Source: Alphaproteobacteria bacterium (lineage in GTDB: Bacteria > Pseudomonadota > Alphaproteobacteria > MPNO01). Taken from it: a stretch of 64,000 nucleotides of DNA. The DNA is taken from the NCBI GenBank assembly GCA_965248835.1, contig CBDFLJ010000001.1, positions 1,472,001 through 1,536,000 on the forward strand, in the 5' to 3' direction. Position 1 is the first letter of the stretch, and each line of letters begins with the position of its first letter. Both the position numbers and the translations under genes were made by a program. The notes under the pieces are model-generated. The model did no database searches and was not told where the DNA came from. It was given only the letters and a program-made list of their open reading frames with translations. This document shows, in pieces, positions 1-64,000 of the stretch.

Positions 1-100
1 CGACAGCCAGTGCCGCCCACCACACCGTACCAGCCAACAGCCCGGCAGTTGCGGCCGACCGCATACCCAGGCTCCTACCCAGGCTCAAACGCAATGCCAT
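1..100 (-). CDS. 5' end of an exported/membrane protein running off the left edge (partial)
   Basis: ATG at 100 preceded by GAGGGA RBS; reads MALRLSLGRSLGMRSAATAGLLAGTVWWAALAV, a basic N-region plus hydrophobic stretch (signal-peptide-like); open to window edge; same strand as suhB. Confidence 0.55.
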   Translation of the reverse strand, partial: MALRLSLGRSLGMRSAATAGLLAGTVWWAALAV

Positions 101-235
101 GGCGTTCCCTCTGGTCCCGCCGGGCAAGGCTCTGGCGGGCGATCGGCAGAAATCGGACAATACCGCAGGCCGTATCCCGTCACAATAATTTAGGACGCTG
201 CGGGGCCTGCTTCCAGTCCTTGAAGCTCAAGACTT

Positions 236-1051
236 TCAGGCGGTTGGCGCGACTTCCGCGGACGCCAGCCCGGCGCGCAGCATCCGCAGGACCGGGGCGT
301 GCAAGGGCTCGTTCGCGGCGACGATAGAGCCGCCATAGACCATTTTGTCCGCGCCGTCGATGTCGGTCGCAAACCCGCCCGCCTCGCGCACCAGGACGAT
401 TCCGGCGGCGACGTCCCACGGCGACAGCCCGAACTCCCAGAACCCGTCATACCGGCCGGCGGCGACATAGGCGAGGTCGAGCGCCGCCGCGCCGAAGCGG
501 CGGACCCCGGCAGTGCGCCCGAGCGTGATGTCGACGGTCGCAAGGAACGCATCCTTGCCCGGGGGGGCGCGGGAGGAAATGCCGGTGGCCAGCACCGCGT
601 CCGCCAGATCGCGCCGGGAGGAGACGCGCAGACGGCGGCGGTTGAGATAGCAGCCCACCCCCTTTTCCGCCCAGAACATCTCGTCGCGCAACGGCTCGTA
701 GACCACCCCGGCGGTCATTTCGCCGGCCTCCTCCAAAGCGATCGAGATCGCGAAGTGGGGGATCCCGTGCAGGAAGTTGGTCGTCCCGTCCAGCGGGTCG
801 ACGATCCAGCGCCGGTCCGGATCCTCACCCACGCGCGCGCCGGTCTCTTCCATCAGAAAGCCGAAGCCTGGCCGCGCCTTGTGCAGCTCGGCGTGCAGCA
901 TGCGCTCGGCCCGCCGGTCGGCTTCGGAGACGTAATCGGCCGGGCCCTTGCGCGAGACCTGCAGGTTCTCGACCTCACCGAAGTCGCGGATCAAACCCCG
1001 CGCGGCCTTGCGCGCGGCGGCCTCCATGACGTTGATTGTCGCAGACGGCAT
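236..1051 (-). CDS. suhB: Inositol monophosphatase family protein
   Basis: WIVDPLDGTTNF and WDVAAG motifs; 271 aa; directly downstream of efp as is common in alphaproteobacteria. Confidence 0.93.
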   Translation of the reverse strand: MPSATINVMEAAARKAARGLIRDFGEVENLQVSRKGPADYVSEADRRAERMLHAELHKARPGFGFLMEETGARVGEDPDRRWIVDPLDGTTNFLHGIPHFAISIALEEAGEMTAGVVYEPLRDEMFWAEKGVGCYLNRRRLRVSSRRDLADAVLATGISSRAPPGKDAFLATVDITLGRTAGVRRFGAAALDLAYVAAGRYDGFWEFGLSPWDVAAGIVLVREAGGFATDIDGADKMVYGGSIVAANEPLHAPVLRMLRAGLASAEVAPTA

Positions 1052-1092
1052 TCAGAGAAGTCCGAAACGCCGGGCGCGCACCGCCCGGCGGC

Positions 1093-1659
1093 TCAATCCT
1101 TGGCGCGCTCGACGTAGGTGCCTTCGCCGGTATTGACCACAATCCGCGTGCCGGTCTCGATATGGGGCGGCACCATCACCCGCTCGCCGTTCTCCAGGAT
1201 CGCGGGCTTGTAGGACGAGGACGCGGTCTGACCCTTGACCACGGGCTCGGCCTCGACAACCTCCATCACCACTTGGGCCGGAAGCCGGACGCTCACCGGG
1301 CTGCCCTCGATCAGATCGATGGTCAGCGCCATACCGTCCTGAAGATAGGGTGCCGCGCTGCCCAGCATGTCGGCCGCGACGTCGAGCTGGTCATAGGTGT
1401 CAGCGTCCATCAAGGTCACGGTATCCCCGTCGCGGTAGAGATAGGTGCAGGTCTTCTCGTCGACCATCAGCTTCTCGACCGATTCCTGGGTCCGGAACCG
1501 CTCGTTCGACTTGATGCCGGTCTTGACGTCGCGCATCTCGACCTGGACGAAGGCGCTGCCCTTGCCCGGCTGCAGGATCTGGATCTTGAGCACGCTCCAC
1601 TGCTTACCGTCATGTTCGATCACATGACCCGGACGGATCGTGTTCGCGTTTACCTTCAT
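1093..1659 (-). CDS. efp: Elongation factor P
   Basis: C-terminal 188 aa of the 1093..3555 ORF; MKVNANTIRPG start, PGKG loop with the modifiable Lys, KPAILENG and YVER motifs. Confidence 0.96.
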   Translation of the reverse strand: MKVNANTIRPGHVIEHDGKQWSVLKIQILQPGKGSAFVQVEMRDVKTGIKSNERFRTQESVEKLMVDEKTCTYLYRDGDTVTLMDADTYDQLDVAADMLGSAAPYLQDGMALTIDLIEGSPVSVRLPAQVVMEVVEAEPVVKGQTASSSYKPAILENGERVMVPPHIETGTRIVVNTGEGTYVERAKD

Positions 1660-1788
1660 TGCTGGTGCCGTGGTGCTCAGGATGGGCGGTCTCGCGGAAC
1701 CTAGCGATTTTGCGACCGCTGCGCAACGCGACGAGCCGGCCCCGGATCCGTTAAGATGACCGCCTGTTCCTCGTCGGGATGGAGACCG

Positions 1789-2838
1789 GTGCCGGGCAAT
1801 TTCATCAGGAACGACTGGTACGTCGCGGCCTTGTCCGCGGAGGTCGGCGACCGGCCGATCGGGTTCACCGTGCTGGGCGAGCCGATCGTGCTGTTTCGCG
1901 ACAGCGCCGGTGCCGTCGTCGCGCTCGAGGACCGCTGCGTGCACCGCCAGGCGCCCCTGTCGCTGGGCAGCGTGGTCGGCGACCGGCTGCAATGCGGCTA
2001 TCACGGCTTCACCTACGACCGCACCGGATCGTGCGTGCTGGTCCCGAGCCAGGACCGCGTCCCGCCGGGTGCGGCGGTGCGCGCCTATCCGGTCCGCGAG
2101 CGTCAGGGCATGATCTTCGTGTGGACCGGCGACCCGGCGTTGAGCGCGCAGCGTGCGCCCTATGACTTCCCCTATGCCGAGGGCGCGGGCTGGTCGCTCC
2201 ATTTCGAACGGCTCTACGGCCGGTTCGACTACCGGCTGCTGATCGACAACCTCCTGGACCTGACCCATCTCAGCTTCGCGCACAAGACCACCATCGGCTC
2301 GGCGGGGCTTGCCCGAGACGACGACACCAGGACCGAGCGGGACGGCGACAAGGTCCGCGTGAGCCGATGGATGCCCGATATCGAGCAGGCGCCGGCGCAT
2401 GTCGAGATCACCGGCCATCCCGGCCGGATCGACCGCTGGCAGGTCATCGAGTTCACGCCGCCCTGCTATATCTGGCTGCAGGTCGGCACCGCCAAGGCCG
2501 GGCGCGGCGGGCGCGGGGCGGCGCCCGAGGATACGCTGCTCGACCGCCATGCGCTGCACGTCATGACCCCGGAGACCGAGGCCAGCACCCACTACCTCTG
2601 GGTGATGGCCAACAAGGCTGGAACATTGTCGGCCGATCAGGAGCGCATTCTGCACGACCGCTCGATCCAGGCCTTCAACGAGGACATTGCGATCCTCGAG
2701 GGCCAGCAGAGCCGGCTCGACCCTGAGCGGGTCACCGTCGATGTCGGCGCCGATGCCGGCCAGATCGCCGGCCGCCGGCTGCTCGAAAAGCTGATCGCCG
2801 AGGACGCCGGCCGATCCGGCCTGGCTGGAACAGGCTAG
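1789..2838 (+). CDS. Rieske non-heme iron oxygenase alpha subunit, VanA-like
   Basis: CVH...CGYH Rieske motif, DNLLDLTHLSFAH and ED mononuclear Fe ligands, N-terminal NDWYVAA; GTG start at 1789 after GGAGA (in-frame ATG also at 1756). Confidence 0.9.
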   Translation: MPGNFIRNDWYVAALSAEVGDRPIGFTVLGEPIVLFRDSAGAVVALEDRCVHRQAPLSLGSVVGDRLQCGYHGFTYDRTGSCVLVPSQDRVPPGAAVRAYPVRERQGMIFVWTGDPALSAQRAPYDFPYAEGAGWSLHFERLYGRFDYRLLIDNLLDLTHLSFAHKTTIGSAGLARDDDTRTERDGDKVRVSRWMPDIEQAPAHVEITGHPGRIDRWQVIEFTPPCYIWLQVGTAKAGRGGRGAAPEDTLLDRHALHVMTPETEASTHYLWVMANKAGTLSADQERILHDRSIQAFNEDIAILEGQQSRLDPERVTVDVGADAGQIAGRRLLEKLIAEDAGRSGLAGTG

Positions 2839-3851
2839 GCGTGCGGATCGGGGTGGCGGGCGCCGCGCCAATCGGTGATCTCGCTTCCTTGGCGGTAGAC
2901 CGGGCCGACCGGGACCTTGCCGTGACCGCCGGGGATGTCGAGCACGTAGGTCGGCATGCACAGCCCGGACAGCCTGCCCCGCAGCGCCCGCATGATCGCC
3001 TGGCCTGTCTCGACCGGGACCCTGAAGCGGGCGGTCCCGGGCGCAAGATCGGGATGGTGCAGGTAATAGGGCCTCACCCTGTGGCGCACCAGCTTGCGGA
3101 ACAGCGCCTCCAGGACCGCCGCGTCGTCGTTGACGCCACGCAGCAGGACGGTCTGGGACAGGAGCGGTAACCCGGCGTCGTGCAGCCGGGCGATCGCCGC
3201 GCAGGCCGTCGGATCGAGCTCCTCGGCGTGGTTGCAGTGAATCGCCATATAGACCGGCTTGCCGCACGCCAACGCCGCGATGCGCGCCGTCGAGATCAGC
3301 CGCGGCTCGGCCACCGGCACCCGGGTGTGGATGCGCACCACCTCGACATGGCCGATCGCATCGATCCGGTCGAGGACGGCGCGCAGCCGCCGCGGCGCGA
3401 GCGCCAGGGGATCGCCGCCGCTCAGGATCACCTCGCGGATCGTCGGGTGTGCGGCGATGTAACCGACCGCCGCATCGAGCGCCGCCGGACCCAGCACGCC
3501 GCCGCCTGGTCCGACCACCTCGCGCCGGAAGCAGAACCGGCAATAGACCGGACACACGGTGGAGGGCATCAGCAGCACCCGGTCGGGATAGCGGTGGACG
3601 ATGCCCGGCAGCGGGGAATGGGCCGAATCGCCGATGGGGTCTTCGCGCTCCGCCGGATCGCGCACCAGCTCGGCCGGGTCGGGCAGATATTGCAGCGCGA
3701 TCGGGTCGTCCTTGCGCCCGGGCGCGATCAGCCCCGCCACATGGGGTGTGACCGCCAGCGCGTACCGGGCCGCGACCGCCTCGGCATCGGCGACTGCTTC
3801 GGCCGGGATCAGCCCCGCCTCGTGCAGCGCGCGGCCGGTCGTCAGTGCCAT
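2835..3851 (-). CDS. epmB: EF-P beta-lysylation lysine 2,3-aminomutase (KamA family radical SAM)
   Basis: HRYPDR, CPVYCRFC (CxxxCxxC), SGGDPL, QTVLLRGVND, GHGKVP; adjacent to epmA and near efp. Confidence 0.9.
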   Translation of the reverse strand: MALTTGRALHEAGLIPAEAVADAEAVAARYALAVTPHVAGLIAPGRKDDPIALQYLPDPAELVRDPAEREDPIGDSAHSPLPGIVHRYPDRVLLMPSTVCPVYCRFCFRREVVGPGGGVLGPAALDAAVGYIAAHPTIREVILSGGDPLALAPRRLRAVLDRIDAIGHVEVVRIHTRVPVAEPRLISTARIAALACGKPVYMAIHCNHAEELDPTACAAIARLHDAGLPLLSQTVLLRGVNDDAAVLEALFRKLVRHRVRPYYLHHPDLAPGTARFRVPVETGQAIMRALRGRLSGLCMPTYVLDIPGGHGKVPVGPVYRQGSEITDWRGARHPDPHA

Positions 3852-3910
3852 CCTACCCCTCCGTGTGCGGATCGGGCATTATCGCGCCATGCTCGGCCGG
3901 GGGAAGAGTC

Positions 3911-4945
3911 ATGGTTGAGCCGCGCTGGTGGGACAAGGCCCGATACGCCGCCAGGCGGCCCAACCTGATCGTGCGCGCCCGCGTGATCGCCGCGGTCCGC
4001 CGCTTCTTCGCAGAGGCCGGGTTCGTCGAGGTCGAGACCCCGGCGCTCCAGGTCTCGCCGGGGCTGGAACCGCATCTGGACGCTTTCGAAACCGTGCTGC
4101 GCGAGCCGTTCCACGACGGCAGGGAGCGGCTGCTCCATCTGCACACCTCGCCCGAGTTCGCGATGAAGAAGCTGTTGGCCGCGGGCGAGCAGCGCCTGTT
4201 CCAGATCGCGCGGTGCTACCGCAACCAGGAGCGCTCGGCGACGCACCACCCCGAATTCACCATGCTGGAATGGTACCGCGCCGGTGCCAGCTACCGCCAC
4301 CTGATGACCGACTGCGAACGGCTGCTGGCGGCCTGCACCACCGGACTGCGAAGCGGCGACCGGACGGCGAACCCGGCCGCCCCGTGGACCCGTATCACCG
4401 TCACCGAGGCGTTCGAACGCCATGCCGGGATCGACCCGATGGCGCTGATGGACGACGATGTCGAGCCCACCCCCGGTCCGCTGATCGAGGCGGCGCGGGC
4501 CATCGGGGTCTGGGCCAACGACCGCGACCGCTGGGAGGATGCGTTCTTCCGCATCTTCCTCGCCGTCGTCGAGCCCGCGCTCGGCATCGGCGCACCGGCA
4601 ATCCTCTATGACTGGCCGGCGCCGATGGCCGCGTTGTCACGGCTCCATGCGGGCGGCAGGCTGGCCGAGCGGTTCGAGGTCTTCGCCTGCGGTCTGGAGC
4701 TCGCCAACGGATACACCGAGCTGACCGATCCGGTCGAGCAGCGCGCCCGGTTCGAGCGTGACCGAGTCAAGCGCGCGGCGCATTTCGGCGCTGCCTACCC
4801 GATCGACGAGGACTTCATGGCAGCGCTCGAATCGGGTCTTCCCGATTGCGCCGGCATTGCGCTGGGCATCGACCGCCTGGTGATGCTGGCGACCGGAGCG
4901 GGCCACATCGAGGATGTGCTCTGGGCGCCGGTCACGCCGGGCTAA
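3911..4945 (+). CDS. epmA: EF-P lysine aminoacylase (GenX/PoxA, class II LysRS paralogue)
   Basis: EVETP, LHTSPEFAMKKLL, HHPEFTMLEWYR, ELANGY, GIALGIDRL; no anticodon-binding domain. Confidence 0.95.
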   Translation: MVEPRWWDKARYAARRPNLIVRARVIAAVRRFFAEAGFVEVETPALQVSPGLEPHLDAFETVLREPFHDGRERLLHLHTSPEFAMKKLLAAGEQRLFQIARCYRNQERSATHHPEFTMLEWYRAGASYRHLMTDCERLLAACTTGLRSGDRTANPAAPWTRITVTEAFERHAGIDPMALMDDDVEPTPGPLIEAARAIGVWANDRDRWEDAFFRIFLAVVEPALGIGAPAILYDWPAPMAALSRLHAGGRLAERFEVFACGLELANGYTELTDPVEQRARFERDRVKRAAHFGAAYPIDEDFMAALESGLPDCAGIALGIDRLVMLATGAGHIEDVLWAPVTPG

Positions 4946-4991
4946 CGCCCGGATCCCGCCCCCAAACAACCCGGCCCCCGGCGAATCGTGA

Positions 4992-5342
4992 TTACGACGC
5001 GGGAGACAGCGGATCGGCGAGCCAATCGCCGAGCCCGGTGTCGTAGGCGATGCCCTGGGCGGTGATGGTCGGCCCGCCGGGCCGGTCGATGCGCGCCAGT
5101 CCCTTGCGCAGCAGAACACGCCACACGGCCGGGTTGGAAAGCCCGCTCGCATCCCTGGCCGAAACCAGGAAACGGCCGATATGGACGTGGTCGCCATGGG
5201 GGCGCGGGATTTCCAGCAGGTGGACATCGCCGCTCGCCTCGTCCTTGCGGGCGATGTCGTCCTCGCGCGCCAGCGCCTGGGCCAGGGCCAGGGTTCGGAG
5301 CTGCAGCTTGTTCAGCTTGAGCGGATTCTTCTTCGGCGGCAT
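4992..5342 (-). CDS. Small hypothetical protein (116 aa), possibly winged-helix-like
   Basis: C-terminal part of ORF 4992..5714; MPPKKNPLKLNKLQLRTL start with GAGAGG RBS; protein-like composition, HGDHVH motif; begins 13 nt after the Mo-hydroxylase stop. Confidence 0.7.
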   Translation of the reverse strand: MPPKKNPLKLNKLQLRTLALAQALAREDDIARKDEASGDVHLLEIPRPHGDHVHIGRFLVSARDASGLSNPAVWRVLLRKGLARIDRPGGPTITAQGIAYDTGLGDWLADPLSPAS

Positions 5343-5355
5343 GCAGGCCATCCTC

Positions 5356-7707
5356 TCAGGGGGATCGCATCGGGATTCGCTTCGCGTCGGGGCCGGGCGC
5401 TGCGGCGATCGCCCGCAGCACGCGAGCAGGCGTGATCGGGAGCTCGGTGATCTCAACGCCCAAAGGCCGCAGCGCATCGTTGACCGCATTGCCGATCGCG
5501 GCCAGCGGGCCGATCGCGCCGCCCTCGCCGACTCCCTTGATGCCGAAAACCGTATAGGGCGAGGGGGTCTCCATGTGGTGGACGCGGATGTCGGGCACCT
5601 CGGTCGGGCCGGGCAGCACGTAGTCGGCGAATGTCGGCGCAAGCGGGATCCCGGTCGCGCTGAACGGCATCTCCTCATAGAGCGCGGTGCCGATGCCCTG
5701 GGCGGTGCCGCCATGGACCTGACCCTCGACGATCATCGGGTTGACCATAACGCCCGGATCCTCGACGACCACGTAGTCGAGGATCTCCACCGCGCCGGTC
5801 TGCCGATCGAGCGCGACCACCGCGGCGTGGGTCGCAGCGGTATAGGCGCCGGTGCGGCGGCTCGGCGAATAGCCCTCGGTCGCCTCCAGCCCGCCGGGGT
5901 CGAGGTCGTCGGGCAGGTCCTGCGGGCGCAGGTACCAGGCGCGCGCGATCTCGCGCAGCGTCACACTGCCCGAGGGGCCGAACACCGCGCCGTCTCTGAC
6001 CTCGACGCTGGCCGCGTCGGCCTGCAGCAAGGCGCCGCCGATCGCCGCCGCCCGGCCGGCAATGCGCCGGCAGGACTCGGTCACCGCGCCGCCGGCCCAG
6101 ACGATGCAGCGCGATCCCCAGGTGCCCGACGAATAGGGGCTGAGCTCGGTGTCGCCGTGTACCACCCGGACATCGGCCGGATCGATGCCGAGGACCTCGT
6201 TGGCGAGCTGGGCGAGGGTGGTCTCCAGCCCCTGGCCATGGCTGTGCACGCCGACCCGAAGGTCGAGCCGGCCGTCGGGCGTCAGCCGCGCCGTGGCCTG
6301 CTCGAAGAGCTGCATCTTCTTGCCGTCGGAGGTGACCCCGGTGGCCGACTGCTCGCCGAAGATGCCGAACCCGACGCCGAGCAGGCGCCCATCCGGCATG
6401 CCCTCTGCCTGGCGGCGGCGCACGCCGGCAAGGTCGATCGCAGCGACCGCGTCCTCCAGGCATTTCGGGTAGTCGCCGCTGTCGAAATGCTTGCCGGTGA
6501 CGTTGTCGTAGGGCATCGCCGCCGGCGGGATCAGGTTGAGCAGGCGGACCTCGGTGGGGTCCTTGCCGACCGCGCGGGCCAGCGCATCGATCATCATCTC
6601 CATGACGTAGCAGACGCCGGGCCGCGCGACCCCGCGATAGGGCAGAATCGGTGTCTTGTTGGTCGCAACCGCGGCGGCGGTGCAGCGATAGGAAGGGATG
6701 ACGTAGGGGCCGGGCAGCACGCCGACGACCTGCGAGACCTCGACCGCGGCGGTGAACGGCGTTGCCGAATAGGCCCCGGCATCGACGACGGCCTCGGCAT
6801 CGACCGCCAACAGCCGGCCGTCGCGATCGGCATGAACGGTGATGCGGTAGTGATGCTCACGGCAATTGGCCGAGGCGCTGAGATGCTCATGGCGGTCCTC
6901 GAGCCAGCGCACGGCCCGTCCGGTCTTGAGCGCGAGCCAGCAGACCGCGACCTCTTCGGGCGCCAGGACCGCCTTGTAGCCGAAGCCGCCGCCGATATCG
7001 GGCGAGATCACCCGGATGCGCTGGTCGGCAATCTGCAAGCATTCGGCGAGCCCGGTGCGCAAGACATGCGGGAACTGCGAGGTGGCGTGGACGATGAGTT
7101 GATCGGTCCGGCTGTCGAATTCGGCGACCAGGCCGCGGCCTTCGAGCGGCGCCATGCATTGCCGCGCGGTGCGGAATTCGCGGGCGAGCGTGATCGGAGC
7201 GCCGGCGGCCGCCGCGGCGATGTTGCCGTCGTGGCCGACCTGAAGAAAGACATTCTCCGTCCAGCCGTCGTGGAGCAGCGGGGCGTCCGGGCTGCGCGCC
7301 GCGAGCATGTCGGAGACGGCGGCGATCGCCTCTGTCTGGAGTGCGATGCGCTGGGCGATGTCCTCGGCCTCCGCCCTGGTGTCGGCGAGGCACATCGCGA
7401 CCGGCTCGCCGGCATAGCGCAGCCTGTGGCCGGCCAGCACCGGCTGATCGGACGGCCTGAACCCGGCAATGCCGACCACCGCGCGGAGCGGCCGGACACC
7501 GGCGAGATCGGAAGCGGTGAAAACCGCATCGCGCACGTCGTCGGGGATCGTGATGCCGTGGAGATGGGCGTGTGCCAGGGGGCTCCTGACGAAGGCAACG
7601 TCCTGCATGCGCTCGGGCTTGAGGTCGCCGACGAACCGGCCGCGCCCGCGCAGAAACCGCGCATCCTCCTTGCGGGCCAGTCTTGCGCGCAATCCCTTGG
7701 AAGCCAC
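5356..7707 (-). CDS. Xanthine dehydrogenase/CoxL-family molybdopterin-binding large subunit
   Basis: RKEDARFLRG start, GGGFGYK, PYRGVAR, HGQG, GTWGSR, GIKGVGE; GTG start with GGAGG RBS. Confidence 0.92.
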   Translation of the reverse strand: MASKGLRARLARKEDARFLRGRGRFVGDLKPERMQDVAFVRSPLAHAHLHGITIPDDVRDAVFTASDLAGVRPLRAVVGIAGFRPSDQPVLAGHRLRYAGEPVAMCLADTRAEAEDIAQRIALQTEAIAAVSDMLAARSPDAPLLHDGWTENVFLQVGHDGNIAAAAAGAPITLAREFRTARQCMAPLEGRGLVAEFDSRTDQLIVHATSQFPHVLRTGLAECLQIADQRIRVISPDIGGGFGYKAVLAPEEVAVCWLALKTGRAVRWLEDRHEHLSASANCREHHYRITVHADRDGRLLAVDAEAVVDAGAYSATPFTAAVEVSQVVGVLPGPYVIPSYRCTAAAVATNKTPILPYRGVARPGVCYVMEMMIDALARAVGKDPTEVRLLNLIPPAAMPYDNVTGKHFDSGDYPKCLEDAVAAIDLAGVRRRQAEGMPDGRLLGVGFGIFGEQSATGVTSDGKKMQLFEQATARLTPDGRLDLRVGVHSHGQGLETTLAQLANEVLGIDPADVRVVHGDTELSPYSSGTWGSRCIVWAGGAVTESCRRIAGRAAAIGGALLQADAASVEVRDGAVFGPSGSVTLREIARAWYLRPQDLPDDLDPGGLEATEGYSPSRRTGAYTAATHAAVVALDRQTGAVEILDYVVVEDPGVMVNPMIVEGQVHGGTAQGIGTALYEEMPFSATGIPLAPTFADYVLPGPTEVPDIRVHHMETPSPYTVFGIKGVGEGGAIGPLAAIGNAVNDALRPLGVEITELPITPARVLRAIAAAPGPDAKRIPMRSP

Positions 7708-7816
7708 TGTCGCCCCTCCATCCCGATGGCCCGAACATGGGCCGGGTCTATTTTGCCCTCGCCGGCCAATCGATGCATCCTGGATGGCCGCAGATCGAGG
7801 GAGGCTTAGAAAGACG

Positions 7817-9202
7817 ATGCCGGACGACGCCCCGGCGCGCGGTCGCTACGACCCGCGCGCGCAAACGATGATGACCTTCCACGACCTTGTTCCCGCTTTC
7901 CGCGAGGGCACCGCCAGCCCGCGTGCGCTGCTGGAGCGCTGCCTGGAGGCGATCGCCGCGCGCGAGGACGAGATCATGGCCTGGGCGGTGATCGATGAGG
8001 CTGCCGCACGGTCCGCCGCCGATGAGTCCGCCGCGCGCTATGCGGCCGGCCGGCCGCTCTCGCCGGTCGACGGGCTGCCGATCGGGATCAAGGACCTGAT
8101 CGAGACCGCGGACATGCCGACGGAATTCGGCAGCGTGCTCTATGGCGGTCATCGGCCGCTCCAGGACGCGGCCTGCGTGCATGCCCTGCGCGCCGGCGGG
8201 GCGGTGGTCATCGGCAAGACGGTGACGGTGACCTTCGGCGGCGGCGATCCGGCGCGCACACGCAACCCGCACGATCCGCGCCGGACGCCGGGCGGCTCGT
8301 CCAGCGGCTCGGCCGCAGCGGTGGGCGCGGCCACGGTGCCGGCGGCGGTCGGCACCCACGCGCGCGGCTCGACCATTCGCCCGGCGAGCTTCTGCGGCAC
8401 CTACGCCCTCAAGCCGACTTTCGGGGCGATCAACCGTCAGGGCGTGTTCTCCGCCGCCCACAGCATGGACCATCTCGGCACCTTCGCCGGGTCGTTGTCC
8501 GATGTCTGGATCATCGCCCGGCACATGGCGCGGCTGGGCGGTGGGGATCCCGGCTATCCCGGGCTCTATGGCGGTGCCGCGCCGCCCGCGCCGCGCAAGC
8601 CGTTGCGGCTCGTGCGGCTCGAAACCGCCGGATGGCCGCAGACCGACGACGCTACCAAGGCGGCGTTCGAGGCCGTGGCCGCGGGCTTGGCCGCTTCCGG
8701 CATCGCGGTCTTCAGCCGCGCCGACGACCCCGCCATCGAGTCCTACGAGCGCGCGCTCGCCGAGGTCCCCGACCTGTGGCGCAACCTCTACCGGTTCGAG
8801 ATGCGCTGGCCGATGCTGCAGCTCCTGGCCCGTTATCCGGACAAGATCCCGCCGCGGCTCAAGGCCGGGTTGGAAGAGGGCGCCGGCATGACCCAGGAGA
8901 CCTATCGCGAGGCCCTGGTCCGGCGTTCCTATCTGCGCGCCCTGCACCGCGAACTGGCCGGCCGGGTGGACGGCTTTATCACCCTGTCCTCGCCCGGCCC
9001 CGGCCCGGTCGGCATGGATCAGGGCAGCGCGATCTATAACGAGGCGTCCTCGGTCCTCGGCGCGCCGGCGCTCTCGCTGCCTCTGCTTGCCGTCGACGGC
9101 GCCCCTGCCGGAGTCCAACTCCAAGGCCAATTCGACGCCGACGAGGCGCTGACCGCCTGCGGCCTATGGATCGCCCGGCACCGGCTGGGGCGGGCGGTCT
9201 AA
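7817..9202 (+). CDS. Amidase-signature family enzyme
   Basis: GLPIGIKD (Lys), TPGGSSSGS (cis-Ser), GTHARGSTIRPA (nucleophile Ser region); ATG 7817 inside ORF 7469..9202. Confidence 0.88.
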   Translation: MPDDAPARGRYDPRAQTMMTFHDLVPAFREGTASPRALLERCLEAIAAREDEIMAWAVIDEAAARSAADESAARYAAGRPLSPVDGLPIGIKDLIETADMPTEFGSVLYGGHRPLQDAACVHALRAGGAVVIGKTVTVTFGGGDPARTRNPHDPRRTPGGSSSGSAAAVGAATVPAAVGTHARGSTIRPASFCGTYALKPTFGAINRQGVFSAAHSMDHLGTFAGSLSDVWIIARHMARLGGGDPGYPGLYGGAAPPAPRKPLRLVRLETAGWPQTDDATKAAFEAVAAGLAASGIAVFSRADDPAIESYERALAEVPDLWRNLYRFEMRWPMLQLLARYPDKIPPRLKAGLEEGAGMTQETYREALVRRSYLRALHRELAGRVDGFITLSSPGPGPVGMDQGSAIYNEASSVLGAPALSLPLLAVDGAPAGVQLQGQFDADEALTACGLWIARHRLGRAV

Positions 9203-9310
9203 GGCAGGTTCTCCGCGCTCCGCTCGGATGCGTTCTTCCAGCGCGCGCCGGGCACGCGATCCGGTTGGAACATGCTCTAAACTTGGCGCGTTGCGACCAC
9301 GGAGGTTCCC

Positions 9311-10702
9311 ATGACCGGCATGACGGCCATCCGCGCCCGCTGGGCGCTGACCTGTGACGGCGGCAGCAGTCGGATCGAGACCGACCGCTGGATCGTCGTC
9401 GAAGGAAGGCGCATCGCTGCGGTCACCGATACCCGGCCGGCCGGCGCCGATGCGGTGATCGACCGGCCGGATGCGCTGGTCGTGCCCGGGCTGATGAACA
9501 TGCACAACCACGGGATCTCCGCGCTCCTGTTCCGCGGCATCGTCGAGGACCGGACGACCGCGTCCTGGGCCTCGGATACGGTTTACGGACTGATCATGCC
9601 GCTCCAAGGGCTGGCCATGGAGGTGCTGGACGAGGCCGAACTGCGCGCCGTCACCGCGCTGGGCTTCCTCGCGCCGCTGAAGAGCGGGGCGACCACGGTG
9701 ATGGACAATTTCCGGCTCGGCCAGGCGGTGAGCTTCGAGGTCGCCGAAGAGCTGGGCTTGCGGCTTTACGGCATGCCCTACATCTTTTCGACCGAGGACA
9801 TGGCGATCGGCGCCGACGGAAGGCCGGTCTATGCCGCACGCCAAGGCGCCGAGAGCGATCTCGATCGCTGCCTCGGGCTGTTCGATGCCTATGACGGCGG
9901 CGCGGACGGCCGTCTCAAGGTCGGGTTCGGGCCGCACGGCGTGGATAGCTGCAATCCCGACCTCCTGGTCGCGATCCGCGAGGCGGCGCGCGAACGCGGC
10001 GCGAAGGTGACCATCCACGCCTCCCAGAGCGCGCCCGAGGGCGAGACCGTGCGGGCGCGCTACGGCCGTTCGCCGGTCGCGCAGCTCGGCCATCTCGGCT
10101 TGCTGGGTCCGGACCTCCTGGCCGCGCATTGCGTCTATGCGAGCGATGACGATCTCGCGCTGATCGCGCGCACCGGGACAGTGGTGGTGAACTGCCCGGC
10201 CTCGTTCGCGCGCGGCGCGGTCTCCGCGATCTGGCAGCGGAGCACGGACATGGCCATCCCGACCGCGATCGGGCTCGACGGGTACGCGATGGACATGGTG
10301 GGCGAGTTGCGCACCGCCGCAATCGTTTCCAAGCTGGCGACCGGGCTGTCGGAAAAGGCGGCCGCGCACGACCTGCTTGCGGCCGCGACCATCGACAGCG
10401 CCGCCGCGCTCGGCCGGCCGGACCTCGGCCGCATCGCGCCTGGGGCGGCGGCCGATCTGGTGGTCTTCGATCTGTCCGGCGCCCATCTGGTGCCGGTGAG
10501 CGATCCGATCAAGACCCTGGTCTGGCACGCCAACCCGGGCGATGTCGCAGCCGTCCTGGTCGACGGCACCATCGTGGTCCAGGACGGTCGTCACCTGCTG
10601 GTCGACGAGGCCGCCATCGTCGAAGCCGGCGCCGCCGCGGTGCGCAAGGTCTGGGCCGAAGGCCTCGAAAGGGGACTGATCAGGCCGGGCGAGATCCTTT
10701 AG
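9311..10702 (+). CDS. Amidohydrolase superfamily (Atz/Trz/SsnA-like)
   Basis: PGLMNMHNH (HxH), GATT, IHASQ, AHCV, GLDG, ADLVVFD; GGAGG RBS. Confidence 0.88.
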   Translation: MTGMTAIRARWALTCDGGSSRIETDRWIVVEGRRIAAVTDTRPAGADAVIDRPDALVVPGLMNMHNHGISALLFRGIVEDRTTASWASDTVYGLIMPLQGLAMEVLDEAELRAVTALGFLAPLKSGATTVMDNFRLGQAVSFEVAEELGLRLYGMPYIFSTEDMAIGADGRPVYAARQGAESDLDRCLGLFDAYDGGADGRLKVGFGPHGVDSCNPDLLVAIREAARERGAKVTIHASQSAPEGETVRARYGRSPVAQLGHLGLLGPDLLAAHCVYASDDDLALIARTGTVVVNCPASFARGAVSAIWQRSTDMAIPTAIGLDGYAMDMVGELRTAAIVSKLATGLSEKAAAHDLLAAATIDSAAALGRPDLGRIAPGAAADLVVFDLSGAHLVPVSDPIKTLVWHANPGDVAAVLVDGTIVVQDGRHLLVDEAAIVEAGAAAVRKVWAEGLERGLIRPGEIL

Positions 10703-11655
10703 CGCAGCAGCTTCATCACCTCGCCGGCGAACCGGTCCAGCCGCCCGCCCGCCTGGCCGGCGCTCGCCGCACCGCCCAGGAGCGAGAAGACGATGCAGGA
10801 TACGCCCGCCTCCTCCAGCGCCGCGACATCGGCGGCGACATCCTCGGCGTTGCCGGTGCACAGCGCCCGCTTGCCGTCGTCGGTCCGTTGCGGGCTCGGC
10901 CGGTAGCCGTAGGCCCAGTACGCTAGGCCGATGTCGTGCGGTGCCCGGCCGATCGCCTCGGCCTCCCGCCAAAGGGCGTCGCGCCTGGCGGTGTAGCGGG
11001 CCGCCGTGTCGAGGGGGAACTTCGGGTTCGCGCTGATCGGGAACCAGGCATCGCCCAGCCGCGCGGCGCGGCGGAGCGCCGCCCGGCTCTCGCCGCCTAT
11101 CCAGATCGGCGGGTGGGGCTTCTGCACCGGCTTGGGCGCGAAGGTGATGTCGGCGAAGCGGACATATTCGCCCTCGTACGATGGCCGGTCCTCGGTCCAC
11201 AGCACGCGGAAGGCCGCGATATACTCGTCCGTCGCCTTGCCGCGGCCGGCATAGGGTGCGCCGAGTGCCGTGAACTCTTCTTCCATCCAGCCCGTGCCGC
11301 AGCCGACGGTGAGCCTGCCGCCGGACAGGACGTCGATGCTGGCCAGCATCTTGGCGGTCTGCACCGGCGGGCGGTGCGGGACCACCATCACCGAGGTCAT
11401 CAGGCCGATCCGGCTGGTCATCGCGCCAAGCGTGGTCAGGATCGTAAGCTGCTCCAGGCATTCCTCGCCGCCGGGATAGTCGCCCGTCCGGCTATAGGGA
11501 TAGGTCGAGCCGATCGCCCGAGGGATCACGATGTGGTCGGAGACCGCGATATGGTCGAACCCCAGCGCCTCGCAGCGCGTGGCGATCTCCCGATAGCCCT
11601 CGGCAGTCGCGAGCGGGCCTCTGGTGGGTGCGTAGACGCCGATTTCCATGCTCAT
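10699..11655 (-). CDS. Luciferase-like monooxygenase (LLM), putative F420-dependent class
   Basis: GFDHIAVSDH, DVLSGGR, GTGWMEEEF, PKPVQKPHPPIWIGG; ATG at 11655 or 11649. Confidence 0.88.
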   Translation of the reverse strand: MSMEIGVYAPTRGPLATAEGYREIATRCEALGFDHIAVSDHIVIPRAIGSTYPYSRTGDYPGGEECLEQLTILTTLGAMTSRIGLMTSVMVVPHRPPVQTAKMLASIDVLSGGRLTVGCGTGWMEEEFTALGAPYAGRGKATDEYIAAFRVLWTEDRPSYEGEYVRFADITFAPKPVQKPHPPIWIGGESRAALRRAARLGDAWFPISANPKFPLDTAARYTARRDALWREAEAIGRAPHDIGLAYWAYGYRPSPQRTDDGKRALCTGNAEDVAADVAALEEAGVSCIVFSLLGGAASAGQAGGRLDRFAGEVMKLLR

Positions 11656-11740
11656 GCCGGTCCGCCGCCTGCCGCGCCGATTGCCTAAGCGGCCGGCTCT
11701 GGCATACTCGGCTGCGACGGTCAACCGAGGGAGGCACGAA

Positions 11741-12262
11741 ATGGCGCTGACCCTGCCGCTCAACCTCAATAGCTGGATCGCCGAGCACCGCGCCCTGTTG
11801 AGCCCGCCGACCGGCGCGAAGACGATCTGGGAGGATACCGACTTCATCGTCACGGTGGTCGGCGGCCCCAACGCGCGGGCGGATTTTCACGACGATCCGC
11901 TGGAGGAGTTGTTCTTCCAGGTCGAGGGCGACATCACCCTGCGGGTCATCGACGAGGGAAAGCACCGCGACATCGCGGTGCGCGAGGGCGAGATCTACCT
12001 GCTGCCGCCGCATGTGCGGCATTCGCCGCAACGCCCGGCGGGCACCGTCGGCATGATCGTGGAGCGCCGGCGCGGCCCCGGCGTCATCGACGCCTTCGAG
12101 TGGTATTGCGAGGGCTGCGGGCACCGGATGGCGCGCCGCGAGGTCTCGGTCGCCTCGCTGGCCGAGGACGTGACCGCGATGGTCGAGGCCTGGCTCGGCG
12201 ACGAAGCCTTGCGCACTTGCAAGTCCTGCGGCCACCTGAACCCGGCCCGCCCCACGGTCTGA
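11741..12262 (+). CDS. nbaC: 3-hydroxyanthranilate 3,4-dioxygenase
   Basis: GGPNARADFH, EELF, HVRHSPQRP, rubredoxin-like CEGC and CKSC pairs; 173 aa; GGGAGG RBS. Confidence 0.88.
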   Translation: MALTLPLNLNSWIAEHRALLSPPTGAKTIWEDTDFIVTVVGGPNARADFHDDPLEELFFQVEGDITLRVIDEGKHRDIAVREGEIYLLPPHVRHSPQRPAGTVGMIVERRRGPGVIDAFEWYCEGCGHRMARREVSVASLAEDVTAMVEAWLGDEALRTCKSCGHLNPARPTV

Positions 12263-12335
12263 AGAGATGCGGCCTTGCGACCGGTCCTGAAACCTGTTCC
12301 GGTCCCGGCGGCCCGGCAGGCCCCGCGACAGCGGG

Positions 12336-12920
12336 TCAGCGCAGCCCGTCTTCGCCCTTGACCTCGGCGGTGGTCAGGCCGCCGACGCGGGGGAAAGGGC
12401 GCCCGGAGTCGGTCACCGCAATGGCGACCAGGATTTCGTCGGCGCGCGGGGCGTCGGGCAGGCGCACCTCCATGCCGTCGAAATGGCTGCGGACATAGGC
12501 CGCGTCCTTGTGGCCGAGCGGGATGTCGATCGCGCTGCCGGGACCGCCCAGCTTCTTGACCGAGGGCACGAGGGCTGCGCCCTTCTCGACGGCCTTGCGC
12601 AGCGGCGCGCCGAGCCTGGGGTGCAGGATCGCCGCGGCGTGCTCCCATTCGCCGTTCTCGCCCACGATGGCGGCCTTGCCGAAGCTCTCCGCCTGATCGG
12701 GCCGAATGCCGAGCGCCTTGACGCACATCTCTCCCAGCATGCCGCCCAACTCGGCGCCGATCGCCATCAATTCGTCTAGTTCCTCGACATAGCGGCCGGC
12801 GAACGGGTTGCGGATCACTGCGATTGCGGCGGCCTTGCGGGTCGGCGGGTTGACCGGGCGGCCGAGATCGGACCTGGTCTCCTCGACGATAACGCTGGTC
12901 TTGCGGATGTCTGCGCTCAT
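12336..12920 (-). CDS. DUF1185 ('amino acid synthesis') family protein
   Basis: NPFAGRY, GKAAIVGENGEWEH, DIPLGHKDAAYVRSHFD, DAPRADE motifs; 194 aa; 1 nt downstream of a Rieske gene. Confidence 0.88.
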   Translation of the reverse strand: MSADIRKTSVIVEETRSDLGRPVNPPTRKAAAIAVIRNPFAGRYVEELDELMAIGAELGGMLGEMCVKALGIRPDQAESFGKAAIVGENGEWEHAAAILHPRLGAPLRKAVEKGAALVPSVKKLGGPGSAIDIPLGHKDAAYVRSHFDGMEVRLPDAPRADEILVAIAVTDSGRPFPRVGGLTTAEVKGEDGLR

Positions 12921-12921
12921 C

Positions 12922-13941
12922 TCAGGCCTCGGTTCGGATGCGCTCGGCGATCTTGCGCCGGAACAGGGCGGCGGACGCGTCGAGGTCGAGCCCGACGCGC
13001 GGCCCGCCCTCGTAGAGATTCTCCTCGCGCTGGATGTCCTCCAGCACCACCTTGTCCTCGGCAAACGCGACGCGGAACTGCTCGGAGATCCCCTCGCCCA
13101 CGGCCGGGTCGTCGGCACCGAAATTGCGCACATGCAGCCAGTAGTCGTAACAGCTCGTATCGGTCTCCGGCGCCATGAAGTGGCAGGAATACAGCCGGAT
13201 CGCGCCCTCGTGGTTGCCTTGGCGCGCGCGCGCCCCGGTCGGCGCGGTGCCGAAGTCGATGATCGCGATCGAGGGCGTGTACATGTGGTAATACTGCCAG
13301 CGGTCGACCTTGCCGGGGAAGTTGCCGAATGTTTTGGCGAGCCCGACGGGCTCGGAGTCGAGCGTCCAGCGGTGGGTCGTCACCCCCCAGTCCCTTTCTT
13401 CGAACGCGACCGACACACCTTCGCTGTCAGGGCTGCCGAGCGTCGTCGGGTGGACGTATTCGACATGGCTCGGGTCGCACAGATTGTCGCAGAGCAACAG
13501 ATAGTCCGCCTCGACATGCAGCGCATCGCCGTGGGCGATGCCCCAGTCCGACGCATGGTATTCCGGCAGGTCGTAGATCTTGCTCTCGTCCGCCCGGTCG
13601 GGCTCGCCCATCCAGATCCACACCAGGCCGAGCCGCTCCGCCATCGGATAGGATCGCACGCGGGCATTGGGCGGAATCACCTCCTGGCCCGGAACCCGGA
13701 CGCAGGTCCCCGAGCGGTCGAAGACCAGGCCGTGATAGCCGCACTGGACGGTATCGCCGATCAGTTTTCCGCGGGACAGCGGCAGCAGCCGGTGGGGACA
13801 GCGGTCGCGCAGCGCCGCCGGGGCGCCGTCCTCGGTCCGGAACATGACCACGGCTTCGCCGAGGATGGTCCGGCGCCTCAGCGACCGGTCGAGCTCACTG
13901 GACCACGCAGCCACGTACCAGGCGTTGCGGACAAAGGCCAT
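12922..13941 (-). CDS. Rieske non-heme iron oxygenase alpha subunit, VanA-like
   Basis: MAFVRNAWYVAA, CPH...CGYH, DNLCDPSHVEYVH, EDKVVL. Confidence 0.92.
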   Translation of the reverse strand: MAFVRNAWYVAAWSSELDRSLRRRTILGEAVVMFRTEDGAPAALRDRCPHRLLPLSRGKLIGDTVQCGYHGLVFDRSGTCVRVPGQEVIPPNARVRSYPMAERLGLVWIWMGEPDRADESKIYDLPEYHASDWGIAHGDALHVEADYLLLCDNLCDPSHVEYVHPTTLGSPDSEGVSVAFEERDWGVTTHRWTLDSEPVGLAKTFGNFPGKVDRWQYYHMYTPSIAIIDFGTAPTGARARQGNHEGAIRLYSCHFMAPETDTSCYDYWLHVRNFGADDPAVGEGISEQFRVAFAEDKVVLEDIQREENLYEGGPRVGLDLDASAALFRRKIAERIRTEA

Positions 13942-13992
13942 GCCGGGCTCTCCCGAAAGTCGGCGTCCGAAGGCGGCGACCTTACGCGAAAA

Positions 13993-14008
13993 TTTGTATG
14001 TGTACAAA
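13993..14008. promoter_or_regulatory. Putative transcription-factor operator TTTGTA-N4-TACAAA
   Basis: Perfect 6-bp inverted repeat in an AT-rich patch about 50 nt upstream of the Rieske start at 13941, in otherwise GC-rich DNA. Confidence 0.5.
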
Positions 14009-14014
14009 CAATTT

Positions 14015-14485
14015 TCAGGTGTAGTGATGCGGTGCGTCCGGGTCGCGCTCGAACGGTTCGGGCGCCGGCTCGCCGGCTTGGCGCGGCTGTCCGACGGCGG
14101 CAAAGAACCTCTCCAGCCCGCCCGGCGCGATCACCCACTGAAGGACCAGCGGCTCGTCCCCGTCGTTGCGGATCTCGTGGCTGACCTCGCTGCCCAGGAA
14201 GCAGGTCGTGCGCGGCGCGAAGGGGTGTTCCACCCCGTCGACCAGGATGCGGCCGCGACCGGAAAAGCAGGTCAGGAACTCGGCATTGGTGCCGTGGGAA
14301 TGGGCGTGGACATGGCAGCCGGGCGCTACGGTCTGAAATCCCATCGACAGCCCGTCGAAGCCGGTCCTGTCGGGGGTCAGCTTGGGCTCGGCGTAACCGT
14401 TGGCCGGCAGCGGCTGCCAGTAGCTCGCGCCCTCCCCGGGCTGGACGACGACCGCATGGCCGCGTGAGATCGGAGCCTTTTCCAT
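14015..14485 (-). CDS. Cupin domain protein
   Basis: HAHSH...E and HEIRN cupin metal motifs; AAAGGA RBS; 156 aa. Confidence 0.85.
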   Translation of the reverse strand: MEKAPISRGHAVVVQPGEGASYWQPLPANGYAEPKLTPDRTGFDGLSMGFQTVAPGCHVHAHSHGTNAEFLTCFSGRGRILVDGVEHPFAPRTTCFLGSEVSHEIRNDGDEPLVLQWVIAPGGLERFFAAVGQPRQAGEPAPEPFERDPDAPHHYT

Positions 14486-14568
14486 CGCGTTATCCTTTCT
14501 CGGTTCGACCCGTCCGGACGTGCTGCCGGCCAGGCCCGATCATCGCCCAGGGGCTGCCGGTTTGTCCA

Positions 14569-15948
14569 TCAGGAGATCGCGTGGTTGATCAGCGACAACG
14601 CCGCGGTCGCCACCACCCCGAACACCAGGGCAAAGCCGACATTGGGGCCCCAGGCCAGACGCTCCAGCCGCACTTCGAAGAGGCTGGCGGCCGTGATCGT
14701 GGAGACCGCCGACAACCCGACCATCGAGGAAAACGCCCAGGCGATCAACGCCGCTTCCATCAACACCAGGTCGGCGACGCCCGAGGGGATCTCAACCAGC
14801 AGCACCAGCAGGACGGTGATGGTGACGATTTGGTGGACGCCGATCAGCGCGAACAGCGTCGGCACGCCGATGACCGCGGCGATCACCACCAAGGGCGGCG
14901 GCATGTTGGCGCTCAGCCAGTCCGCGGCGTCGATATCGCCAAGGGCGCCGACGAGCACCCGGCCGAGCACGAACGCACAGGTGACGAGGAGGAGCTCGCC
15001 TTGGACCGTCGGGGTCCGGGCGATCACCGTCCGCACCATGTCGATGAGCGCCGGGCGTCCGACCGGGGCAAGCGCCAGCAGGCAAAGAACCGGGATGCCG
15101 GTCACCAGCGCCTCCAGCGAGCGCAGCGCGGTGAAGCTCGCCAGCATCACCACCGCGACTGCCGCGATCAGGACCGACGGCACCACCGGCAGCAGCGCCA
15201 CCAAGCCGCCCCACCGCGTCCGCCCCGCCATCGCCTGGCCGATCAGGAGACCGGGGACGGAGAGCGCCATGCCGAGACACATGATCGACCAGAGCGGCAC
15301 ATCGGGCAGATGCTGATATGCCACCACCATCGCGACCCAGAACGGCGACCACAGCCCGGCCAGGCCCATGCCGCGCTGGGACATGATCGCGCCGGAAAAC
15401 CGCGTCGCTTCCGGCGCCTTTGCGCCGTAGATCGGCGACATCACCGCATGGGCGCCCACCACCAGGACCGAGCCGATTACATAGGCGCCGTAGAGCGTCG
15501 CGCCGGCCCGCTGGTCGGCCGGCAACCCGGCAAACAGCGTTCGCGCGCGCGCGGTCTCGGGCCGCCGCTCGGCCGTTGCGCGCAGGACGATCAGGGTGCC
15601 GAAGAAGGCAACGAAGACGCTCGCCGATTCGAGCCCGGCGACCAGCGCCTGCCAGTCTTCCCGGACGGCGGCGATCGCGAGCGCCGTCAAGCCCAGCCCG
15701 CCGACCAGCGGGACCGTCCGGCGGCGCAGGCTGCCCAGCCCGACCACGAACAGGGCGGCCATCGTCAGCGCCGGGAGCGGATCCAACCCGATCCCGGGGA
15801 TCAGGATCCCGACCAGCGCCACGAGCCAGACGGCGATGAACAGCGCCTCGATGATCGGGGTCGTGCCCCGCCGCCAGAGTCTTGCCAAAATCGCCGCGTT
15901 CCGATGACCGGTCTTGCGCGCACCATGCCGCCGCCCGATCTGCAGCAT
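14569..15948 (-). CDS. Multi-pass membrane protein, probable secondary transporter (start uncertain: 15948 or TTG 15888)
   Basis: Roughly a dozen hydrophobic segments, WSPF motif, GVHQ near the C-terminus; family not recognised with certainty. Confidence 0.7.
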   Translation of the reverse strand: MLQIGRRHGARKTGHRNAAILARLWRRGTTPIIEALFIAVWLVALVGILIPGIGLDPLPALTMAALFVVGLGSLRRRTVPLVGGLGLTALAIAAVREDWQALVAGLESASVFVAFFGTLIVLRATAERRPETARARTLFAGLPADQRAGATLYGAYVIGSVLVVGAHAVMSPIYGAKAPEATRFSGAIMSQRGMGLAGLWSPFWVAMVVAYQHLPDVPLWSIMCLGMALSVPGLLIGQAMAGRTRWGGLVALLPVVPSVLIAAVAVVMLASFTALRSLEALVTGIPVLCLLALAPVGRPALIDMVRTVIARTPTVQGELLLVTCAFVLGRVLVGALGDIDAADWLSANMPPPLVVIAAVIGVPTLFALIGVHQIVTITVLLVLLVEIPSGVADLVLMEAALIAWAFSSMVGLSAVSTITAASLFEVRLERLAWGPNVGFALVFGVVATAALSLINHAIS

Positions 15949-16071
15949 TATATCGCCCGACCCGCAAGACGGGTTGGCGGTATACTGCCGTGCGGGGCCG
16001 CGCCGTGGCAATTTCATAACCGGTGTTTGACGAGTTTCGGCGTGCCCCGGGTGCGGTAAAGGGCTGTCAGC

Positions 16072-19000
16072 ATGCGGGACGAACGCCAAGTCCAGGCCGA
16101 GCGCATCGAATCGCTCGCCGAGAAGGTCCGCCGGCGGGAAGGCGTCGAGGCCGCACGGTTCCTCAAGCGGTTTTACGAGCAGGTCGCGCCAAGGGACCTG
16201 TTGCCGCGCGCAGAGCCGGCCCTGGTCGGCGGCGCGCTGTCGGCCTGGCAGTTGCTGCGCTCGCGCACCCACGGAACGGCCCGCATCAGGGTGTTCAACC
16301 CCGACGAGAAGGCCGACGGCTGGACCTCGCCCCATACCGTCGTGGAGATTGTCAACGACGACATGCCCTTCCTGGTCGATTCGGTCTCAGCCGAGATCAA
16401 TCGGCAGGACCTGTCGATCCACCAGGTCATCCATCCGGTTGTCCATGTCCAGCGCGACCGCGCGGGACGACTCAGATCGCTGGTCGATCCCCCGGCGGGC
16501 GGCAACGGCACGATCGCCGAATCGGTGATGCATTTGGAGGTCACCGAGTTGCGGCGACCGGGAACGCTGGAGTGGCTCCAGGAGCGCCTGGAACGAGTCC
16601 TCGAGGACGTGCGCGCAGCGGTCGAGGACTGGAGCGCGATGCGGCTTCGGACCGCGGATCTCGCCGCCTCGTTCGACGACAACCCGCCGCCGGTCCTGGA
16701 CGCCGACCTGGCGGAGGCCAAGACGTTCCTGCGCTGGCTGAAGGAGGGCAACTACACCTTCATCGGCTATCGCGAATACGGTTTGGCAAGCGACCGGGGC
16801 GGCACGACGCTGCGGCTCGCGCCGGAGTCCGGACTCGGCGTGCTGCGCGATCCGAAACGCAGCGTGCTGACCGGGCTCGCCGACGGCGCGGTCGTGCCGG
16901 CCCACGTCGCGGCCTACATGCTGGCGCCCTCGGTGGTGATGGTCTCCAAGGCCAACGGGCGCTCGCAGGTGCACCGGGCGGTGCATCTGGACACGATCAT
17001 GGTCAAGAAGTTCGCCGCCGGGGGCGCGGTCACGGGCCTGCGGGTCTTCGTCGGGCTGTTCACGTCCTCGGTTTACCACCAGGCGCTCGCGGACATCCCG
17101 CTGCTGTCGCGCAAGGTCGACAGCGTGATCGGGCGCGCCGGGTTACAGCCGACCAGCCATGACGGGATGACGCTGCTCAACATCCTGGAATCGCTGCCGC
17201 GCGACGACCTGTTCCAATATTCCGAGGACGACCTGCTGGCGACGGTTCAGGGCGTCCTCGACCTCCAGGGACGCCAGCGGGTTGCGCTGTTCGTCCGCCG
17301 CGACCCGTTCGGACGGTTCGTGTCCTGTCTGATCTATATGCCGCGCGAGCGCTACACCACGCAGATGCGCGAGCGCATGCAGCGGATCGTCGAGGAGGGT
17401 TTCGGCGGACGCGTGACGATCTTCTACGTCCAGGTCTCCGATGCGCCCCACGCCCGGCTGCAGTTCATCGTTCGGATCGAGCGCGCCGGCGACCCGGAGC
17501 CCGATCTCGGAGAGATCGAACGCCGACTGGTCGAAACCGGACGCGACTGGCGGGACGAGCTCAGCCATGCCCTTGTCGCCGCCCATGGCGAGGCCGACGG
17601 ACTGGAAGTCTTCGATCTCTACGCCGATGCCTTCCCGGCGAGCTACCAGGAACGAAACGGCTCCGAGGCTGCGCTGCGCGACATCGCCAAGATCGAGGCG
17701 GTGCTGGAGACCGGCGAGATCGCCGCCGATCTCTACCGCCCGGAAGAGGAATCCGCCAACCGGATCCGGTTCAAGGTCTATCACCCCGACGACCAGCTAC
17801 CGCTGTCCGATGTCTTGCCGATCCTGGAGAACATGGGTGTCCGGGTGATCAACGAGATCCCGCACGGGATCCTCAGGGAAGCTGCGGAGCGGGAGGTCTG
17901 GCTCCACGATTTCGGGCTGGAGACCAGGTCCGGCCGCGAAATCGACCTGGATCGGGTCAAGGCGAATTTCGAGGCCTTGTTCACCGAAATCTGCCGCGGC
18001 GCGATGGAGGATGACGGGTTCAACGCGCTGGTCGCCGCGACCGGTCTGGATGGACGGCGGGTCTCGGTCCTGCGCGCCTACTGCAAGTATCTGCGCCAGG
18101 CGGCGATCCCGTTCAGCCAAGCCTATATGGAAGCGACGCTGCTGGCCAATCCGCAGATCACGCAATCGATCATCGCCCTGTTCGAGGCAATCTTCGATCC
18201 GAATACAGAAGATCGGCGCGAGCGCCGGACCAGATCATTGCTCGGCAAGATCGAGACTGCGCTCGATGCGGTGGAGAACCTCGACCAGGACCGCATCCTG
18301 CGGCGGTATCTCAACGTCGTGCTGGCGACGCTCAGGACCAACTACTATCAGACCGAGGCGAGCGGCGCGCCGAAGTCCTGCATTTCGTTCAAGATCGATT
18401 CCCATGCCATCGACGACCTGCCTGCGCCGGCGCCGCTGGTGGAGATCTTCGTCTATTCGCCGCGCCTCGAGGCGATCCATCTGCGCGGCGGCAAGGTGGC
18501 GCGCGGCGGCATCCGGTGGTCGGACCGGCGGGAGGATTTCCGCACCGAGATCCTGAGTCTGATGAAAGCCCAGATGACCAAGAACAGCGTCATCGTGCCG
18601 GTCGGCGCCAAGGGCGGCTTCGTGGTCAAGCAGCCGCCGGCCGAAGGCGGGTACGATGCACTCCAGGCCGAGGGCATCGCCTGCTACCGGACGATGATGT
18701 CGGGCTTGCTGGACCTGACCGACAACCTCAAGCCCGGCGGGCTGGTCCATCCCGAGCGCGTGGTCCGCCGCGACGGGGACGACCCGTATCTCGTGGTCGC
18801 GGCCGACAAGGGAACGGCGACCTTCTCGGACATCGCCAATGCGCTGGCGCGCGCATACGACTTCTGGTTGGACGATGCCTTCGCCTCAGGCGGGTCGGCC
18901 GGATACGACCACAAGAAGATGGGGATCACCGCGCGCGGGGCGTGGGAGTCGGTCAAGCGCCATTTCCGCGAGATCGGCATCGACACCCAGGCGCAGGACT

Positions 19001-20901
19001 TCACCTGCGTCGGGATCGGCGGCATGACCGGCGACGTGTTCGGCAACGCGATGCTGCTGTCGCCCCACATCAAGCTCATCGGCGCGTTCAACCACACGCA
19101 CATCTTCATCGACCCGGACCCGGACCCCGCAGCGGGCCTGCGGGAGCGCAAGCGGCTGTTCGCGCTGCCGCACCCGTCCTGGACGGACTACGAGGCGGGG
19201 CTGATCTCCAATGGCGGCGGCGTCTTCGAGCGCCGCGCGAAATCGATCAGCCTCACCGCGGAGATGCGGGCTTGCCTCGGCCTGCCCGCCGGCGATGAGA
19301 TGACCCCCAGCGGCTTGATCCGCGCGATGCTCAAGGCGCCGGTGGACCTGCTGTGGTTCGGCGGCATCGGCACCTACGTCAAGGCACGCGGGGAGGCCCA
19401 TGCCGAGGTTGGAGACCGGGCCAACGACGCGCTCAGGGTCGATGCCCACGAACTGCGCTGCCGCGTCATCGGCGAGGGGGCCAATCTGGGTTGCACGCAG
19501 CGCGGCCGGATCGCTTACGGCCTTGCGGGAGGCCGGATCAACACCGACTTCATCGACAACTCCGCCGGCGTGGCGCTGTCGGACCACGAGGTCAACATCA
19601 AGATTCTGCTGGACGAGGTGATGGCGGCCGACGCGCTCTCGCTCGCGGGGCGCGACAGGCTGTTGGGCGCGATGACCGACGAGGTCGCCCGGCATGTCCT
19701 GACCGACAACTACCGCCAGTCCATGGTGATCACCCATGCCGAAGCCCAGGGAAGCGCCCTGATCGGCGGCGCGGCGCGGCTCATCCGTGCCCTCGAGCGC
19801 GCCGGCCGCCTCGACCGTGCGGTCGAGTACTTGCCCGACGACGAGACGCTGGCCGAACGGCAGGCCGCCGGGCTCGGCCTCACCCGGCCGGAAATCGCCG
19901 TCCTGCTGGCCTATGCCAAGATGGAGCTCTACGACGAGATCCTGGTCAGCGACGTGCCCGACGATCCGTTCCTGGTCCAGGACGTCGGGCTGTACTTCCC
20001 GGAGCCGTTGCGCTCGAAATTCGCCGCGTTCGTGCCCAGCCACAGGCTGAGACGCGAGATCAGCGCAACCTATGTCACCAACAGCTTCATCAACCGGGTC
20101 GGTCCCACCTTTGTCGGCGCGGTGAGCGAGAAGACCGGTGCCTCGGCGATCGAGATCACCAAGGCCTATCTCATCACTCGCCAGGTCTTCGGCCTGCCTG
20201 CCTATTGGGCTGAAATCGAAGCGCTGGACACCAAGGTCGCCGCCGAGGTGCAGACCGCCCTCAACCGCGACATCCACCGACTGATCGGGCGGGTCACGAT
20301 CTGGATGCTGCGCGACGGACCCCGCCCGCTGGACGTGACCCGTGCGATCGGCCAGTACGAGGCCGGCATCGCCGGGCTGGCGGAGAACCTGGACCGGCTG
20401 ATCCCCGCCGACCTGTGCGGGAGCGTTGCGGCAGAAGCGCAGCGCTACGTCGCGCAGAACGTCCCGCCTGCGCTTGCCCGCCGGGTCGCGAACCTCGAGG
20501 TGCTGTTCTCCGGTTGCGACATCGTGCGCGTTGCCGCCGACAGCGGGCACGCGATCGCCGATGTCGCGGAGGTCTATTACCAGATCGGCGACCGGTTGAG
20601 CCTGGATTGGCTGCGCCAGGCCGCAATCGCCCTGCCGGCCGAGACCGACTGGCATTCGATGGCTGCCGCGGCGATCGTCGAGGACCTCTACGCCCAGCAG
20701 AGCGCGCTGACGGTGCGCATCATGGATGGCTTCGGCGGCGGTTCCGGCGGCGACACCGCGATCGAGGCGTGGTGGGTGGACAACCGGCCGCGGATCGCCC
20801 GGGCCGAGGACGTGGTGGCCGACCTGCGCGCGGCCGGTGCGGCCGATCTCGCCATGCTTACGGTGGCAAGCCGCGAGGTCCGCGCGGTGCTCGGCCGCTA
20901 G
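16072..20901 (+). CDS. gdhB: Large NAD-specific glutamate dehydrogenase
   Basis: 1609 aa; DDMPFLVDS, RGGIRWSDR, KAQMTKN, GAKGGF, VAADKGTATFSD, GYDHK, EGANLG. Confidence 0.96.
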   Translation: MRDERQVQAERIESLAEKVRRREGVEAARFLKRFYEQVAPRDLLPRAEPALVGGALSAWQLLRSRTHGTARIRVFNPDEKADGWTSPHTVVEIVNDDMPFLVDSVSAEINRQDLSIHQVIHPVVHVQRDRAGRLRSLVDPPAGGNGTIAESVMHLEVTELRRPGTLEWLQERLERVLEDVRAAVEDWSAMRLRTADLAASFDDNPPPVLDADLAEAKTFLRWLKEGNYTFIGYREYGLASDRGGTTLRLAPESGLGVLRDPKRSVLTGLADGAVVPAHVAAYMLAPSVVMVSKANGRSQVHRAVHLDTIMVKKFAAGGAVTGLRVFVGLFTSSVYHQALADIPLLSRKVDSVIGRAGLQPTSHDGMTLLNILESLPRDDLFQYSEDDLLATVQGVLDLQGRQRVALFVRRDPFGRFVSCLIYMPRERYTTQMRERMQRIVEEGFGGRVTIFYVQVSDAPHARLQFIVRIERAGDPEPDLGEIERRLVETGRDWRDELSHALVAAHGEADGLEVFDLYADAFPASYQERNGSEAALRDIAKIEAVLETGEIAADLYRPEEESANRIRFKVYHPDDQLPLSDVLPILENMGVRVINEIPHGILREAAEREVWLHDFGLETRSGREIDLDRVKANFEALFTEICRGAMEDDGFNALVAATGLDGRRVSVLRAYCKYLRQAAIPFSQAYMEATLLANPQITQSIIALFEAIFDPNTEDRRERRTRSLLGKIETALDAVENLDQDRILRRYLNVVLATLRTNYYQTEASGAPKSCISFKIDSHAIDDLPAPAPLVEIFVYSPRLEAIHLRGGKVARGGIRWSDRREDFRTEILSLMKAQMTKNSVIVPVGAKGGFVVKQPPAEGGYDALQAEGIACYRTMMSGLLDLTDNLKPGGLVHPERVVRRDGDDPYLVVAADKGTATFSDIANALARAYDFWLDDAFASGGSAGYDHKKMGITARGAWESVKRHFREIGIDTQAQDFTCVGIGGMTGDVFGNAMLLSPHIKLIGAFNHTHIFIDPDPDPAAGLRERKRLFALPHPSWTDYEAGLISNGGGVFERRAKSISLTAEMRACLGLPAGDEMTPSGLIRAMLKAPVDLLWFGGIGTYVKARGEAHAEVGDRANDALRVDAHELRCRVIGEGANLGCTQRGRIAYGLAGGRINTDFIDNSAGVALSDHEVNIKILLDEVMAADALSLAGRDRLLGAMTDEVARHVLTDNYRQSMVITHAEAQGSALIGGAARLIRALERAGRLDRAVEYLPDDETLAERQAAGLGLTRPEIAVLLAYAKMELYDEILVSDVPDDPFLVQDVGLYFPEPLRSKFAAFVPSHRLRREISATYVTNSFINRVGPTFVGAVSEKTGASAIEITKAYLITRQVFGLPAYWAEIEALDTKVAAEVQTALNRDIHRLIGRVTIWMLRDGPRPLDVTRAIGQYEAGIAGLAENLDRLIPADLCGSVAAEAQRYVAQNVPPALARRVANLEVLFSGCDIVRVAADSGHAIADVAEVYYQIGDRLSLDWLRQAAIALPAETDWHSMAAAAIVEDLYAQQSALTVRIMDGFGGGSGGDTAIEAWWVDNRPRIARAEDVVADLRAAGAADLAMLTVASREVRAVLGR

Positions 20902-20913
20902 CGCAGGGTTCGT

Positions 20914-21819
20914 TCAACAGGCGTCGGACGGGACCGGCTTGGGCCGGCAACGCGCCAGCGCCGCCAGCCCCTCGCGGTAGCTCGGATAGCGCAGCACGAT
21001 GCCGAGCTCCTGTTTGATCCGACGATTGCGCACCCGGCGGTTCTCGGAATAGAAGCGCCGCGCCGCCGGTGACAGGCGCGCGGTCTCGAACGGCTCGGCC
21101 GGCGGCGGCTCGATCCCGAGCAGGCCGGCCGCATGCGCGATCACATCGGACTGGGCCGCTGGCCGGTCGTCGCAGACATTGTAGATCGCACCGGCGCGCG
21201 GGCGCTCCATCGAGGCCAGCAGGACGCCGACGATGTCGGCGACATGGATCCGTGAGAAGATCTGGCCCGGTTTCACGATGCGCCGCGCGGTCCCGGCGCG
21301 GAGCTGGACCAGCGGGTTGCGGTCCGGCCCGTAGATCCCGACCAGGCGGAAGATATGGACGGGAATGCCGTTCATCGCGCCCAGCCTCAGCCACGCGGCC
21401 TCGGCGGACAGTCTGCGCGCGGCAGTCTGGTTGCCGGGATTCGGCACCGTGGTCTCGTCCACCCAGCCGCCGTCGCGGTTGCCGTAGACACCGGTGCTCG
21501 ACAAGTAGCCGATCCACCGAAGCGCGGGGCAGGCGGCGATATCCCGGCCATGGTGGGCGAGCGCGGGATCCCCGTCCTCGCCCGGCGGGATCGACGCCAC
21601 GATATGGGTGGTGTCCGAAAGCGCGGCGACGACATCGGCGATCGGCGTCTTACCGTCAAAGGCATGCGCGGCGATTCCCCGTGCCGCCAGACCCCTGAGG
21701 GACCGCTCGGTCCGGCCGGTGCCGGCGACCGCGATCCCGCGCGCGCCGGCGGCCGCCGCCAGACGTGCTGCGACATATCCTAGGCCGAAGCAGAAAATCG
21801 ATTCGCTCACGCCGGTCAC
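20914..21819 (-). CDS. Atypical SDR / NAD-dependent epimerase-dehydratase
   Basis: FGLGYV Rossmann motif, YLSSTGVYG, GIYGP, SRIHVADI, YPSYREG. Confidence 0.88.
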   Translation of the reverse strand: MTGVSESIFCFGLGYVAARLAAAAGARGIAVAGTGRTERSLRGLAARGIAAHAFDGKTPIADVVAALSDTTHIVASIPPGEDGDPALAHHGRDIAACPALRWIGYLSSTGVYGNRDGGWVDETTVPNPGNQTAARRLSAEAAWLRLGAMNGIPVHIFRLVGIYGPDRNPLVQLRAGTARRIVKPGQIFSRIHVADIVGVLLASMERPRAGAIYNVCDDRPAAQSDVIAHAAGLLGIEPPPAEPFETARLSPAARRFYSENRRVRNRRIKQELGIVLRYPSYREGLAALARCRPKPVPSDAC

Positions 21820-21947
21820 GAAAGCTCCCCATTCACGCCGAAACAGGTGGTGCAGGCAGATTGCTGGAATAGTATCCGGGATTGTCCCGACCCGTGCACC
21901 GGAGATGCGATTTGGCGCGGCGCAAGCCTGTGCTCGGCAAGCAGCCG

Positions 21948-22769
21948 ATGCGGATCCGTCCGATCCTTGCGGCCGCCACGGTGGGTGGCGCGATCACGGC
22001 GCTGTTGATGCCGTTGATGATGCCGAGCCACGCCGTGGCGGCAGAGAAGCAAGCCGAACGTTACGCCAAATGCATGTCGCTCGCCCGCACCGAGCCGGAG
22101 CGGGCGCAGAAGAAGGCGCACGAATGGGTGCGGCAGGACGGCGGCGATGCGGCCGAGCATTGCCTGGCGGTGGCCCTGCTCGGCCTCGGCCAGTACGAGC
22201 TTTCCGCCCGGAACCTCGAAGCCCTTTCCGAGCGGACGCGCAAGACCCGGCCGTCGCTGTCGATCGAGCTGCTGGGCCAGGCGGCCAATGCCTGGCTGAT
22301 CGCCGGCAAGCCGCAAGCCGCCTACGCTGCGCAGACCCGCGCGCTGAAGGAGCGCCCCGGCGACGTCGAGATCCTGATCGACCGCTCGATCGCCCTGGCC
22401 TCGAGCGCCAGGTACTGGGAGGCGCTCGACGACCTCAATGCCGCGCTCGATCTGGCGCCGCGCCGGGTCGATGCGCTGATCTTCCGCGCCGCGGCTTATC
22501 GCCGGCTGGATACGCTGGAGCTTGCCGAGGAAGACGTTGAGCGCGCGCTGGGCCTGGCCCCGGACAACGTCGACGGCCTGCTCGAACGCGGCAACATCCG
22601 CCGGCTCAAGGGCGATGTGGGCGGTGCCCGGTCCGACTGGATGGCGATCCTGCACATCGCGCCGGACTCGCCGGCGGCCGAATTCGCCCGTCTCAACATG
22701 GAAAAGATCGCGGTAAGGCGGGCGCCGGAACCCCCGAAGCCGAAACCGCCCGGCAAGACCAGCCGCTAG
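21948..22769 (+). CDS. Exported tetratricopeptide-repeat protein
   Basis: Signal-peptide-like N-terminus ending HAVAA; several TPR-like helical repeats (A..DL.AAL.LAP, GLLERG). Confidence 0.85.
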   Translation: MRIRPILAAATVGGAITALLMPLMMPSHAVAAEKQAERYAKCMSLARTEPERAQKKAHEWVRQDGGDAAEHCLAVALLGLGQYELSARNLEALSERTRKTRPSLSIELLGQAANAWLIAGKPQAAYAAQTRALKERPGDVEILIDRSIALASSARYWEALDDLNAALDLAPRRVDALIFRAAAYRRLDTLELAEEDVERALGLAPDNVDGLLERGNIRRLKGDVGGARSDWMAILHIAPDSPAAEFARLNMEKIAVRRAPEPPKPKPPGKTSR

Positions 22770-22802
22770 TCACCCGAATCCAAAGTTGGTGGCATAAGTT
22801 TT

Positions 22803-23232
22803 CCTGCTTATCCTCAAGAGTCATCCCGCGATGAGGAGTCGATAGAGCATGGGTTTGGTGCGTGCGGTGCTATGGACCGAGCGCGGGATCATGCTCTGGA
22901 GTTGCAAGCGCCGGTTGTAGCGCCGCCCGATCTCGCGCTTGCGGAAACCCCTGACTGGAGCCAGCTTCACCTCGCGCGGGCGTCTCTCGGGACTGGTCGA
23001 GACCGCCGCCACGATCAGGTGGATGGCTGCGAACCGGAGTGTCAGCGCCAGCTTGGTCGCGTGGAAGATCGTGCCCGCCGTGCGCGATGTCTGCTTCTTG
23101 CAGCGGTTGCATTGATAGAGGCCCCGGCCCGTCGGCACGCAATACCCCCTTGAACCCCATATCCGTGACCTCCTCATACGAAACATATGGAGCACACACA
23201 TTTCCTCAGGCCGAGCGTCACGGATAAGCAGG
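22803..23232 (-). mobile_element. Internally deleted IS1595-family element (430 bp)
   Basis: Terminal inverted repeats CCTGCTTATCC (22803-22813) and GGATAAGCAGG (23222-23232) enclosing transposase fragments; no target-site duplication seen; lower GC than flanks. Confidence 0.8.
22821..23201 (-). pseudogene. IS1595-family transposase remnant
   Basis: YQCNRCKKQTSRTAGTIFHATKL (Zn-ribbon end) joined to VKLAPVRGF and the C-terminal RYNRR segment; the DDE core is missing. Confidence 0.8.
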
Positions 23233-23317
23233 AAATTGAATAAGAATTTCGGAATACTTAACGCTTTCGGTTACTGGAATTGTCAAACAATTCAGTCGGG
23301 GTAGGGGGCGATAGGGT

Positions 23318-25180
23318 TCAGGTCCGGCTTGGTGACTCGACGGCCTGGCGGATGAGGTCGTCCGGGATGTCGTCGAAGGAGGCGTAGTTGAAGGCGTAGA
23401 GCCGCGCGTAGAGGCCCTTGGCTGCGATCAGGCTGTCGTGGGTGCCGGTCTCCACGATCCGGCCCTCATTGAGGACGATTATGCGGTCCACGCCGCGGAC
23501 GGTGGCCAGCCGGTGGGCGATGACGATGCCGGTGCGCCCCTCGAGCAGCCGGGCAAGCGCGATCTGGATCTCGCGCTCGGTATAGCTGTCGATGTTGGCG
23601 GTCGCCTCGTCGAGCACCAGGATCGGTGCATCCGCGACCAGGGCGCGCGCGAAGCTCAGCAGCTGGCGCTGGCCGAGCGAGAGGTTGCGGCCCTGCTGAT
23701 CGAGCACGGTCTCGTAGCCGTCGGCGAGTTTCGTGATGAAGTCGTGCGCGCCGACGATTTCGGCCGCGTGCACGATATCGGCGCGGCCTGCGCACTCGGT
23801 GCGGAAGCGGATATTGTCGAGCACGGTGCCGGTGAACAGGTAGGGGTCCTGGAGCACCATCGCGATGTGCCGGCCGAGCGCCGCCTTGGAATAGTCGCGC
23901 ACGTCGCGGCCGTCGATGGTGATGGCGCCGTCCCAGACCTCGTAGAACCGGTGGAGCAGCGAGGTGATCGAGGTCTTGCCCGAGCCCGTCGGCCCGACCA
24001 GGGCGACGGTCTCGCCCGGCGCGATCGCGAAGCTGACGTCCTTGAGCACCGGCTGATCCTCGGCGTAGCCGAAGCTCACGTCCTGGAAGGCGATCGCGCC
24101 CCGGATGGTCTCTGGGTCGGCCGCGTCCGGCTTGTCGGTGATGGCCAGCGGCACGTCGAGCACCTCGAAGATGCGCTGGCCCGAGGCCATCGCCCGCTGC
24201 ATCACCGAGTACTGGATGGTCAGCGAGCGGATCGGGTCGAAGAACCGCTGGACGTAGAACAGGAAGGCCACCATGACGCCGATCTCGAGCGCGCCGTCGA
24301 GCACCAGCCCGCCGCCGATCACGACGACGATCGCAAGCGCCGCCCCGGTCAGCGTGTCGACGATCGGAACCATCACCTGGGCGTATCGGGCCGAGCGCAG
24401 GTGAGCGCCGAGATTGGTGCCGGCGAGCTCGTCATAGAGTGCCGCATTGACCGCCTCGCGCCGCATTCCCTGGATTGTGCGGACGGCGTGGATCGCCTCG
24501 GCGAGAGCGCCGTTGGTCACGGAGTTGGTCTCACGCGCCCGGCGGAAGGCGTGGCGCGCACGCGGCAGCCAGACCGCGCGCACGATGGCCAGGGTCGGGA
24601 CCAGCGAGAGCGCCAGCAGGCCGAGCTCGAAGTCCAGGTTCAGCATGATCACCACGATCCCGACCAGCAGGATCATGTCGCCGAAGGCCGTCACCGAGTT
24701 CTCCAGGAACTCCTGCAGCGCGTTCACATCGCCTTGCAGCCGCGACATCATGCGGCCGACCTCGGTCTTGTCCATGAAGCCCATGGCGACGTCCTGCAGG
24801 TGGGCGAACATCGCCCGCCGCAGATCGAAGATCACCCGTTCGCCGATCAGCCCGACCACCCGGTCCTGAAGGTAGTTGGCGCCATAGCTCGCGCTGATGA
24901 CCATGGCGAAGGCGATGACGGCCGCGATCAGATCGGCCCGGTCGCCGGCGAGGATGGCGCCGTCGATCGCATGGCCGATGACCAGGGGGATCGCAAGCTG
25001 GGCGGCGGTGTAGACCAGGACCGCCGCGATCGCGAAGACGAGCCCGCCGCGGTAGGGCCGGACATAGCCCATGAAGCGGCGGACGACCTTGCGGTCGTAG
25101 AGCGCGCCGAAGATCTCTTCGTCGCGGCTGATCTGCGAGCCGACGACGGCGCGGGGCGGACGGCCGGCGAGCGAGGTCAT
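23318..25180 (-). CDS. ABC exporter half-transporter (TMD+NBD), subunit 2
   Basis: Walker A GPTGSGKT, signature LSLGQ, Walker B LVLDE, IAHR; ATG 25180 overlaps the upstream stop. Confidence 0.93.
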   Translation of the reverse strand: MTSLAGRPPRAVVGSQISRDEEIFGALYDRKVVRRFMGYVRPYRGGLVFAIAAVLVYTAAQLAIPLVIGHAIDGAILAGDRADLIAAVIAFAMVISASYGANYLQDRVVGLIGERVIFDLRRAMFAHLQDVAMGFMDKTEVGRMMSRLQGDVNALQEFLENSVTAFGDMILLVGIVVIMLNLDFELGLLALSLVPTLAIVRAVWLPRARHAFRRARETNSVTNGALAEAIHAVRTIQGMRREAVNAALYDELAGTNLGAHLRSARYAQVMVPIVDTLTGAALAIVVVIGGGLVLDGALEIGVMVAFLFYVQRFFDPIRSLTIQYSVMQRAMASGQRIFEVLDVPLAITDKPDAADPETIRGAIAFQDVSFGYAEDQPVLKDVSFAIAPGETVALVGPTGSGKTSITSLLHRFYEVWDGAITIDGRDVRDYSKAALGRHIAMVLQDPYLFTGTVLDNIRFRTECAGRADIVHAAEIVGAHDFITKLADGYETVLDQQGRNLSLGQRQLLSFARALVADAPILVLDEATANIDSYTEREIQIALARLLEGRTGIVIAHRLATVRGVDRIIVLNEGRIVETGTHDSLIAAKGLYARLYAFNYASFDDIPDDLIRQAVESPSRT

Positions 25181-27090
25181 TCCGCGGCCCCGCGGACCGC
25201 CGCGTCCCTTCCGTCGGCGTCCTGGCTCTGCAGCGCGAACAGGAAGGCGTAGTGGCCGCCCAGCGCGATCAGGCTCTTGTGGGTGCCGCGCTCGATGATC
25301 CTGCCTTCCTCCAGCACGATGATCTCGTCGGCATCGCGCAGCGCGCCCAGCCGGTGAGAGATGATGATCGTCGCCGCGGTGGCCATGGCCGGGGCGAGGG
25401 CCTGACGGATCCGGCTTTCGGTCGCGGCATCGATCGCAGCCGTCGAATCGTCCAGCACCAGGACCGACGGCGCCAGAACCGCGGTGCGCGCGATCGCAGT
25501 GCGCTGTTTCTGGCCGCCGGACAGCGACACCCCGCGCTCGCCGACCAGGGTCTCGTAGCCGTTGCGGAGCCCGCCGATGAAACCGTCGATCTGGGCCAGC
25601 GCGGCCGCCTCGCGGATCTCGCCCTCCTCGGCCCAGGGATCGCCGTAGGCGATGTTGTTCTCCAGCGAGGCGGTGAACAGGAACGGGTCCTGCGGGATCA
25701 CCCGGACGGTCCGGCGCAGCGAGTCCAGGGTGAGCGACCGGATGTCCCGCCCGTCGATGGTGATCCGCCCGGCGGTGACGTCGTAATAGCGCGGCAGCAG
25801 GTGGGCGATGGTCGACTTGCCGCTGCCGGGCGGGCCGACGATGCCCAGCGTCTTGCCGCGGCGGACCTCGAAGGAGATGGCTTGCAGAGCCGGCGGGCCG
25901 TCGCCGCCGCCATAGGCGAAGCCGACGTCTTCGAAGCGCAGCGTGCCGTCGGCGACCGCGAGCGGCTTCGCGCCCTCGGCATCGCGCACCGCGGGCTCCA
26001 GATCGAGGACCGCGAACAACCGCGCGCCGCAGGTCGACGCTCTGGCGAAGGCGTTGACCACCAGGCCGAGCTGGCGGACCGGGAGCTGCAGGATAGTGAT
26101 GAAGGTGAGGAACTCCGTCAGCATCCCGACCGACATGGTGCCGTCGATCACCCGCAGCCCGCCGACCCAGAGCACCAGCCCCATGGCGAGGAAATAGGCG
26201 AAGGTCATCTGCGTGCTGTAGCCGACCCGGGTCTTGATGCGGCTGGCGGAAAGCGCCAGCGCCTCCTCCGAAGCGGCGTCGTATTTGCGCAGCTCGTGAG
26301 GCTCGGCGCCGAAGGCGCGCACCACCCGGAGCCCGGTCAGGTTCTCGTCCATGATCCGGCCGAGCACCCCCATGCGGTCCTGGAACGCGAACCACAGATA
26401 GCGCAGCTTAAGCCTGGAGACGGCCGATCGCCACGCGACATAGGGCACGAAGCTCAGGCTGAGCAGCCCCAGAACCGGATCGGTCGAAATCAACATCCAG
26501 GCCCCGGCGCCGATCAGGATCACCAGCAGCAGAACCCGCAGGAGGCCGGTATTGACGAACATGCGCACGCCTTCGAGGTCGAGCATGCCGCGGGTGATCA
26601 GCTCTCCGGTATGGATCCGGTCGTGGAACGAGAAGCTGAGCTGCTGGAGCTTGCCGTAAAAGGCGAGCCTGAGATCGTAGGCCAGGCGGTGGCCGATGTC
26701 CTCCCCGCCGTAGTTGTGGATCAGGGTGAAGATCCCGCGCAGCATCGACGCGCCCAGCAGGAGCAGGGCGGCGTGCTCGAGCGCCTCGCGGGCGAGCGCG
26801 GGGGAGACCGACCGGTTGCCGAGAAGGCCCAGCGCACCGTCGACCGCATCGCCGACCAGCCGCGGGACGGCAAGCTGGAAGGCGGCGGCGATGACGGTCG
26901 CGACCACCGCGATCAGGACGCGATAGCGGTAGCGCAACACGATCCGCGTGATCCGCCAAAGGATTTCCGCATCGCCTGTCGGCGCTGCCTGGTCGGCGTC
27001 CGCCATGCCGGCATAGGCCTTGGCGTAAGCTCTGGGGTGCGCAGACGCTTGGCGTCCGTCCTCGCCGGCCGAGTTTGCTCGCGTGCTCAT
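25177..27090 (-). CDS. ABC exporter half-transporter (TMD+NBD), subunit 1
   Basis: Walker A GPPGSGKS, signature LSGGQ, Walker B LVLDD, ISHR; N-terminal TM helices; exact start uncertain. Confidence 0.92.
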   Translation of the reverse strand: MSTRANSAGEDGRQASAHPRAYAKAYAGMADADQAAPTGDAEILWRITRIVLRYRYRVLIAVVATVIAAAFQLAVPRLVGDAVDGALGLLGNRSVSPALAREALEHAALLLLGASMLRGIFTLIHNYGGEDIGHRLAYDLRLAFYGKLQQLSFSFHDRIHTGELITRGMLDLEGVRMFVNTGLLRVLLLVILIGAGAWMLISTDPVLGLLSLSFVPYVAWRSAVSRLKLRYLWFAFQDRMGVLGRIMDENLTGLRVVRAFGAEPHELRKYDAASEEALALSASRIKTRVGYSTQMTFAYFLAMGLVLWVGGLRVIDGTMSVGMLTEFLTFITILQLPVRQLGLVVNAFARASTCGARLFAVLDLEPAVRDAEGAKPLAVADGTLRFEDVGFAYGGGDGPPALQAISFEVRRGKTLGIVGPPGSGKSTIAHLLPRYYDVTAGRITIDGRDIRSLTLDSLRRTVRVIPQDPFLFTASLENNIAYGDPWAEEGEIREAAALAQIDGFIGGLRNGYETLVGERGVSLSGGQKQRTAIARTAVLAPSVLVLDDSTAAIDAATESRIRQALAPAMATAATIIISHRLGALRDADEIIVLEEGRIIERGTHKSLIALGGHYAFLFALQSQDADGRDAAVRGAAE

Positions 27091-27187
27091 TCGCACCCGT
27101 TATACGGCGCGATCGCCCGGGGTCCAATCTCGGCCGGCGCGCTGCTAAGGTGGTCGGCGGAAAAAGCTATCGAGGAGACGAACCGAA

Positions 27188-28159
27188 ATGACGACCGGAC
27201 CGAAGCCGCGGGTGATCGCGATCGAGGAGCACTATCTGGACGCCGCGGTCGATGAGGCCCTGGGCGGCAAGGGCGGCGGGGGCGGGCCGGTCCGCGACCG
27301 CCTGGCAGACCTCGACGGTGCGCGCATCACGGAGATGGACGAGGCCGGCATCGACGTCCAGGTGCTCTCGCACTGCCCGCCGGGCGCCCAGATCTTCGAG
27401 CCCGGCGAGGCCGGTGCGATGGCGCGCGGCATCAACGACCGGCTGCACGCGGTCGTCGAGGCCAGGCCCGACCGGTTCGGCGCCTTCGCCACCCTGCCGA
27501 CGCGCAACCCCGAGGCCTCGGCCGACGAGCTTGAGCGCTGCGTGAGCGATCTCGGCTTCAAGGGCGGCATGGTGCACGGGCTGACCGAGAACCAGTTCAT
27601 CGACATGCCGCGGTTCCGGCCGATCTTTACGCGCGCCGCCGCGCTCGACGTGCCGATCTACATCCATCCCGGCTGGCCGCATGCTGCCGTCGTGGAGGCG
27701 TATTACAAGGACTACATGGACAAACATCCGGCGATCACCACCGCCGGATGGGGCTTCACGGTCGAGACCGCGACCGCGGGCCTCAGGCTGATTCTCAGCG
27801 GGATCTTCGATGAACTCCCCGGCCTCAAGATCATCCTCGGCCATCTCGGCGAGGGCCTGCCGTTCTCGCTATGGCGGATCGATGCGTCCTTCCGCGCCTT
27901 CGCGCGGCCCGACGTCCCGGCGGTCCCGATCCGCGAGCTGTTCCGCAAGCATTTCTGGATCACCACCAGCGGCAACTTCTCCGATCCGGCACTGATGTGC
28001 TGCGCGATGGAACTCGGCATCGACCGGATCCTGTTCTCGGTCGATTGGCCCTATGTTGAGAACGCGCCCGGCACCGAATGGATGACCCGCATCCCCTTCG
28101 GCACCGAGGACCGCGAAAAGATCCTGCACGGCAACGCCGAGCGGCTGCTCAAGATGTAG
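27188..28159 (+). CDS. Amidohydrolase_2 family protein, non-oxidative aromatic decarboxylase-like (LigW / gamma-resorcylate / 2,3-DHBA decarboxylase group)
   Basis: IEEH, YIHP, GHLGE, ITTSG, FSVDWPY, NAERLL; GAGGAG RBS. Confidence 0.88.
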   Translation: MTTGPKPRVIAIEEHYLDAAVDEALGGKGGGGGPVRDRLADLDGARITEMDEAGIDVQVLSHCPPGAQIFEPGEAGAMARGINDRLHAVVEARPDRFGAFATLPTRNPEASADELERCVSDLGFKGGMVHGLTENQFIDMPRFRPIFTRAAALDVPIYIHPGWPHAAVVEAYYKDYMDKHPAITTAGWGFTVETATAGLRLILSGIFDELPGLKIILGHLGEGLPFSLWRIDASFRAFARPDVPAVPIRELFRKHFWITTSGNFSDPALMCCAMELGIDRILFSVDWPYVENAPGTEWMTRIPFGTEDREKILHGNAERLLKM

Positions 28160-28284
28160 CGCCGGCCCGGCAGTCCCGGCCGAGCGAGATGCCGCAAATG
28201 CGCAGCGGCGGACCATGTCTGCTGCCGAGTTGCCGCGCTCGGCGCACGCGGTCACAATCGCCGCGATCAAGCCATGCGGATCGG

Positions 28285-29484
28285 ATGATGACGGGAACGG
28301 ACGGATCGGGGTACGGGCGCATCGGCGTGGTGCCCGAGGAAGACCACACGCTGAGCCGGGTCGGGTTCGGGACGCCGATGGGCGAGATGCTGCGGCGCTA
28401 TTGGCAGCCGGTCTGCCTGTCCGACGAGCTTGGCGCGCTGCCCAAGCGGGTGCGCATCCTGGGCGAGGACCTCGTGGCGTTCCGCGACAGGTCCGGTCGG
28501 GCCGGGCTGCTCTACGCCCATTGCATCCATCGCGGCACCTCGCTCGAGTTCGGCCAGATCGACGATGCCGGCATCCGATGCTGCTATCACGGCTGGCACT
28601 TCGACGTCGAAGGGCGCTGCCTCGACCAGCCCGCCGAGCCGCTGGGCAGCGACTACAAGGACAAGGTCCGCCAGCCCTGGTACCCGGTCCACGAATATCA
28701 CGGGCTGGTCTTCGCCTATATGGGGCCGCCGGACAGGAAGCCGCCGTTTCGCAGGTACAGCGTCCTGGAGCGTCCGGGCTCCGCGTACGGCGCCTACCGC
28801 GACCACAGCCGCGGCGAAATCGCGCAATGCAACTGGCTCCAGCTCCAGGAGAACGCCATCGATGCCTGGCACACCTACGTGCTGCACACCTGGCATGGCG
28901 GGGTGTTCAACTTCACCGACGCCTATTCGGCCCGCCCGGAGATCGACTTCGTCGATGTCGGCCACGGCATCCAGTACATCCGCGAGGCGACGCTGCCCAA
29001 CGGCAACCGGTTCCTGCGCGTCAGCGAGGTGATCGTGCCGACCGCGCGCTGCATCCCGCCGGCGACGGTGCTGGGTGATGACCCCGGGCGCGAGACCGAG
29101 CCGGCCCGACGGATCGGCTGGTGGGTGCCGGTCGACGACACGAGCTCGGTCGGCTTCCACATCAACCTGTCGCCGCCGGGCAGCGACACCCCGCCGCGGC
29201 GCACCGCGCTGGCGATGCCGCCGCGCAGCTACGCGGACCGCCAGCGCCTGCCCGATGACTGGGAGGCGCAGGTCAGCCAGGGCCCGATTGCCAGCCGGGC
29301 CCGCGAGCATCTGGGCACCTCGGACAGGGGGGTGGTGATGTTCCGCCGCCTGCTGACGGCCGGGCTGGCCGCGGTCGCGCGCGGCCAGGACCCGCCGGGG
29401 TTGCTGCGCGGGGCCGACGCGCCGGTCCTTCGCATCGGCGCCCGCAACGCGGTCACCGCGCCGGAGGGGATGCTCGCCCAATGA
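28285..29484 (+). CDS. Rieske oxygenase alpha subunit, phthalate-dioxygenase-like group
   Basis: GTPMGEMLRRYWQP, CIH...CCYH, CNWLQLQENAIDAWH...LH, VSQGPI, EHLGTSDRGV. Confidence 0.9.
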   Translation: MMTGTDGSGYGRIGVVPEEDHTLSRVGFGTPMGEMLRRYWQPVCLSDELGALPKRVRILGEDLVAFRDRSGRAGLLYAHCIHRGTSLEFGQIDDAGIRCCYHGWHFDVEGRCLDQPAEPLGSDYKDKVRQPWYPVHEYHGLVFAYMGPPDRKPPFRRYSVLERPGSAYGAYRDHSRGEIAQCNWLQLQENAIDAWHTYVLHTWHGGVFNFTDAYSARPEIDFVDVGHGIQYIREATLPNGNRFLRVSEVIVPTARCIPPATVLGDDPGRETEPARRIGWWVPVDDTSSVGFHINLSPPGSDTPPRRTALAMPPRSYADRQRLPDDWEAQVSQGPIASRAREHLGTSDRGVVMFRRLLTAGLAAVARGQDPPGLLRGADAPVLRIGARNAVTAPEGMLAQ

Positions 29485-31883
29485 CCGTAGAGGAGGCGGC
29501 CGGACAGCTCGCCGCCGCGCGGCCGCAACTCGTCGGCGCCCGGATCACCCGGCGGGAAGACCCCCGCCTGCTGCGCGGCGACGGCTGCTTCCTCGACGAC
29601 CGGCACGTCCACGGCATGGCGCACCTCGCCTTCCGGCGCAGCGAGACCGCGCACGGCCGGCTCGCCGGCATCGATGCCGCGGCCGCGCTTGCGATGCCGG
29701 GTGTCATCGGCGTTTACACCGCCGCGGATCTCGCTTCGATCGCCCGGCCTATCCGCGCCACCTCGCGGATGCGCGACTACCATGCGACGCCTCTGCGGCC
29801 GCTGGCCCTCGACAAGGTGCGCCATGTCGGCGAGCCGGTGGCCGCGGTGGTCGCCGAAAGCCGATACGCGGCCGAGGATGCGGCCGGGCGGATCACGCTC
29901 GACATCGAACCGCTGCCGAGCCTGGTCGACGCGGCGGCCGCGGCCGCGGATCGGGACACGCTGCTTTACGAGGACGCCGGGACCAACGTGCTCGCTGTGC
30001 GCGGCTTCGGCCGCGGTGATATCGACCAGGCGATGGCACAGGCCGCGGTCCGCGTCGCCGGCCGCTTCCGGATCCACCGCAAGACGCCGGTGACGCTGGA
30101 AGCGCGCGGCGGGCTCGCCGATTACGACAAACGGAGCCGCACGCTCACCCTGCACTCCACGACCCAGATCCCCGGCATCATCCGCGACGCATTTGCCGAG
30201 ATCTTCGCGATGCCCGGCAGCCGGGTGCGGGTCATCGCATCCGATGTCGGCGGCGGGTTCGGCGCCAAGGCGACGCTGTATTCCGAGGACATATGTCTGG
30301 CGGCGCTGGCGCTGATGCTCGGCCGGCCGGTCAAATGGTCCGGCGACCGGCAGGAGGACCTGCTGTCGACCACCCAGGCGTTTGACGAGACCATCGAGGC
30401 AACGCTCGCGCTCGACGCCGACGGCACCGTGCTTGCGCTCAAAGCCGATGCGCTGGGCGATATCGGTTCCTATTCGGTCTACCCTTGGACCGCCTGCCTG
30501 GAGCCGGTCCAGGTGGTGAGCTTCCTGCCCGGGCCCTACCGGATGCCGGTCTATGACGGCCGCGTGCGGGCGGTCGCGACCAGCAAGCCCGGCGGCGGGC
30601 CCTATCGCGGGGTCGGGCGGCCGATCGCGGCCTTCGTGATCGAACGTCTGATGGACATGGCCGCGGCACGGCTCGGCATGGACCCGGTAGCGCTGCGCCG
30701 CCGCAATTTGGTGGCCGAGGACGAGTTCCCCTACAAGGCGGCCTCCGGCCTGGTCTGGGACCGCTCCAGCTTCATCGGGTGTCTCGACCGGGCCTGCGAG
30801 ACGGTCGATTACCAAGCCTTGCGCAACCAGCGCGATGCCGCGCGCACCGCCGGCCGCTGGGCCGGGGTCGGCGTCGCCTGCTATGCCGAGCTCACCGGGC
30901 TGGGCTCGCGCATCTCGGTCGCGCCCGGCATGCCGGTCAACACCGGGACCGAAGGGGCTTCGGTCGAGATCGATGCGACCGGTTCGGTCACCGCCTTCTT
31001 CGGGGTCTGTTCTCAGGGTCAGGGAATCGAGACTACGCTGGCCCAGGTGGTGGCCCAGGAGCTCGGCGCCGGTATCGGGGACATCCATGTCGATCTCGGC
31101 GACAGTGCGACCAACGCCCACAGCACCGGCACCTATGCCAGCCGCAGCGCGGTGCTCGCCGGCGGCGCCGGCATTCTGGCTGCGCGCGCGGTCCGCGCAA
31201 AAATCCTCCGCTGCGCGGCCCATCTGCTGGAAGCCGCCGAGCCCGACATCGAGATCGCCAACGGCATCGTTCAGGTCGCCGGCACCGATCGGAGGATGAA
31301 TTTTGCCGAGCTCGCCAGGGCGGTCTACGCCGACATGGGCCGGCTGCCCAAGGAGTTGCGCGACGAAATCGGCAACCTTGAAGCGCGCAGGGTATACGAT
31401 CCGTTCTTCGCAACCGCGACGTCGGCCACCCATATCGCGATGGTCGAGATCGACCGAGAGACCTGCGCGGTCTCGGTCGGCCGCTATGTCGTGGTCGAGG
31501 ACTGCGGCCGGGTGATCAACCCGCTGATCGCCGACGGCCAGGCCCATGGCGGCGTCGCCCAGGGGATCGGTGCGGCCCTCCTGGAGGAGGTGGTCCACGA
31601 CCAGACAGGCCAGATGCTCACGGCCAGCCTCGCCGACTATCTCGTGCCGTCGTCCTGCGACATCCCGCGCATGGAGGTCGTCCACCTCGAGGACGAGCCG
31701 CCGGGCACGCTGGGCGGCGTCCGCGGGCTGGGCGAGGGCGGCACCATCGGCGGCTTGGCGGTGATCGCCAACGCGGTCGCCGATGCGCTGTCGCCGCTCG
31801 GCGTCGTGGTGACCGAGGTGCCGCTGACCCCGGCCCGGATCTTCGGGCTGGTCGAGGCGGCGCGCTCGGCGGCCGAACCCTGA
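29481..31883 (+). CDS. Xanthine dehydrogenase/CoxL-family molybdopterin-binding large subunit (QorL-like features)
   Basis: RREDPRLLRG, GGGFGAK, YPW, PYRGVGR, QGQG, GTYASR, GLGEGG; 4-nt overlap with the upstream Rieske gene. Confidence 0.92.
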   Translation: MTVEEAAGQLAAARPQLVGARITRREDPRLLRGDGCFLDDRHVHGMAHLAFRRSETAHGRLAGIDAAAALAMPGVIGVYTAADLASIARPIRATSRMRDYHATPLRPLALDKVRHVGEPVAAVVAESRYAAEDAAGRITLDIEPLPSLVDAAAAAADRDTLLYEDAGTNVLAVRGFGRGDIDQAMAQAAVRVAGRFRIHRKTPVTLEARGGLADYDKRSRTLTLHSTTQIPGIIRDAFAEIFAMPGSRVRVIASDVGGGFGAKATLYSEDICLAALALMLGRPVKWSGDRQEDLLSTTQAFDETIEATLALDADGTVLALKADALGDIGSYSVYPWTACLEPVQVVSFLPGPYRMPVYDGRVRAVATSKPGGGPYRGVGRPIAAFVIERLMDMAAARLGMDPVALRRRNLVAEDEFPYKAASGLVWDRSSFIGCLDRACETVDYQALRNQRDAARTAGRWAGVGVACYAELTGLGSRISVAPGMPVNTGTEGASVEIDATGSVTAFFGVCSQGQGIETTLAQVVAQELGAGIGDIHVDLGDSATNAHSTGTYASRSAVLAGGAGILAARAVRAKILRCAAHLLEAAEPDIEIANGIVQVAGTDRRMNFAELARAVYADMGRLPKELRDEIGNLEARRVYDPFFATATSATHIAMVEIDRETCAVSVGRYVVVEDCGRVINPLIADGQAHGGVAQGIGAALLEEVVHDQTGQMLTASLADYLVPSSCDIPRMEVVHLEDEPPGTLGGVRGLGEGGTIGGLAVIANAVADALSPLGVVVTEVPLTPARIFGLVEAARSAAEP

Positions 31884-31901
31884 GCTGCATCGGCCGCGCC
31901 G

Positions 31902-32645
31902 ATGGCGGACGCGCTGACGCTGACCACGATCGGGCTGACGTTCCTGCTCGCCGGCACGGTCAAGGGGGTCATCGGGCTCGGCCTGCCCACGGTTTCGCTC
32001 GCGATCCTGACCGTCGCACTCGGGCTTCAGCCGGCAATGGCGCTGCTGCTGGTCCCGTCGCTGGTGACCAATGTCTGGCAGGCCGCCGTCGGTGGGCACC
32101 TCCGGATGATCATCGCCCGGACCTGGCCGCTCCTGCTGCTGGCGGCCGTGACGGTGTGGATCGGCGCCGGCGCGCTCACCCGGGTCGACGTCGCCTGGCT
32201 GTCGGCGCTGCTCGGGCTCCTGGTTGCGCTTTACGCGGCGGTGAGCCTGGCCGGGTTCCGGCTCACCATTTCCGAGCGGCGCCGGGTCTGGGCCGGCCCG
32301 CTGGTGGGCGCGGTGAACGGGGTTCTCACCGGCATGACCGGCTCGTTCGTCTTCCCGGGCGTGCTCTACCTCCAGGCGATCGGCCTGCCGCGCGATGCGC
32401 TGATCCAGGCGATGGGGATGCTGTTCACCATCTCCACGGCTGCGCTCGGCATCGCGCTCGCCGGGCGCGGCCTCGTGTCGGCGGAATTCGGGCTGGTGTC
32501 GTCCGCCGCGGTGCTGCCGGCGCTGCTCGGCATGGTGATCGGCCAGCGGCTGCGCAAGGCGATGTCCGATGCGCTGTTCCGGCGGGTCTTTTTCACCGCC
32601 CTGCTGGCGCTCGGCCTCTACATCATCGCGCGGTCGGTGCTTTGA
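31902..32645 (+). CDS. TSUP (TauE/SafE) family membrane transporter
   Basis: AGTVKGVIGLGLP and internal repeat GVLTGMTG; about 8 TM segments; 247 aa. Confidence 0.88.
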   Translation: MADALTLTTIGLTFLLAGTVKGVIGLGLPTVSLAILTVALGLQPAMALLLVPSLVTNVWQAAVGGHLRMIIARTWPLLLLAAVTVWIGAGALTRVDVAWLSALLGLLVALYAAVSLAGFRLTISERRRVWAGPLVGAVNGVLTGMTGSFVFPGVLYLQAIGLPRDALIQAMGMLFTISTAALGIALAGRGLVSAEFGLVSSAAVLPALLGMVIGQRLRKAMSDALFRRVFFTALLALGLYIIARSVL

Positions 32646-32715
32646 CGGCCGGCCCGACGGTGGTCGCCGTCCTCGGCCTGCTGCCGGTCCTCGCCGTCCC
32701 GTTTCGGCGGCGCGG

Positions 32716-34233
32716 CTAATCCAGCGTGTGCAGCTCGCGCCGCAGGATCTTTCCGGTCGATGTGGTCGGCAGGTCGGGGACGATCTGGACCTCGCGCGGG
32801 ACCTTGTAGGCGGCCATGTGCTGGCGGCAGAAGGCGGCAATATCGTCCGGCGCGGCACTCCCGCCGGGCTTGAGCACGACATAGGCCTTGGCGATCTCGC
32901 CCTTGTCGGCATCCTTCCTGGCGCCGACGCCGACCATGGCGACGGCCGGATGGCCGGAGATCACCCGCTCCAGCTCAGCCGGGTAGATGTTGAAGCCGGC
33001 GGTCAGGATCATGTCCTTCTTGCGGTCGACGATATGGACATAGCCGTCCGCATCGCGCTTGGCGAGGTCGCCGGAATGGAGCCAGCCGTCCGGCTCGATC
33101 GTCTCGGCCGTCGCCGCCTCGTTGCCGTAATAGCCCATCATCACGAACGGGCCCTTGACCATGAGCTCGCCGACCTCGCCGTCGGGCAGTTCCCTGGATG
33201 CATCTTCCGGATCGACGATCTTGGTGCGGTGGTAGAGCATGTCGACCCCGACCGAGCCCAGCCGGTTCTCGCCATAGGAATGCTGCATCACCGCGGGGCC
33301 GGCGAGCTCGGTCATGCCCCACAGCTCGAAGACCTCCACTCCGGCGCGCGCGGCCCATTCCTCCGACTTGGCGACCGGCATGGTCTGGCCGCCGACCACC
33401 GAGCGGGTGAGCGATGACAGATCGAAGGTCTCGAACGCCGGATGGGCCAGCATGTAGAGATACATCGTCGGCACGCCGTCGGTGATCGTCGCCTTGTGCT
33501 CCTGGATCGCCGCCAGCATCTCGCCGGCGTCGAACCGTTCGAGCAGGACCAGGGCGGAGCCGAACAGGAAGCAGAGGTTCAGGATCGCGCCGCCATAGAC
33601 ATGCGCACACGGCAGCGCCGTCAGATGGATATCCGCGCCGGTGCGCATGTTCATCGCCGCGGTGATCGCCGCGTTGAGGACGACGTTGCGGTGAGACAGC
33701 ATCGCGCCCTTGGGGAACCCGGTGGTGCCGGAGGTGTAGCAGATCGTCGACAACGCCTCGGCGGAGACCTCCGGCGGCTCGAAGGACGGCGCGCCGGCAT
33801 CGACCAGGTCTTCGAAGCTCGCCGCGCCCTCGAGCGCGCCGCCGATCACGATCACCTCGGCGAGGTCGCCCGCCCTCTTCAAGGGTAGGATCGGCGCACC
33901 GCGGTCGGCAGTGGTGAACAGCGCTTTCGCGCCGCAATCCCTGACCACGAAGGCGACCTCATCGGGCGTCAGCATGACGTTGATGGGGTTGAGCACCGCG
34001 CCCAGCTTGGCGATCGCGTAGTAGCTGACGATCCATTCCCAGCCGTTCTGGGCATAGAGCGTCACCCGGTCCCCCGGCGCGACGCCAAGCTCTCTCAGGC
34101 TGTTGGCAAGCCGGTTGGCCATGCTGTCGAACTCGGCATAGGAGAAGGACCGCCCGCCGAAGACCAGCGCCGTCCGGTCGCCGAACCTGGCCGCGGCCTC
34201 GCCCGGTATCTGCCCTATCGTCTTGTTCAACAT
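32716..34233 (-). CDS. AMP-forming acyl/aryl-CoA ligase
   Basis: YTSGTTGFPKG, WGMTE, SGD, DRKKD, TGKILRR. Confidence 0.93.
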   Translation of the reverse strand: MLNKTIGQIPGEAAARFGDRTALVFGGRSFSYAEFDSMANRLANSLRELGVAPGDRVTLYAQNGWEWIVSYYAIAKLGAVLNPINVMLTPDEVAFVVRDCGAKALFTTADRGAPILPLKRAGDLAEVIVIGGALEGAASFEDLVDAGAPSFEPPEVSAEALSTICYTSGTTGFPKGAMLSHRNVVLNAAITAAMNMRTGADIHLTALPCAHVYGGAILNLCFLFGSALVLLERFDAGEMLAAIQEHKATITDGVPTMYLYMLAHPAFETFDLSSLTRSVVGGQTMPVAKSEEWAARAGVEVFELWGMTELAGPAVMQHSYGENRLGSVGVDMLYHRTKIVDPEDASRELPDGEVGELMVKGPFVMMGYYGNEAATAETIEPDGWLHSGDLAKRDADGYVHIVDRKKDMILTAGFNIYPAELERVISGHPAVAMVGVGARKDADKGEIAKAYVVLKPGGSAAPDDIAAFCRQHMAAYKVPREVQIVPDLPTTSTGKILRRELHTLD

Positions 34234-34245
34234 CGCCGGATTCCT

Positions 34246-35124
34246 TCAGTCCAGAACGAAATCGAAGACCTCGCCCCGGCGCCGGACACGGCCGACGGAC
34301 GGCGAGGGGAAATGGGCGGTCATCACCACCGTGGCGGTCTCGCAATGGGCATCGAGGAAGGCCCGCCTCGTGGCGGCCGACCGGACGGGGTCGAGGCAGC
34401 CCACCGCGCTCCAGCCCGGCTCGCGGCATTGCAGCGGCGTATGGCAGACATCGCCCGACAGCACCGCCCGATGCCCCTGCGATGCAAGGTTGATCGCGAC
34501 GTGGCCCGGCGTGTGCCCGGGGGTCGGCTCGAACCAGATCTCATCGTCGAAGGCGTAGTCGTCATCGACGATCTCCGCCTGTCCGGCTTCCAGCACGGGC
34601 AGGACGGAATCATCGATGCAACCGTCGGAAAATTTCTTTCCCTTCCTGTTGATCTCCACCCAGTGGTCGAGCTCGGTGCGGGCGAAGACGTAGCGCGCAT
34701 TGGGAAAGGTCGGCACCCACCGCCCGTCGACCAGCGTCGTGTTCCAGCCGACGTGATCGGCATGCAGGTGGGTGCACATCACGAAATCGATGTCGTCTGG
34801 TGCCAGCCCGATCGCGGAAAGCCGGTCGAGATAAGCGGCCGAAGTGCGATGGGACCACGGCTTGTGGAAGCGCCGCTCCTTGTCGTTGCCGACGCAGGTA
34901 TCGACCAGGATGGTGTGGCGTCCGGTCCGAAGCACGTAGGACTGGACGGCCATCACCAGCTTGTCGCTCGCCGGATCGAGAAATCGGGGCTCCAGCCATT
35001 GGCGGTGCGGCGCCAGCGCCTCGGGCGTCGCATCGGGCAGCAGAAAGCCGACCGGAAAGTCCGGCTCCTCGGTCTCGACGACTCGATGGTAGGTGATGCC
35101 GCCTATGGTCCCGCCCTGCGTCAT
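34246..35124 (-). CDS. Metallo-beta-lactamase-fold hydrolase (lactonase-like)
   Basis: THLHADHVG, PGHTPGH, SGD, AHF; ATG 35124 within ORF 34246..35715. Confidence 0.9.
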   Translation of the reverse strand: MTQGGTIGGITYHRVVETEEPDFPVGFLLPDATPEALAPHRQWLEPRFLDPASDKLVMAVQSYVLRTGRHTILVDTCVGNDKERRFHKPWSHRTSAAYLDRLSAIGLAPDDIDFVMCTHLHADHVGWNTTLVDGRWVPTFPNARYVFARTELDHWVEINRKGKKFSDGCIDDSVLPVLEAGQAEIVDDDYAFDDEIWFEPTPGHTPGHVAINLASQGHRAVLSGDVCHTPLQCREPGWSAVGCLDPVRSAATRRAFLDAHCETATVVMTAHFPSPSVGRVRRRGEVFDFVLD

Positions 35125-35135
35125 CGCGCGCCCGC

Positions 35136-36014
35136 TCACACCCCGTTTGCGAAATCGACAATCAGGCGGTTGAAGGCGTCCGGGTGCTCGCGGTAGGTGA
35201 AGTGGCCGGCCTGGTTGAAGATGTGCATGTCGGTCCGCTTCTCCTTCTCGGTCAGCATCTCGAACAGTCCGAACCCCTGGTCGAGCGTCGCCGTCGGGTC
35301 GTTGGCGCCCCAGACCAGAAGGTTCGGCCGCTGGGTGCCGCGGCTCAACAGTGTATCGAAGGTCTGGGCCTTCTGGCGGCCGAGATGGGGCAGGAACAGG
35401 CTCCTCAGCAGCCCGCCGGCGTTCATCTTCTCCGCCGCCTCGATGCATTTGGGCAGCCCGGCGACGCGCACGAGCTCGTCCAGCCAGTCCTCGGTCACGC
35501 ACGAGGCGTGGTAGGAGTAGTGCTCCATCACCCAGCGCTGACTTTCGCGGCTGAGGTTCGGCCGCGGCTTGTCCCGGAACACCAGGCCGGTCCGGCTCTC
35601 GCCCGGCCCCAGCGTGCCGGTATCGACCATGATGTTGGACGCGATGCGCGCGGGGTTGTCCAGCGTCATTCGGCAGGTCAGGTAGGCGCCGCGGGAATGG
35701 CCGATGATGTGGCATTCGCCGAGGTCAAGGACTTCCAGGCAGCGCAGCGCGTGGTCGACCACCGCCTGCATGGTGTAGTCCTCGTCCGTGCGCGGGTTGT
35801 CGGTCTCGCCCTGTCCGATCTTGTCGATCGCCACCACGCGGCAGTGCTCGGCCAGCCCGTCGAAATTGAGGTTCCAGTCCGCAGCGCAGTCCGCGCCGTC
35901 GAGCGAGCCGAAATTGCCGCCATGGAACAGCACCACGGTCGGTCCGGTCCCTGCCTCGAAATAGCGCGTTCGGATGCCGTCGACGTCGATGAATTTTCCC
36001 TGGCTCAGATCCAT
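35136..36014 (-). CDS. Alpha/beta-fold hydrolase, paralogue 1
   Basis: HGG oxyanion motif, GHSRG nucleophile elbow, WGAND, GHF; 292 aa. Confidence 0.92.
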   Translation of the reverse strand: MDLSQGKFIDVDGIRTRYFEAGTGPTVVLFHGGNFGSLDGADCAADWNLNFDGLAEHCRVVAIDKIGQGETDNPRTDEDYTMQAVVDHALRCLEVLDLGECHIIGHSRGAYLTCRMTLDNPARIASNIMVDTGTLGPGESRTGLVFRDKPRPNLSRESQRWVMEHYSYHASCVTEDWLDELVRVAGLPKCIEAAEKMNAGGLLRSLFLPHLGRQKAQTFDTLLSRGTQRPNLLVWGANDPTATLDQGFGLFEMLTEKEKRTDMHIFNQAGHFTYREHPDAFNRLIVDFANGV

Positions 36015-36028
36015 AGCGTGTCCTCCCC

Positions 36029-36907
36029 TCAGGCGGCGTGAACGAAGCTTTTGATCACTTCGTTGAACCGCTTGGGATGCTCGCGGTAGCTGAAGTGGGC
36101 GGCGTGGTCGAACACCTGCCAGCGGGCGCAGCGCTCCTTCTCGGCCAGGATCCGATAGAGCGCCTCCGTCTGGGCGTGCGAGACCGTCTCGTCGTTGCGG
36201 CTCCAGACCAACAGCACCGGGCGCTGGATGCCGCGCGCGCCGAGGGTCCTGAACATCGCTTCCTTGTCGGCCAGAAGCCCGGGCAGGAATTTGGTCCAGA
36301 GAAATCCCTCGTCATTCATCTTGGCGACCGCCTGGCGGTATTCTGGACGCTCGGTGATCCTGACCAGGGCATCGAGCCACGCCTCGCTCACATGCGAGGG
36401 ATCGTAGGAATATTGCTCCAGCACCCAGCGCTGGGCCGCCCGGCTCAAGGCCGGTTCCGGATTGTTGGCGAAGACGTATTCGTTACGCCCGGTGCCCGGC
36501 GCGCAGGTGTTGCTGTTGATGATCGTGCATGTCGCCACCAGGTCGGGGTGATCGACGGTCACCCGGCAGGTCACATAGCCGCCGCGCGAATGGCCGATCA
36601 GGTGGGCGTTGTCCACCCGCAGCGCCCGCAATGTGGCCGCGGCATGGCGGACGACCGCTTCCATCGTGTAGTCGTCGTCGACCTTGGGGTTGCCGGTATG
36701 GCCCTGGCCCAGCTTGTCGAAGGCGATCACCCGGGCCCATTCCGCGAGCCCGTCGAAATTGAGGTCCCAGTCCTCCGATGCGTCCGCCGAGGTGGTCGCG
36801 CCGAAATGACCGCCATGGACCAGGACCAGGGTCGGGCCCTGTCCCTTCTCGAAGTAACGCGTTCGAACGCCGTCGACGTCGACGAATTTCTCCTCGCAGC
36901 TTGGCAT
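36029..36907 (-). CDS. Alpha/beta-fold hydrolase, paralogue 2
   Basis: HGG, GHSRG, WSRND, AHF; 292 aa from ATG 36907 with AGGAGG RBS. Confidence 0.92.
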   Translation of the reverse strand: MPSCEEKFVDVDGVRTRYFEKGQGPTLVLVHGGHFGATTSADASEDWDLNFDGLAEWARVIAFDKLGQGHTGNPKVDDDYTMEAVVRHAAATLRALRVDNAHLIGHSRGGYVTCRVTVDHPDLVATCTIINSNTCAPGTGRNEYVFANNPEPALSRAAQRWVLEQYSYDPSHVSEAWLDALVRITERPEYRQAVAKMNDEGFLWTKFLPGLLADKEAMFRTLGARGIQRPVLLVWSRNDETVSHAQTEALYRILAEKERCARWQVFDHAAHFSYREHPKRFNEVIKSFVHAA

Positions 36908-37014
36908 CGCCGCCTCCTGATGCACCGATCGGTTCGCCGGCGGGGGAACTATAGCGCGGCCGCGCGCGCGATGGGATGGTTTGCCGGCCGGCCGGGGTCG
37001 AATATGCTTGTGCG

Positions 37015-38133
37015 ATGACCGCACCCGGACCACCGTTCCGCGCCGAACATGTCGGCAGCTTCGTCCGGCCTGACCGGCTGCTCGATGCCGTGCGCGCGCA
37101 CCGCGCCGGCACGATCGATGACGCCGCGCTCCGGGCCGTCCAGGACGATACCATCGCCGAGGTCGTCGCCTTCCAGGACGCGGTCGGCATGCCTTCGGTT
37201 ACCGACGGAGAGTTCCGCAGGCGTTCGTGGTCGGCGGGCGTGATCGATGCGCTGGACGGGCTGGGCCTGCGCGAAGAAGGGGTGTTGACGTTCAAGACCG
37301 CCTATTCCGACCTCGGCGTCGCGTCATCGCCCTATGCCGCGCGGCGGCTGTCGCGCCGCCGCCCGATCGTCGCAGACGACTACCGCTACCTGAAATCGCT
37401 CGCGCCGAAGGGCGTGCCGAAGGTGACCATGGCTTCGCCCCCGGTGCTGCACTTCTTCCTCGGACCGCGCAGCTTCGAGACCACGGCCTATCCCGACCGT
37501 GATGCGTTCTTCGCCGATCTGGCGCGGATCTACCGGCAGGAGATCGACGATCTCGCCGATGCAGGCTGCACCTATCTGCAGCTCGACGACACCGCCCTGC
37601 CGTGCAGTTGCGATGCGACCGCACGGGCCGGCGTGCGCGCCCGCGGCGAGGATCCCGATGGCCTGACCGAGGCTTACGTCAAGCTGATCAACGACGCGGT
37701 CGCCGGCCGACCCGACGGTATGACCGTCGCCGTTCACATGTGCCGCGGCAACCTCAAGGGCATGTGGATGGCCGAGGGCGGCTACGAGCCGATCGCCGAG
37801 CGGGTGCTGGGCGGGCTCGACGTCGACCTCTTCCTGATGGAATACGATACCGACCGGGCGGGCGATTTCTCGCCGCTGCGCCACTTGCCCGCCGGCAAGG
37901 TCGCTGTCCTCGGGCTGATCAGCACCAAGACGCCGGAACTGGAGTCGCGCGAAGACATCCTGCACCGGATCGACCTGGCCGCCCAGATGGTTCCGATCGA
38001 GCGTCTGGCGATCGGCCCGCAATGCGGGTTCGCCTCGGGCGGCGGCGGCGGTCAGGTCGTCGGCCACGACGACACGCGACGGAAGCTCGAGCTGGTCCTG
38101 GAGATCGCCCGCGAGGTCTGGGGCACCACGTGA
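37015..38133 (+). CDS. Cobalamin-independent methionine synthase II family (MetE C-terminal-half-only Zn enzyme)
   Basis: RAEHVGS, TDGEFRR, LQLDD, HMCRGN, LMEYD, PQCGFAS (Zn ligands H, C, E, C); 372 aa. Confidence 0.9.
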   Translation: MTAPGPPFRAEHVGSFVRPDRLLDAVRAHRAGTIDDAALRAVQDDTIAEVVAFQDAVGMPSVTDGEFRRRSWSAGVIDALDGLGLREEGVLTFKTAYSDLGVASSPYAARRLSRRRPIVADDYRYLKSLAPKGVPKVTMASPPVLHFFLGPRSFETTAYPDRDAFFADLARIYRQEIDDLADAGCTYLQLDDTALPCSCDATARAGVRARGEDPDGLTEAYVKLINDAVAGRPDGMTVAVHMCRGNLKGMWMAEGGYEPIAERVLGGLDVDLFLMEYDTDRAGDFSPLRHLPAGKVAVLGLISTKTPELESREDILHRIDLAAQMVPIERLAIGPQCGFASGGGGGQVVGHDDTRRKLELVLEIAREVWGTT

Positions 38134-38213
38134 GAGCTCCGGCCTTGATCGCCGGCCGGACCTGGGATTAGCTTGACGGGCCGCGCTCAGCAAGCGCGAA
38201 GCCGGGAGCCACC

Positions 38214-39386
38214 ATGGCAAACAGGACCAGCCAGGCCGACAGGGACAGAAGGTTCTACGCGCCCTATCTCGATGCGGCGTGGGGGCTCAAGAACCATTGG
38301 TATCCGGGCCTGTTCAGCCACGAGATCGCCGACGGCGAGGTCAAGGGCATCCAGATCGCCGGTGTGCCGATCCTGCTCAGGCGCGCCAAGGGCACGGTGC
38401 ACGCGCTGCTCGACCGCTGCGTCCATCGCGGGGTGAAGCTGTCGCTCCATCCGACCTGCCTGACCGAGGACACCGTGTCCTGCTGGTATCACGGCTTCAC
38501 CTACAACCTCGAGGACGGCGGCCTGGTCTCGATCGTGGCCGCGCCCGACGACGAGATCATCGGCAAGGTCAAGCTGCGCACCTTTCCGGTCCAGGAGTTC
38601 AAGGGCATCATCTTCGTCTTCGTCGGCGATGAAGGCTACGCGCCGGTCCCGCCGCTTTCCGATGACCTGCCGCCGGTCATTGCCGGGGACTACGAATGGC
38701 GCGCGGCCCACCCGCTGGACGAGGACGCGGCGATCCTCGGCATCCATCGCACCGGAAACGCCAACTGGCGGCTCGCGGTCGAGAACGGCTTCGATCCGGG
38801 CCATGTGCTGATCCACCGCGACAACATCCTGGTGCTCGCTTCCGGCCGTTCCCTGGCGCTGGGCTACAAGCCGGTCGATGACGGCGCCATCAAATCCTTC
38901 GAGGGCGACGGCCCCAAGGGTCTGATGAACATGTACGACACCGACAGCTACGAGCCGGTGGTCAAGAACGAGCGGCTCAACCTGACCAGTGCCGCGCGCA
39001 CCGAGTTCAAGTTCGTCGGCATCCGCACCTCGATGTTCCTGCCGGGCGTCTTGATGGTGGAGAACTTCCCCGAACGCGGGCTGGCGCAGTACGAATGGTA
39101 CGTCCCGATCGACGACGAGCGCCACGAGTACTGGCAGATTCTGGTGAAATGGTGTCCGGACGACGACGCGCTTGCCCAGTTCGAATACCGGTTCGAGCAC
39201 TATTACGAGTCGATCGTGCTGCGCGACTTCAACGACCGCGATCTCGATGCGCGCCAGGCGATGCAGCCGTTCTATGCCAATGGCGGCTGGCAGGAGGAAA
39301 ACCTGTGCAGCCTGGACTCGGTGATCGTCGGCTGGCGCAAGCTGGTCTCGCGCTACAACCGCGGCATCCAATCGCCGCAACCCTAG
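38214..39386 (+). CDS. oxoO: Rieske oxygenase of the OxoO/CarAa clade (2-oxo-1,2-dihydroquinoline 8-monooxygenase-like)
   Basis: DAAWGLKNHWYP, CVHRG...CWYHG, ENGFDPGHVLIH, LPGVLMVEN, QYEWYVPI, WRKLVSRYNRGI closely match recalled P. putida 86 OxoO; symbol is provisional. Confidence 0.8.
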   Translation: MANRTSQADRDRRFYAPYLDAAWGLKNHWYPGLFSHEIADGEVKGIQIAGVPILLRRAKGTVHALLDRCVHRGVKLSLHPTCLTEDTVSCWYHGFTYNLEDGGLVSIVAAPDDEIIGKVKLRTFPVQEFKGIIFVFVGDEGYAPVPPLSDDLPPVIAGDYEWRAAHPLDEDAAILGIHRTGNANWRLAVENGFDPGHVLIHRDNILVLASGRSLALGYKPVDDGAIKSFEGDGPKGLMNMYDTDSYEPVVKNERLNLTSAARTEFKFVGIRTSMFLPGVLMVENFPERGLAQYEWYVPIDDERHEYWQILVKWCPDDDALAQFEYRFEHYYESIVLRDFNDRDLDARQAMQPFYANGGWQEENLCSLDSVIVGWRKLVSRYNRGIQSPQP

Positions 39387-39389
39387 ACC

Positions 39390-40412
39390 ATGGCTGACAT
39401 CCGACTGGTCTTTCGCGACGGCCAAGAGCAACGGGTCTCTCCGGAGCCCGGCGAAACCGTGCTCCAGGCCGCGCTGCGCTGTGGCCTGGCGCTGGTTCAC
39501 CAGTGCGAATCGGGAAGCTGCGGGACCTGCATCGTCCGGCTGCTCGACGGCCAGACCGAAACCGTTCCCGGCCGCACGCTCGCGCTCCTGGACGGCGAGG
39601 TGCGCGACGGCTACCGCCTGGCTTGCTCGATCCGCCCGTTGGGCGCCTGCAGCTTCGGGCTCGATTATCCGGCGACCCTGCTCAGTGGACCGCAGCCGGC
39701 GGTCCGCAAGGCGAGGGTGGGGGCGCTCGACTGGGCCTCGCGCTCGGTGATCCGGCTCGACCTGGTGCTCGAGGACGCCGATGATTTCGCCTTCACCGCC
39801 GGCCAGTATGTCCGCATCCGGGTGCCCGGCACCGATCAGTGGCGGTCCTATTCGATGGCCAGCACGCCCGGCGATCTGCCGCGCATGAGCTTCCTGGTCC
39901 GCTATCTCGAAGGCGGCGCGATGTCGGGCTGGCTCGACGAGATCGCCGCGCCCGAAATGGAGATCGAGATCGACGGCCCGATGGGCTCCTTCGGTCTGGT
40001 GGAAAGCGAGGGCCCGATCCTGATGCTCGCAGGCGGGACCGGGCTCGCCCCGTTGCTTGCCATGCTCGATGCGCTGCGCGTCCGCCCGGGTCCGGCGCCT
40101 GACATCGTGCTCGGGTTCGGCTGCAACACCATCGAAGATCTGTTCTGCCTCGACGATCTCGAGCTGCGCGAATTCTGGATGCCGGGCCTGTCCTTGCGGA
40201 TCGCGGTCATGGCGGCGCCCGAAGGCGCGTTCGACGGACAGGTCGGCGATGCGGTCTCGCTGATCGAACCGGCGGATCTGGAGAAGCCGGGCCTTACGTC
40301 CTATCTTTGCGGGCCGCCGGGGATGATCGAGGCGGCGCGAAGCAGGCTGATCGACGGCGGGATCGCGCCGGAGCGCATCCGCAGCGAGCCGTTCCGCCCC
40401 AGCGAAGCCTAG
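39390..40412 (+). CDS. oxoR: Ferredoxin-NAD(P)H reductase component (N-terminal plant-type 2Fe-2S + FAD + NAD), OxoR-like
   Basis: CESGSCGTC...LAC, RSYS, GGAMS, AGGTGLAP, YLCGPPGM, EPF; 3 nt after oxoO-like gene; symbol inferred from context. Confidence 0.78.
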   Translation: MADIRLVFRDGQEQRVSPEPGETVLQAALRCGLALVHQCESGSCGTCIVRLLDGQTETVPGRTLALLDGEVRDGYRLACSIRPLGACSFGLDYPATLLSGPQPAVRKARVGALDWASRSVIRLDLVLEDADDFAFTAGQYVRIRVPGTDQWRSYSMASTPGDLPRMSFLVRYLEGGAMSGWLDEIAAPEMEIEIDGPMGSFGLVESEGPILMLAGGTGLAPLLAMLDALRVRPGPAPDIVLGFGCNTIEDLFCLDDLELREFWMPGLSLRIAVMAAPEGAFDGQVGDAVSLIEPADLEKPGLTSYLCGPPGMIEAARSRLIDGGIAPERIRSEPFRPSEA

Positions 40413-40458
40413 AACATGATCCGAACATGCCCAGCCGGCCAGGAAGGGGACGCACGCA

Positions 40459-41790
40459 ATGGCACATCCCGGGCTTTCCGCCGAACAGAAGGAATGGTTC
40501 GACAAGGCCGATGCGCTGATCGACGAGGATCGGCTCCGCAGGTTCAACTTCGATTTGACCGCGATCCACTGCCCGACGGGGCGCGAGCGGGAAGCGAGCG
40601 AGTTCATGGTCCGGGCGCTCGCCGAGGCGGGGCTGGAGGCGTGGTACCAGCCGATGGGCGAGGAATCGGGCAACGCCGCGGCGCGGTTGAGGGGCAGCGG
40701 CGGAGGACCGAGCCTGCTGCTCTACGCGCCGATCGACACGCACCTTGAAGGCGATGCCGCAACCGACGTCCCATGGGTCGGCCCGCGTCTGCGCGCCGAC
40801 ATGGTGCCCGAGCCCGAGATCCGCGACGGGTTGGTCATCGGGCTCGGCGCGGCCAACCCCAAGGCCATGGTCACCACCCAGGTCGAGGCCGCGCGCGTGG
40901 TGCGTGCCGCCGACGTCCCGCTGAAGGGTGACCTGCTCGTGGCGTTTGCCGGCGGCGGCATGCCGGTCGACCTCGCCGGGCCCGGCAACCGCGGGCTCAG
41001 CGACGGCGTCTTCCACCTGCTGACCCGGGGGGTCTATGCCGATTTCGCGCTGGTGATGAAGCCGGGCAACGCGGTCTATTACGAGGAACCGGGCCTGTGC
41101 TGGTTCAAGGTCTCGGTCAAGGGGACGATGTGCTATGCTGGCATGACGCGCGGCATCCCCGGCTTCCGCAGCTCGATCGTGCCGGCGGCGACCGTGATTA
41201 CCGAGCTCGAGGCCTGGCTGCCGGAATATGCCGAGCGCAACAGCTCCGGCCAGATCATGCCCAATGGCTGGGTCGCCGGCGTCCAATCGGGCTGGCCCGA
41301 ACGGGTCGCCTTCCCCTCGGCGACGACCGAGATCTATCTCGACATCAGGTGCAGCCCGCGCACACCGCCGGCCGAGGTCGCCGCCCAGTTCGGCGAGGCG
41401 GTCGAAGCCATCCGCGCGCGCCACCCGGACTTCGAGCTCGATTGGGAAATGATCGCCTCGATCCCCGGTGCGAGCACCGATCCGGAGAACTGGATCATCC
41501 AATCCGCCACCCGGGCTTGGGAGACGATCGAGGGCAGACCGCACGAGCCGCCGCGCCGGACCGGGGGGCAGACCGACATCTCGACCATCCGCAATCTCGG
41601 CATCCCGACGGCGCGTACCGGTTGGCTCGCCATGCCCGAGACGGCGCCCGAAGAGCTCAAGGAAGGGCTCGGCGGCATGGGCGTCAGCAACCCGCCCGAC
41701 CTCGCCCACACCTGCCGCAAGCTGGTTTATTCGATCATCGACACCTGTATGCGCACCCGCGAGGAGGTCGGCTGCATCGGCCGGCCGTGA
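40459..41790 (+). CDS. M20/ArgE-DapE-fold protein lacking canonical metal ligands
   Basis: Overall ArgE-like layout (PTGRE, NAAARL, SLLLYAPID, GLGAANPK, LKGDL, dimerisation domain, GQTD) with ligand positions substituted. Confidence 0.8.
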   Translation: MAHPGLSAEQKEWFDKADALIDEDRLRRFNFDLTAIHCPTGREREASEFMVRALAEAGLEAWYQPMGEESGNAAARLRGSGGGPSLLLYAPIDTHLEGDAATDVPWVGPRLRADMVPEPEIRDGLVIGLGAANPKAMVTTQVEAARVVRAADVPLKGDLLVAFAGGGMPVDLAGPGNRGLSDGVFHLLTRGVYADFALVMKPGNAVYYEEPGLCWFKVSVKGTMCYAGMTRGIPGFRSSIVPAATVITELEAWLPEYAERNSSGQIMPNGWVAGVQSGWPERVAFPSATTEIYLDIRCSPRTPPAEVAAQFGEAVEAIRARHPDFELDWEMIASIPGASTDPENWIIQSATRAWETIEGRPHEPPRRTGGQTDISTIRNLGIPTARTGWLAMPETAPEELKEGLGGMGVSNPPDLAHTCRKLVYSIIDTCMRTREEVGCIGRP

Positions 41791-41796
41791 GCCGGA

Positions 41797-42864
41797 TCAG
41801 CCGGCCAGCCGGCGGATGATCCGGCGCATGGCAAGCAGACCGTCATCGGCATCGAGCGTGCCGCGCGGGTCGACGTCGCCCGGATTGCCCGCCGCGCCTG
41901 CCAGATCGACCGCCCGCTGCTGGGCCTCGTAGACCGCCAGATCCTCAGGCGGGATCGCCCGCATCTGCTGCTCGAAGACCGCGCGCCGGGCGTCCGGCAC
42001 CCACGCGGCGGGCAGCGAGACCGCCCAGAACTGCCGTGTCGTGCTCGGGCTGACCGGGGTCAGCGCGTGATAGACCACGAACCCCCACAGACCCTGGTCG
42101 TCGATCCAGCCCTCCGGGCCCGGTCCCGCGCCGGCCGCGCAAGAGCCGCTGTTGACGTAGATGTAGGACGGTGGGGTGTAGACGCTGGCCTGCCAGCGGT
42201 CGATGGTTCCGCCATAGCCGGCGTATTCGGTGAACGACGGGGCCGGCGGGATGTTGCTCATCCACCGCGTGACCGTCACGCAATCGCCCTCCACCGTGGT
42301 CGCGATGGACGCGGACTCGGCCAGTGCGCGGTTGCCGGTGGTGGAGGAATGGACGAACGCCAGATGCGACAGGTCGAGCAGGTTGTCGAGGATCAGCCGA
42401 TAGCCGCACCGGGCCTCGATCGTCCCGCTGTGGGTGATCCAGTCTTCGTCGACCAGCCGGGTCTGGAAGTCCGGGACCAAGGCAGGATCGACCCGGTCGG
42501 GATCGCCCATCCAGACGAACACCCAGCCGAGATTTTCCGCCGTCGGGTAGCTGCGGACCCGCGCCCAGCCGGGCACCGAATCCTGGCCCGGCACGTGCAC
42601 GCAGCGCCCGTCGCGGCCAAAGACCAGACCGTGATACCCGCATTCCAGCCGGTCGCCGTCGCGCCGTCCGGCCGACAGCGGCAGGTTGCGGTGCGCGCAG
42701 CGGTCCTCGAGGGCGACCACCGAGCCGTCCTCGGCACGGTACAGCGCCACCATCTCGTCCAGCATGACACGGCCGATCGGCGCGTGGCCGACCTCCTCGC
42801 TCCAGGCCGCGACGTACCACGCCTGGCGGATCAGCGTGCGCGGATCGAATTCGGTATCGGTCAT
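41797..42864 (-). CDS. Rieske non-heme iron oxygenase alpha subunit, VanA-like
   Basis: QAWYVAA, CAH...CGYH, DNLLDLSHLAFVH, EDLAV; ATG 42864. Confidence 0.9.
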   Translation of the reverse strand: MTDTEFDPRTLIRQAWYVAAWSEEVGHAPIGRVMLDEMVALYRAEDGSVVALEDRCAHRNLPLSAGRRDGDRLECGYHGLVFGRDGRCVHVPGQDSVPGWARVRSYPTAENLGWVFVWMGDPDRVDPALVPDFQTRLVDEDWITHSGTIEARCGYRLILDNLLDLSHLAFVHSSTTGNRALAESASIATTVEGDCVTVTRWMSNIPPAPSFTEYAGYGGTIDRWQASVYTPPSYIYVNSGSCAAGAGPGPEGWIDDQGLWGFVVYHALTPVSPSTTRQFWAVSLPAAWVPDARRAVFEQQMRAIPPEDLAVYEAQQRAVDLAGAAGNPGDVDPRGTLDADDGLLAMRRIIRRLAG

Positions 42865-42892
42865 CTCCCCCGCCGAGCTGCCCCGCTCCCGC

Positions 42893-43369
42893 CTATGATA
42901 GCCGCACTCTTGCGCCCAATTCTGCACAATCGGCATCGGTCTTCAGGCCGCAGGCGCGGATTCCGTACACCGCCAGCTCGTCGTCGCGTTCCTGGGCATC
43001 GCCGGTCACGCCGACTGCACCGATAACCTCTGCCCGGTCGTTGCGGATAAGCTGTCCACCGCCTTCGGGAAAGATCCGCTCGCCCGATGCCTTGATCAAA
43101 TAGTCCATGAACATCGGCCGCTCCTCGGCGCGAATGCGCACCAGGTTGGACGACCGTCCGAGCGCCAGCGCCGCATAGGCTTTGCCGTACGCCATCTCGA
43201 AGCGCAGCATGGCGCCGTGGTCCTCTTTCTGGAATGCCTTGAGGACTGCGCCCGGCTCGACCACCACCGCGGCCAGCGGCCGGCAGTCGAGCTCACGCCC
43301 GCGCGCGAAAATCCTGTCGATGACCGCGTTGGCCTGCTCGAGCGTGATCATCGTCCATTGCCTGGGCAT
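42893..43369 (-). CDS. GlcG/HbpS family heme-binding protein (DUF336)
   Basis: ITLEQA, AYGKAYAA, GGGQLI, IGAVGVTG, DDELA; start 43369 or 43351. Confidence 0.85.
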   Translation of the reverse strand: MPRQWTMITLEQANAVIDRIFARGRELDCRPLAAVVVEPGAVLKAFQKEDHGAMLRFEMAYGKAYAALALGRSSNLVRIRAEERPMFMDYLIKASGERIFPEGGGQLIRNDRAEVIGAVGVTGDAQERDDELAVYGIRACGLKTDADCAELGARVRLS

Positions 43370-43390
43370 AACTGTTTCGCGCGAACAGTT
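43370..43390. promoter_or_regulatory. Inverted repeat AACTGTT-N7-AACAGTT, putative operator in a divergent promoter region
   Basis: Perfect 7-bp arms immediately upstream of the GlcG-like gene, in the 143-bp divergent intergenic region. Confidence 0.4.
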
Positions 43391-43512
43391 TCACGAATTC
43401 CGACGCGCTCCGATAGCCGCCCCGCCAAAAAATCCGATGGCCTGCGCGTTTGAGGCGTCCCGCCTGCTCGGCTAGGTTGGGTATCGGTACAACCGCTGCG
43501 TGGAGGAGCCGC

Positions 43513-44664
43513 ATGCCGGTACCGGCCGAGGAGTATGTCGCGCGCACCGCCCGCGCCCGCGCGCTGATGCGCGTGCACGACATGGATGGGCTGGTGGTGA
43601 CCGATGCGACCAGCTTCTTCTATTTCAGCGGTCAGAAGGCGCCTGCCTGGATGAAGCAGCGGCCGAACGTGTTCATCCTGCCGCTCGAAGGCGAGCCGGT
43701 GGTGATCACCTGGTCGGGGCCGGGCATGTTCGCAAGGCTCTATGGCCGGCCCTACCCGTCCTGGGTCGAGGACCGCAGGATCTATCCCGAGACGCCGTTC
43801 AACACCGAAGCGCGGGTCGATTGGGGGATCGCCGAGGCGCTCAGGGACCGCGGGCTCGCCAAGGGTGCGGTCGGCATCGAGCTTGGCCGCGAGACCTGGC
43901 TCGGCATTCCCTATGCCGATTTCATCCGGCTGCAGGAGGACATGCCCGGGGTCCGGTTCGTCGAATCGGGACCGGTGATCTGGGGCTGCCGGATGATCAA
44001 GTCCGAATGGGAGATCGAGGCCCAGCGCCGGGCGTGCGCGATCGGCGGCGCGGCCTGGAAGCGCTGTCTCGCCGAACTCCATGTCGGCATCACCGCAGCG
44101 GAGATCCAGAAGCGCATCATCACCTACTACATGGAGGGCGGCGCCGACCTCGGCTCCGAGCCGCCGATCGCGCTCGGCGCCCGCGGGCCGGGCGGCGCCT
44201 TCCAGGAGGGCGACGTGCTCTATCTCGACGGCGGATGCACCGTGGAGGGCTATCGGATGGACTTCACCCGCCGCGCGGTCTTCGGTGCGCCGAGCGACCG
44301 CCAGCGGCGCGAACACGACGGGATGTGGGAGATCCTCTACAAGGTGATGGAGCGGATGAAGCCCGGCGCGACCCAGGCCGAGATCTTCGCGTATTCCCAG
44401 TCGCTGCTGGCCAAGACCGCGTTCGTCAACTACTCCGACCACCCGGCCAAGCGCATCGGCCACGGGATCGGGCTGGAGACCGAGCCGCCCTCGATGAACC
44501 CGTTCGATCCCAACCCGCTGCAGGTCGGCATGACGCTGACGCCGGAGCCCAAGATCGAATCGGTGGACGGTCTGGTGAACCCGGAGGAGCACGTCGCGAT
44601 CCGCGAACACGGCTGCGAGATCCTGTCGACCGATCCGGGCTGGGAACTGTTCGTGGTGCGCTGA
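43513..44664 (+). CDS. M24 family (Xaa-Pro peptidase/creatinase fold) hydrolase
   Basis: RMIKSEWEI, YLDGG, MDFTR, GHGIG, TPEP, PEEH (D, D, H, E, E ligands); GGAGGAG RBS. Confidence 0.9.
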   Translation: MPVPAEEYVARTARARALMRVHDMDGLVVTDATSFFYFSGQKAPAWMKQRPNVFILPLEGEPVVITWSGPGMFARLYGRPYPSWVEDRRIYPETPFNTEARVDWGIAEALRDRGLAKGAVGIELGRETWLGIPYADFIRLQEDMPGVRFVESGPVIWGCRMIKSEWEIEAQRRACAIGGAAWKRCLAELHVGITAAEIQKRIITYYMEGGADLGSEPPIALGARGPGGAFQEGDVLYLDGGCTVEGYRMDFTRRAVFGAPSDRQRREHDGMWEILYKVMERMKPGATQAEIFAYSQSLLAKTAFVNYSDHPAKRIGHGIGLETEPPSMNPFDPNPLQVGMTLTPEPKIESVDGLVNPEEHVAIREHGCEILSTDPGWELFVVR

Positions 44665-44669
44665 GGCTC

Positions 44670-45668
44670 ATGGTCGAAGCCGGTTCCAGGTTTCCCGAGA
44701 TCCTGCTGCTGACCCGCGCGGACATCGAGGCTGTCGCACCGGACCTGGTCGAGATCGTCGATCTGGCCGAGCGCACCTACTTGATGGAGGCGCGCGGCGA
44801 GGCCGACGTCCCGGTCAAGGTCGGCGTCCATCCCCATGGACGCCACACCTTCCTCCACGCGCTGCCCGCCTGGATCCCGGCCGATCGGGCGCTCGGCATG
44901 AAATGGATCTCCTACTTTCCCGGCAATTTCGAGCGCGGCATGCCCGACTCCTCGGGGCTGATCGTGCTCAACGATCCCGATCACGGCCTGCCGGTGGCCA
45001 TCATGGAAGGCATGTGGATCACCTTCGTGCGCACCGCGGCGTGCGGCGCGGTGGCGGCCCGTCTTTGCGCGATCGAGCATCCGCGCACGCTCGCGCTGAT
45101 CGGCTGCGGCGGGCTGGGCACCTGGTCGCTCCGCGTGCTGTCGGCGATCTACCCGGGGATCACGGAGGTCCGCGTGGCCTCACGGACGCCGGAATCGCGG
45201 CTTGCGTTCTGCGCCCGGATGGCCGCGGAAGGCGACTGGGACCTGCGCCCGGTCGCCGACAACGAACAGGCGGTGCGCGGCGCGGACATTGTCGTCTCCT
45301 CGGTCCCGCAGGGCAGCCACCGTGCGCTCCGCGGCGCGTGGTGGAGCCCGGGCGCGGTCGGGATCGCGCTCGACGTGGTGGCCGCCTGGGACGATCCCGC
45401 CTACCGCATGGTCGATCGGATCGTCGCCGACAGTCTCCCGGCACTGCATCTGGCGCGCGACCGGCGCCGGCCCGACCTCGACCTGCCCGACACGCTCACC
45501 TCCTTTGGCGACATCCTGCTCGGCAACGCCGCGGGCCGGACCGGGCCGGACGAACGCATCATGGCGATCCCGACGGGCATCGGAAGTATCGACATTACGC
45601 TGGGCTGGGAGATATACCGCCGGGCCTTGGCGGCGGGCAGCGGGCGCAAGATCGACCTGCTGTCCTAG
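44670..45668 (+). CDS. Ornithine cyclodeaminase/mu-crystallin family protein
   Basis: GMKWISYFPGN, RTAA, IGCGGLG Rossmann motif, ADIVV; ATG 44670 within ORF 43500..45668. Confidence 0.88.
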   Translation: MVEAGSRFPEILLLTRADIEAVAPDLVEIVDLAERTYLMEARGEADVPVKVGVHPHGRHTFLHALPAWIPADRALGMKWISYFPGNFERGMPDSSGLIVLNDPDHGLPVAIMEGMWITFVRTAACGAVAARLCAIEHPRTLALIGCGGLGTWSLRVLSAIYPGITEVRVASRTPESRLAFCARMAAEGDWDLRPVADNEQAVRGADIVVSSVPQGSHRALRGAWWSPGAVGIALDVVAAWDDPAYRMVDRIVADSLPALHLARDRRRPDLDLPDTLTSFGDILLGNAAGRTGPDERIMAIPTGIGSIDITLGWEIYRRALAAGSGRKIDLLS

Positions 45669-45680
45669 CGGGCCGACCCG

Positions 45681-46790
45681 ATGAGGGGCTTCATGGACGG
45701 ACTTACGACGACATTGACCGAACACAGCCGGCTCGGCCGGCTCGATCCGGACTCCCTGGTGTTCGGCGAGCTGTTCTCCGATCACATGTTCTCGTTGGTC
45801 TATGAGAACGGCGCGTGGCAAAAGCCGGAGATCCTGCCCTACGGGCCGATCGCGATCGAGCCCGGGGTGATGACCATGCACTACAGCCAGATGGTTTTCG
45901 AGGGGCTGAAGGCCTATCGCGGGGTGGACGGGGCGATCCGGCTGTTCCGTCCCGAGCGCAACGCGGCCAGGCTGCGCGCGTCGTGCCGCCGGATGTGCAT
46001 CCCGGAGATCGACGAGGACGTGTTCATCGAGGCGATCGAGGCGCTGGTGCGCATCGACCACCGCTGGGTGCCGGACCGGCCGGGCTGTGCGCTCTACATC
46101 CGGCCGATCGTCTTCAGCACCGAGCAGCACCTCGAAGTCCGCCCCTCGACCACCTTCCGGATGATCATCCTGACCTGTCCCGCCGGGCAATACTTCAAGA
46201 CCGGCGCCGCCGGCCTTTCGCTCAAGGTCGAGGACGTCTTCGCCCGGACCGCGCCGCACGGCGGCGTCGGCGAAGCCAAGACCTCGGCCAACTACGCCAC
46301 AACCTTCCTCGCCGGCCGCCGGGCGCGCGATGACGGCTTCGACCAGGTCCTGTGGCTCGACGGCGGCGCGCACCGCTATGTCGAAGAAGCCGGGTTGATG
46401 AACGTCTTTTTCAAGATCGGCGAGCGGGTGATCACGCCCGCGCTCGACGGCGCGATCCTACCCGGCATCACCAGGGCGAGCGCGGTTACGCTGATCGAGG
46501 ACCACGGCATCGCGGTCGAGCAGCGCCGGCTCGCCATCGACGAGGTGGCCGACGCCTTCGCGCGCGGCGCCATGGAGGAGGTCTTCGTCACCGGCACCGC
46601 AGCGGTGGTGCTGCCGGTCGGCCGGCTTCATCTGAAGGGGGAGGATCTCATGCCGGCACACCGCGACGCCGGGCCGCTGACTCGATGGCTGCACGACGCG
46701 CTCACCGGGATTCAATTCGGCCGCCAGGCCGACCACCGCGGCTGGACCCGGACCGTCGTGCCTCCGCCCGGCGTCGCGAGGACCGCGTGA
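45681..46790 (+). CDS. ilvE: Branched-chain amino acid aminotransferase (PLP class IV)
   Basis: FSDHM, FEGLKAY, LYIRP, AKTSANY (PLP Lys), ILPGITR, GTAAVV. Confidence 0.92.
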   Translation: MRGFMDGLTTTLTEHSRLGRLDPDSLVFGELFSDHMFSLVYENGAWQKPEILPYGPIAIEPGVMTMHYSQMVFEGLKAYRGVDGAIRLFRPERNAARLRASCRRMCIPEIDEDVFIEAIEALVRIDHRWVPDRPGCALYIRPIVFSTEQHLEVRPSTTFRMIILTCPAGQYFKTGAAGLSLKVEDVFARTAPHGGVGEAKTSANYATTFLAGRRARDDGFDQVLWLDGGAHRYVEEAGLMNVFFKIGERVITPALDGAILPGITRASAVTLIEDHGIAVEQRRLAIDEVADAFARGAMEEVFVTGTAAVVLPVGRLHLKGEDLMPAHRDAGPLTRWLHDALTGIQFGRQADHRGWTRTVVPPPGVARTA

Positions 46791-47410
46791 TGGAACGCCT
46801 GTCCAGGGAGATTCTGTCCTTCTGGTTCGGCACCACCGACCTCGGCGCCCCGATCGAACGGCGCCAGATCTGGTTCCGCGCGACGCCCGAGTTCGACGCC
46901 TACCTCGCCCGGACCTATGCCGGGGTTCATGAGCAGGCGGCGGCGGGCGCGCTCGATCACTTCATGAATACTGCCGAGGATTGCCTGACGCTGATCATCG
47001 CTCTGGACCAGTTCCCGCGGAACATCTTTCGCGGCACCGCGCGCGCCTATGCGACCGACGCGAAGGCGCGCACTGTGGCCAGGCACGCGCTCGCCCAGGG
47101 TTATGACCAGGCCTTCTACCGCTGGCCGCGGACGTTCACCTACCTGCCCTTCGAGCACAGCGAGATCCTTGCCGACCAGGAGCGCGGGGTCGCGCTCTAC
47201 CGCACCCTTGGCGACGAGCGCTCCCTGGAGTCGGCCGTGGGCCACTACGAGGCGATCAGGCGCTTCGGCCGCTTCCCCCACAGGAACGCCATGCTCGGCC
47301 GCGTGAGCACCCCGGAGGAGGAAGCGTATCTCAAGGACCCGCCGCTTTGGGGCATGACCGCGGCCCAAGTCGCCGCGCTGGAAGAGCGCAAGGCGTTGGA
47401 GGACGGCTGA
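46790..47410 (+). CDS. DUF924 family protein
   Basis: ILSFWF, LDQFPRNIFRG, YLPFEHSE, RFGRFPHRN; TGATG coupling with ilvE. Confidence 0.9.
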   Translation: MERLSREILSFWFGTTDLGAPIERRQIWFRATPEFDAYLARTYAGVHEQAAAGALDHFMNTAEDCLTLIIALDQFPRNIFRGTARAYATDAKARTVARHALAQGYDQAFYRWPRTFTYLPFEHSEILADQERGVALYRTLGDERSLESAVGHYEAIRRFGRFPHRNAMLGRVSTPEEEAYLKDPPLWGMTAAQVAALEERKALEDG

Positions 47411-47430
47411 ACCCGGCACCCGTGGTCGGG

Positions 47431-49164
47431 TCAGTCGCGAGTGGCGGTGCCGTCGGGCAGGATGCGAACGCCGTAGTTGCTGAGCGCGCTCTCGCCGGAG
47501 ATGTAGCCGTGGCTGACGTCGCGCGCCACCGCCGCCGGCGGGCGCTCCAGCGGCACGCCGTAGCCGCCGCCGCCGCCGGCCTCGACGCACACGGCGTCGC
47601 CGGGCTCGAGCGGGACGGCGTCAGCCTTGTAATACGTCTCCGGTTCCGTGCCGGCCGCGCGCATCACCGAAACCCGGCCCGATTTCCCGTCTCTGCCGCC
47701 GAGAACGCCCCACGGCGGGCAGCCGATGCGGTCGAAGTTGACCCACAGCCTGCACGGCGCCAGCACGCGGTAGCGCTTGCGAAAACCCAGCCCGCCGCGC
47801 CACTTGCCCGCGCCGCCGGAATCCTCGCGCAGCGCGAGCTCCTCGTAGCGGAACGGGTACATCGATTCCTGAAGCTCCATCGGGATGATCCGCGAATCGC
47901 CGTGCGCCATGGTGCGGAACGGGCCGGAGCCGTCATGGGTCGCGCACGCACCCCAGCCGCCGTGGGCGGAATCGTAGCAGTCGAACCAGCTCCCGTCGGT
48001 GCGGTGACCGTAGATCCGAACCGAGGAATAGGTGCCGAAATGTGCACCCGTGACGGTCTCGGGAAGCGCCGGCGCCAGCGCCTTGATCAGCGTGTCGATG
48101 ATGGTCGGGAACGGGAACCCGTAATGACCCATCGGTGCCGTCGGCCGGGCGCTGACCAGCGTCCCGTCGGGCAGGATCAGCTTGAGCGGCCGGAAGGTCC
48201 CCTCGTTCGCCGGCTCGCCGCGGGCGATGAGGTACATGAACGCGACGCGGGCGGTGGTCACGCCGCCGCCGTGGCGCCCCGAATTGATCCGGCCCTCGAC
48301 CTGTTCGGGCATCTCGGAATAATCGACCGTCATCACCGAGCCCTCGACCACGACCCGGACCTTGATCGGGATGCGCTGTTCGCGCATGCCGTCGTTGTCG
48401 AGGAAGGACTCCGCTTCGTAGACGCCGTCCGGAATCGCCTCGATCCGCTTGCGGCTCGCCGCCTCGCACTGGTCAAGGATGATCTCAAGGGCCGCCCACC
48501 AGGTCTCCAGCCCGGCCTTCTCGGCCAACCCCCTGGTGAGGTCGCGCCCCATAAGGCAGCCGCCGAGCTGCGCCTCGATGTCGCCCAACAGCTCGGTCGG
48601 GAAACGGGTATTGCATTCGATGATGCGATAGACCTCCTCGATCGGCTCTCCGCGCGAATGGATCTTTACCGAGCGGTACTGAATGCCTTCCGCGAAGATG
48701 TCGCTCGCCCGGTAGGTGCCGACCTCGCCGCCGATGTCGATCCAGTGGCAGTTGATGGCGAAGAAGCCGATCAGCTCCTCTGCCGCACCGGCAAAGACCG
48801 GCGTGTACATGACGGTGTTGTTGAGATGCTGGCCCTGGACGGCGGCGTGGTTGCACAGAACGACGTCGCCCGGATGGAACCGCGCCTTGCCGTAGACCTG
48901 GAGCCCGTCGCGCACCGCGGCGCCCACCGCGTCGGCGACGAAGACCGGCATGCCGCCGTTGCATTGGGCGATCAGCCGACCGTCCGCGTCGGTCATGCCA
49001 ACCGCGTAGTCCTTGTACTCGTATATGTAGGGGCTGAAGGCGGTGCGGGTGATGTTGGCATCGATCTGGTCGTTGATCGAGATGATGCCGTGGCGGATGA
49101 CCTCCAAGGTGATCGGATCGACCGCACGGTTCTGCGTCGGGCCTGTGGTCTGCCTGGTCGCCAT
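47431..49164 (-). CDS. Hydantoinase B/oxoprolinase family subunit
   Basis: VDPITLEVI, RTAFS, KDY, HLNN, HWIDIGG, IPDGVYE, GGAGKWRGG, GGGGGYG; ATG 49164. Confidence 0.92.
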   Translation of the reverse strand: MATRQTTGPTQNRAVDPITLEVIRHGIISINDQIDANITRTAFSPYIYEYKDYAVGMTDADGRLIAQCNGGMPVFVADAVGAAVRDGLQVYGKARFHPGDVVLCNHAAVQGQHLNNTVMYTPVFAGAAEELIGFFAINCHWIDIGGEVGTYRASDIFAEGIQYRSVKIHSRGEPIEEVYRIIECNTRFPTELLGDIEAQLGGCLMGRDLTRGLAEKAGLETWWAALEIILDQCEAASRKRIEAIPDGVYEAESFLDNDGMREQRIPIKVRVVVEGSVMTVDYSEMPEQVEGRINSGRHGGGVTTARVAFMYLIARGEPANEGTFRPLKLILPDGTLVSARPTAPMGHYGFPFPTIIDTLIKALAPALPETVTGAHFGTYSSVRIYGHRTDGSWFDCYDSAHGGWGACATHDGSGPFRTMAHGDSRIIPMELQESMYPFRYEELALREDSGGAGKWRGGLGFRKRYRVLAPCRLWVNFDRIGCPPWGVLGGRDGKSGRVSVMRAAGTEPETYYKADAVPLEPGDAVCVEAGGGGGYGVPLERPPAAVARDVSHGYISGESALSNYGVRILPDGTATRD

Positions 49165-49169
49165 GTTGC

Positions 49170-51218
49170 CTACCCCGCCCCGCAGGTGATGCGGATCTCG
49201 TGGAACGGACCGATCTCGAAGCTGTCGCCGGGCCAGACCGCGGTGGTCGCGCCGTATTCCTCGATGATCGCCGGTCCGGCGCCGCGGAAGCCGGAGGCCA
49301 GATCGTAGCGGTCGAAGATCGCGGTCTCGACCCACCCGGCCTCGCGCGAGAACAGAACCGGGCGGGTGCGCCGGCCGCCGCCGCCCGCGGCGCGATGGAG
49401 CCCGGCGAGCTGCGGCCGTCGCAGCCGCGCGAAGGCCGAAAGGTGAAGCGCCTGGATCTCTGCGGCGGCACGCCGGTCGGCATGGCCGTAGCGGCGCTCA
49501 TAATCACGGTCGAAGGTCGCGCGGATGGCGTCCGGCCCGTCGAGCCCGGGCAGCGGCACCTTGATGTTGTGGCGCTGGCCGCGATATCGCATCTCGGCCG
49601 CGCGCTCGAAATAGATTTCCGTCACGCCGACCTCCTCGCGCAGGACCATCCCGGCGTCGCGCTCCATCTGTTCGAACAGCCCGGCCATCCCCGCGACCGT
49701 CGTGTGTTCGAGCGCGCCGGTGAAGGTCCGCGCGATGTCCATGCGCGCATCGGCCAGCATCATGCCGGTGGCCGAGAAATTTCCGGGCTCCGGCGGGATG
49801 ATCACCGTCGGGATCGACAATTCGCGGGCAAGGGCTGCGGCATGCAGCGGCCCGGCGCCGCCGTAGCTGAACAGGACGAAGTCACGCGGGTCGCGGCCGT
49901 GCTCGACGGTCTGGCGGCGTATGGCGCCGGCCATCACCACGGTCGCGATCGAAAGGATGCCCTCGGCAAGCGCGACCGCGCCGTCTTCGCCGGCAAAGCC
50001 CAGCCGGCCGGCGATGCCTTCCAGAAGCGCGGCTCGGGCGGCCTCGGCATCGAGCAGCAGCTCGCCGCCGAGGAACCGGTCCGGCGCCAGGCGGCCCAAC
50101 AACAGGTTGGCATCGGTTACCGTCGGCTCGGTGCCGCCGCCGCCGTAGCAGACCGGGCCCGGGTTGGAGCCGGCCGAGCGCGGGCCGACATGCAGCCGCG
50201 CCTGGTCGTCGAGCCAGGCGATCGAGCCGCCGCCCGAGCCCACCTCGATGATGTCGATCACCGGTGCCTTGATCGGGAAGCCTTGAACGTATCCGCCGGC
50301 GTAATAGGTCGAGTTCACCGCGTAGCGGCCGGCCTCGACGAGGGCGCACTTGGCCGTCGTGCCCCCCATGTCGAACGCGATAACGTTGTCCAGGCCGAGC
50401 GAATCGGCGTAGGCGGCGGTGCCGATGCAGCCGCCGATCGGGCCCGACTCGACCAAGGCGATGGGCTCGCGGCGGGCGCGCTCGGCCGACAGCACGCCGC
50501 CGTTCGAGCCCATCATGAACAGCGGTCCGGAGAACCCGCCCCCGCGCAGCTCGTCCTCGAGCCGGCCCAGATAGCCCGAGACCTGAGGGCCGACATAGGC
50601 GTTGGCCGCCGCCGTCGCGGTGCGCTCGTATTCGTACCACTCCCGGCACAGCGCCGCGCCGGAGCAGACATAAATGTCCGGCAGAAGCCCGCGCAGCACG
50701 GCGACCGCGCGCTCCTCGTGGACCGGGTTGGCGTAGGCATTGAGGAACGAGACCGCGACCGCCTCGACGTCCTGTCGGGCCATCGCCTCGGCGGTTGCGG
50801 CGAGCTCGTCCTCGGCCAACGGTAAGACGATCTCGCCTCCGGTCCCGATGCGCTCGGTGACCTCGAAACGCCTGTCGCGCGGAATCAGAGGCGCATCGCG
50901 CCGATAGTAGAGGTCGAACGGGTCCGGCCGGTTGCCGCGCGCGATCTCCAGCACGTCGCGGAAGCCCCGCGTGGTGACCAGCGCGGCGCGGCTTCCCCGG
51001 CGCTGGATGAGCGCATTGATGACCAGTGTGGTGCCGTGGTTGACCAGGCTCGCCTCCGCCGATGCGATGCCGGCCTTGGCGAGGCAGGCGAGGATGCCGT
51101 CGACGAAATTCCCGTAGGTCGTCGCGCTCTTGGCGTAGAGCACGTTCGCGGTCTCGCGGTCGAGGGCGACCAGATCGGTGAACGTCCCTCCGATGTCGAT
51201 GGCGAGCGCATAGCGCAT
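49170..51218 (-). CDS. Hydantoinase A/oxoprolinase family subunit (ASKHA ATPase)
   Basis: IDIGGTFTD, HGTT, ESGP, DMGGTT, GSGGGS, SAGSNPGPVCY, YGGAGPLH; ATG 51218. Confidence 0.93.
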   Translation of the reverse strand: MRYALAIDIGGTFTDLVALDRETANVLYAKSATTYGNFVDGILACLAKAGIASAEASLVNHGTTLVINALIQRRGSRAALVTTRGFRDVLEIARGNRPDPFDLYYRRDAPLIPRDRRFEVTERIGTGGEIVLPLAEDELAATAEAMARQDVEAVAVSFLNAYANPVHEERAVAVLRGLLPDIYVCSGAALCREWYEYERTATAAANAYVGPQVSGYLGRLEDELRGGGFSGPLFMMGSNGGVLSAERARREPIALVESGPIGGCIGTAAYADSLGLDNVIAFDMGGTTAKCALVEAGRYAVNSTYYAGGYVQGFPIKAPVIDIIEVGSGGGSIAWLDDQARLHVGPRSAGSNPGPVCYGGGGTEPTVTDANLLLGRLAPDRFLGGELLLDAEAARAALLEGIAGRLGFAGEDGAVALAEGILSIATVVMAGAIRRQTVEHGRDPRDFVLFSYGGAGPLHAAALARELSIPTVIIPPEPGNFSATGMMLADARMDIARTFTGALEHTTVAGMAGLFEQMERDAGMVLREEVGVTEIYFERAAEMRYRGQRHNIKVPLPGLDGPDAIRATFDRDYERRYGHADRRAAAEIQALHLSAFARLRRPQLAGLHRAAGGGGRRTRPVLFSREAGWVETAIFDRYDLASGFRGAGPAIIEEYGATTAVWPGDSFEIGPFHEIRITCGAG

Positions 51219-51333
51219 CCGGCGAATTCCAGTCTCCGTACTGCCGGGCGATGTTAGTGGACGCGTGCAGGGCGTTCTAGCGCCGCGCTGCGGCCCGCCG
51301 TTATGATCGAGTCCGGCACGGTGCGCAGGAGCT

Positions 51334-53115
51334 ATGGGACGGCCGATGGCAAACGGGAAGCATGCAACGGGCCGGTTGACCGATCCGGTGGTTACCGAAC
51401 TGGTCCGCAACGGGGTCATGGCGGTGACCGAGGAGATGAAGACCAATCTCACGCGCACCGCCTACAACATGATCATCTACGAGGCGCTCGACTTCACCGT
51501 CGGGCTGTTCACCGCAGACGGCGAGACCGTCTCGATCGGGCTCGGCCTGCCGATGTTCATCCGCGGCATGGCCGCGACCTTGAAGGCCAAGCTGGAGCAT
51601 TTCGGACCCGACGGAATCGAGCCCGGCGACATCCTGGTCACCAACGATGCCTACATCACCGGAAGCCATCTCAACCACGTCACCCTGAGCCAGCCGATCT
51701 TCCACGGCGGCAAGCTGGTCGCGTTCGCCTGCTGCATGGCGCATTGGCTGGATATCGGCGGGGTGCTCGGCGGGATTACCACCGACATCTATTCGGAGGG
51801 GCTGCAGATCCCGGTCCTGAAGCTTCAGAAGGCCGGCAGGATCAACCAGGACCTCGTGGACGTGATCAAGATGAACGTCCACATCCCCGACCGGGCGATG
51901 GGCGATCTGCGGGCACAGCTCACCGCGGTGAAGACCGGCGAGCGGCGCTTCACCGAGCTGCTCGACCGCTACGGTTGCGACGAGGTCCTGGCGGCGATCG
52001 CCGACATCATGGACCATTCCGAGCAGGCGGCGCGGGCGCGCACCGCCTCGATCCCCGACGGCGTCTACGAGGCCGAATCCTTCATGGACGATGACGGCAT
52101 CGACATCGGCAAGCCCATCCCGATCCGGGTCCGGGTGAGCGTCCAGGGCGAGGCGATGACCGTCGACCTGTCGGAGATTTCCGCGCAGGTGCGCGGCTTC
52201 TATAACTCCGGCATCACCACCGGGCATGCCTGCGCGCAGGTCGCCTACAAGTGCATCACCTCGCCCACCGACTACCCGATCAACGACGGCAGCCTGCGCC
52301 CGCTGAAGGTGGTCGTCCCGCCGGGCCGGGTGGTCAGCGCGACCAAGCCGGCGCCCATGCGGGTCTGGATGACGATCCCCATGACGGTCATCGACACCGT
52401 CTTCAAGGCGCTTGCACCGGCGATCCCCGACCGGGTGATCGCCGGCCATCACGCCGATCTCGGAGTCGCCGGCTTCCACGGCATCGCGCCGAAGGAACGG
52501 CGCCTGTTCATCGGCTCGAGCGGGCCGCTCGGCGGCGGCTGGGGGGCCAAGCACAACCAGGACGGCGTCTCCGCCACCGTCTGTCTGAACGACGGCGATA
52601 CCCACAACACGCCGGTCGAGCTGACCGAGAACCGCTACCCGATGATGATCGACCGCCACGGCCTGGTCCCCGATTCCTGCGGCGCCGGACGCCAGCGTGG
52701 CGGGCTCGGCATCGAGTACGCGGTCACCGCCCTGTCGCCGTTCAACCTGACGACCCGCACCGAGCGCGCGCATTGCAGGCCCTGGGGTCTGCATGGCGGG
52801 CTCGAAGCCTCGGGCAACGACGTCGCGCTGCGGCTCGACGGGGCGTGGAAGGACGATCTCGCCAACGCCAAGGTGCTGGCGGTGAACCTGCAGGAGGGCG
52901 ACGGCTATCGCCTGCGCTCGGGCGGCGGCGGCGGGTTCGGCGCGCCGCACGACCGGCCGGCCGAGGCGGTGCTGGAGGACGTCCGGCAAGGCTATGTCTC
53001 GCTCGCCGCCGCAGGCGAGCTCTACGGCGTGGTCATCGATCCGGCACGGATGGAGGTCGACGCCGCTGCGACCGAGCGCGCCCGGGCGGTCCCCGGCACG
53101 CCGCCCGACCGCTAG
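51334..53115 (+). CDS. Second hydantoinase B/oxoprolinase family subunit
   Basis: DPVVTELV, RTAY, LDF, HLNH, HWLDIGG, IPDGVYEAES, CGAGRQRGG, GGGGGFG; start 51334 or 51346. Confidence 0.92.
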   Translation: MGRPMANGKHATGRLTDPVVTELVRNGVMAVTEEMKTNLTRTAYNMIIYEALDFTVGLFTADGETVSIGLGLPMFIRGMAATLKAKLEHFGPDGIEPGDILVTNDAYITGSHLNHVTLSQPIFHGGKLVAFACCMAHWLDIGGVLGGITTDIYSEGLQIPVLKLQKAGRINQDLVDVIKMNVHIPDRAMGDLRAQLTAVKTGERRFTELLDRYGCDEVLAAIADIMDHSEQAARARTASIPDGVYEAESFMDDDGIDIGKPIPIRVRVSVQGEAMTVDLSEISAQVRGFYNSGITTGHACAQVAYKCITSPTDYPINDGSLRPLKVVVPPGRVVSATKPAPMRVWMTIPMTVIDTVFKALAPAIPDRVIAGHHADLGVAGFHGIAPKERRLFIGSSGPLGGGWGAKHNQDGVSATVCLNDGDTHNTPVELTENRYPMMIDRHGLVPDSCGAGRQRGGLGIEYAVTALSPFNLTTRTERAHCRPWGLHGGLEASGNDVALRLDGAWKDDLANAKVLAVNLQEGDGYRLRSGGGGGFGAPHDRPAEAVLEDVRQGYVSLAAAGELYGVVIDPARMEVDAAATERARAVPGTPPDR

Positions 53116-55103
53116 CAATCGTCGCGGCGGAAGACGAAGTTGGTGTACTCGTCGACATCGAGCCGCCAGCCCGGCGCGACGGCATAGGACGTATCGGGTC
53201 CGTCGACCATCGCCGGTCCGCCGACCGACTGGCCCGGCAGCAGCGTTGCGCGCGCGTAGACCGGGGTGCGCAGCCGCCCCGCGGCGGCCCAACGTATGGG
53301 CCGCCTGCCCTGCGGCCGCGGCGCTTTGCGGGCCCGTGTCGTGGCCTTGACCGGGACCCAGTGCGAGACCTCGCACTCGGCCGACAGGCGGATGGCGTGG
53401 ATCCGGCCCCGCTCGCCCGCCGCCTCAGCGGCCTTGGAAACGGTCCCCGTCTTGCCGCGAACCGGCAGGGTGCGCAGTTTCTTGCCCACCGCGATATCGA
53501 CCTCGGCGATGGACTTGATCTCGCTCGCGGCGAAACCCTCGCTGCGCATGTCGGCCTCGGCCTGTTCGCGAAACGCGGCGAGGACCGCGTCGGCCTCGGC
53601 GATGCGGCTGGCCGCGATGCCGAGCGTCCGCGCATAGGCGTGGCGCACGTTGGTCGTGCTCGAGCCGAAGGCGCTGAACACCGAGCCGTAGGGAAAGGCG
53701 TAGACCTTGTCGACGCCGAGCTGGTCGGCCACCGCGCAGGCGTGCAGCGGCCCGCTGCCGCCGAACGAGAACAGCGTGAACCCCGCCGGGTCGCGGCCTG
53801 CCGCCTCCAGCCGGGTGCGGATCTCGTTGGCCATCTGGCGGTCGACCGCCTCGCGGACGGCAAGCGCCGCGTCCTCGCTGCCGATGCCCAGCGGGCGCGC
53901 GATGCGCCGGTCCATGGCGCGCTCGGCCAGCGCGGTCTCCAACCGCATGCGCCCGCCGAGGAAGCCCTCCGGATCGATATAGCCGAGCAGCAGGTTCGCG
54001 TCGGTCACGGTCGGCTCCATGCCGCCCTTGGCATAGCACGCCGGCCCGGGCGCCGCGCCGGCGCTTTCCGGCCCGACCCGCAACCGGCTGCCGGTGACCG
54101 TGGCGATGCTGCCGCCCCCGGCACCCAGGGATTCGACCTCGATCATCGGGGTGGCCAGCGGAATCCCCTCGATCCTCGGCGCCGTGCTGAGTGAGGCAGC
54201 CGCGTTCTCGATTACCGCGATGTCGAGGCTGGTGCCGCCCATGTCGGTGGTCACCACCCGGTCGAGCTTGAGCCGGCCGGCGAGATAGGCCGCACCGCGC
54301 GTGGCCACCGCCGGACCGGAATGCAGCGTGTTCAGAGCCACCGTCTTCGCGACCCGCGCATTGCCCCCGCTCGCGTGCACGACCAGCAGCGGGCGGTCGT
54401 AGCCGGCTTCGCGCAGCTTGTCCTCGGCACGGTAGAGCGTGCGCGCCATCGTCGCGTGGATATAGGCGTTCAGCACCAGCGAATTGGTCCGGCCGTGGTC
54501 GTCGGCGACGTGGATCACCTCGGTGCCGATCTGCAGCGGGACCGAGCGCAGGTAATGGATCGGATAGCGCTCCCGGATCAGGTCGCGGGCCGCAATCTCG
54601 TTCGCGGCGTTGCGCCAGGCGTTGCGGAAGCTGATGCCGATCATTCGCACGCCCTCGGCGAGGAGGTGCCGGACGGCTTCGCGCAGCCGGTCGGCATCGA
54701 CCGGCTTGCGCAGGCGGCCGCGGTCGTCGACCGTCTCCTCGACCCCCACCACCAGGTCGGCGGCGACAAACCGGTCGAGGATCCCGGCCCTCGGGGCCTT
54801 GCCGTAGAGCGTGGACTCGCAGCCCGCGGTGACGATCAGCCCGAGCCGCGGCCCGGCGCGCTGGACCAGGAGGTTGGTGCCCACCGTGGTCGAGACCCGC
54901 GCGACATCGGTGCGCCGCAGGAAGGATTCGAGGTCCATCGCGAAGGCCCGGCTGCCCGCCTCGACGCAGCTCATGAAGCATTCGGTGATGTCGTGCGGCG
55001 TGGTCAGGACTTTTTCGGTCTTGACCCGGGTTCCATCGCAGAAGAACCCGTCGGTGAACGTTCCCCCGATATCGATATCGATGCTGTACACTCCGGACCT
55101 CAC
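53112..55103 (-). CDS. Acetophenone carboxylase ApcA-like hydantoinase-A-type subunit
   Basis: YSIDIDIGGTFTD, KVLTTPHD, HSGP, DMGGTS, GAGGGS, GPACY; N-terminus resembles recalled Aromatoleum ApcA (DID.GGT.TD, TTPHD, LYG). Confidence 0.8.
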   Translation of the reverse strand: MRSGVYSIDIDIGGTFTDGFFCDGTRVKTEKVLTTPHDITECFMSCVEAGSRAFAMDLESFLRRTDVARVSTTVGTNLLVQRAGPRLGLIVTAGCESTLYGKAPRAGILDRFVAADLVVGVEETVDDRGRLRKPVDADRLREAVRHLLAEGVRMIGISFRNAWRNAANEIAARDLIRERYPIHYLRSVPLQIGTEVIHVADDHGRTNSLVLNAYIHATMARTLYRAEDKLREAGYDRPLLVVHASGGNARVAKTVALNTLHSGPAVATRGAAYLAGRLKLDRVVTTDMGGTSLDIAVIENAAASLSTAPRIEGIPLATPMIEVESLGAGGGSIATVTGSRLRVGPESAGAAPGPACYAKGGMEPTVTDANLLLGYIDPEGFLGGRMRLETALAERAMDRRIARPLGIGSEDAALAVREAVDRQMANEIRTRLEAAGRDPAGFTLFSFGGSGPLHACAVADQLGVDKVYAFPYGSVFSAFGSSTTNVRHAYARTLGIAASRIAEADAVLAAFREQAEADMRSEGFAASEIKSIAEVDIAVGKKLRTLPVRGKTGTVSKAAEAAGERGRIHAIRLSAECEVSHWVPVKATTRARKAPRPQGRRPIRWAAAGRLRTPVYARATLLPGQSVGGPAMVDGPDTSYAVAPGWRLDVDEYTNFVFRRDDC

Positions 55104-55106
55104 CCC

Positions 55107-55976
55107 TTATCCGACGACAATGTTGCGCACGCGCAGGATGGTCTCCGCCGCGGTCTCCGCCGGGATCTCCCACGCCGAAAGGAACAGCCGCACCGTATCG
55201 GGCAGCCCGCGTTTCCAATCCGCGCCGAAATCGCCGTCTGCGGCAAACGCCCCGAGCGGAATGGCCGCGACCAACCCGTCGGCATCGCCCGGACCGACCG
55301 CCCAGCGCGCACCGGCGCCGCGCGCGGCTTCGCCGGCCTGCGCGGACAGCGCGGTGCGCGAAAGATAGAGCACCGGGACCTGGTAGTAGGCCGCCAGATT
55401 GAAAGCCGCATCGAATTGGCCGAATAGCGCCGGTTCGGGCGGCTCGTCTTCCAAGAGCATGATCGCCGCCACGCCGGCGCCGCACAGCAGGTCGACCATT
55501 TTCGACGAAAGCTGGGCGGCTGCCGCAACCGGCGCGTGTCCGCGCGCGGTGCCGTAGAGCCGTTTCAGCAGCGTCGCCGGCGCGGTCATCGTGCCGACCA
55601 CCGAGACGCCGTCGGCCATCTCTTCGCGCGCCCGCCTGGTCAGCGCCGCGGTCACCGCCACGGGCGTTGCATCGATGACCGCTGCCGGATCGACCGGCGC
55701 GGTGAGCGGGTCGGCAGGCCGGCTCACGCTCCCGTCCCCGGCCCGCGCCAGCGTTCGGCCGGCGGCCTCGGCCTCGGCCCATGTATCGAAGGCCACAGCG
55801 ATCGCATCGGCCTGCAGCACCTCTTGCGCCGAACGCAGGCTGAAGCTCGCCAGGGCCGGATCGGCCATGAACGCGGCATGGTCGAGCTGCTCCAGCCGCA
55901 AGACGACGCCGAGCCCCAGCGGGGCGAATAGCGGCGTCGGGGCACCCTCGAGTCGGCGGTCGAGCGGCGTTGCCAT
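55107..55976 (-). CDS. Putative ApcE-like accessory subunit (URO-D/MtaA-like barrel, 289 aa)
   Basis: TGATG coupling with the ApcD-like gene; size near ApcE; DTWAEAEA, GTMTAPATL and C-terminal WEIPAET recall URO-D-type folds. Confidence 0.6.
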   Translation of the reverse strand: MATPLDRRLEGAPTPLFAPLGLGVVLRLEQLDHAAFMADPALASFSLRSAQEVLQADAIAVAFDTWAEAEAAGRTLARAGDGSVSRPADPLTAPVDPAAVIDATPVAVTAALTRRAREEMADGVSVVGTMTAPATLLKRLYGTARGHAPVAAAAQLSSKMVDLLCGAGVAAIMLLEDEPPEPALFGQFDAAFNLAAYYQVPVLYLSRTALSAQAGEAARGAGARWAVGPGDADGLVAAIPLGAFAADGDFGADWKRGLPDTVRLFLSAWEIPAETAAETILRVRNIVVG

Positions 55977-58111
55977 CAGCGATAAAGACCCCAGAACGGC
56001 TGGTCGTAGGCCGCAAGACGGGGCTCGGGCCAGCTTCCGTATTTCTCGATCACCGTCTCGGGCGGCCGCTTTCCGGACCAGCTCCGGGTGAAGGCCTCGA
56101 ACGTCCTGCCCTTGGCAAGGCGCTCGGTGCGGATGGCGTTTCGTCTCCGCTCGGTGGCCGCGTGGTCGATTCCGCCCTGCCGGTCGAGGACGACGCCGTA
56201 GATCTTGACGGCCACCTCGGTGGTGATCAGCCCTTCGTCGAGGTCGCGCCGTACCGCGGCCGGGTCCCGCTCGAGCACGTCGCCGTAGCCGCCGCCCGCG
56301 CCGACGCTGTGGACCACCAGGTCGGTCTCGCCGAACCCCTCGGCGTCCTTGGACGAGGAGGTGACCACATAGGTGCCGCCGATGCGGCTCTCGGCAAGCA
56401 GCGCATATTGTCCGAGCTCGACGTCCTCGCCGGCCTGCACGCGGCGCATCAGGTCTGCGTCGCGGATCACCAGCCGCGGGTTGGGCGGGCCGGCATAGCC
56501 GCCGAACAGGCCGAAGTTGAAGCTCAGCTTGTCGCAGCTCCCCCAGGAGCTCATCTGACAGGCGGCCTCGCCGCAGCCCATCGCGACCTCGAGCAGCGGC
56601 GTGCCGCCGCGATACTTGCCGAATCCGTGGAAATTCTTGTCGAGCTTGCGCGACAGGATCAGATGGGGCAGCCGCTCGTCCTGCTCCTCGACCTCGCCGG
56701 CATCGGTCCACGGCCCCCAATAGAAACCCAGCGCATGCTCGCCGTCCATGTCCAAGCGCCCGCCGCCGCCGCCGGCATTGGCTGCCCCGCCGTAATTGAC
56801 GGCGAAATAGCCGCGCCGGTTGGTGCCGGCGAAGATCGGCAGTGAATAGTTGCGCGACTGCGGCGCCTGGACGGCCTCGCGGTGATCGCTGTCGAACAGC
56901 ATCTTGGCGCCGACCATGTACATGTTCTGGGTGGCGAACGAGCAGGTCTGGTTGGCGAGTCCGTGGGCGAGCTCGTCCGAGGAGTTCATCATCGAGGGGC
57001 CCTCGACATAGTAGCTCACCGGTTCGAGCAGCCCGGCATTGGCCGGCAACAGACCGCGGAAGAAGTAGGAGAACAGATAAACCGCGGTCGCGGCTCGGGT
57101 CAGGTGCCAGCTCGAATTGAACGGCCCTTCATCGTTCTCCGGCGAGACGCCCTGGAGGATGACCGCCAGGCTGTCGTCTTCCTTGACGACGGTCAGCGGC
57201 ACGCGGGTAAGCCCGAAGAAGGTACCGTGCTCGTCGTTGAACAGGATCGATCGGAACACGCCGTCGTTGATCTCGCGCAGACGCGCGCGGGCGCTTTGCT
57301 CGCCGCGCACCAGCACGCCGCGCATGCCGCCGACCACCGGCTCGACACCGCGGCGCTCGACCTCGCGCAGGAACCGGCGGCGGATCTGGAACAGCGTAGC
57401 CACCCGCGACTTGAGGTCCGCCTCGAAGACCAGCGGGTTGCGCACCGACCCGGCCATGTAGTCGAGCACGTCGCGCCGGATCTGGAAGTCGCGGCCGATG
57501 CGCACGGCCGGCATGTGGAAGCCTTCCTCGTAGCGCGACTTGGCGGTCGGTGCGAACCCGCCCGGGGTGATCGAGCCGGTATCGCCCTGGTGGCCGCCGA
57601 CCTCGGCCCAGGCGACCAGCCGGTCCTGCCAGAAGATCGGCATTGCGGTGAACATGTCGAGGTTGTGGATCCCGCCGGCGAGTTCCTCGTTGAAGAAAAA
57701 AATGTCGCCGTCGGCGAGCCCGACCGAGGGGTCGTCGCGGTAGTATTTCAGGATGTATTTGAGCTGGGCGTTGTTGAGCAGCGTATGGAAATAGATCCCG
57801 GTGCCGACGACGACCGGATCGCCCGATGCGGTGAAGATCCCGCAATTCATGTCGCCGGTGATAATTCCTTCCGAGATCGACAGCGACATATAGACGTCGC
57901 GCGCCTCCTCGACGATCGAGCTCAGCTTGTGGGTCAGGATCTCGACATCGATATCGGACAGCAGCGCCATGCCGGCCCGCTCGATTTCGGTGACCGGCTC
58001 CAGCCCCCGGCAGATCAACTCCGGATCGCAGCCCGGCCGCTTTGCATAGACGTCGCGGTCATAGATCAGGTCGTCGAAAAGCCGGACATGACGGTCGAAC
58101 AGGACGCCCAT
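55976..58111 (-). CDS. Acetophenone carboxylase ApcD-like hydantoinase-B-type subunit
   Basis: 711 aa; GDMNCG, GIHNLD, GHQGDTG, GFGKYRGG, GGGYGDVLERDP, ERLAKG. Confidence 0.82.
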   Translation of the reverse strand: MGVLFDRHVRLFDDLIYDRDVYAKRPGCDPELICRGLEPVTEIERAGMALLSDIDVEILTHKLSSIVEEARDVYMSLSISEGIITGDMNCGIFTASGDPVVVGTGIYFHTLLNNAQLKYILKYYRDDPSVGLADGDIFFFNEELAGGIHNLDMFTAMPIFWQDRLVAWAEVGGHQGDTGSITPGGFAPTAKSRYEEGFHMPAVRIGRDFQIRRDVLDYMAGSVRNPLVFEADLKSRVATLFQIRRRFLREVERRGVEPVVGGMRGVLVRGEQSARARLREINDGVFRSILFNDEHGTFFGLTRVPLTVVKEDDSLAVILQGVSPENDEGPFNSSWHLTRAATAVYLFSYFFRGLLPANAGLLEPVSYYVEGPSMMNSSDELAHGLANQTCSFATQNMYMVGAKMLFDSDHREAVQAPQSRNYSLPIFAGTNRRGYFAVNYGGAANAGGGGGRLDMDGEHALGFYWGPWTDAGEVEEQDERLPHLILSRKLDKNFHGFGKYRGGTPLLEVAMGCGEAACQMSSWGSCDKLSFNFGLFGGYAGPPNPRLVIRDADLMRRVQAGEDVELGQYALLAESRIGGTYVVTSSSKDAEGFGETDLVVHSVGAGGGYGDVLERDPAAVRRDLDEGLITTEVAVKIYGVVLDRQGGIDHAATERRRNAIRTERLAKGRTFEAFTRSWSGKRPPETVIEKYGSWPEPRLAAYDQPFWGLYR

Positions 58112-58118
58112 GCCGTCC

Positions 58119-60248
58119 TCAGTCCAGTCGCTCGATCCAGCCGGTGCCCCAGCCGTCGGTGCGGAACCTCCAGCCTGGCGGCGTGACGATGACGGTATCC
58201 TCGGCCTCGCACAGCACCGGACCCGGGAACGCGACCTTGGCGCCCAGGGTCTCGCGGCGGTAGATCGGCGTGTCGATGAACCCGAGCTCGGGTCCCCAAT
58301 AGGCCGGCCGCGTGCCGGTGCGCGAGGCTTCGGGGTCGGTATCTTCCTCGACCGGCTCGAAGGCGTGCTTGTCCGCCGCGCCGATCGCGTTCAGCCGCAC
58401 CTCGACCATCTCGATCCCGGCCTCCGGATAGCACGCGCCTTCGCCGTATTTCTCGGCGTAGGTGGCGTTGAAGGAATCGCAGACCGCCTTGATGTCCGCG
58501 GCGTCTCTCAGCCGCAGGCCGGGGACCCGGATCGGCAGGGTCTGGCGCTGCTGGCCGTAGCAGATGTGGACTTCCACCTGCAGCGTGACCGCGTCGAGAT
58601 CGAAGCCTTCCTCGGTCATGTCTCGCCTGCCGAACGCCATCAGCCGGTCGACCTCGGCGTTGAACCGCTCGATATTGCCGGTGGCATAGGTCCCGTCGCG
58701 GTGCGAGTAGAGGTTGAGGTGGAGCGTCCGCTCGTAGGTCTGCAGAACATCCATGGTCAACGTCGAGAAGGCGCCAAACACCGAGGAGACTGAGAACGTC
58801 GCAACCCGGCTGACGTCTGCGCCGTCTGCGTAGCCGGTCGCGTGCGCGGGCCCGGCGCCGCCGAGCGCGAACAGCACGAAGTCGCGCGGGTCCTGGCCGG
58901 AGGTCAGCGCGCAGATGCGGTACATCTCCTGGCCCATATAGCCGTCGATCAGCCGCTTGATGTCCCAGGCGGCCTCCACGACCGACTTGCCCAGGGGCGC
59001 GGCGATGTGGCTGCGGATCGCCGCCTCGGCGCGGGCGGCGTCGATCCGCAGCCGCCCGCCGAGGAAATTCTCCGGGTTGATGTAGCCCAGCACGACATCC
59101 GCATCGGTCACCGTCGGGTCGTCGCCGCCGCGGCCGTAGCACGCCGGCCCGGGGTTGGAGCCGGCGCTTTCCGGCCCGACCCGCAGGTCGCCCTCGACCA
59201 TTTTGGCGATCGAGCCGCCGCCCGCGCCCACCGACCAGTGCGCCACGTAAGGGATCTGCACTCTGAACCGGTCGATCACCGGGTCGTACTCGTAGACCCG
59301 ATCGCGCCCCTCGACGACCAGACCGACGTCGAAGCTCGTCCCGCCCATGTCGGAGACGATGATATTGGGCGCGCCGATGATCCCGCCGATATGGTCCGAG
59401 CCGATCACCGTCGCCACCGGGCTCGAGCCCAGCAGGTGAAGCGCCTGGGAACGCGACAGCGAGGACAGCCCGCCGGTGTTCTTGGCCACGAACACCGGCT
59501 TGCGGTAGCCCACCTCGCGCAGGTCATCGGACAGCCGCAGCACGTGCCCCTCGGTCAGGTCGCGCAGATAGGCATCGATGATCACCGTCATCGAGCGCCG
59601 GTATTCGCCGGCCTTGGGCGAGATTTCGTGCGACAGGAAGATAGGCATGTGGCCGAGGTAGCATTCCGGGAACTGCTCGGCGATGAGAGCGCCGACCCGC
59701 CGTTCGTGAACCGGGTTGACGTAGGCGTTGAGCAGCACGACCACGAAACCGCGCACGCCCCGGTCGACCAGGGATTGGACCTGGGTGCGGACGTCTTCGT
59801 CGCGCATCGGGATGATCACGTTCCCGAGATTGTCGATGCGTTCCTGGATGCCGACGATGCGGTCCTGCGGCACCAGCGGCGCCGGCCGGACCGCGCGCCC
59901 GCGGTCGTACTTCTTCTCCGTCGGCAGCCCGTCGCCCCAGTTGCGCGCCCGCCCGACATGAACGGTGTGCTCGAACCCCTTGGTGGTGATCAGGCCGAGC
60001 CGCGCGCCGCGCCGTTCGATCAGCGCGTTGGTCCCCACCGTGGTGGAGTAGGCGATCGACTCAGCGCCCTTCAGCGCATCATCGAGGTCGAGCCCGGCGC
60101 GGGCGACCGCCGCACGGGTCGCGTTCATGAACCCGACCTTGAGGTCGTAATGGGTGGTGTCGGACTTGCCGCGGTACAATTCGCCGTCGCGGATGTAGAC
60201 GACGTCGGTGAACGTGCCGCCGATATCGACGCCGATGGAGCCGCTCAT
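58119..60248 (-). CDS. Acetophenone carboxylase ApcC-like hydantoinase-A-type subunit
   Basis: VDIGGTFTD, KSDTTHYDL, YSTTVGTNALIER, DMGGTSFD, SAGSNPGPACY; ATG 60248 overlaps the small-subunit stop. Confidence 0.82.
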   Translation of the reverse strand: MSGSIGVDIGGTFTDVVYIRDGELYRGKSDTTHYDLKVGFMNATRAAVARAGLDLDDALKGAESIAYSTTVGTNALIERRGARLGLITTKGFEHTVHVGRARNWGDGLPTEKKYDRGRAVRPAPLVPQDRIVGIQERIDNLGNVIIPMRDEDVRTQVQSLVDRGVRGFVVVLLNAYVNPVHERRVGALIAEQFPECYLGHMPIFLSHEISPKAGEYRRSMTVIIDAYLRDLTEGHVLRLSDDLREVGYRKPVFVAKNTGGLSSLSRSQALHLLGSSPVATVIGSDHIGGIIGAPNIIVSDMGGTSFDVGLVVEGRDRVYEYDPVIDRFRVQIPYVAHWSVGAGGGSIAKMVEGDLRVGPESAGSNPGPACYGRGGDDPTVTDADVVLGYINPENFLGGRLRIDAARAEAAIRSHIAAPLGKSVVEAAWDIKRLIDGYMGQEMYRICALTSGQDPRDFVLFALGGAGPAHATGYADGADVSRVATFSVSSVFGAFSTLTMDVLQTYERTLHLNLYSHRDGTYATGNIERFNAEVDRLMAFGRRDMTEEGFDLDAVTLQVEVHICYGQQRQTLPIRVPGLRLRDAADIKAVCDSFNATYAEKYGEGACYPEAGIEMVEVRLNAIGAADKHAFEPVEEDTDPEASRTGTRPAYWGPELGFIDTPIYRRETLGAKVAFPGPVLCEAEDTVIVTPPGWRFRTDGWGTGWIERLD

Positions 60249-60652
60249 CGCTTCGCCGCCTTCGCGTTCGCCTTTGTCCCGGCTTTTGTCTTCGGCTTGG
60301 CCGGGGCCTTGCGCCGGCGCGACCTTATGCCGTGCTTTTGCTTCAGCTTGTCGAGATCGAGCTGGATGTCCCAGGTCAGCGGATGGCCCGGCGGCAGATA
60401 CTCGTTCTCGACCATGACCGCACAGCCCGGACAATAGAACTCGACGATCCGCATCCATTCCGGATCGAATGAAAAGTTGAATTCCTTGCTCGGCCCGATC
60501 GGGAAATGGATCTCCCGCGGGTCGCGTTCGCGGACCAGGCAGCCCCTCTTGTAGGATTCGCGCGCATCGCCGAGGTCGTGATCGCACCGGTTGCAGCACC
60601 ACCGCTCGGCCTCGAGATCGATGTCGAGATACTCGGTGATCCTCACCCGCAT
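60245..60652 (-). CDS. Acetone-carboxylase-gamma family small subunit (ApcB-like)
   Basis: RITEYLDIDL, CNRC, ARESYKRGCLV, EFYCPGC, EYLPPGHP match recalled ApcB; two CxxC pairs. Confidence 0.88.
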   Translation of the reverse strand: MRVRITEYLDIDLEAERWCCNRCDHDLGDARESYKRGCLVRERDPREIHFPIGPSKEFNFSFDPEWMRIVEFYCPGCAVMVENEYLPPGHPLTWDIQLDLDKLKQKHGIRSRRRKAPAKPKTKAGTKANAKAAKR

Positions 60653-60789
60653 CGCGCCGGCCCCGCCTGTTGTCGGTCGAATTCGTTAGGCGGCTAACTT
60701 TTCGCAGCGCGGTAGCGTCCGGTCAAGAATTACCAGGGTTCAACCGCTCGCAGGACGGATCGTGCGCCTCGTCCGCGCCCCATTCCCGC

Positions 60790-62337
60790 TCACGCGTCCA
60801 GGTCGCCGAGCTGAGGGAAGTGTTCGGCCCGGAAGGACGAATAGGCGACGGCGTTCTCTGCCGAGTCGTCGTCGACCGTCAATTCGAACACGATTTCGTC
60901 CGGCGACGCTTTCGCCGTCTCGATCTGCCGCAATTTGCAGTGACCTTCGTCGAGCCTGTCCGAAGGCGTGCCGTCGACGCTGCACACGCCGCCGTAGTTG
61001 ATGTAGGTGTTGCCGGTCGAGGGCAACCGGTAGGCGCCGCTCTGGAAGCACGAATAAGTCCCGTCATCCGCCCGGCCTCGCGCCCAGATCTGGCGCGCCG
61101 TCATACCGTCACGATCGACGGCGAACTCGACGGCCCGGCTGTAGCAGTCCACCTCCGGCATCCCGGGCGCGAACGGGATCGCACGGTGGTTGCCGTTGTC
61201 GAAGCACAACAGAGTGCCCGCGGGCGTGATCGAGCAATCGTGCTGGTGATAGGGCCATTCGAGCCCGGGTGCTGCGGTGAGCAGCTTGTCCGTCCAGGGC
61301 GCGCGCCAGCCCGCGTGATCGCCCAGTATCCAGACCAGTTCGCCGCTAGCGCGGTCGATCTTGATCAGGCAGTCCTGATGCCGGACCGAGGCGACGAAGC
61401 CGTCATCGGCGCCGTCATAGGCGAGCGCGTTGACGTGGCTCCAATCGCAGGTGCCGGGAAAGCCGCGGCGGACCCAATAGGCGCTGCGGCTGCCGTAACA
61501 GACGCGTCTCGGGTCGAGCAGGTCGAGCAGCCGGTATTCGTTGACGACCGTCCCGTCGCGGGCGAATTCGACGATCACGTCGCCCACCAGGCGGGCGGTC
61601 TCGGTTCCCCCTTCGGGGTCGTCCTCCGTCGCCGGGAAGCCGTCGATCTCGCGGATCTCCATGCTGCACGCCAGAAGATTGCCCCACGGCAGCTCGATCG
61701 CCGCGTGGTGGAACATTCCCGCCGCGACCTCGCGCGCGCCGGCCTGCGGCGTGCGGTCCTCCCAGCGTCCCTTCGCGTACCATTCGGCCCTGGTGTCGCC
61801 CAGGAGATCGATCTCGCGGACCCGCCCGTCGGCGACATACAGCAGGTTGCCGTTGGCGAGCCGCCGCACATCGCCGATCGCCTCGTCGATGCGGTAGGTC
61901 CAGACGATCTCCCCCCAGCGGTCGATTCCGACCAGGAGGCCGAATCCCGGGAGGTGCTCGGATGCGGGCGAGTGCCGGATGTTGAACACCATCACCCCGG
62001 GCTCGCGTCTCTCGGGGATGCAGGACATCACCTTGAGGAGCGGAAAATCGTCTGCCAGCTCGGGCGCGGTGAAGCCGAGCGTCTCGACCGCCCGGTTTCC
62101 TTCCCCGTCCTGCGCGGTCACCACGATCGCATGGTCACGGCCGGGGCGGAGCCCGATCACCGGGACGCTGTGCCGGGTCCGGCGCTGTTCGACGGAATCA
62201 ACGGTCCAGCGGCGCTCTCCCTCCGAGACCTCCAGCACGGCGCGGGACGGCGTATCGGTCGTGAACGCGACGATGGCCGAAAGAGGCGCCCGTTCGTTGG
62301 GGTTTGCGGAAGCGACCGGCGCGGTCACGAACTTCAT
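60790..62337 (-). CDS. Aryl-sulfate sulfotransferase (ASST, PAPS-independent)
   Basis: N-terminal NP...PLSA Ig-like domain, FHH, DWSHVN, SVRHQ, YHQH, FDNG, YSRAVEF. Confidence 0.88.
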   Translation of the reverse strand: MKFVTAPVASANPNERAPLSAIVAFTTDTPSRAVLEVSEGERRWTVDSVEQRRTRHSVPVIGLRPGRDHAIVVTAQDGEGNRAVETLGFTAPELADDFPLLKVMSCIPERREPGVMVFNIRHSPASEHLPGFGLLVGIDRWGEIVWTYRIDEAIGDVRRLANGNLLYVADGRVREIDLLGDTRAEWYAKGRWEDRTPQAGAREVAAGMFHHAAIELPWGNLLACSMEIREIDGFPATEDDPEGGTETARLVGDVIVEFARDGTVVNEYRLLDLLDPRRVCYGSRSAYWVRRGFPGTCDWSHVNALAYDGADDGFVASVRHQDCLIKIDRASGELVWILGDHAGWRAPWTDKLLTAAPGLEWPYHQHDCSITPAGTLLCFDNGNHRAIPFAPGMPEVDCYSRAVEFAVDRDGMTARQIWARGRADDGTYSCFQSGAYRLPSTGNTYINYGGVCSVDGTPSDRLDEGHCKLRQIETAKASPDEIVFELTVDDDSAENAVAYSSFRAEHFPQLGDLDA

Positions 62338-62426
62338 GGTCTCGCTCCCCGATGCCCCGCCCGTTGTAATATTCGCCCCGTCTGTTAGTGTTTTTCGACG
62401 ACGGGCGAGGCGAGGGGGACCATAGC

Positions 62427-63521
62427 ATGGGACCGATCCAGCGGCTACCGGCGGGCCTGATCGCCGGCTTCATCGTGGTTGCCGGTGTGGTTGCCGGTGT
62501 CGATGCACGGGCGAAGACGTATTTCGAGGGAAAGACGATCACGGTGCTGAGCCCGGTGCCGGGCGGCAGCGGCCTGGACCGGCTCACCCGCGCCTTCGTG
62601 CGGCACTGGCCGGGGCACATCCCGGGCAAACCCAACATGATCGTCAAGAACATGCCGGGCGGCGGCGGCGCCAAGCCCTTGAACTTCCTTTACGAGCGTG
62701 GCCGGCCGGATGGGCTCACACTCTATCTGGGTCCGTGGAACGCACCCGGCGTCGTGGTCGGCACCCCGGGGCTGCGCTACACGCCCGAAAAGTTCGTGAT
62801 GATCGGCGCCGGCGGCCTGGACCGGGTGACGCTGATGCGCACCGACGTCGCGCCCGGCATCAGGACGCCGGCCGACGTGATGAAGGCGCCCGGCTTCAAT
62901 GTCGGCGGAAGGCGCGCCGATCAGATGCTGGATTTCCTCGGCAACCTCGCCTTCGAGATGATCGGGGCGAAGTACAGATTCATCGGCGGCTACCGCGGCA
63001 TGGCCAAGATCCGCCCGGCCTTCATGTCCAACGAAGTGCAGGCCGCGAACAGCGGGAGCATCGGCTATTACGTCTTCTTCAAGGACACGATGCTGAAGGA
63101 CGGCTCAGCCATTGCGCTGTGGTCGCATCCCGATTTCGACAAGGCGGGCAATCCGGTCAAAGCCGTTTCGTTTCCCGGCGTGCCGAGCTTCGAAGAGGTG
63201 TATCGGGAGGTGCACGGCAAGATGCCCTCGGGCCCCCTCTGGAAGACCTACAAATGGTACTCGCAGGTTCTGGGGAACACGACCTTCACCGTCTTCGCTG
63301 CGCCCGGCACGCCGGCGGAACCGACCGCGGTCCTGCGTGCTTCCTACAAGGCCACGACGCAGGATCCCGCCTATTACGAACCGGAGAGGAAGCGGCTCGG
63401 CGGCACCGGGGTCAACTTCATCGGCGTCGAGGAAGCGCTGCACGTCCAGAAGACGTTCCGCAAGGTCGATCCCGACGTGCTCGCGACATTGAAGAAGATA
63501 ACCACGGTCGGCCAGCGATAA
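62427..63521 (+). CDS. Tripartite tricarboxylate transporter (TctC/Bug-like) substrate-binding protein
   Basis: Signal peptide, YFEGKTITV, PGGSGLD, VKNMPGGGG, PDGLTL, GYRG. Confidence 0.85.
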   Translation: MGPIQRLPAGLIAGFIVVAGVVAGVDARAKTYFEGKTITVLSPVPGGSGLDRLTRAFVRHWPGHIPGKPNMIVKNMPGGGGAKPLNFLYERGRPDGLTLYLGPWNAPGVVVGTPGLRYTPEKFVMIGAGGLDRVTLMRTDVAPGIRTPADVMKAPGFNVGGRRADQMLDFLGNLAFEMIGAKYRFIGGYRGMAKIRPAFMSNEVQAANSGSIGYYVFFKDTMLKDGSAIALWSHPDFDKAGNPVKAVSFPGVPSFEEVYREVHGKMPSGPLWKTYKWYSQVLGNTTFTVFAAPGTPAEPTAVLRASYKATTQDPAYYEPERKRLGGTGVNFIGVEEALHVQKTFRKVDPDVLATLKKITTVGQR

Positions 63522-63551
63522 GGCCGCCTCTTCCCATGTGCGGCGGCGCGC

Positions 63552-64000
63552 TCAGCCGAACACCAGCGGCTGATGCCAGAAAACGTGCATCACCTGGTCG
63601 TAGAAGCCGTAGAGGAATGCCCAGCCGCCGGCAGCGTAGGCGAGCGAGACCCTCCAGCGATAACCGCCCCATCGCCGCAGATAGAGGGCGACGAACAGCG
63701 GCAGGGCGATCATCTGCCCGAAGAGATACGCGACCAGGATGAGCGCGACGAGGTAGCCGAAGAAGCACGCGGCGGGGCCGAGCAGCGCTTCTCGGGCGGC
63801 GGCCCCGGCTGCCGCCGCCAGGCCGCTTGCCTCGCGCACGGCAGCGCGCAGAAGCGGCGTCTCGCGCCATAGCACGGCGAAAGAGAGCACTGCGCCCGGG
63901 ATGGCGGCGGTCAAAGGGAACTGCCGGACGACCGCCGGCCAGTCGAGCGATTCGAGCGCCGCCAGAGCGAAGACCGCCGTCATCAGCACCGCGAACGGCA
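63552..64000 (-). CDS. 3' part of a TctB-like membrane protein (possibly a TctA-TctB fusion), truncated by the window edge
   Basis: Four hydrophobic helices, FP motif, ALPLFVALYL, C-terminal FDQ-like/W.QP pattern; frame open to 64000; convergent with the TctC-like gene. Confidence 0.65.
   Translation of the reverse strand, partial: PFAVLMTAVFALAALESLDWPAVVRQFPLTAAIPGAVLSFAVLWRETPLLRAAVREASGLAAAAGAAAREALLGPAACFFGYLVALILVAYLFGQMIALPLFVALYLRRWGGYRWRVSLAYAAGGWAFLYGFYDQVMHVFWHQPLVFG

Follow-up and report, generated by a model that had tools for sequence, protein, structure and literature searches.

What does a protein with the fold of an M20 hydrolase do when the residues expected to hold its metals have been replaced, and why does its gene follow those for a ring-hydroxylating oxygenase and a reductase? 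This question is raised by an open reading frame in the window, by which we mean the entire 64,000-nucleotide stretch of alphaproteobacterial DNA that was analyzed. The genes that matter for the answer are as follows.

35136-36014, minus strand: alpha/beta-fold hydrolase (Abhydrolase_1/6), divergent from the operon
36029-37033, minus strand: alpha/beta-fold hydrolase (Abhydrolase_1/6), divergent from the operon
36976-38133, plus strand: MetE-like protein (cobalamin-independent methionine-synthase catalytic domain, PF01717), first of the same-strand run
38214-39386, plus strand: OxoO-like Rieske oxygenase alpha subunit (PF11723, 4.8e-75; PF00355)
39390-40412, plus strand: reductase with an N-terminal [2Fe-2S] ferredoxin domain, then FAD and NAD domains (Fer2, FAD_binding_6, NAD_binding_1)
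40459-41790, plus strand: K-clade NaaA-like M20-fold protein, 443 amino acids, assigned from its translation, Pfam and its match to NaaA
41797-42936, minus strand: VanA-type Rieske oxygenase (Rieske and VanA_C), convergent with the M20-like gene

The initial annotation described the M20-like frame as full length, and translation bears this out: the 443 codons at 40459-41790 (+) run without interruption, and a plausible ribosome-binding site, GGAAGGGG, precedes the ATG by about 10 nt. Pfam recognizes the product as Peptidase_M20 (PF01546; 27.4 bits against a cut-off of 24.6), and the NCBIfam DapE-ArgE model TIGR01910 matches it weakly (50.9 bits against a cut-off of 217.6). An AlphaFold (AF2) model of the protein has a pLDDT of 95.6. 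When this model is searched with Foldseek, the top 10 matches are all chains of NaaA, with TM values of 0.77-0.87, and they are followed by 3PFO, DapE, PepT and CPG2. NaaA is thus the nearest solved structure, at TM 0.83-0.87. At least 285 PDB chains match the model at E ≤ 0.001 and, among the matches listed, all are M20 enzymes. NaaA also provides the best PDB sequence match found by phmmer (5K8P, E 1.7e-19). By its Pfam match and its predicted fold alike, the window protein is an M20-fold protein.

The motifs that would ordinarily build the metal site are altered in the way that had been reported. Specifically, the protein reads Y89-A-P91-I-D93 at the HxD motif, G130-A-A-N133-P-K135 at GxxDxK, A164-G-G-G167-M168-P169 at the paired acidic motif, and M200-K201-P202 at xEP. 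Ligand columns were assigned by alignment to relatives that keep the ligands, namely NaaA and a group of NaaA-like proteins termed here the E-clade, in which these columns read G-H-(L/M)-D-T, N-M-K, G-E-x-E and x-E-P. In the window protein the His column is occupied by P91, the bridging Asp by N133, Glu-x-Glu by G167 and P169, and the remaining Glu by K201, while the Asp of HxD is retained as D93. The absence of a C-terminal His also stands, in the sense that none is conserved: residues 396-416 contain no His, and H417 is present but varies across the protein's own subfamily. Among E-clade representatives, just 14 of 36 have a His in this C-terminal stretch. The canonical co-catalytic site as a whole (His, bridging Asp, Glu, Glu and C-terminal His, with a general-base Glu beside the ligand Glu) is absent from the window protein, which has P91, N133, G166/G167 and K201 at the positions concerned. 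The annotation had further called attention to a new Lys and a new Asn at the site. N133 and K135 are not new: K135 is simply the canonical Lys of GxxDxK, and N133 is not special to the window protein because NaaA and all 36 E-clade representatives carry Asn there. The truly new Lys is K201.

Similar residues recur far beyond this one genome. From 8000 candidates scored, 963 relatives were recovered at E ≤ 1e-3, and 412 genome loci encode a relative. Across 18 homologues from several phyla that share 56-80% identity, Y89, P91, D93, T94, H95, N133, P134 and K135 are invariant, as are G166, G167, M168, P169, K201 and P202; H37 is likewise invariant across this 18-sequence subfamily alignment. 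A broader comparison was made with 79 full-length representatives clustered at 50% identity. In 43 of these, which form what we call the K-clade, K201 is present in every sequence and no acid occurs at positions 165-169, and 40 of the 43 also lack H91. The remaining 36 constitute the E-clade and carry Glu or Asp at 201 together with H91 and the acids. In K-clade proteins the ligand His of these relatives has mostly become Pro, Glu-x-Glu has become Gly-Met-Pro, and Glu has become Lys. D93 is unchanged in 79/79 representatives, N133 is found in 98-100% and K135 in 95-100% of the two clades, and the residues newly conserved in the K-clade relative to the E-clade are K201, E209/E210, W354 and R386. 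Beyond the window protein's own subfamily, position 37 of the K-clade is Pro and position 95 is variable. In a quick, unrooted IQ-TREE tree, a branch with an SH-aLRT value of 99 separates the K201 sequences from the others. The ligand swap arose once.

Such losses could reflect decay of an enzyme gene in a single lineage, and conservation of the altered motifs among homologues had been proposed as the check. The YAPID, NPK, GGMP and KP strings are kept in close and distant homologues alike (43/79 representatives), and dN/dS values between the window protein and six close homologues are 0.15-0.29. The gene is under purifying selection, and the intact frame, the low dN/dS values and the clade-wide conservation of the motifs together rule out a pseudogene or lineage-specific decay. 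Judged by its sequences, the K-clade branches deep within the M20 hydrolase family and is large, old and well conserved. Members occur in Pseudomonadota, Actinomycetota, Chloroflexota, Planctomycetota, and the Binataceae and Entotheonellaceae lineages.

Databases name these relatives 'acetylornithine deacetylase / succinyl-diaminopimelate desuccinylase-like' or 'M20 family metallopeptidase', names that are unsupported because the K-clade residues do not fit them. A protein atlas search returned only generic 'M20 family' clusters, and a tblastn search of a plasmid collection gave a single match (55% identity), which carries no annotation, on a Cupriavidus necator replicon of 1.19 Mb. A literature search that lay mostly outside subscription journals found no activity, metal content or substrate for any K-clade member, and no characterized NaaA-like protein lacking the ligands.

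Genes near the M20-like gene bear on its role. As the annotation had proposed, it follows genes resembling those for OxoO and OxoR. The product of 38214-39386 combines a Rieske domain with a homotrimeric ring hydroxylase domain, and its best PDB match over residues 11-388 is 1Z01, 2-oxo-1,2-dihydroquinoline 8-monooxygenase (E 1.4e-127, 429 bits); carbazole dioxygenase CarAa ranks next at about 310 bits. The adjoining reductase has BenC/AntC/MmoC-like NCBIfam matches that fall under the equivalog cut-offs, and it presumably supplies the Rieske oxygenase with electrons. The divergent alpha/beta hydrolases at 35136-37033 give weak HsaD/BphD-like matches, far under cut-offs, and are candidate meta-cleavage-product hydrolases or esterases.

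The VanA-type Rieske gene is matched at ≥50% query coverage in only two related loci (L001 and L008) and probably serves a separate function. The MetE-like protein belongs to the NF005085 subfamily (355.7 bits against a cut-off of 313), but its gene lies outside the conserved module because, of 80 related loci, only L001 carries one, with 45% identity and on the opposite strand. As this gene comes first in the window's run and is absent from the other related loci, the substrate of the window cluster may differ from theirs. A gene resembling a molybdenum-hydroxylase large subunit is located at 29481-31883, 6.3 kb upstream of the Rieske gene, with no small or medium subunit seen beside it. Neither an amidase nor an extradiol dioxygenase gene occurs within 6 kb of the window's M20-like gene. 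Sequencing runs listed for 38214-41790 comprised five of DNA type, from two studies, and none of RNA.

Whether the association with an oxygenase extends to relatives was assessed within 6 kb of the gene in 80 genome loci of the same subfamily plus the window, giving 81 loci in all. The counts that follow are approximate because the open reading frames were chosen by a crude GC3 filter, and they are not independent events because the loci share ancestry. An OxoO-family Rieske gene is present in 57/81 loci, in many of them immediately upstream, and an amidase gene in 34/81, which lies a median of -38.5 bp away and shares the strand of the M20-like gene in 97% of cases. Alpha/beta hydrolases occur in 35/81, reductase homologues in 29/81 and BphC-type dioxygenases in 18/81. 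Considered jointly, the Rieske and amidase genes cover 72/81 loci: 38 have the Rieske gene only, 15 the amidase only and 19 both, leaving 9 with neither. Locus L061, from R. gordoniae DSM 44689, holds genes for a Rieske oxygenase, a reductase, a BphC-type dioxygenase, an amidase and the M20-like protein, as well as an Asp/Glu-racemase-like gene, an alpha/beta hydrolase and a BVMO.

The same pattern emerges at greater evolutionary distance. In a K-clade subfamily only ~40% identical, 80 metagenome loci were sampled, of which 29 have at least 3 kb on both sides. Rieske genes are found in 37/80 of these loci (22/29 of the well-flanked ones), alpha/beta hydrolases in 45/80 (21/29), LigB-type dioxygenases in 24/80 (14/29), and molybdenum-hydroxylase genes in 9/80. 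The top NCBIfam matches of the LigB-type neighbor are 3-carboxyethylcatechol 2,3-dioxygenase (MhpB) models, under their cut-offs. The window genome itself encodes two further K-clade paralogues, 41% and 37% identical to the window protein, both of which abut an Aromatic_hydrox Rieske gene and one of which also abuts an amidase gene, such that all three paralogues have a Rieske neighbor. Chance adjacency was considered and rejected: this genome has 82 Rieske matches, but only about six are long matches of the OxoO/CarAa family, and three of those abut K-clade paralogues. Thus, the co-occurrence with oxoO suggested as a check is strong and general, linkage of K-clade genes to OxoO/CarAa-family Rieske genes is recurrent, and so is their linkage to genes for amidases, extradiol dioxygenases and hydrolases.

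Because the gene mostly adjoins ring-hydroxylating oxygenases of the quinolinone and carbazole type, its product is a good candidate for the nitrogen-removing step in the breakdown of N-aromatic rings. We lean, by a small measure, toward the view that the K-clade protein is a C–N hydrolase that opens a lactam, hydrolyzes an aryl amine, or both, between ring hydroxylation and meta-cleavage, using a rebuilt and possibly metal-free site. Its substrate would be the product of the OxoO/CarAa-type Rieske oxygenase, which for OxoO itself would be a lactam of the 8-hydroxylated 2-quinolinone type. Hydrolysis of the C–N bond, either by opening the lactam or by displacing the aryl amine with water, would release the nitrogen as ammonia and yield an acid of the catechol or aminophenol type, on which extradiol dioxygenases of the MhpB or BphC type and meta-cleavage-product (MCP) hydrolases could act. 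Where an amidase-signature gene abuts, the two hydrolases would probably divide the two C–N cleavages between them. K201, perhaps together with D93, N133, E209 and E210, might stand in for the metal; equally, a metal may arrive with the substrate, as in NaaA. Catalytic activity, the C–N bond as the bond that is cut, and the order of the steps are all matters that we infer.

A more specific form of this proposal is one that we put forward only tentatively and regard as possible but not probable. K-clade proteins would then be metal-free M20 hydrolases in which K201 with D93, N133 and E209/E210 activates water and the leaving group, and they would remove the ring nitrogen from hydroxylated benzo-fused lactams by opening the lactam, by exchanging the aryl amine for hydroxyl, or by both, converting for example 8-hydroxy-2-quinolinone to 8-hydroxycoumarin and ammonia. 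They would serve in this manner as the generic nitrogen-release partner of OxoO/CarAa-type oxygenases in at least six phylum-level groups.

The annotation's suggestion that the window protein is a candidate for nitrogen release or lactam opening therefore survives in part. It is favored by the chemistry of NaaA, the nearest characterized relative, which is a hydrolytic aryl-amine deaminase, whereas the window cluster itself has neither the amidase nor the extradiol dioxygenase with which related loci round out the proposed pathway. In Rhodococcus gordoniae JH145, 2,8-dihydroxyquinoline is converted to 8-hydroxycoumarin and NH4+, and 8-hydroxycoumarin is then converted to 2,3-dihydroxyphenylpropionate and a meta-cleavage product; in the accessible part of that report, nitrogen release is described only as 'accompanied by NH4+', with no enzymes named (PMC9029321). 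Enzymes of nitrogen removal in the 8-hydroxycoumarin route were likewise not found named in literature drawn mostly from outside subscription journals. A two-subunit Rieske dioxygenase opens a quinoxalinedione ring with no M20 protein involved, so far as the accessible text of that report goes, and was rejected as a precedent on that ground (PMC12746152).

The loss of the metal ligands could be read quite differently, as the mark of a pseudoenzyme. The protein would then be a non-catalytic M20-fold binder of the heterocyclic substrate or product, or would assist the Rieske oxygenase or the amidase by acting as scaffold, chaperone or regulatory subunit. Every residue with known chemistry in M20 enzymes and NaaA has indeed been replaced, and the genes are tightly coupled, given the Rieske genes directly upstream in many loci, the short median distance to the amidase, and the Rieske neighbor that each of the three paralogues in one genome has as its own. 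Accessory subunits of amidase-signature enzymes also exist, as GatA has GatB/C and AtzE has AtzG. We nonetheless consider this reading unlikely, for the columns of the old active site are among the most conserved and hold polar or charged residues (D93, N133, K135, K201, E209/E210, R386 and D373), which is the pattern expected of a working site. Moreover, the partner differs by locus, being the Rieske oxygenase only, the amidase only or both (38, 15 and 19 loci), which is unlike a dedicated subunit of one enzyme.

If the site does work, it might still use a metal or might not perform hydrolysis. A new metal site could be formed by D93 with H37 and H95 or by E209/E210, or the substrate could chelate the metal; in these cases the protein would not be metal-independent, but the hydrolase role would stand. 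Consistent with this, D93 never varies, the 18-sequence subfamily has H37 and H95 throughout, NaaA has been solved in apo, substrate-only and metal-plus-ligand forms and takes up its metal with the substrate, and catechol and aminophenol intermediates are good chelators. However, H37 and H95 are not conserved in the wider K-clade, and the Lys at the old ligand position in 43/43 K-clade representatives would repel a cation; a retained metalloenzyme strikes us as less likely still. We give the least credence to a non-hydrolytic step, such as cis/trans isomerization or lactonization of a dihydroxycinnamate-type acid, tautomerization, or decarboxylation. Lys and paired Glu would suit general acid-base chemistry over metal-activated water, and because clusters in the distant subfamily encode nothing beyond an oxygenase, the M20-like protein, an MhpB-like protein and a hydrolase, the M20-like step is fixed there by exclusion only. 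Against this, we know of no M20-fold enzyme with any of these activities, and clusters without an amidase offer no other candidate for nitrogen removal in a route of the 8-hydroxycoumarin type.

If C–N hydrolysis at a rebuilt site is correct, then a lysine has become the center of a rebuilt site in a classic co-catalytic metallohydrolase fold, which purifying selection has maintained across hundreds of genomes. Such a case would inform both enzyme design and our picture of how evolution replaces active sites. Nitrogen release in quinoline- and quinolinone-type degradation would also gain a concrete gene, and the pairing of Rieske and K-clade genes could serve to mark N-heteroaromatic catabolism in metagenomes.

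The system that most closely resembles the window protein is NaaA, the 5-nitroanthranilate aminohydrolase (5NAA-A) of Bradyrhizobium sp. (5K8M, 5K8N, 5K8O and 5K8P), which has the same fold and belongs to the same M20 sub-branch even though the two are merely ~22-23% identical by structural alignment. Common to both are D93, Asn in place of the bridging Asp (N133), K135, the N-terminal motif S-P-T-G-x-E, D295/R297 and D373. NaaA performs hydrolytic C–N cleavage of an aromatic amine, a type of step that fits the context of the window gene. Its metal enters together with the substrate, and the titles of its PDB entries cover apo, substrate-only and metal-plus-ligand forms. NaaA differs in keeping the His, G-E-x-E and x-E-P (as do 32-36 of the 36 E-clade representatives) where the window protein has P91, G167/P169 and K201. 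The column of NaaA R289 corresponds to A284/F285; F285 is found in 81% of the K-clade and Arg at that column in 36% of the E-clade. R or K282, a possible structural substitute, stands two residues upstream of A284/F285. An Ala variant of R289 traps a tetrahedral intermediate in NaaA, according to a PDB entry title. Because the His, both Glu residues, the ligand Glu and R289 are gone from the window protein, the mechanism of NaaA is not transferable to it by homology. The pathway partners of NaaA also differ, being 5-nitrosalicylate dioxygenase and a lactonase, with no OxoO-type oxygenase.

Canonical dizinc M20 enzymes (DapE, ArgE, CPG2 and PepT) share with the window protein a two-domain architecture, in which a catalytic domain is joined to a dimerization or lid domain, and give Foldseek TM values of 0.55-0.73 with its model. 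The window protein still has the Asp of HxD and the Lys of GxxDxK but differs from these enzymes at all five metal-ligand positions and at the catalytic Glu. The oxygenase side of the cluster has its own close counterpart in OxoO/OxoR: the window Rieske protein matches OxoO over nearly its full length, and better than it matches CarAa, and the window reductase likewise has ferredoxin, FAD and NAD domains in that order. The quinoline pathway also employs quinoline 2-oxidoreductase, a three-subunit, Qor-type molybdenum hydroxylase, for which the window has only the nearby large-subunit gene. An adjacent OxoO-type oxygenase and reductase, as expected of an 8-hydroxycoumarin cluster, are present in the window. 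For the 8-hydroxycoumarin pathway of Pseudomonas putida 86 and Rhodococcus spp., the MhpB- and BphC-like dioxygenases and MCP hydrolases encoded beside relatives of the window gene match the later steps as given in the accessible part of the JH145 report (PMC9029321).

The M20-like gene (40459-41790, + strand) is an uninterrupted reading frame of 443 amino acids, with a purine-rich ribosome-binding site approximately 10 nt 5′ of its ATG. Its product lies only just inside Pfam Peptidase_M20 (27.4 bits, cut-off 24.6) and scores 50.9 bits against the NCBIfam DapE/ArgE model, whose cut-off is 217.6. Among proteins of solved structure, the nearest in sequence is 5-nitroanthranilate aminohydrolase (NaaA; 5K8P, E 1.7e-19). 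An AlphaFold2 model built from a 71-row alignment is confident (pLDDT 95.6, pTM 0.93), and its top ten Foldseek matches are all NaaA chains (TM 0.77-0.87), followed by 3PFO (a putative acetylornithine deacetylase), DapE, PepT, PahZ2, and CPG2. Because the model is confident and its matches are M20 enzymes, the predicted M20 fold is confirmed, and the initial annotation of a full-length protein of this fold holds.

That annotation also stated that the metal-ligand motifs are replaced and the C-terminal His is absent. Both statements are borne out when ligand positions are assigned by alignment to relatives with intact ligands.

Ligand-position motifs in NaaA and relatives versus the window protein
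HxD motif: G-H-(L/M)-D-T versus Y-A-P91-I-D93-T
Bridging Asp and Lys: N-M-K versus N133-P-K135
Glu-x-Glu acids: G-E-x-E versus G166-G167-M168-P169
Ligand Glu: x-E-P versus M-K201-P

No conserved His is found in the C-terminal ligand region. The Asn and Lys residues proposed as new at the site fare differently. All 36 NaaA-like representatives that keep the ligands also have Asn at the bridging-Asp position, and K135 corresponds to the canonical Lys in its motif; the lysine that is genuinely new is K201.

Of the 8000 candidates scored in a word-indexed search, 963 are relatives at E≤1e-3; those listed (120) share 57-98% identity with the window protein and have source names that include Alphaproteobacteria, Binataceae, Dehalococcoidia, KSB1, and Myxococcales. 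Public sources name the relatives as deacetylase/desuccinylase-like proteins or as metallopeptidases. Conservation of YAPID, NPK, and GGMP, a check raised by the initial annotation, is seen in 18 of these relatives (56-80% identical), in which Y89, P91, D93, T94, H95, N133, P134, K135, G166, G167, M168, P169, K201, P202, G370-D373, and G403-G408 are invariant. When the 50%-identity representatives were searched exhaustively, 1105 matched at E≤1e-3, and from these the 79 listed sequences of 395-500 amino acids (query included, shorter fragments left out) were compared.

Residue states among the 79 representatives
K201, without His91, without acid at 165-169: 40
K201, His91 retained, without acid at 165-169: 3
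E201 with His91 and acids: 32
D201 with His91 and acids: 4

A branch with SH-aLRT 99 separates the 43 K201 rows from the others (quick IQ-TREE tree, midpoint root only). From sequence comparison, the ligand swap therefore seems to have happened once, long ago, with wide diversification afterwards. We call this NaaA-like branch the K-clade, and the relatives that keep the His/Glu ligands the E-clade. Both keep S38-P39-x-G41-x-E43, D93-T94, G128, G130, N133, K135, G166, D195, D295, R297, and D373. Residues specific to the K-clade are Y89, P91, P134, G167, M168, P169, K201 (43/43), E209, E210, F285, W354, and R386; those specific to the E-clade are H91, E167, E169, and E201. H37 and H95 are invariant in the window protein's own subfamily only; together with D93 they are candidates for an alternative metal site. 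Decay of the window gene is ruled out by the invariant motifs, the clade-wide residue states, and pairwise dN/dS values of 0.15-0.29 against six homologues.

The window's own genome (4.89 Mb) encodes another two K-clade paralogues, which share 41% and 37% identity with the window protein. An Aromatic_hydrox Rieske gene adjoins each of them; one is in addition flanked directly by an amidase, and the other lies in a set of LigB, Rieske, M20-like, Amidohydro_2, and Mo-hydroxylase genes. Paralogue 3 (G000:C2:2415485-2416795; loci L083/L088) reads G-H-L-D-T and so keeps the HxD His, yet N-P-K, G-G-I, and K-P are present; this pattern, shared by 3/43 K-clade representatives, looks like an intermediate state of the swap. 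A Rieske oxygenase query matches this genome 82 times and an amidase-signature query 32 times, which makes its repertoire unusually oxygenase- and amidase-rich.

In the window, the M20-like gene is the last of four same-strand genes, with no promoter-like or terminator-like sites between them (36976-41790) and a 46-nt gap after the preceding stop.

36976-38133, + strand: MetE-like protein, first of the run
38214-39386, + strand: OxoO-like Rieske oxygenase (PF11723 plus Rieske)
39390-40412, + strand: ferredoxin-FAD-NAD reductase

The gene was thus correctly placed directly downstream of oxoO/oxoR-like genes. The Rieske protein scores 429 bits to 2-oxo-1,2-dihydroquinoline 8-monooxygenase (OxoO, 1Z01) over residues 11-388, versus about 310 bits to carbazole dioxygenase (CarAa). 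Upstream of the run, and divergent from it, are genes for two alpha/beta hydrolases, an MBL-fold protein, and a CoA ligase; the downstream neighbours, a VanA-type Rieske gene and an HbpS-like gene, are convergent with it. Farther off are a Mo-hydroxylase large subunit (29481-31883), three more Rieske genes, an amidase, amidohydrolases, and three hydantoinase A/B pairs. The Mo-hydroxylase gene directly follows a LigXa-like Rieske gene (28078-29484), and no FAD or [2Fe-2S] subunit gene is visible next to the Mo-hydroxylase gene. The hydantoinase/oxoprolinase pairs stand in a row (47431-60602) and may give the region beside the Rieske cluster an ATP-dependent capacity to process lactams or ketones.

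Pair 1: HydB 47431-49335, HydA 49170-51458
Pair 2: HydB 51334-53115, HydA 53112-55103
Pair 3: HydB 55976-58111, HydA 58119-60602

At 16072-20901 the window also encodes an NAD-specific glutamate dehydrogenase of 1609 aa, which belongs to the large bacterial type and has all ACT and helical-motif domains.

When one genome per species was scanned by pattern, 412 loci proved to encode a relative. ORFs lying within 6 kb of the gene were clustered for the best 80 of these loci and the window.

Genes within 6 kb, of 81 loci (approximate because ORFs were filtered by GC3; short contigs kept in denominators)
OxoO-family Rieske gene: 57
Alpha/beta hydrolase: 35
Amidase-signature gene: 34 (median distance -38.5 bp, same strand 97%)
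Reductase: 29
SDR: 23
BphC-type extradiol dioxygenase: 18
Baeyer-Villiger-type flavin monooxygenase: 12
Asp/Glu-racemase-like gene: 11

The suggested co-occurrence with oxoO-family genes is therefore found. Rieske alone accompanies 38 loci, Rieske and amidase 19, amidase alone 15, and neither 9, several of which are cut contigs. Binataceae and 'delta proteobacterium' MAGs (L017-L023, L028, L034, L077) carry Amidohydro_3, TPP enzyme, Rieske, M20-like, and MIP-family channel genes, then Zn-ADH and SDR, and lack a reductase or amidase in this module; the channel follows the M20-like gene in 12 loci. In Aromatoleum, Oxalobacteraceae, and Rhodocyclaceae (L044, L038, L036, L027, L041), alpha/beta hydrolase, amidase, and M20-like genes make up a trio, and an OxoO-like Rieske gene is absent within 6 kb (absent within about 10 kb for L044, where the trio adjoins meta-pathway lower genes for a DmpG-type aldolase and an FAA-family hydratase). 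Defluviicoccus-type genomes (L003-L008) encode a second, different M20 protein (L004:8514-9977, - strand; PF01546, 8e-12), divergent from the K-clade gene, with alpha/beta hydrolase, Rieske, and LigB genes alongside. A distant K-clade subfamily (about 40% identical to the query) was sampled from metagenome contigs, with 80 of 217 relatives kept.

Neighbours of the distant subfamily (80 loci; 29 loci with at least 3 kb on both sides)
Rieske: 37/80; 22/29
Alpha/beta hydrolase: 45/80; 21/29
LigB-type dioxygenase: 24/80; 14/29
Mo hydroxylase: 9/80; 6/29

The top NCBIfam matches, all under curated cut-offs, are 3-carboxyethylcatechol 2,3-dioxygenase (MhpB) models for the LigB neighbour and biphenyl-2,3-diol dioxygenase for the BphC-type neighbour, and the hydrolases resemble HsaD/BphD.

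The recurrent set thus comprises an oxygenase whose type hydroxylates benzo-fused lactams beside the ring N, a K-clade protein, and in some cases an amidase, followed by the meta-cleavage dioxygenase and hydrolase that a 3-substituted catechol would require. The available portion of a study of Rhodococcus gordoniae JH145 describes conversion of 2,8-dihydroxyquinoline to 8-hydroxycoumarin 'accompanied by NH4+', and onward to 2,3-dihydroxyphenylpropionate and its meta-cleavage product, and that portion names no enzymes for this 8-hydroxycoumarin route (PMC9029321). The first conversion amounts to a net hydrolysis in which two C-N bonds are broken, one amide and one aryl-amine. Precisely these two cleavages would be covered by an amidase paired with a protein related to a hydrolytic aryl-amine deaminase; in R. 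gordoniae DSM 44689 (L061), an amidase and the M20-like gene lie between the oxygenase and ring-cleavage genes. Given the recurrent gene set and the two bonds to be broken, we therefore lean towards a C-N hydrolase acting between OxoO-type hydroxylation and meta-cleavage. Some clusters have no amidase, namely that of the window, those of the Binataceae loci, and those of the LigB type. In these, the K-clade protein may perform both steps, or it may open the lactam and leave an aminophenol-type intermediate to be cleaved directly. LigB-class enzymes include 2-aminophenol dioxygenases, and the 2-aminomuconate deaminase of Comamonas is an amidase-signature protein.

A pseudoenzyme or accessory subunit, which the lost ligands bring to mind, seems unlikely for a clade whose old pocket, judged from alignments, appears still to be lined by invariant polar residues. 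We give somewhat less weight to a metalloenzyme whose metal site is new or borne by the substrate. Non-hydrolytic chemistry is improbable.

The M20 fold and its NaaA sub-branch are already known. In a literature search that did not extend to many subscription papers, we found no description of the ligand-less K-clade, the Lys-for-Glu exchange, or the OxoO/CarAa-type linkage. R289 of NaaA, whose Ala variant traps a tetrahedral intermediate according to a PDB entry title, aligns to A284/F285 of the window protein. Because the catalytic and ligand residues of NaaA, including R289, are not kept, its chemistry is not simply transferable to the K-clade, in which position 201 has changed from acid to base and a new acidic pair has arisen nine residues further on.
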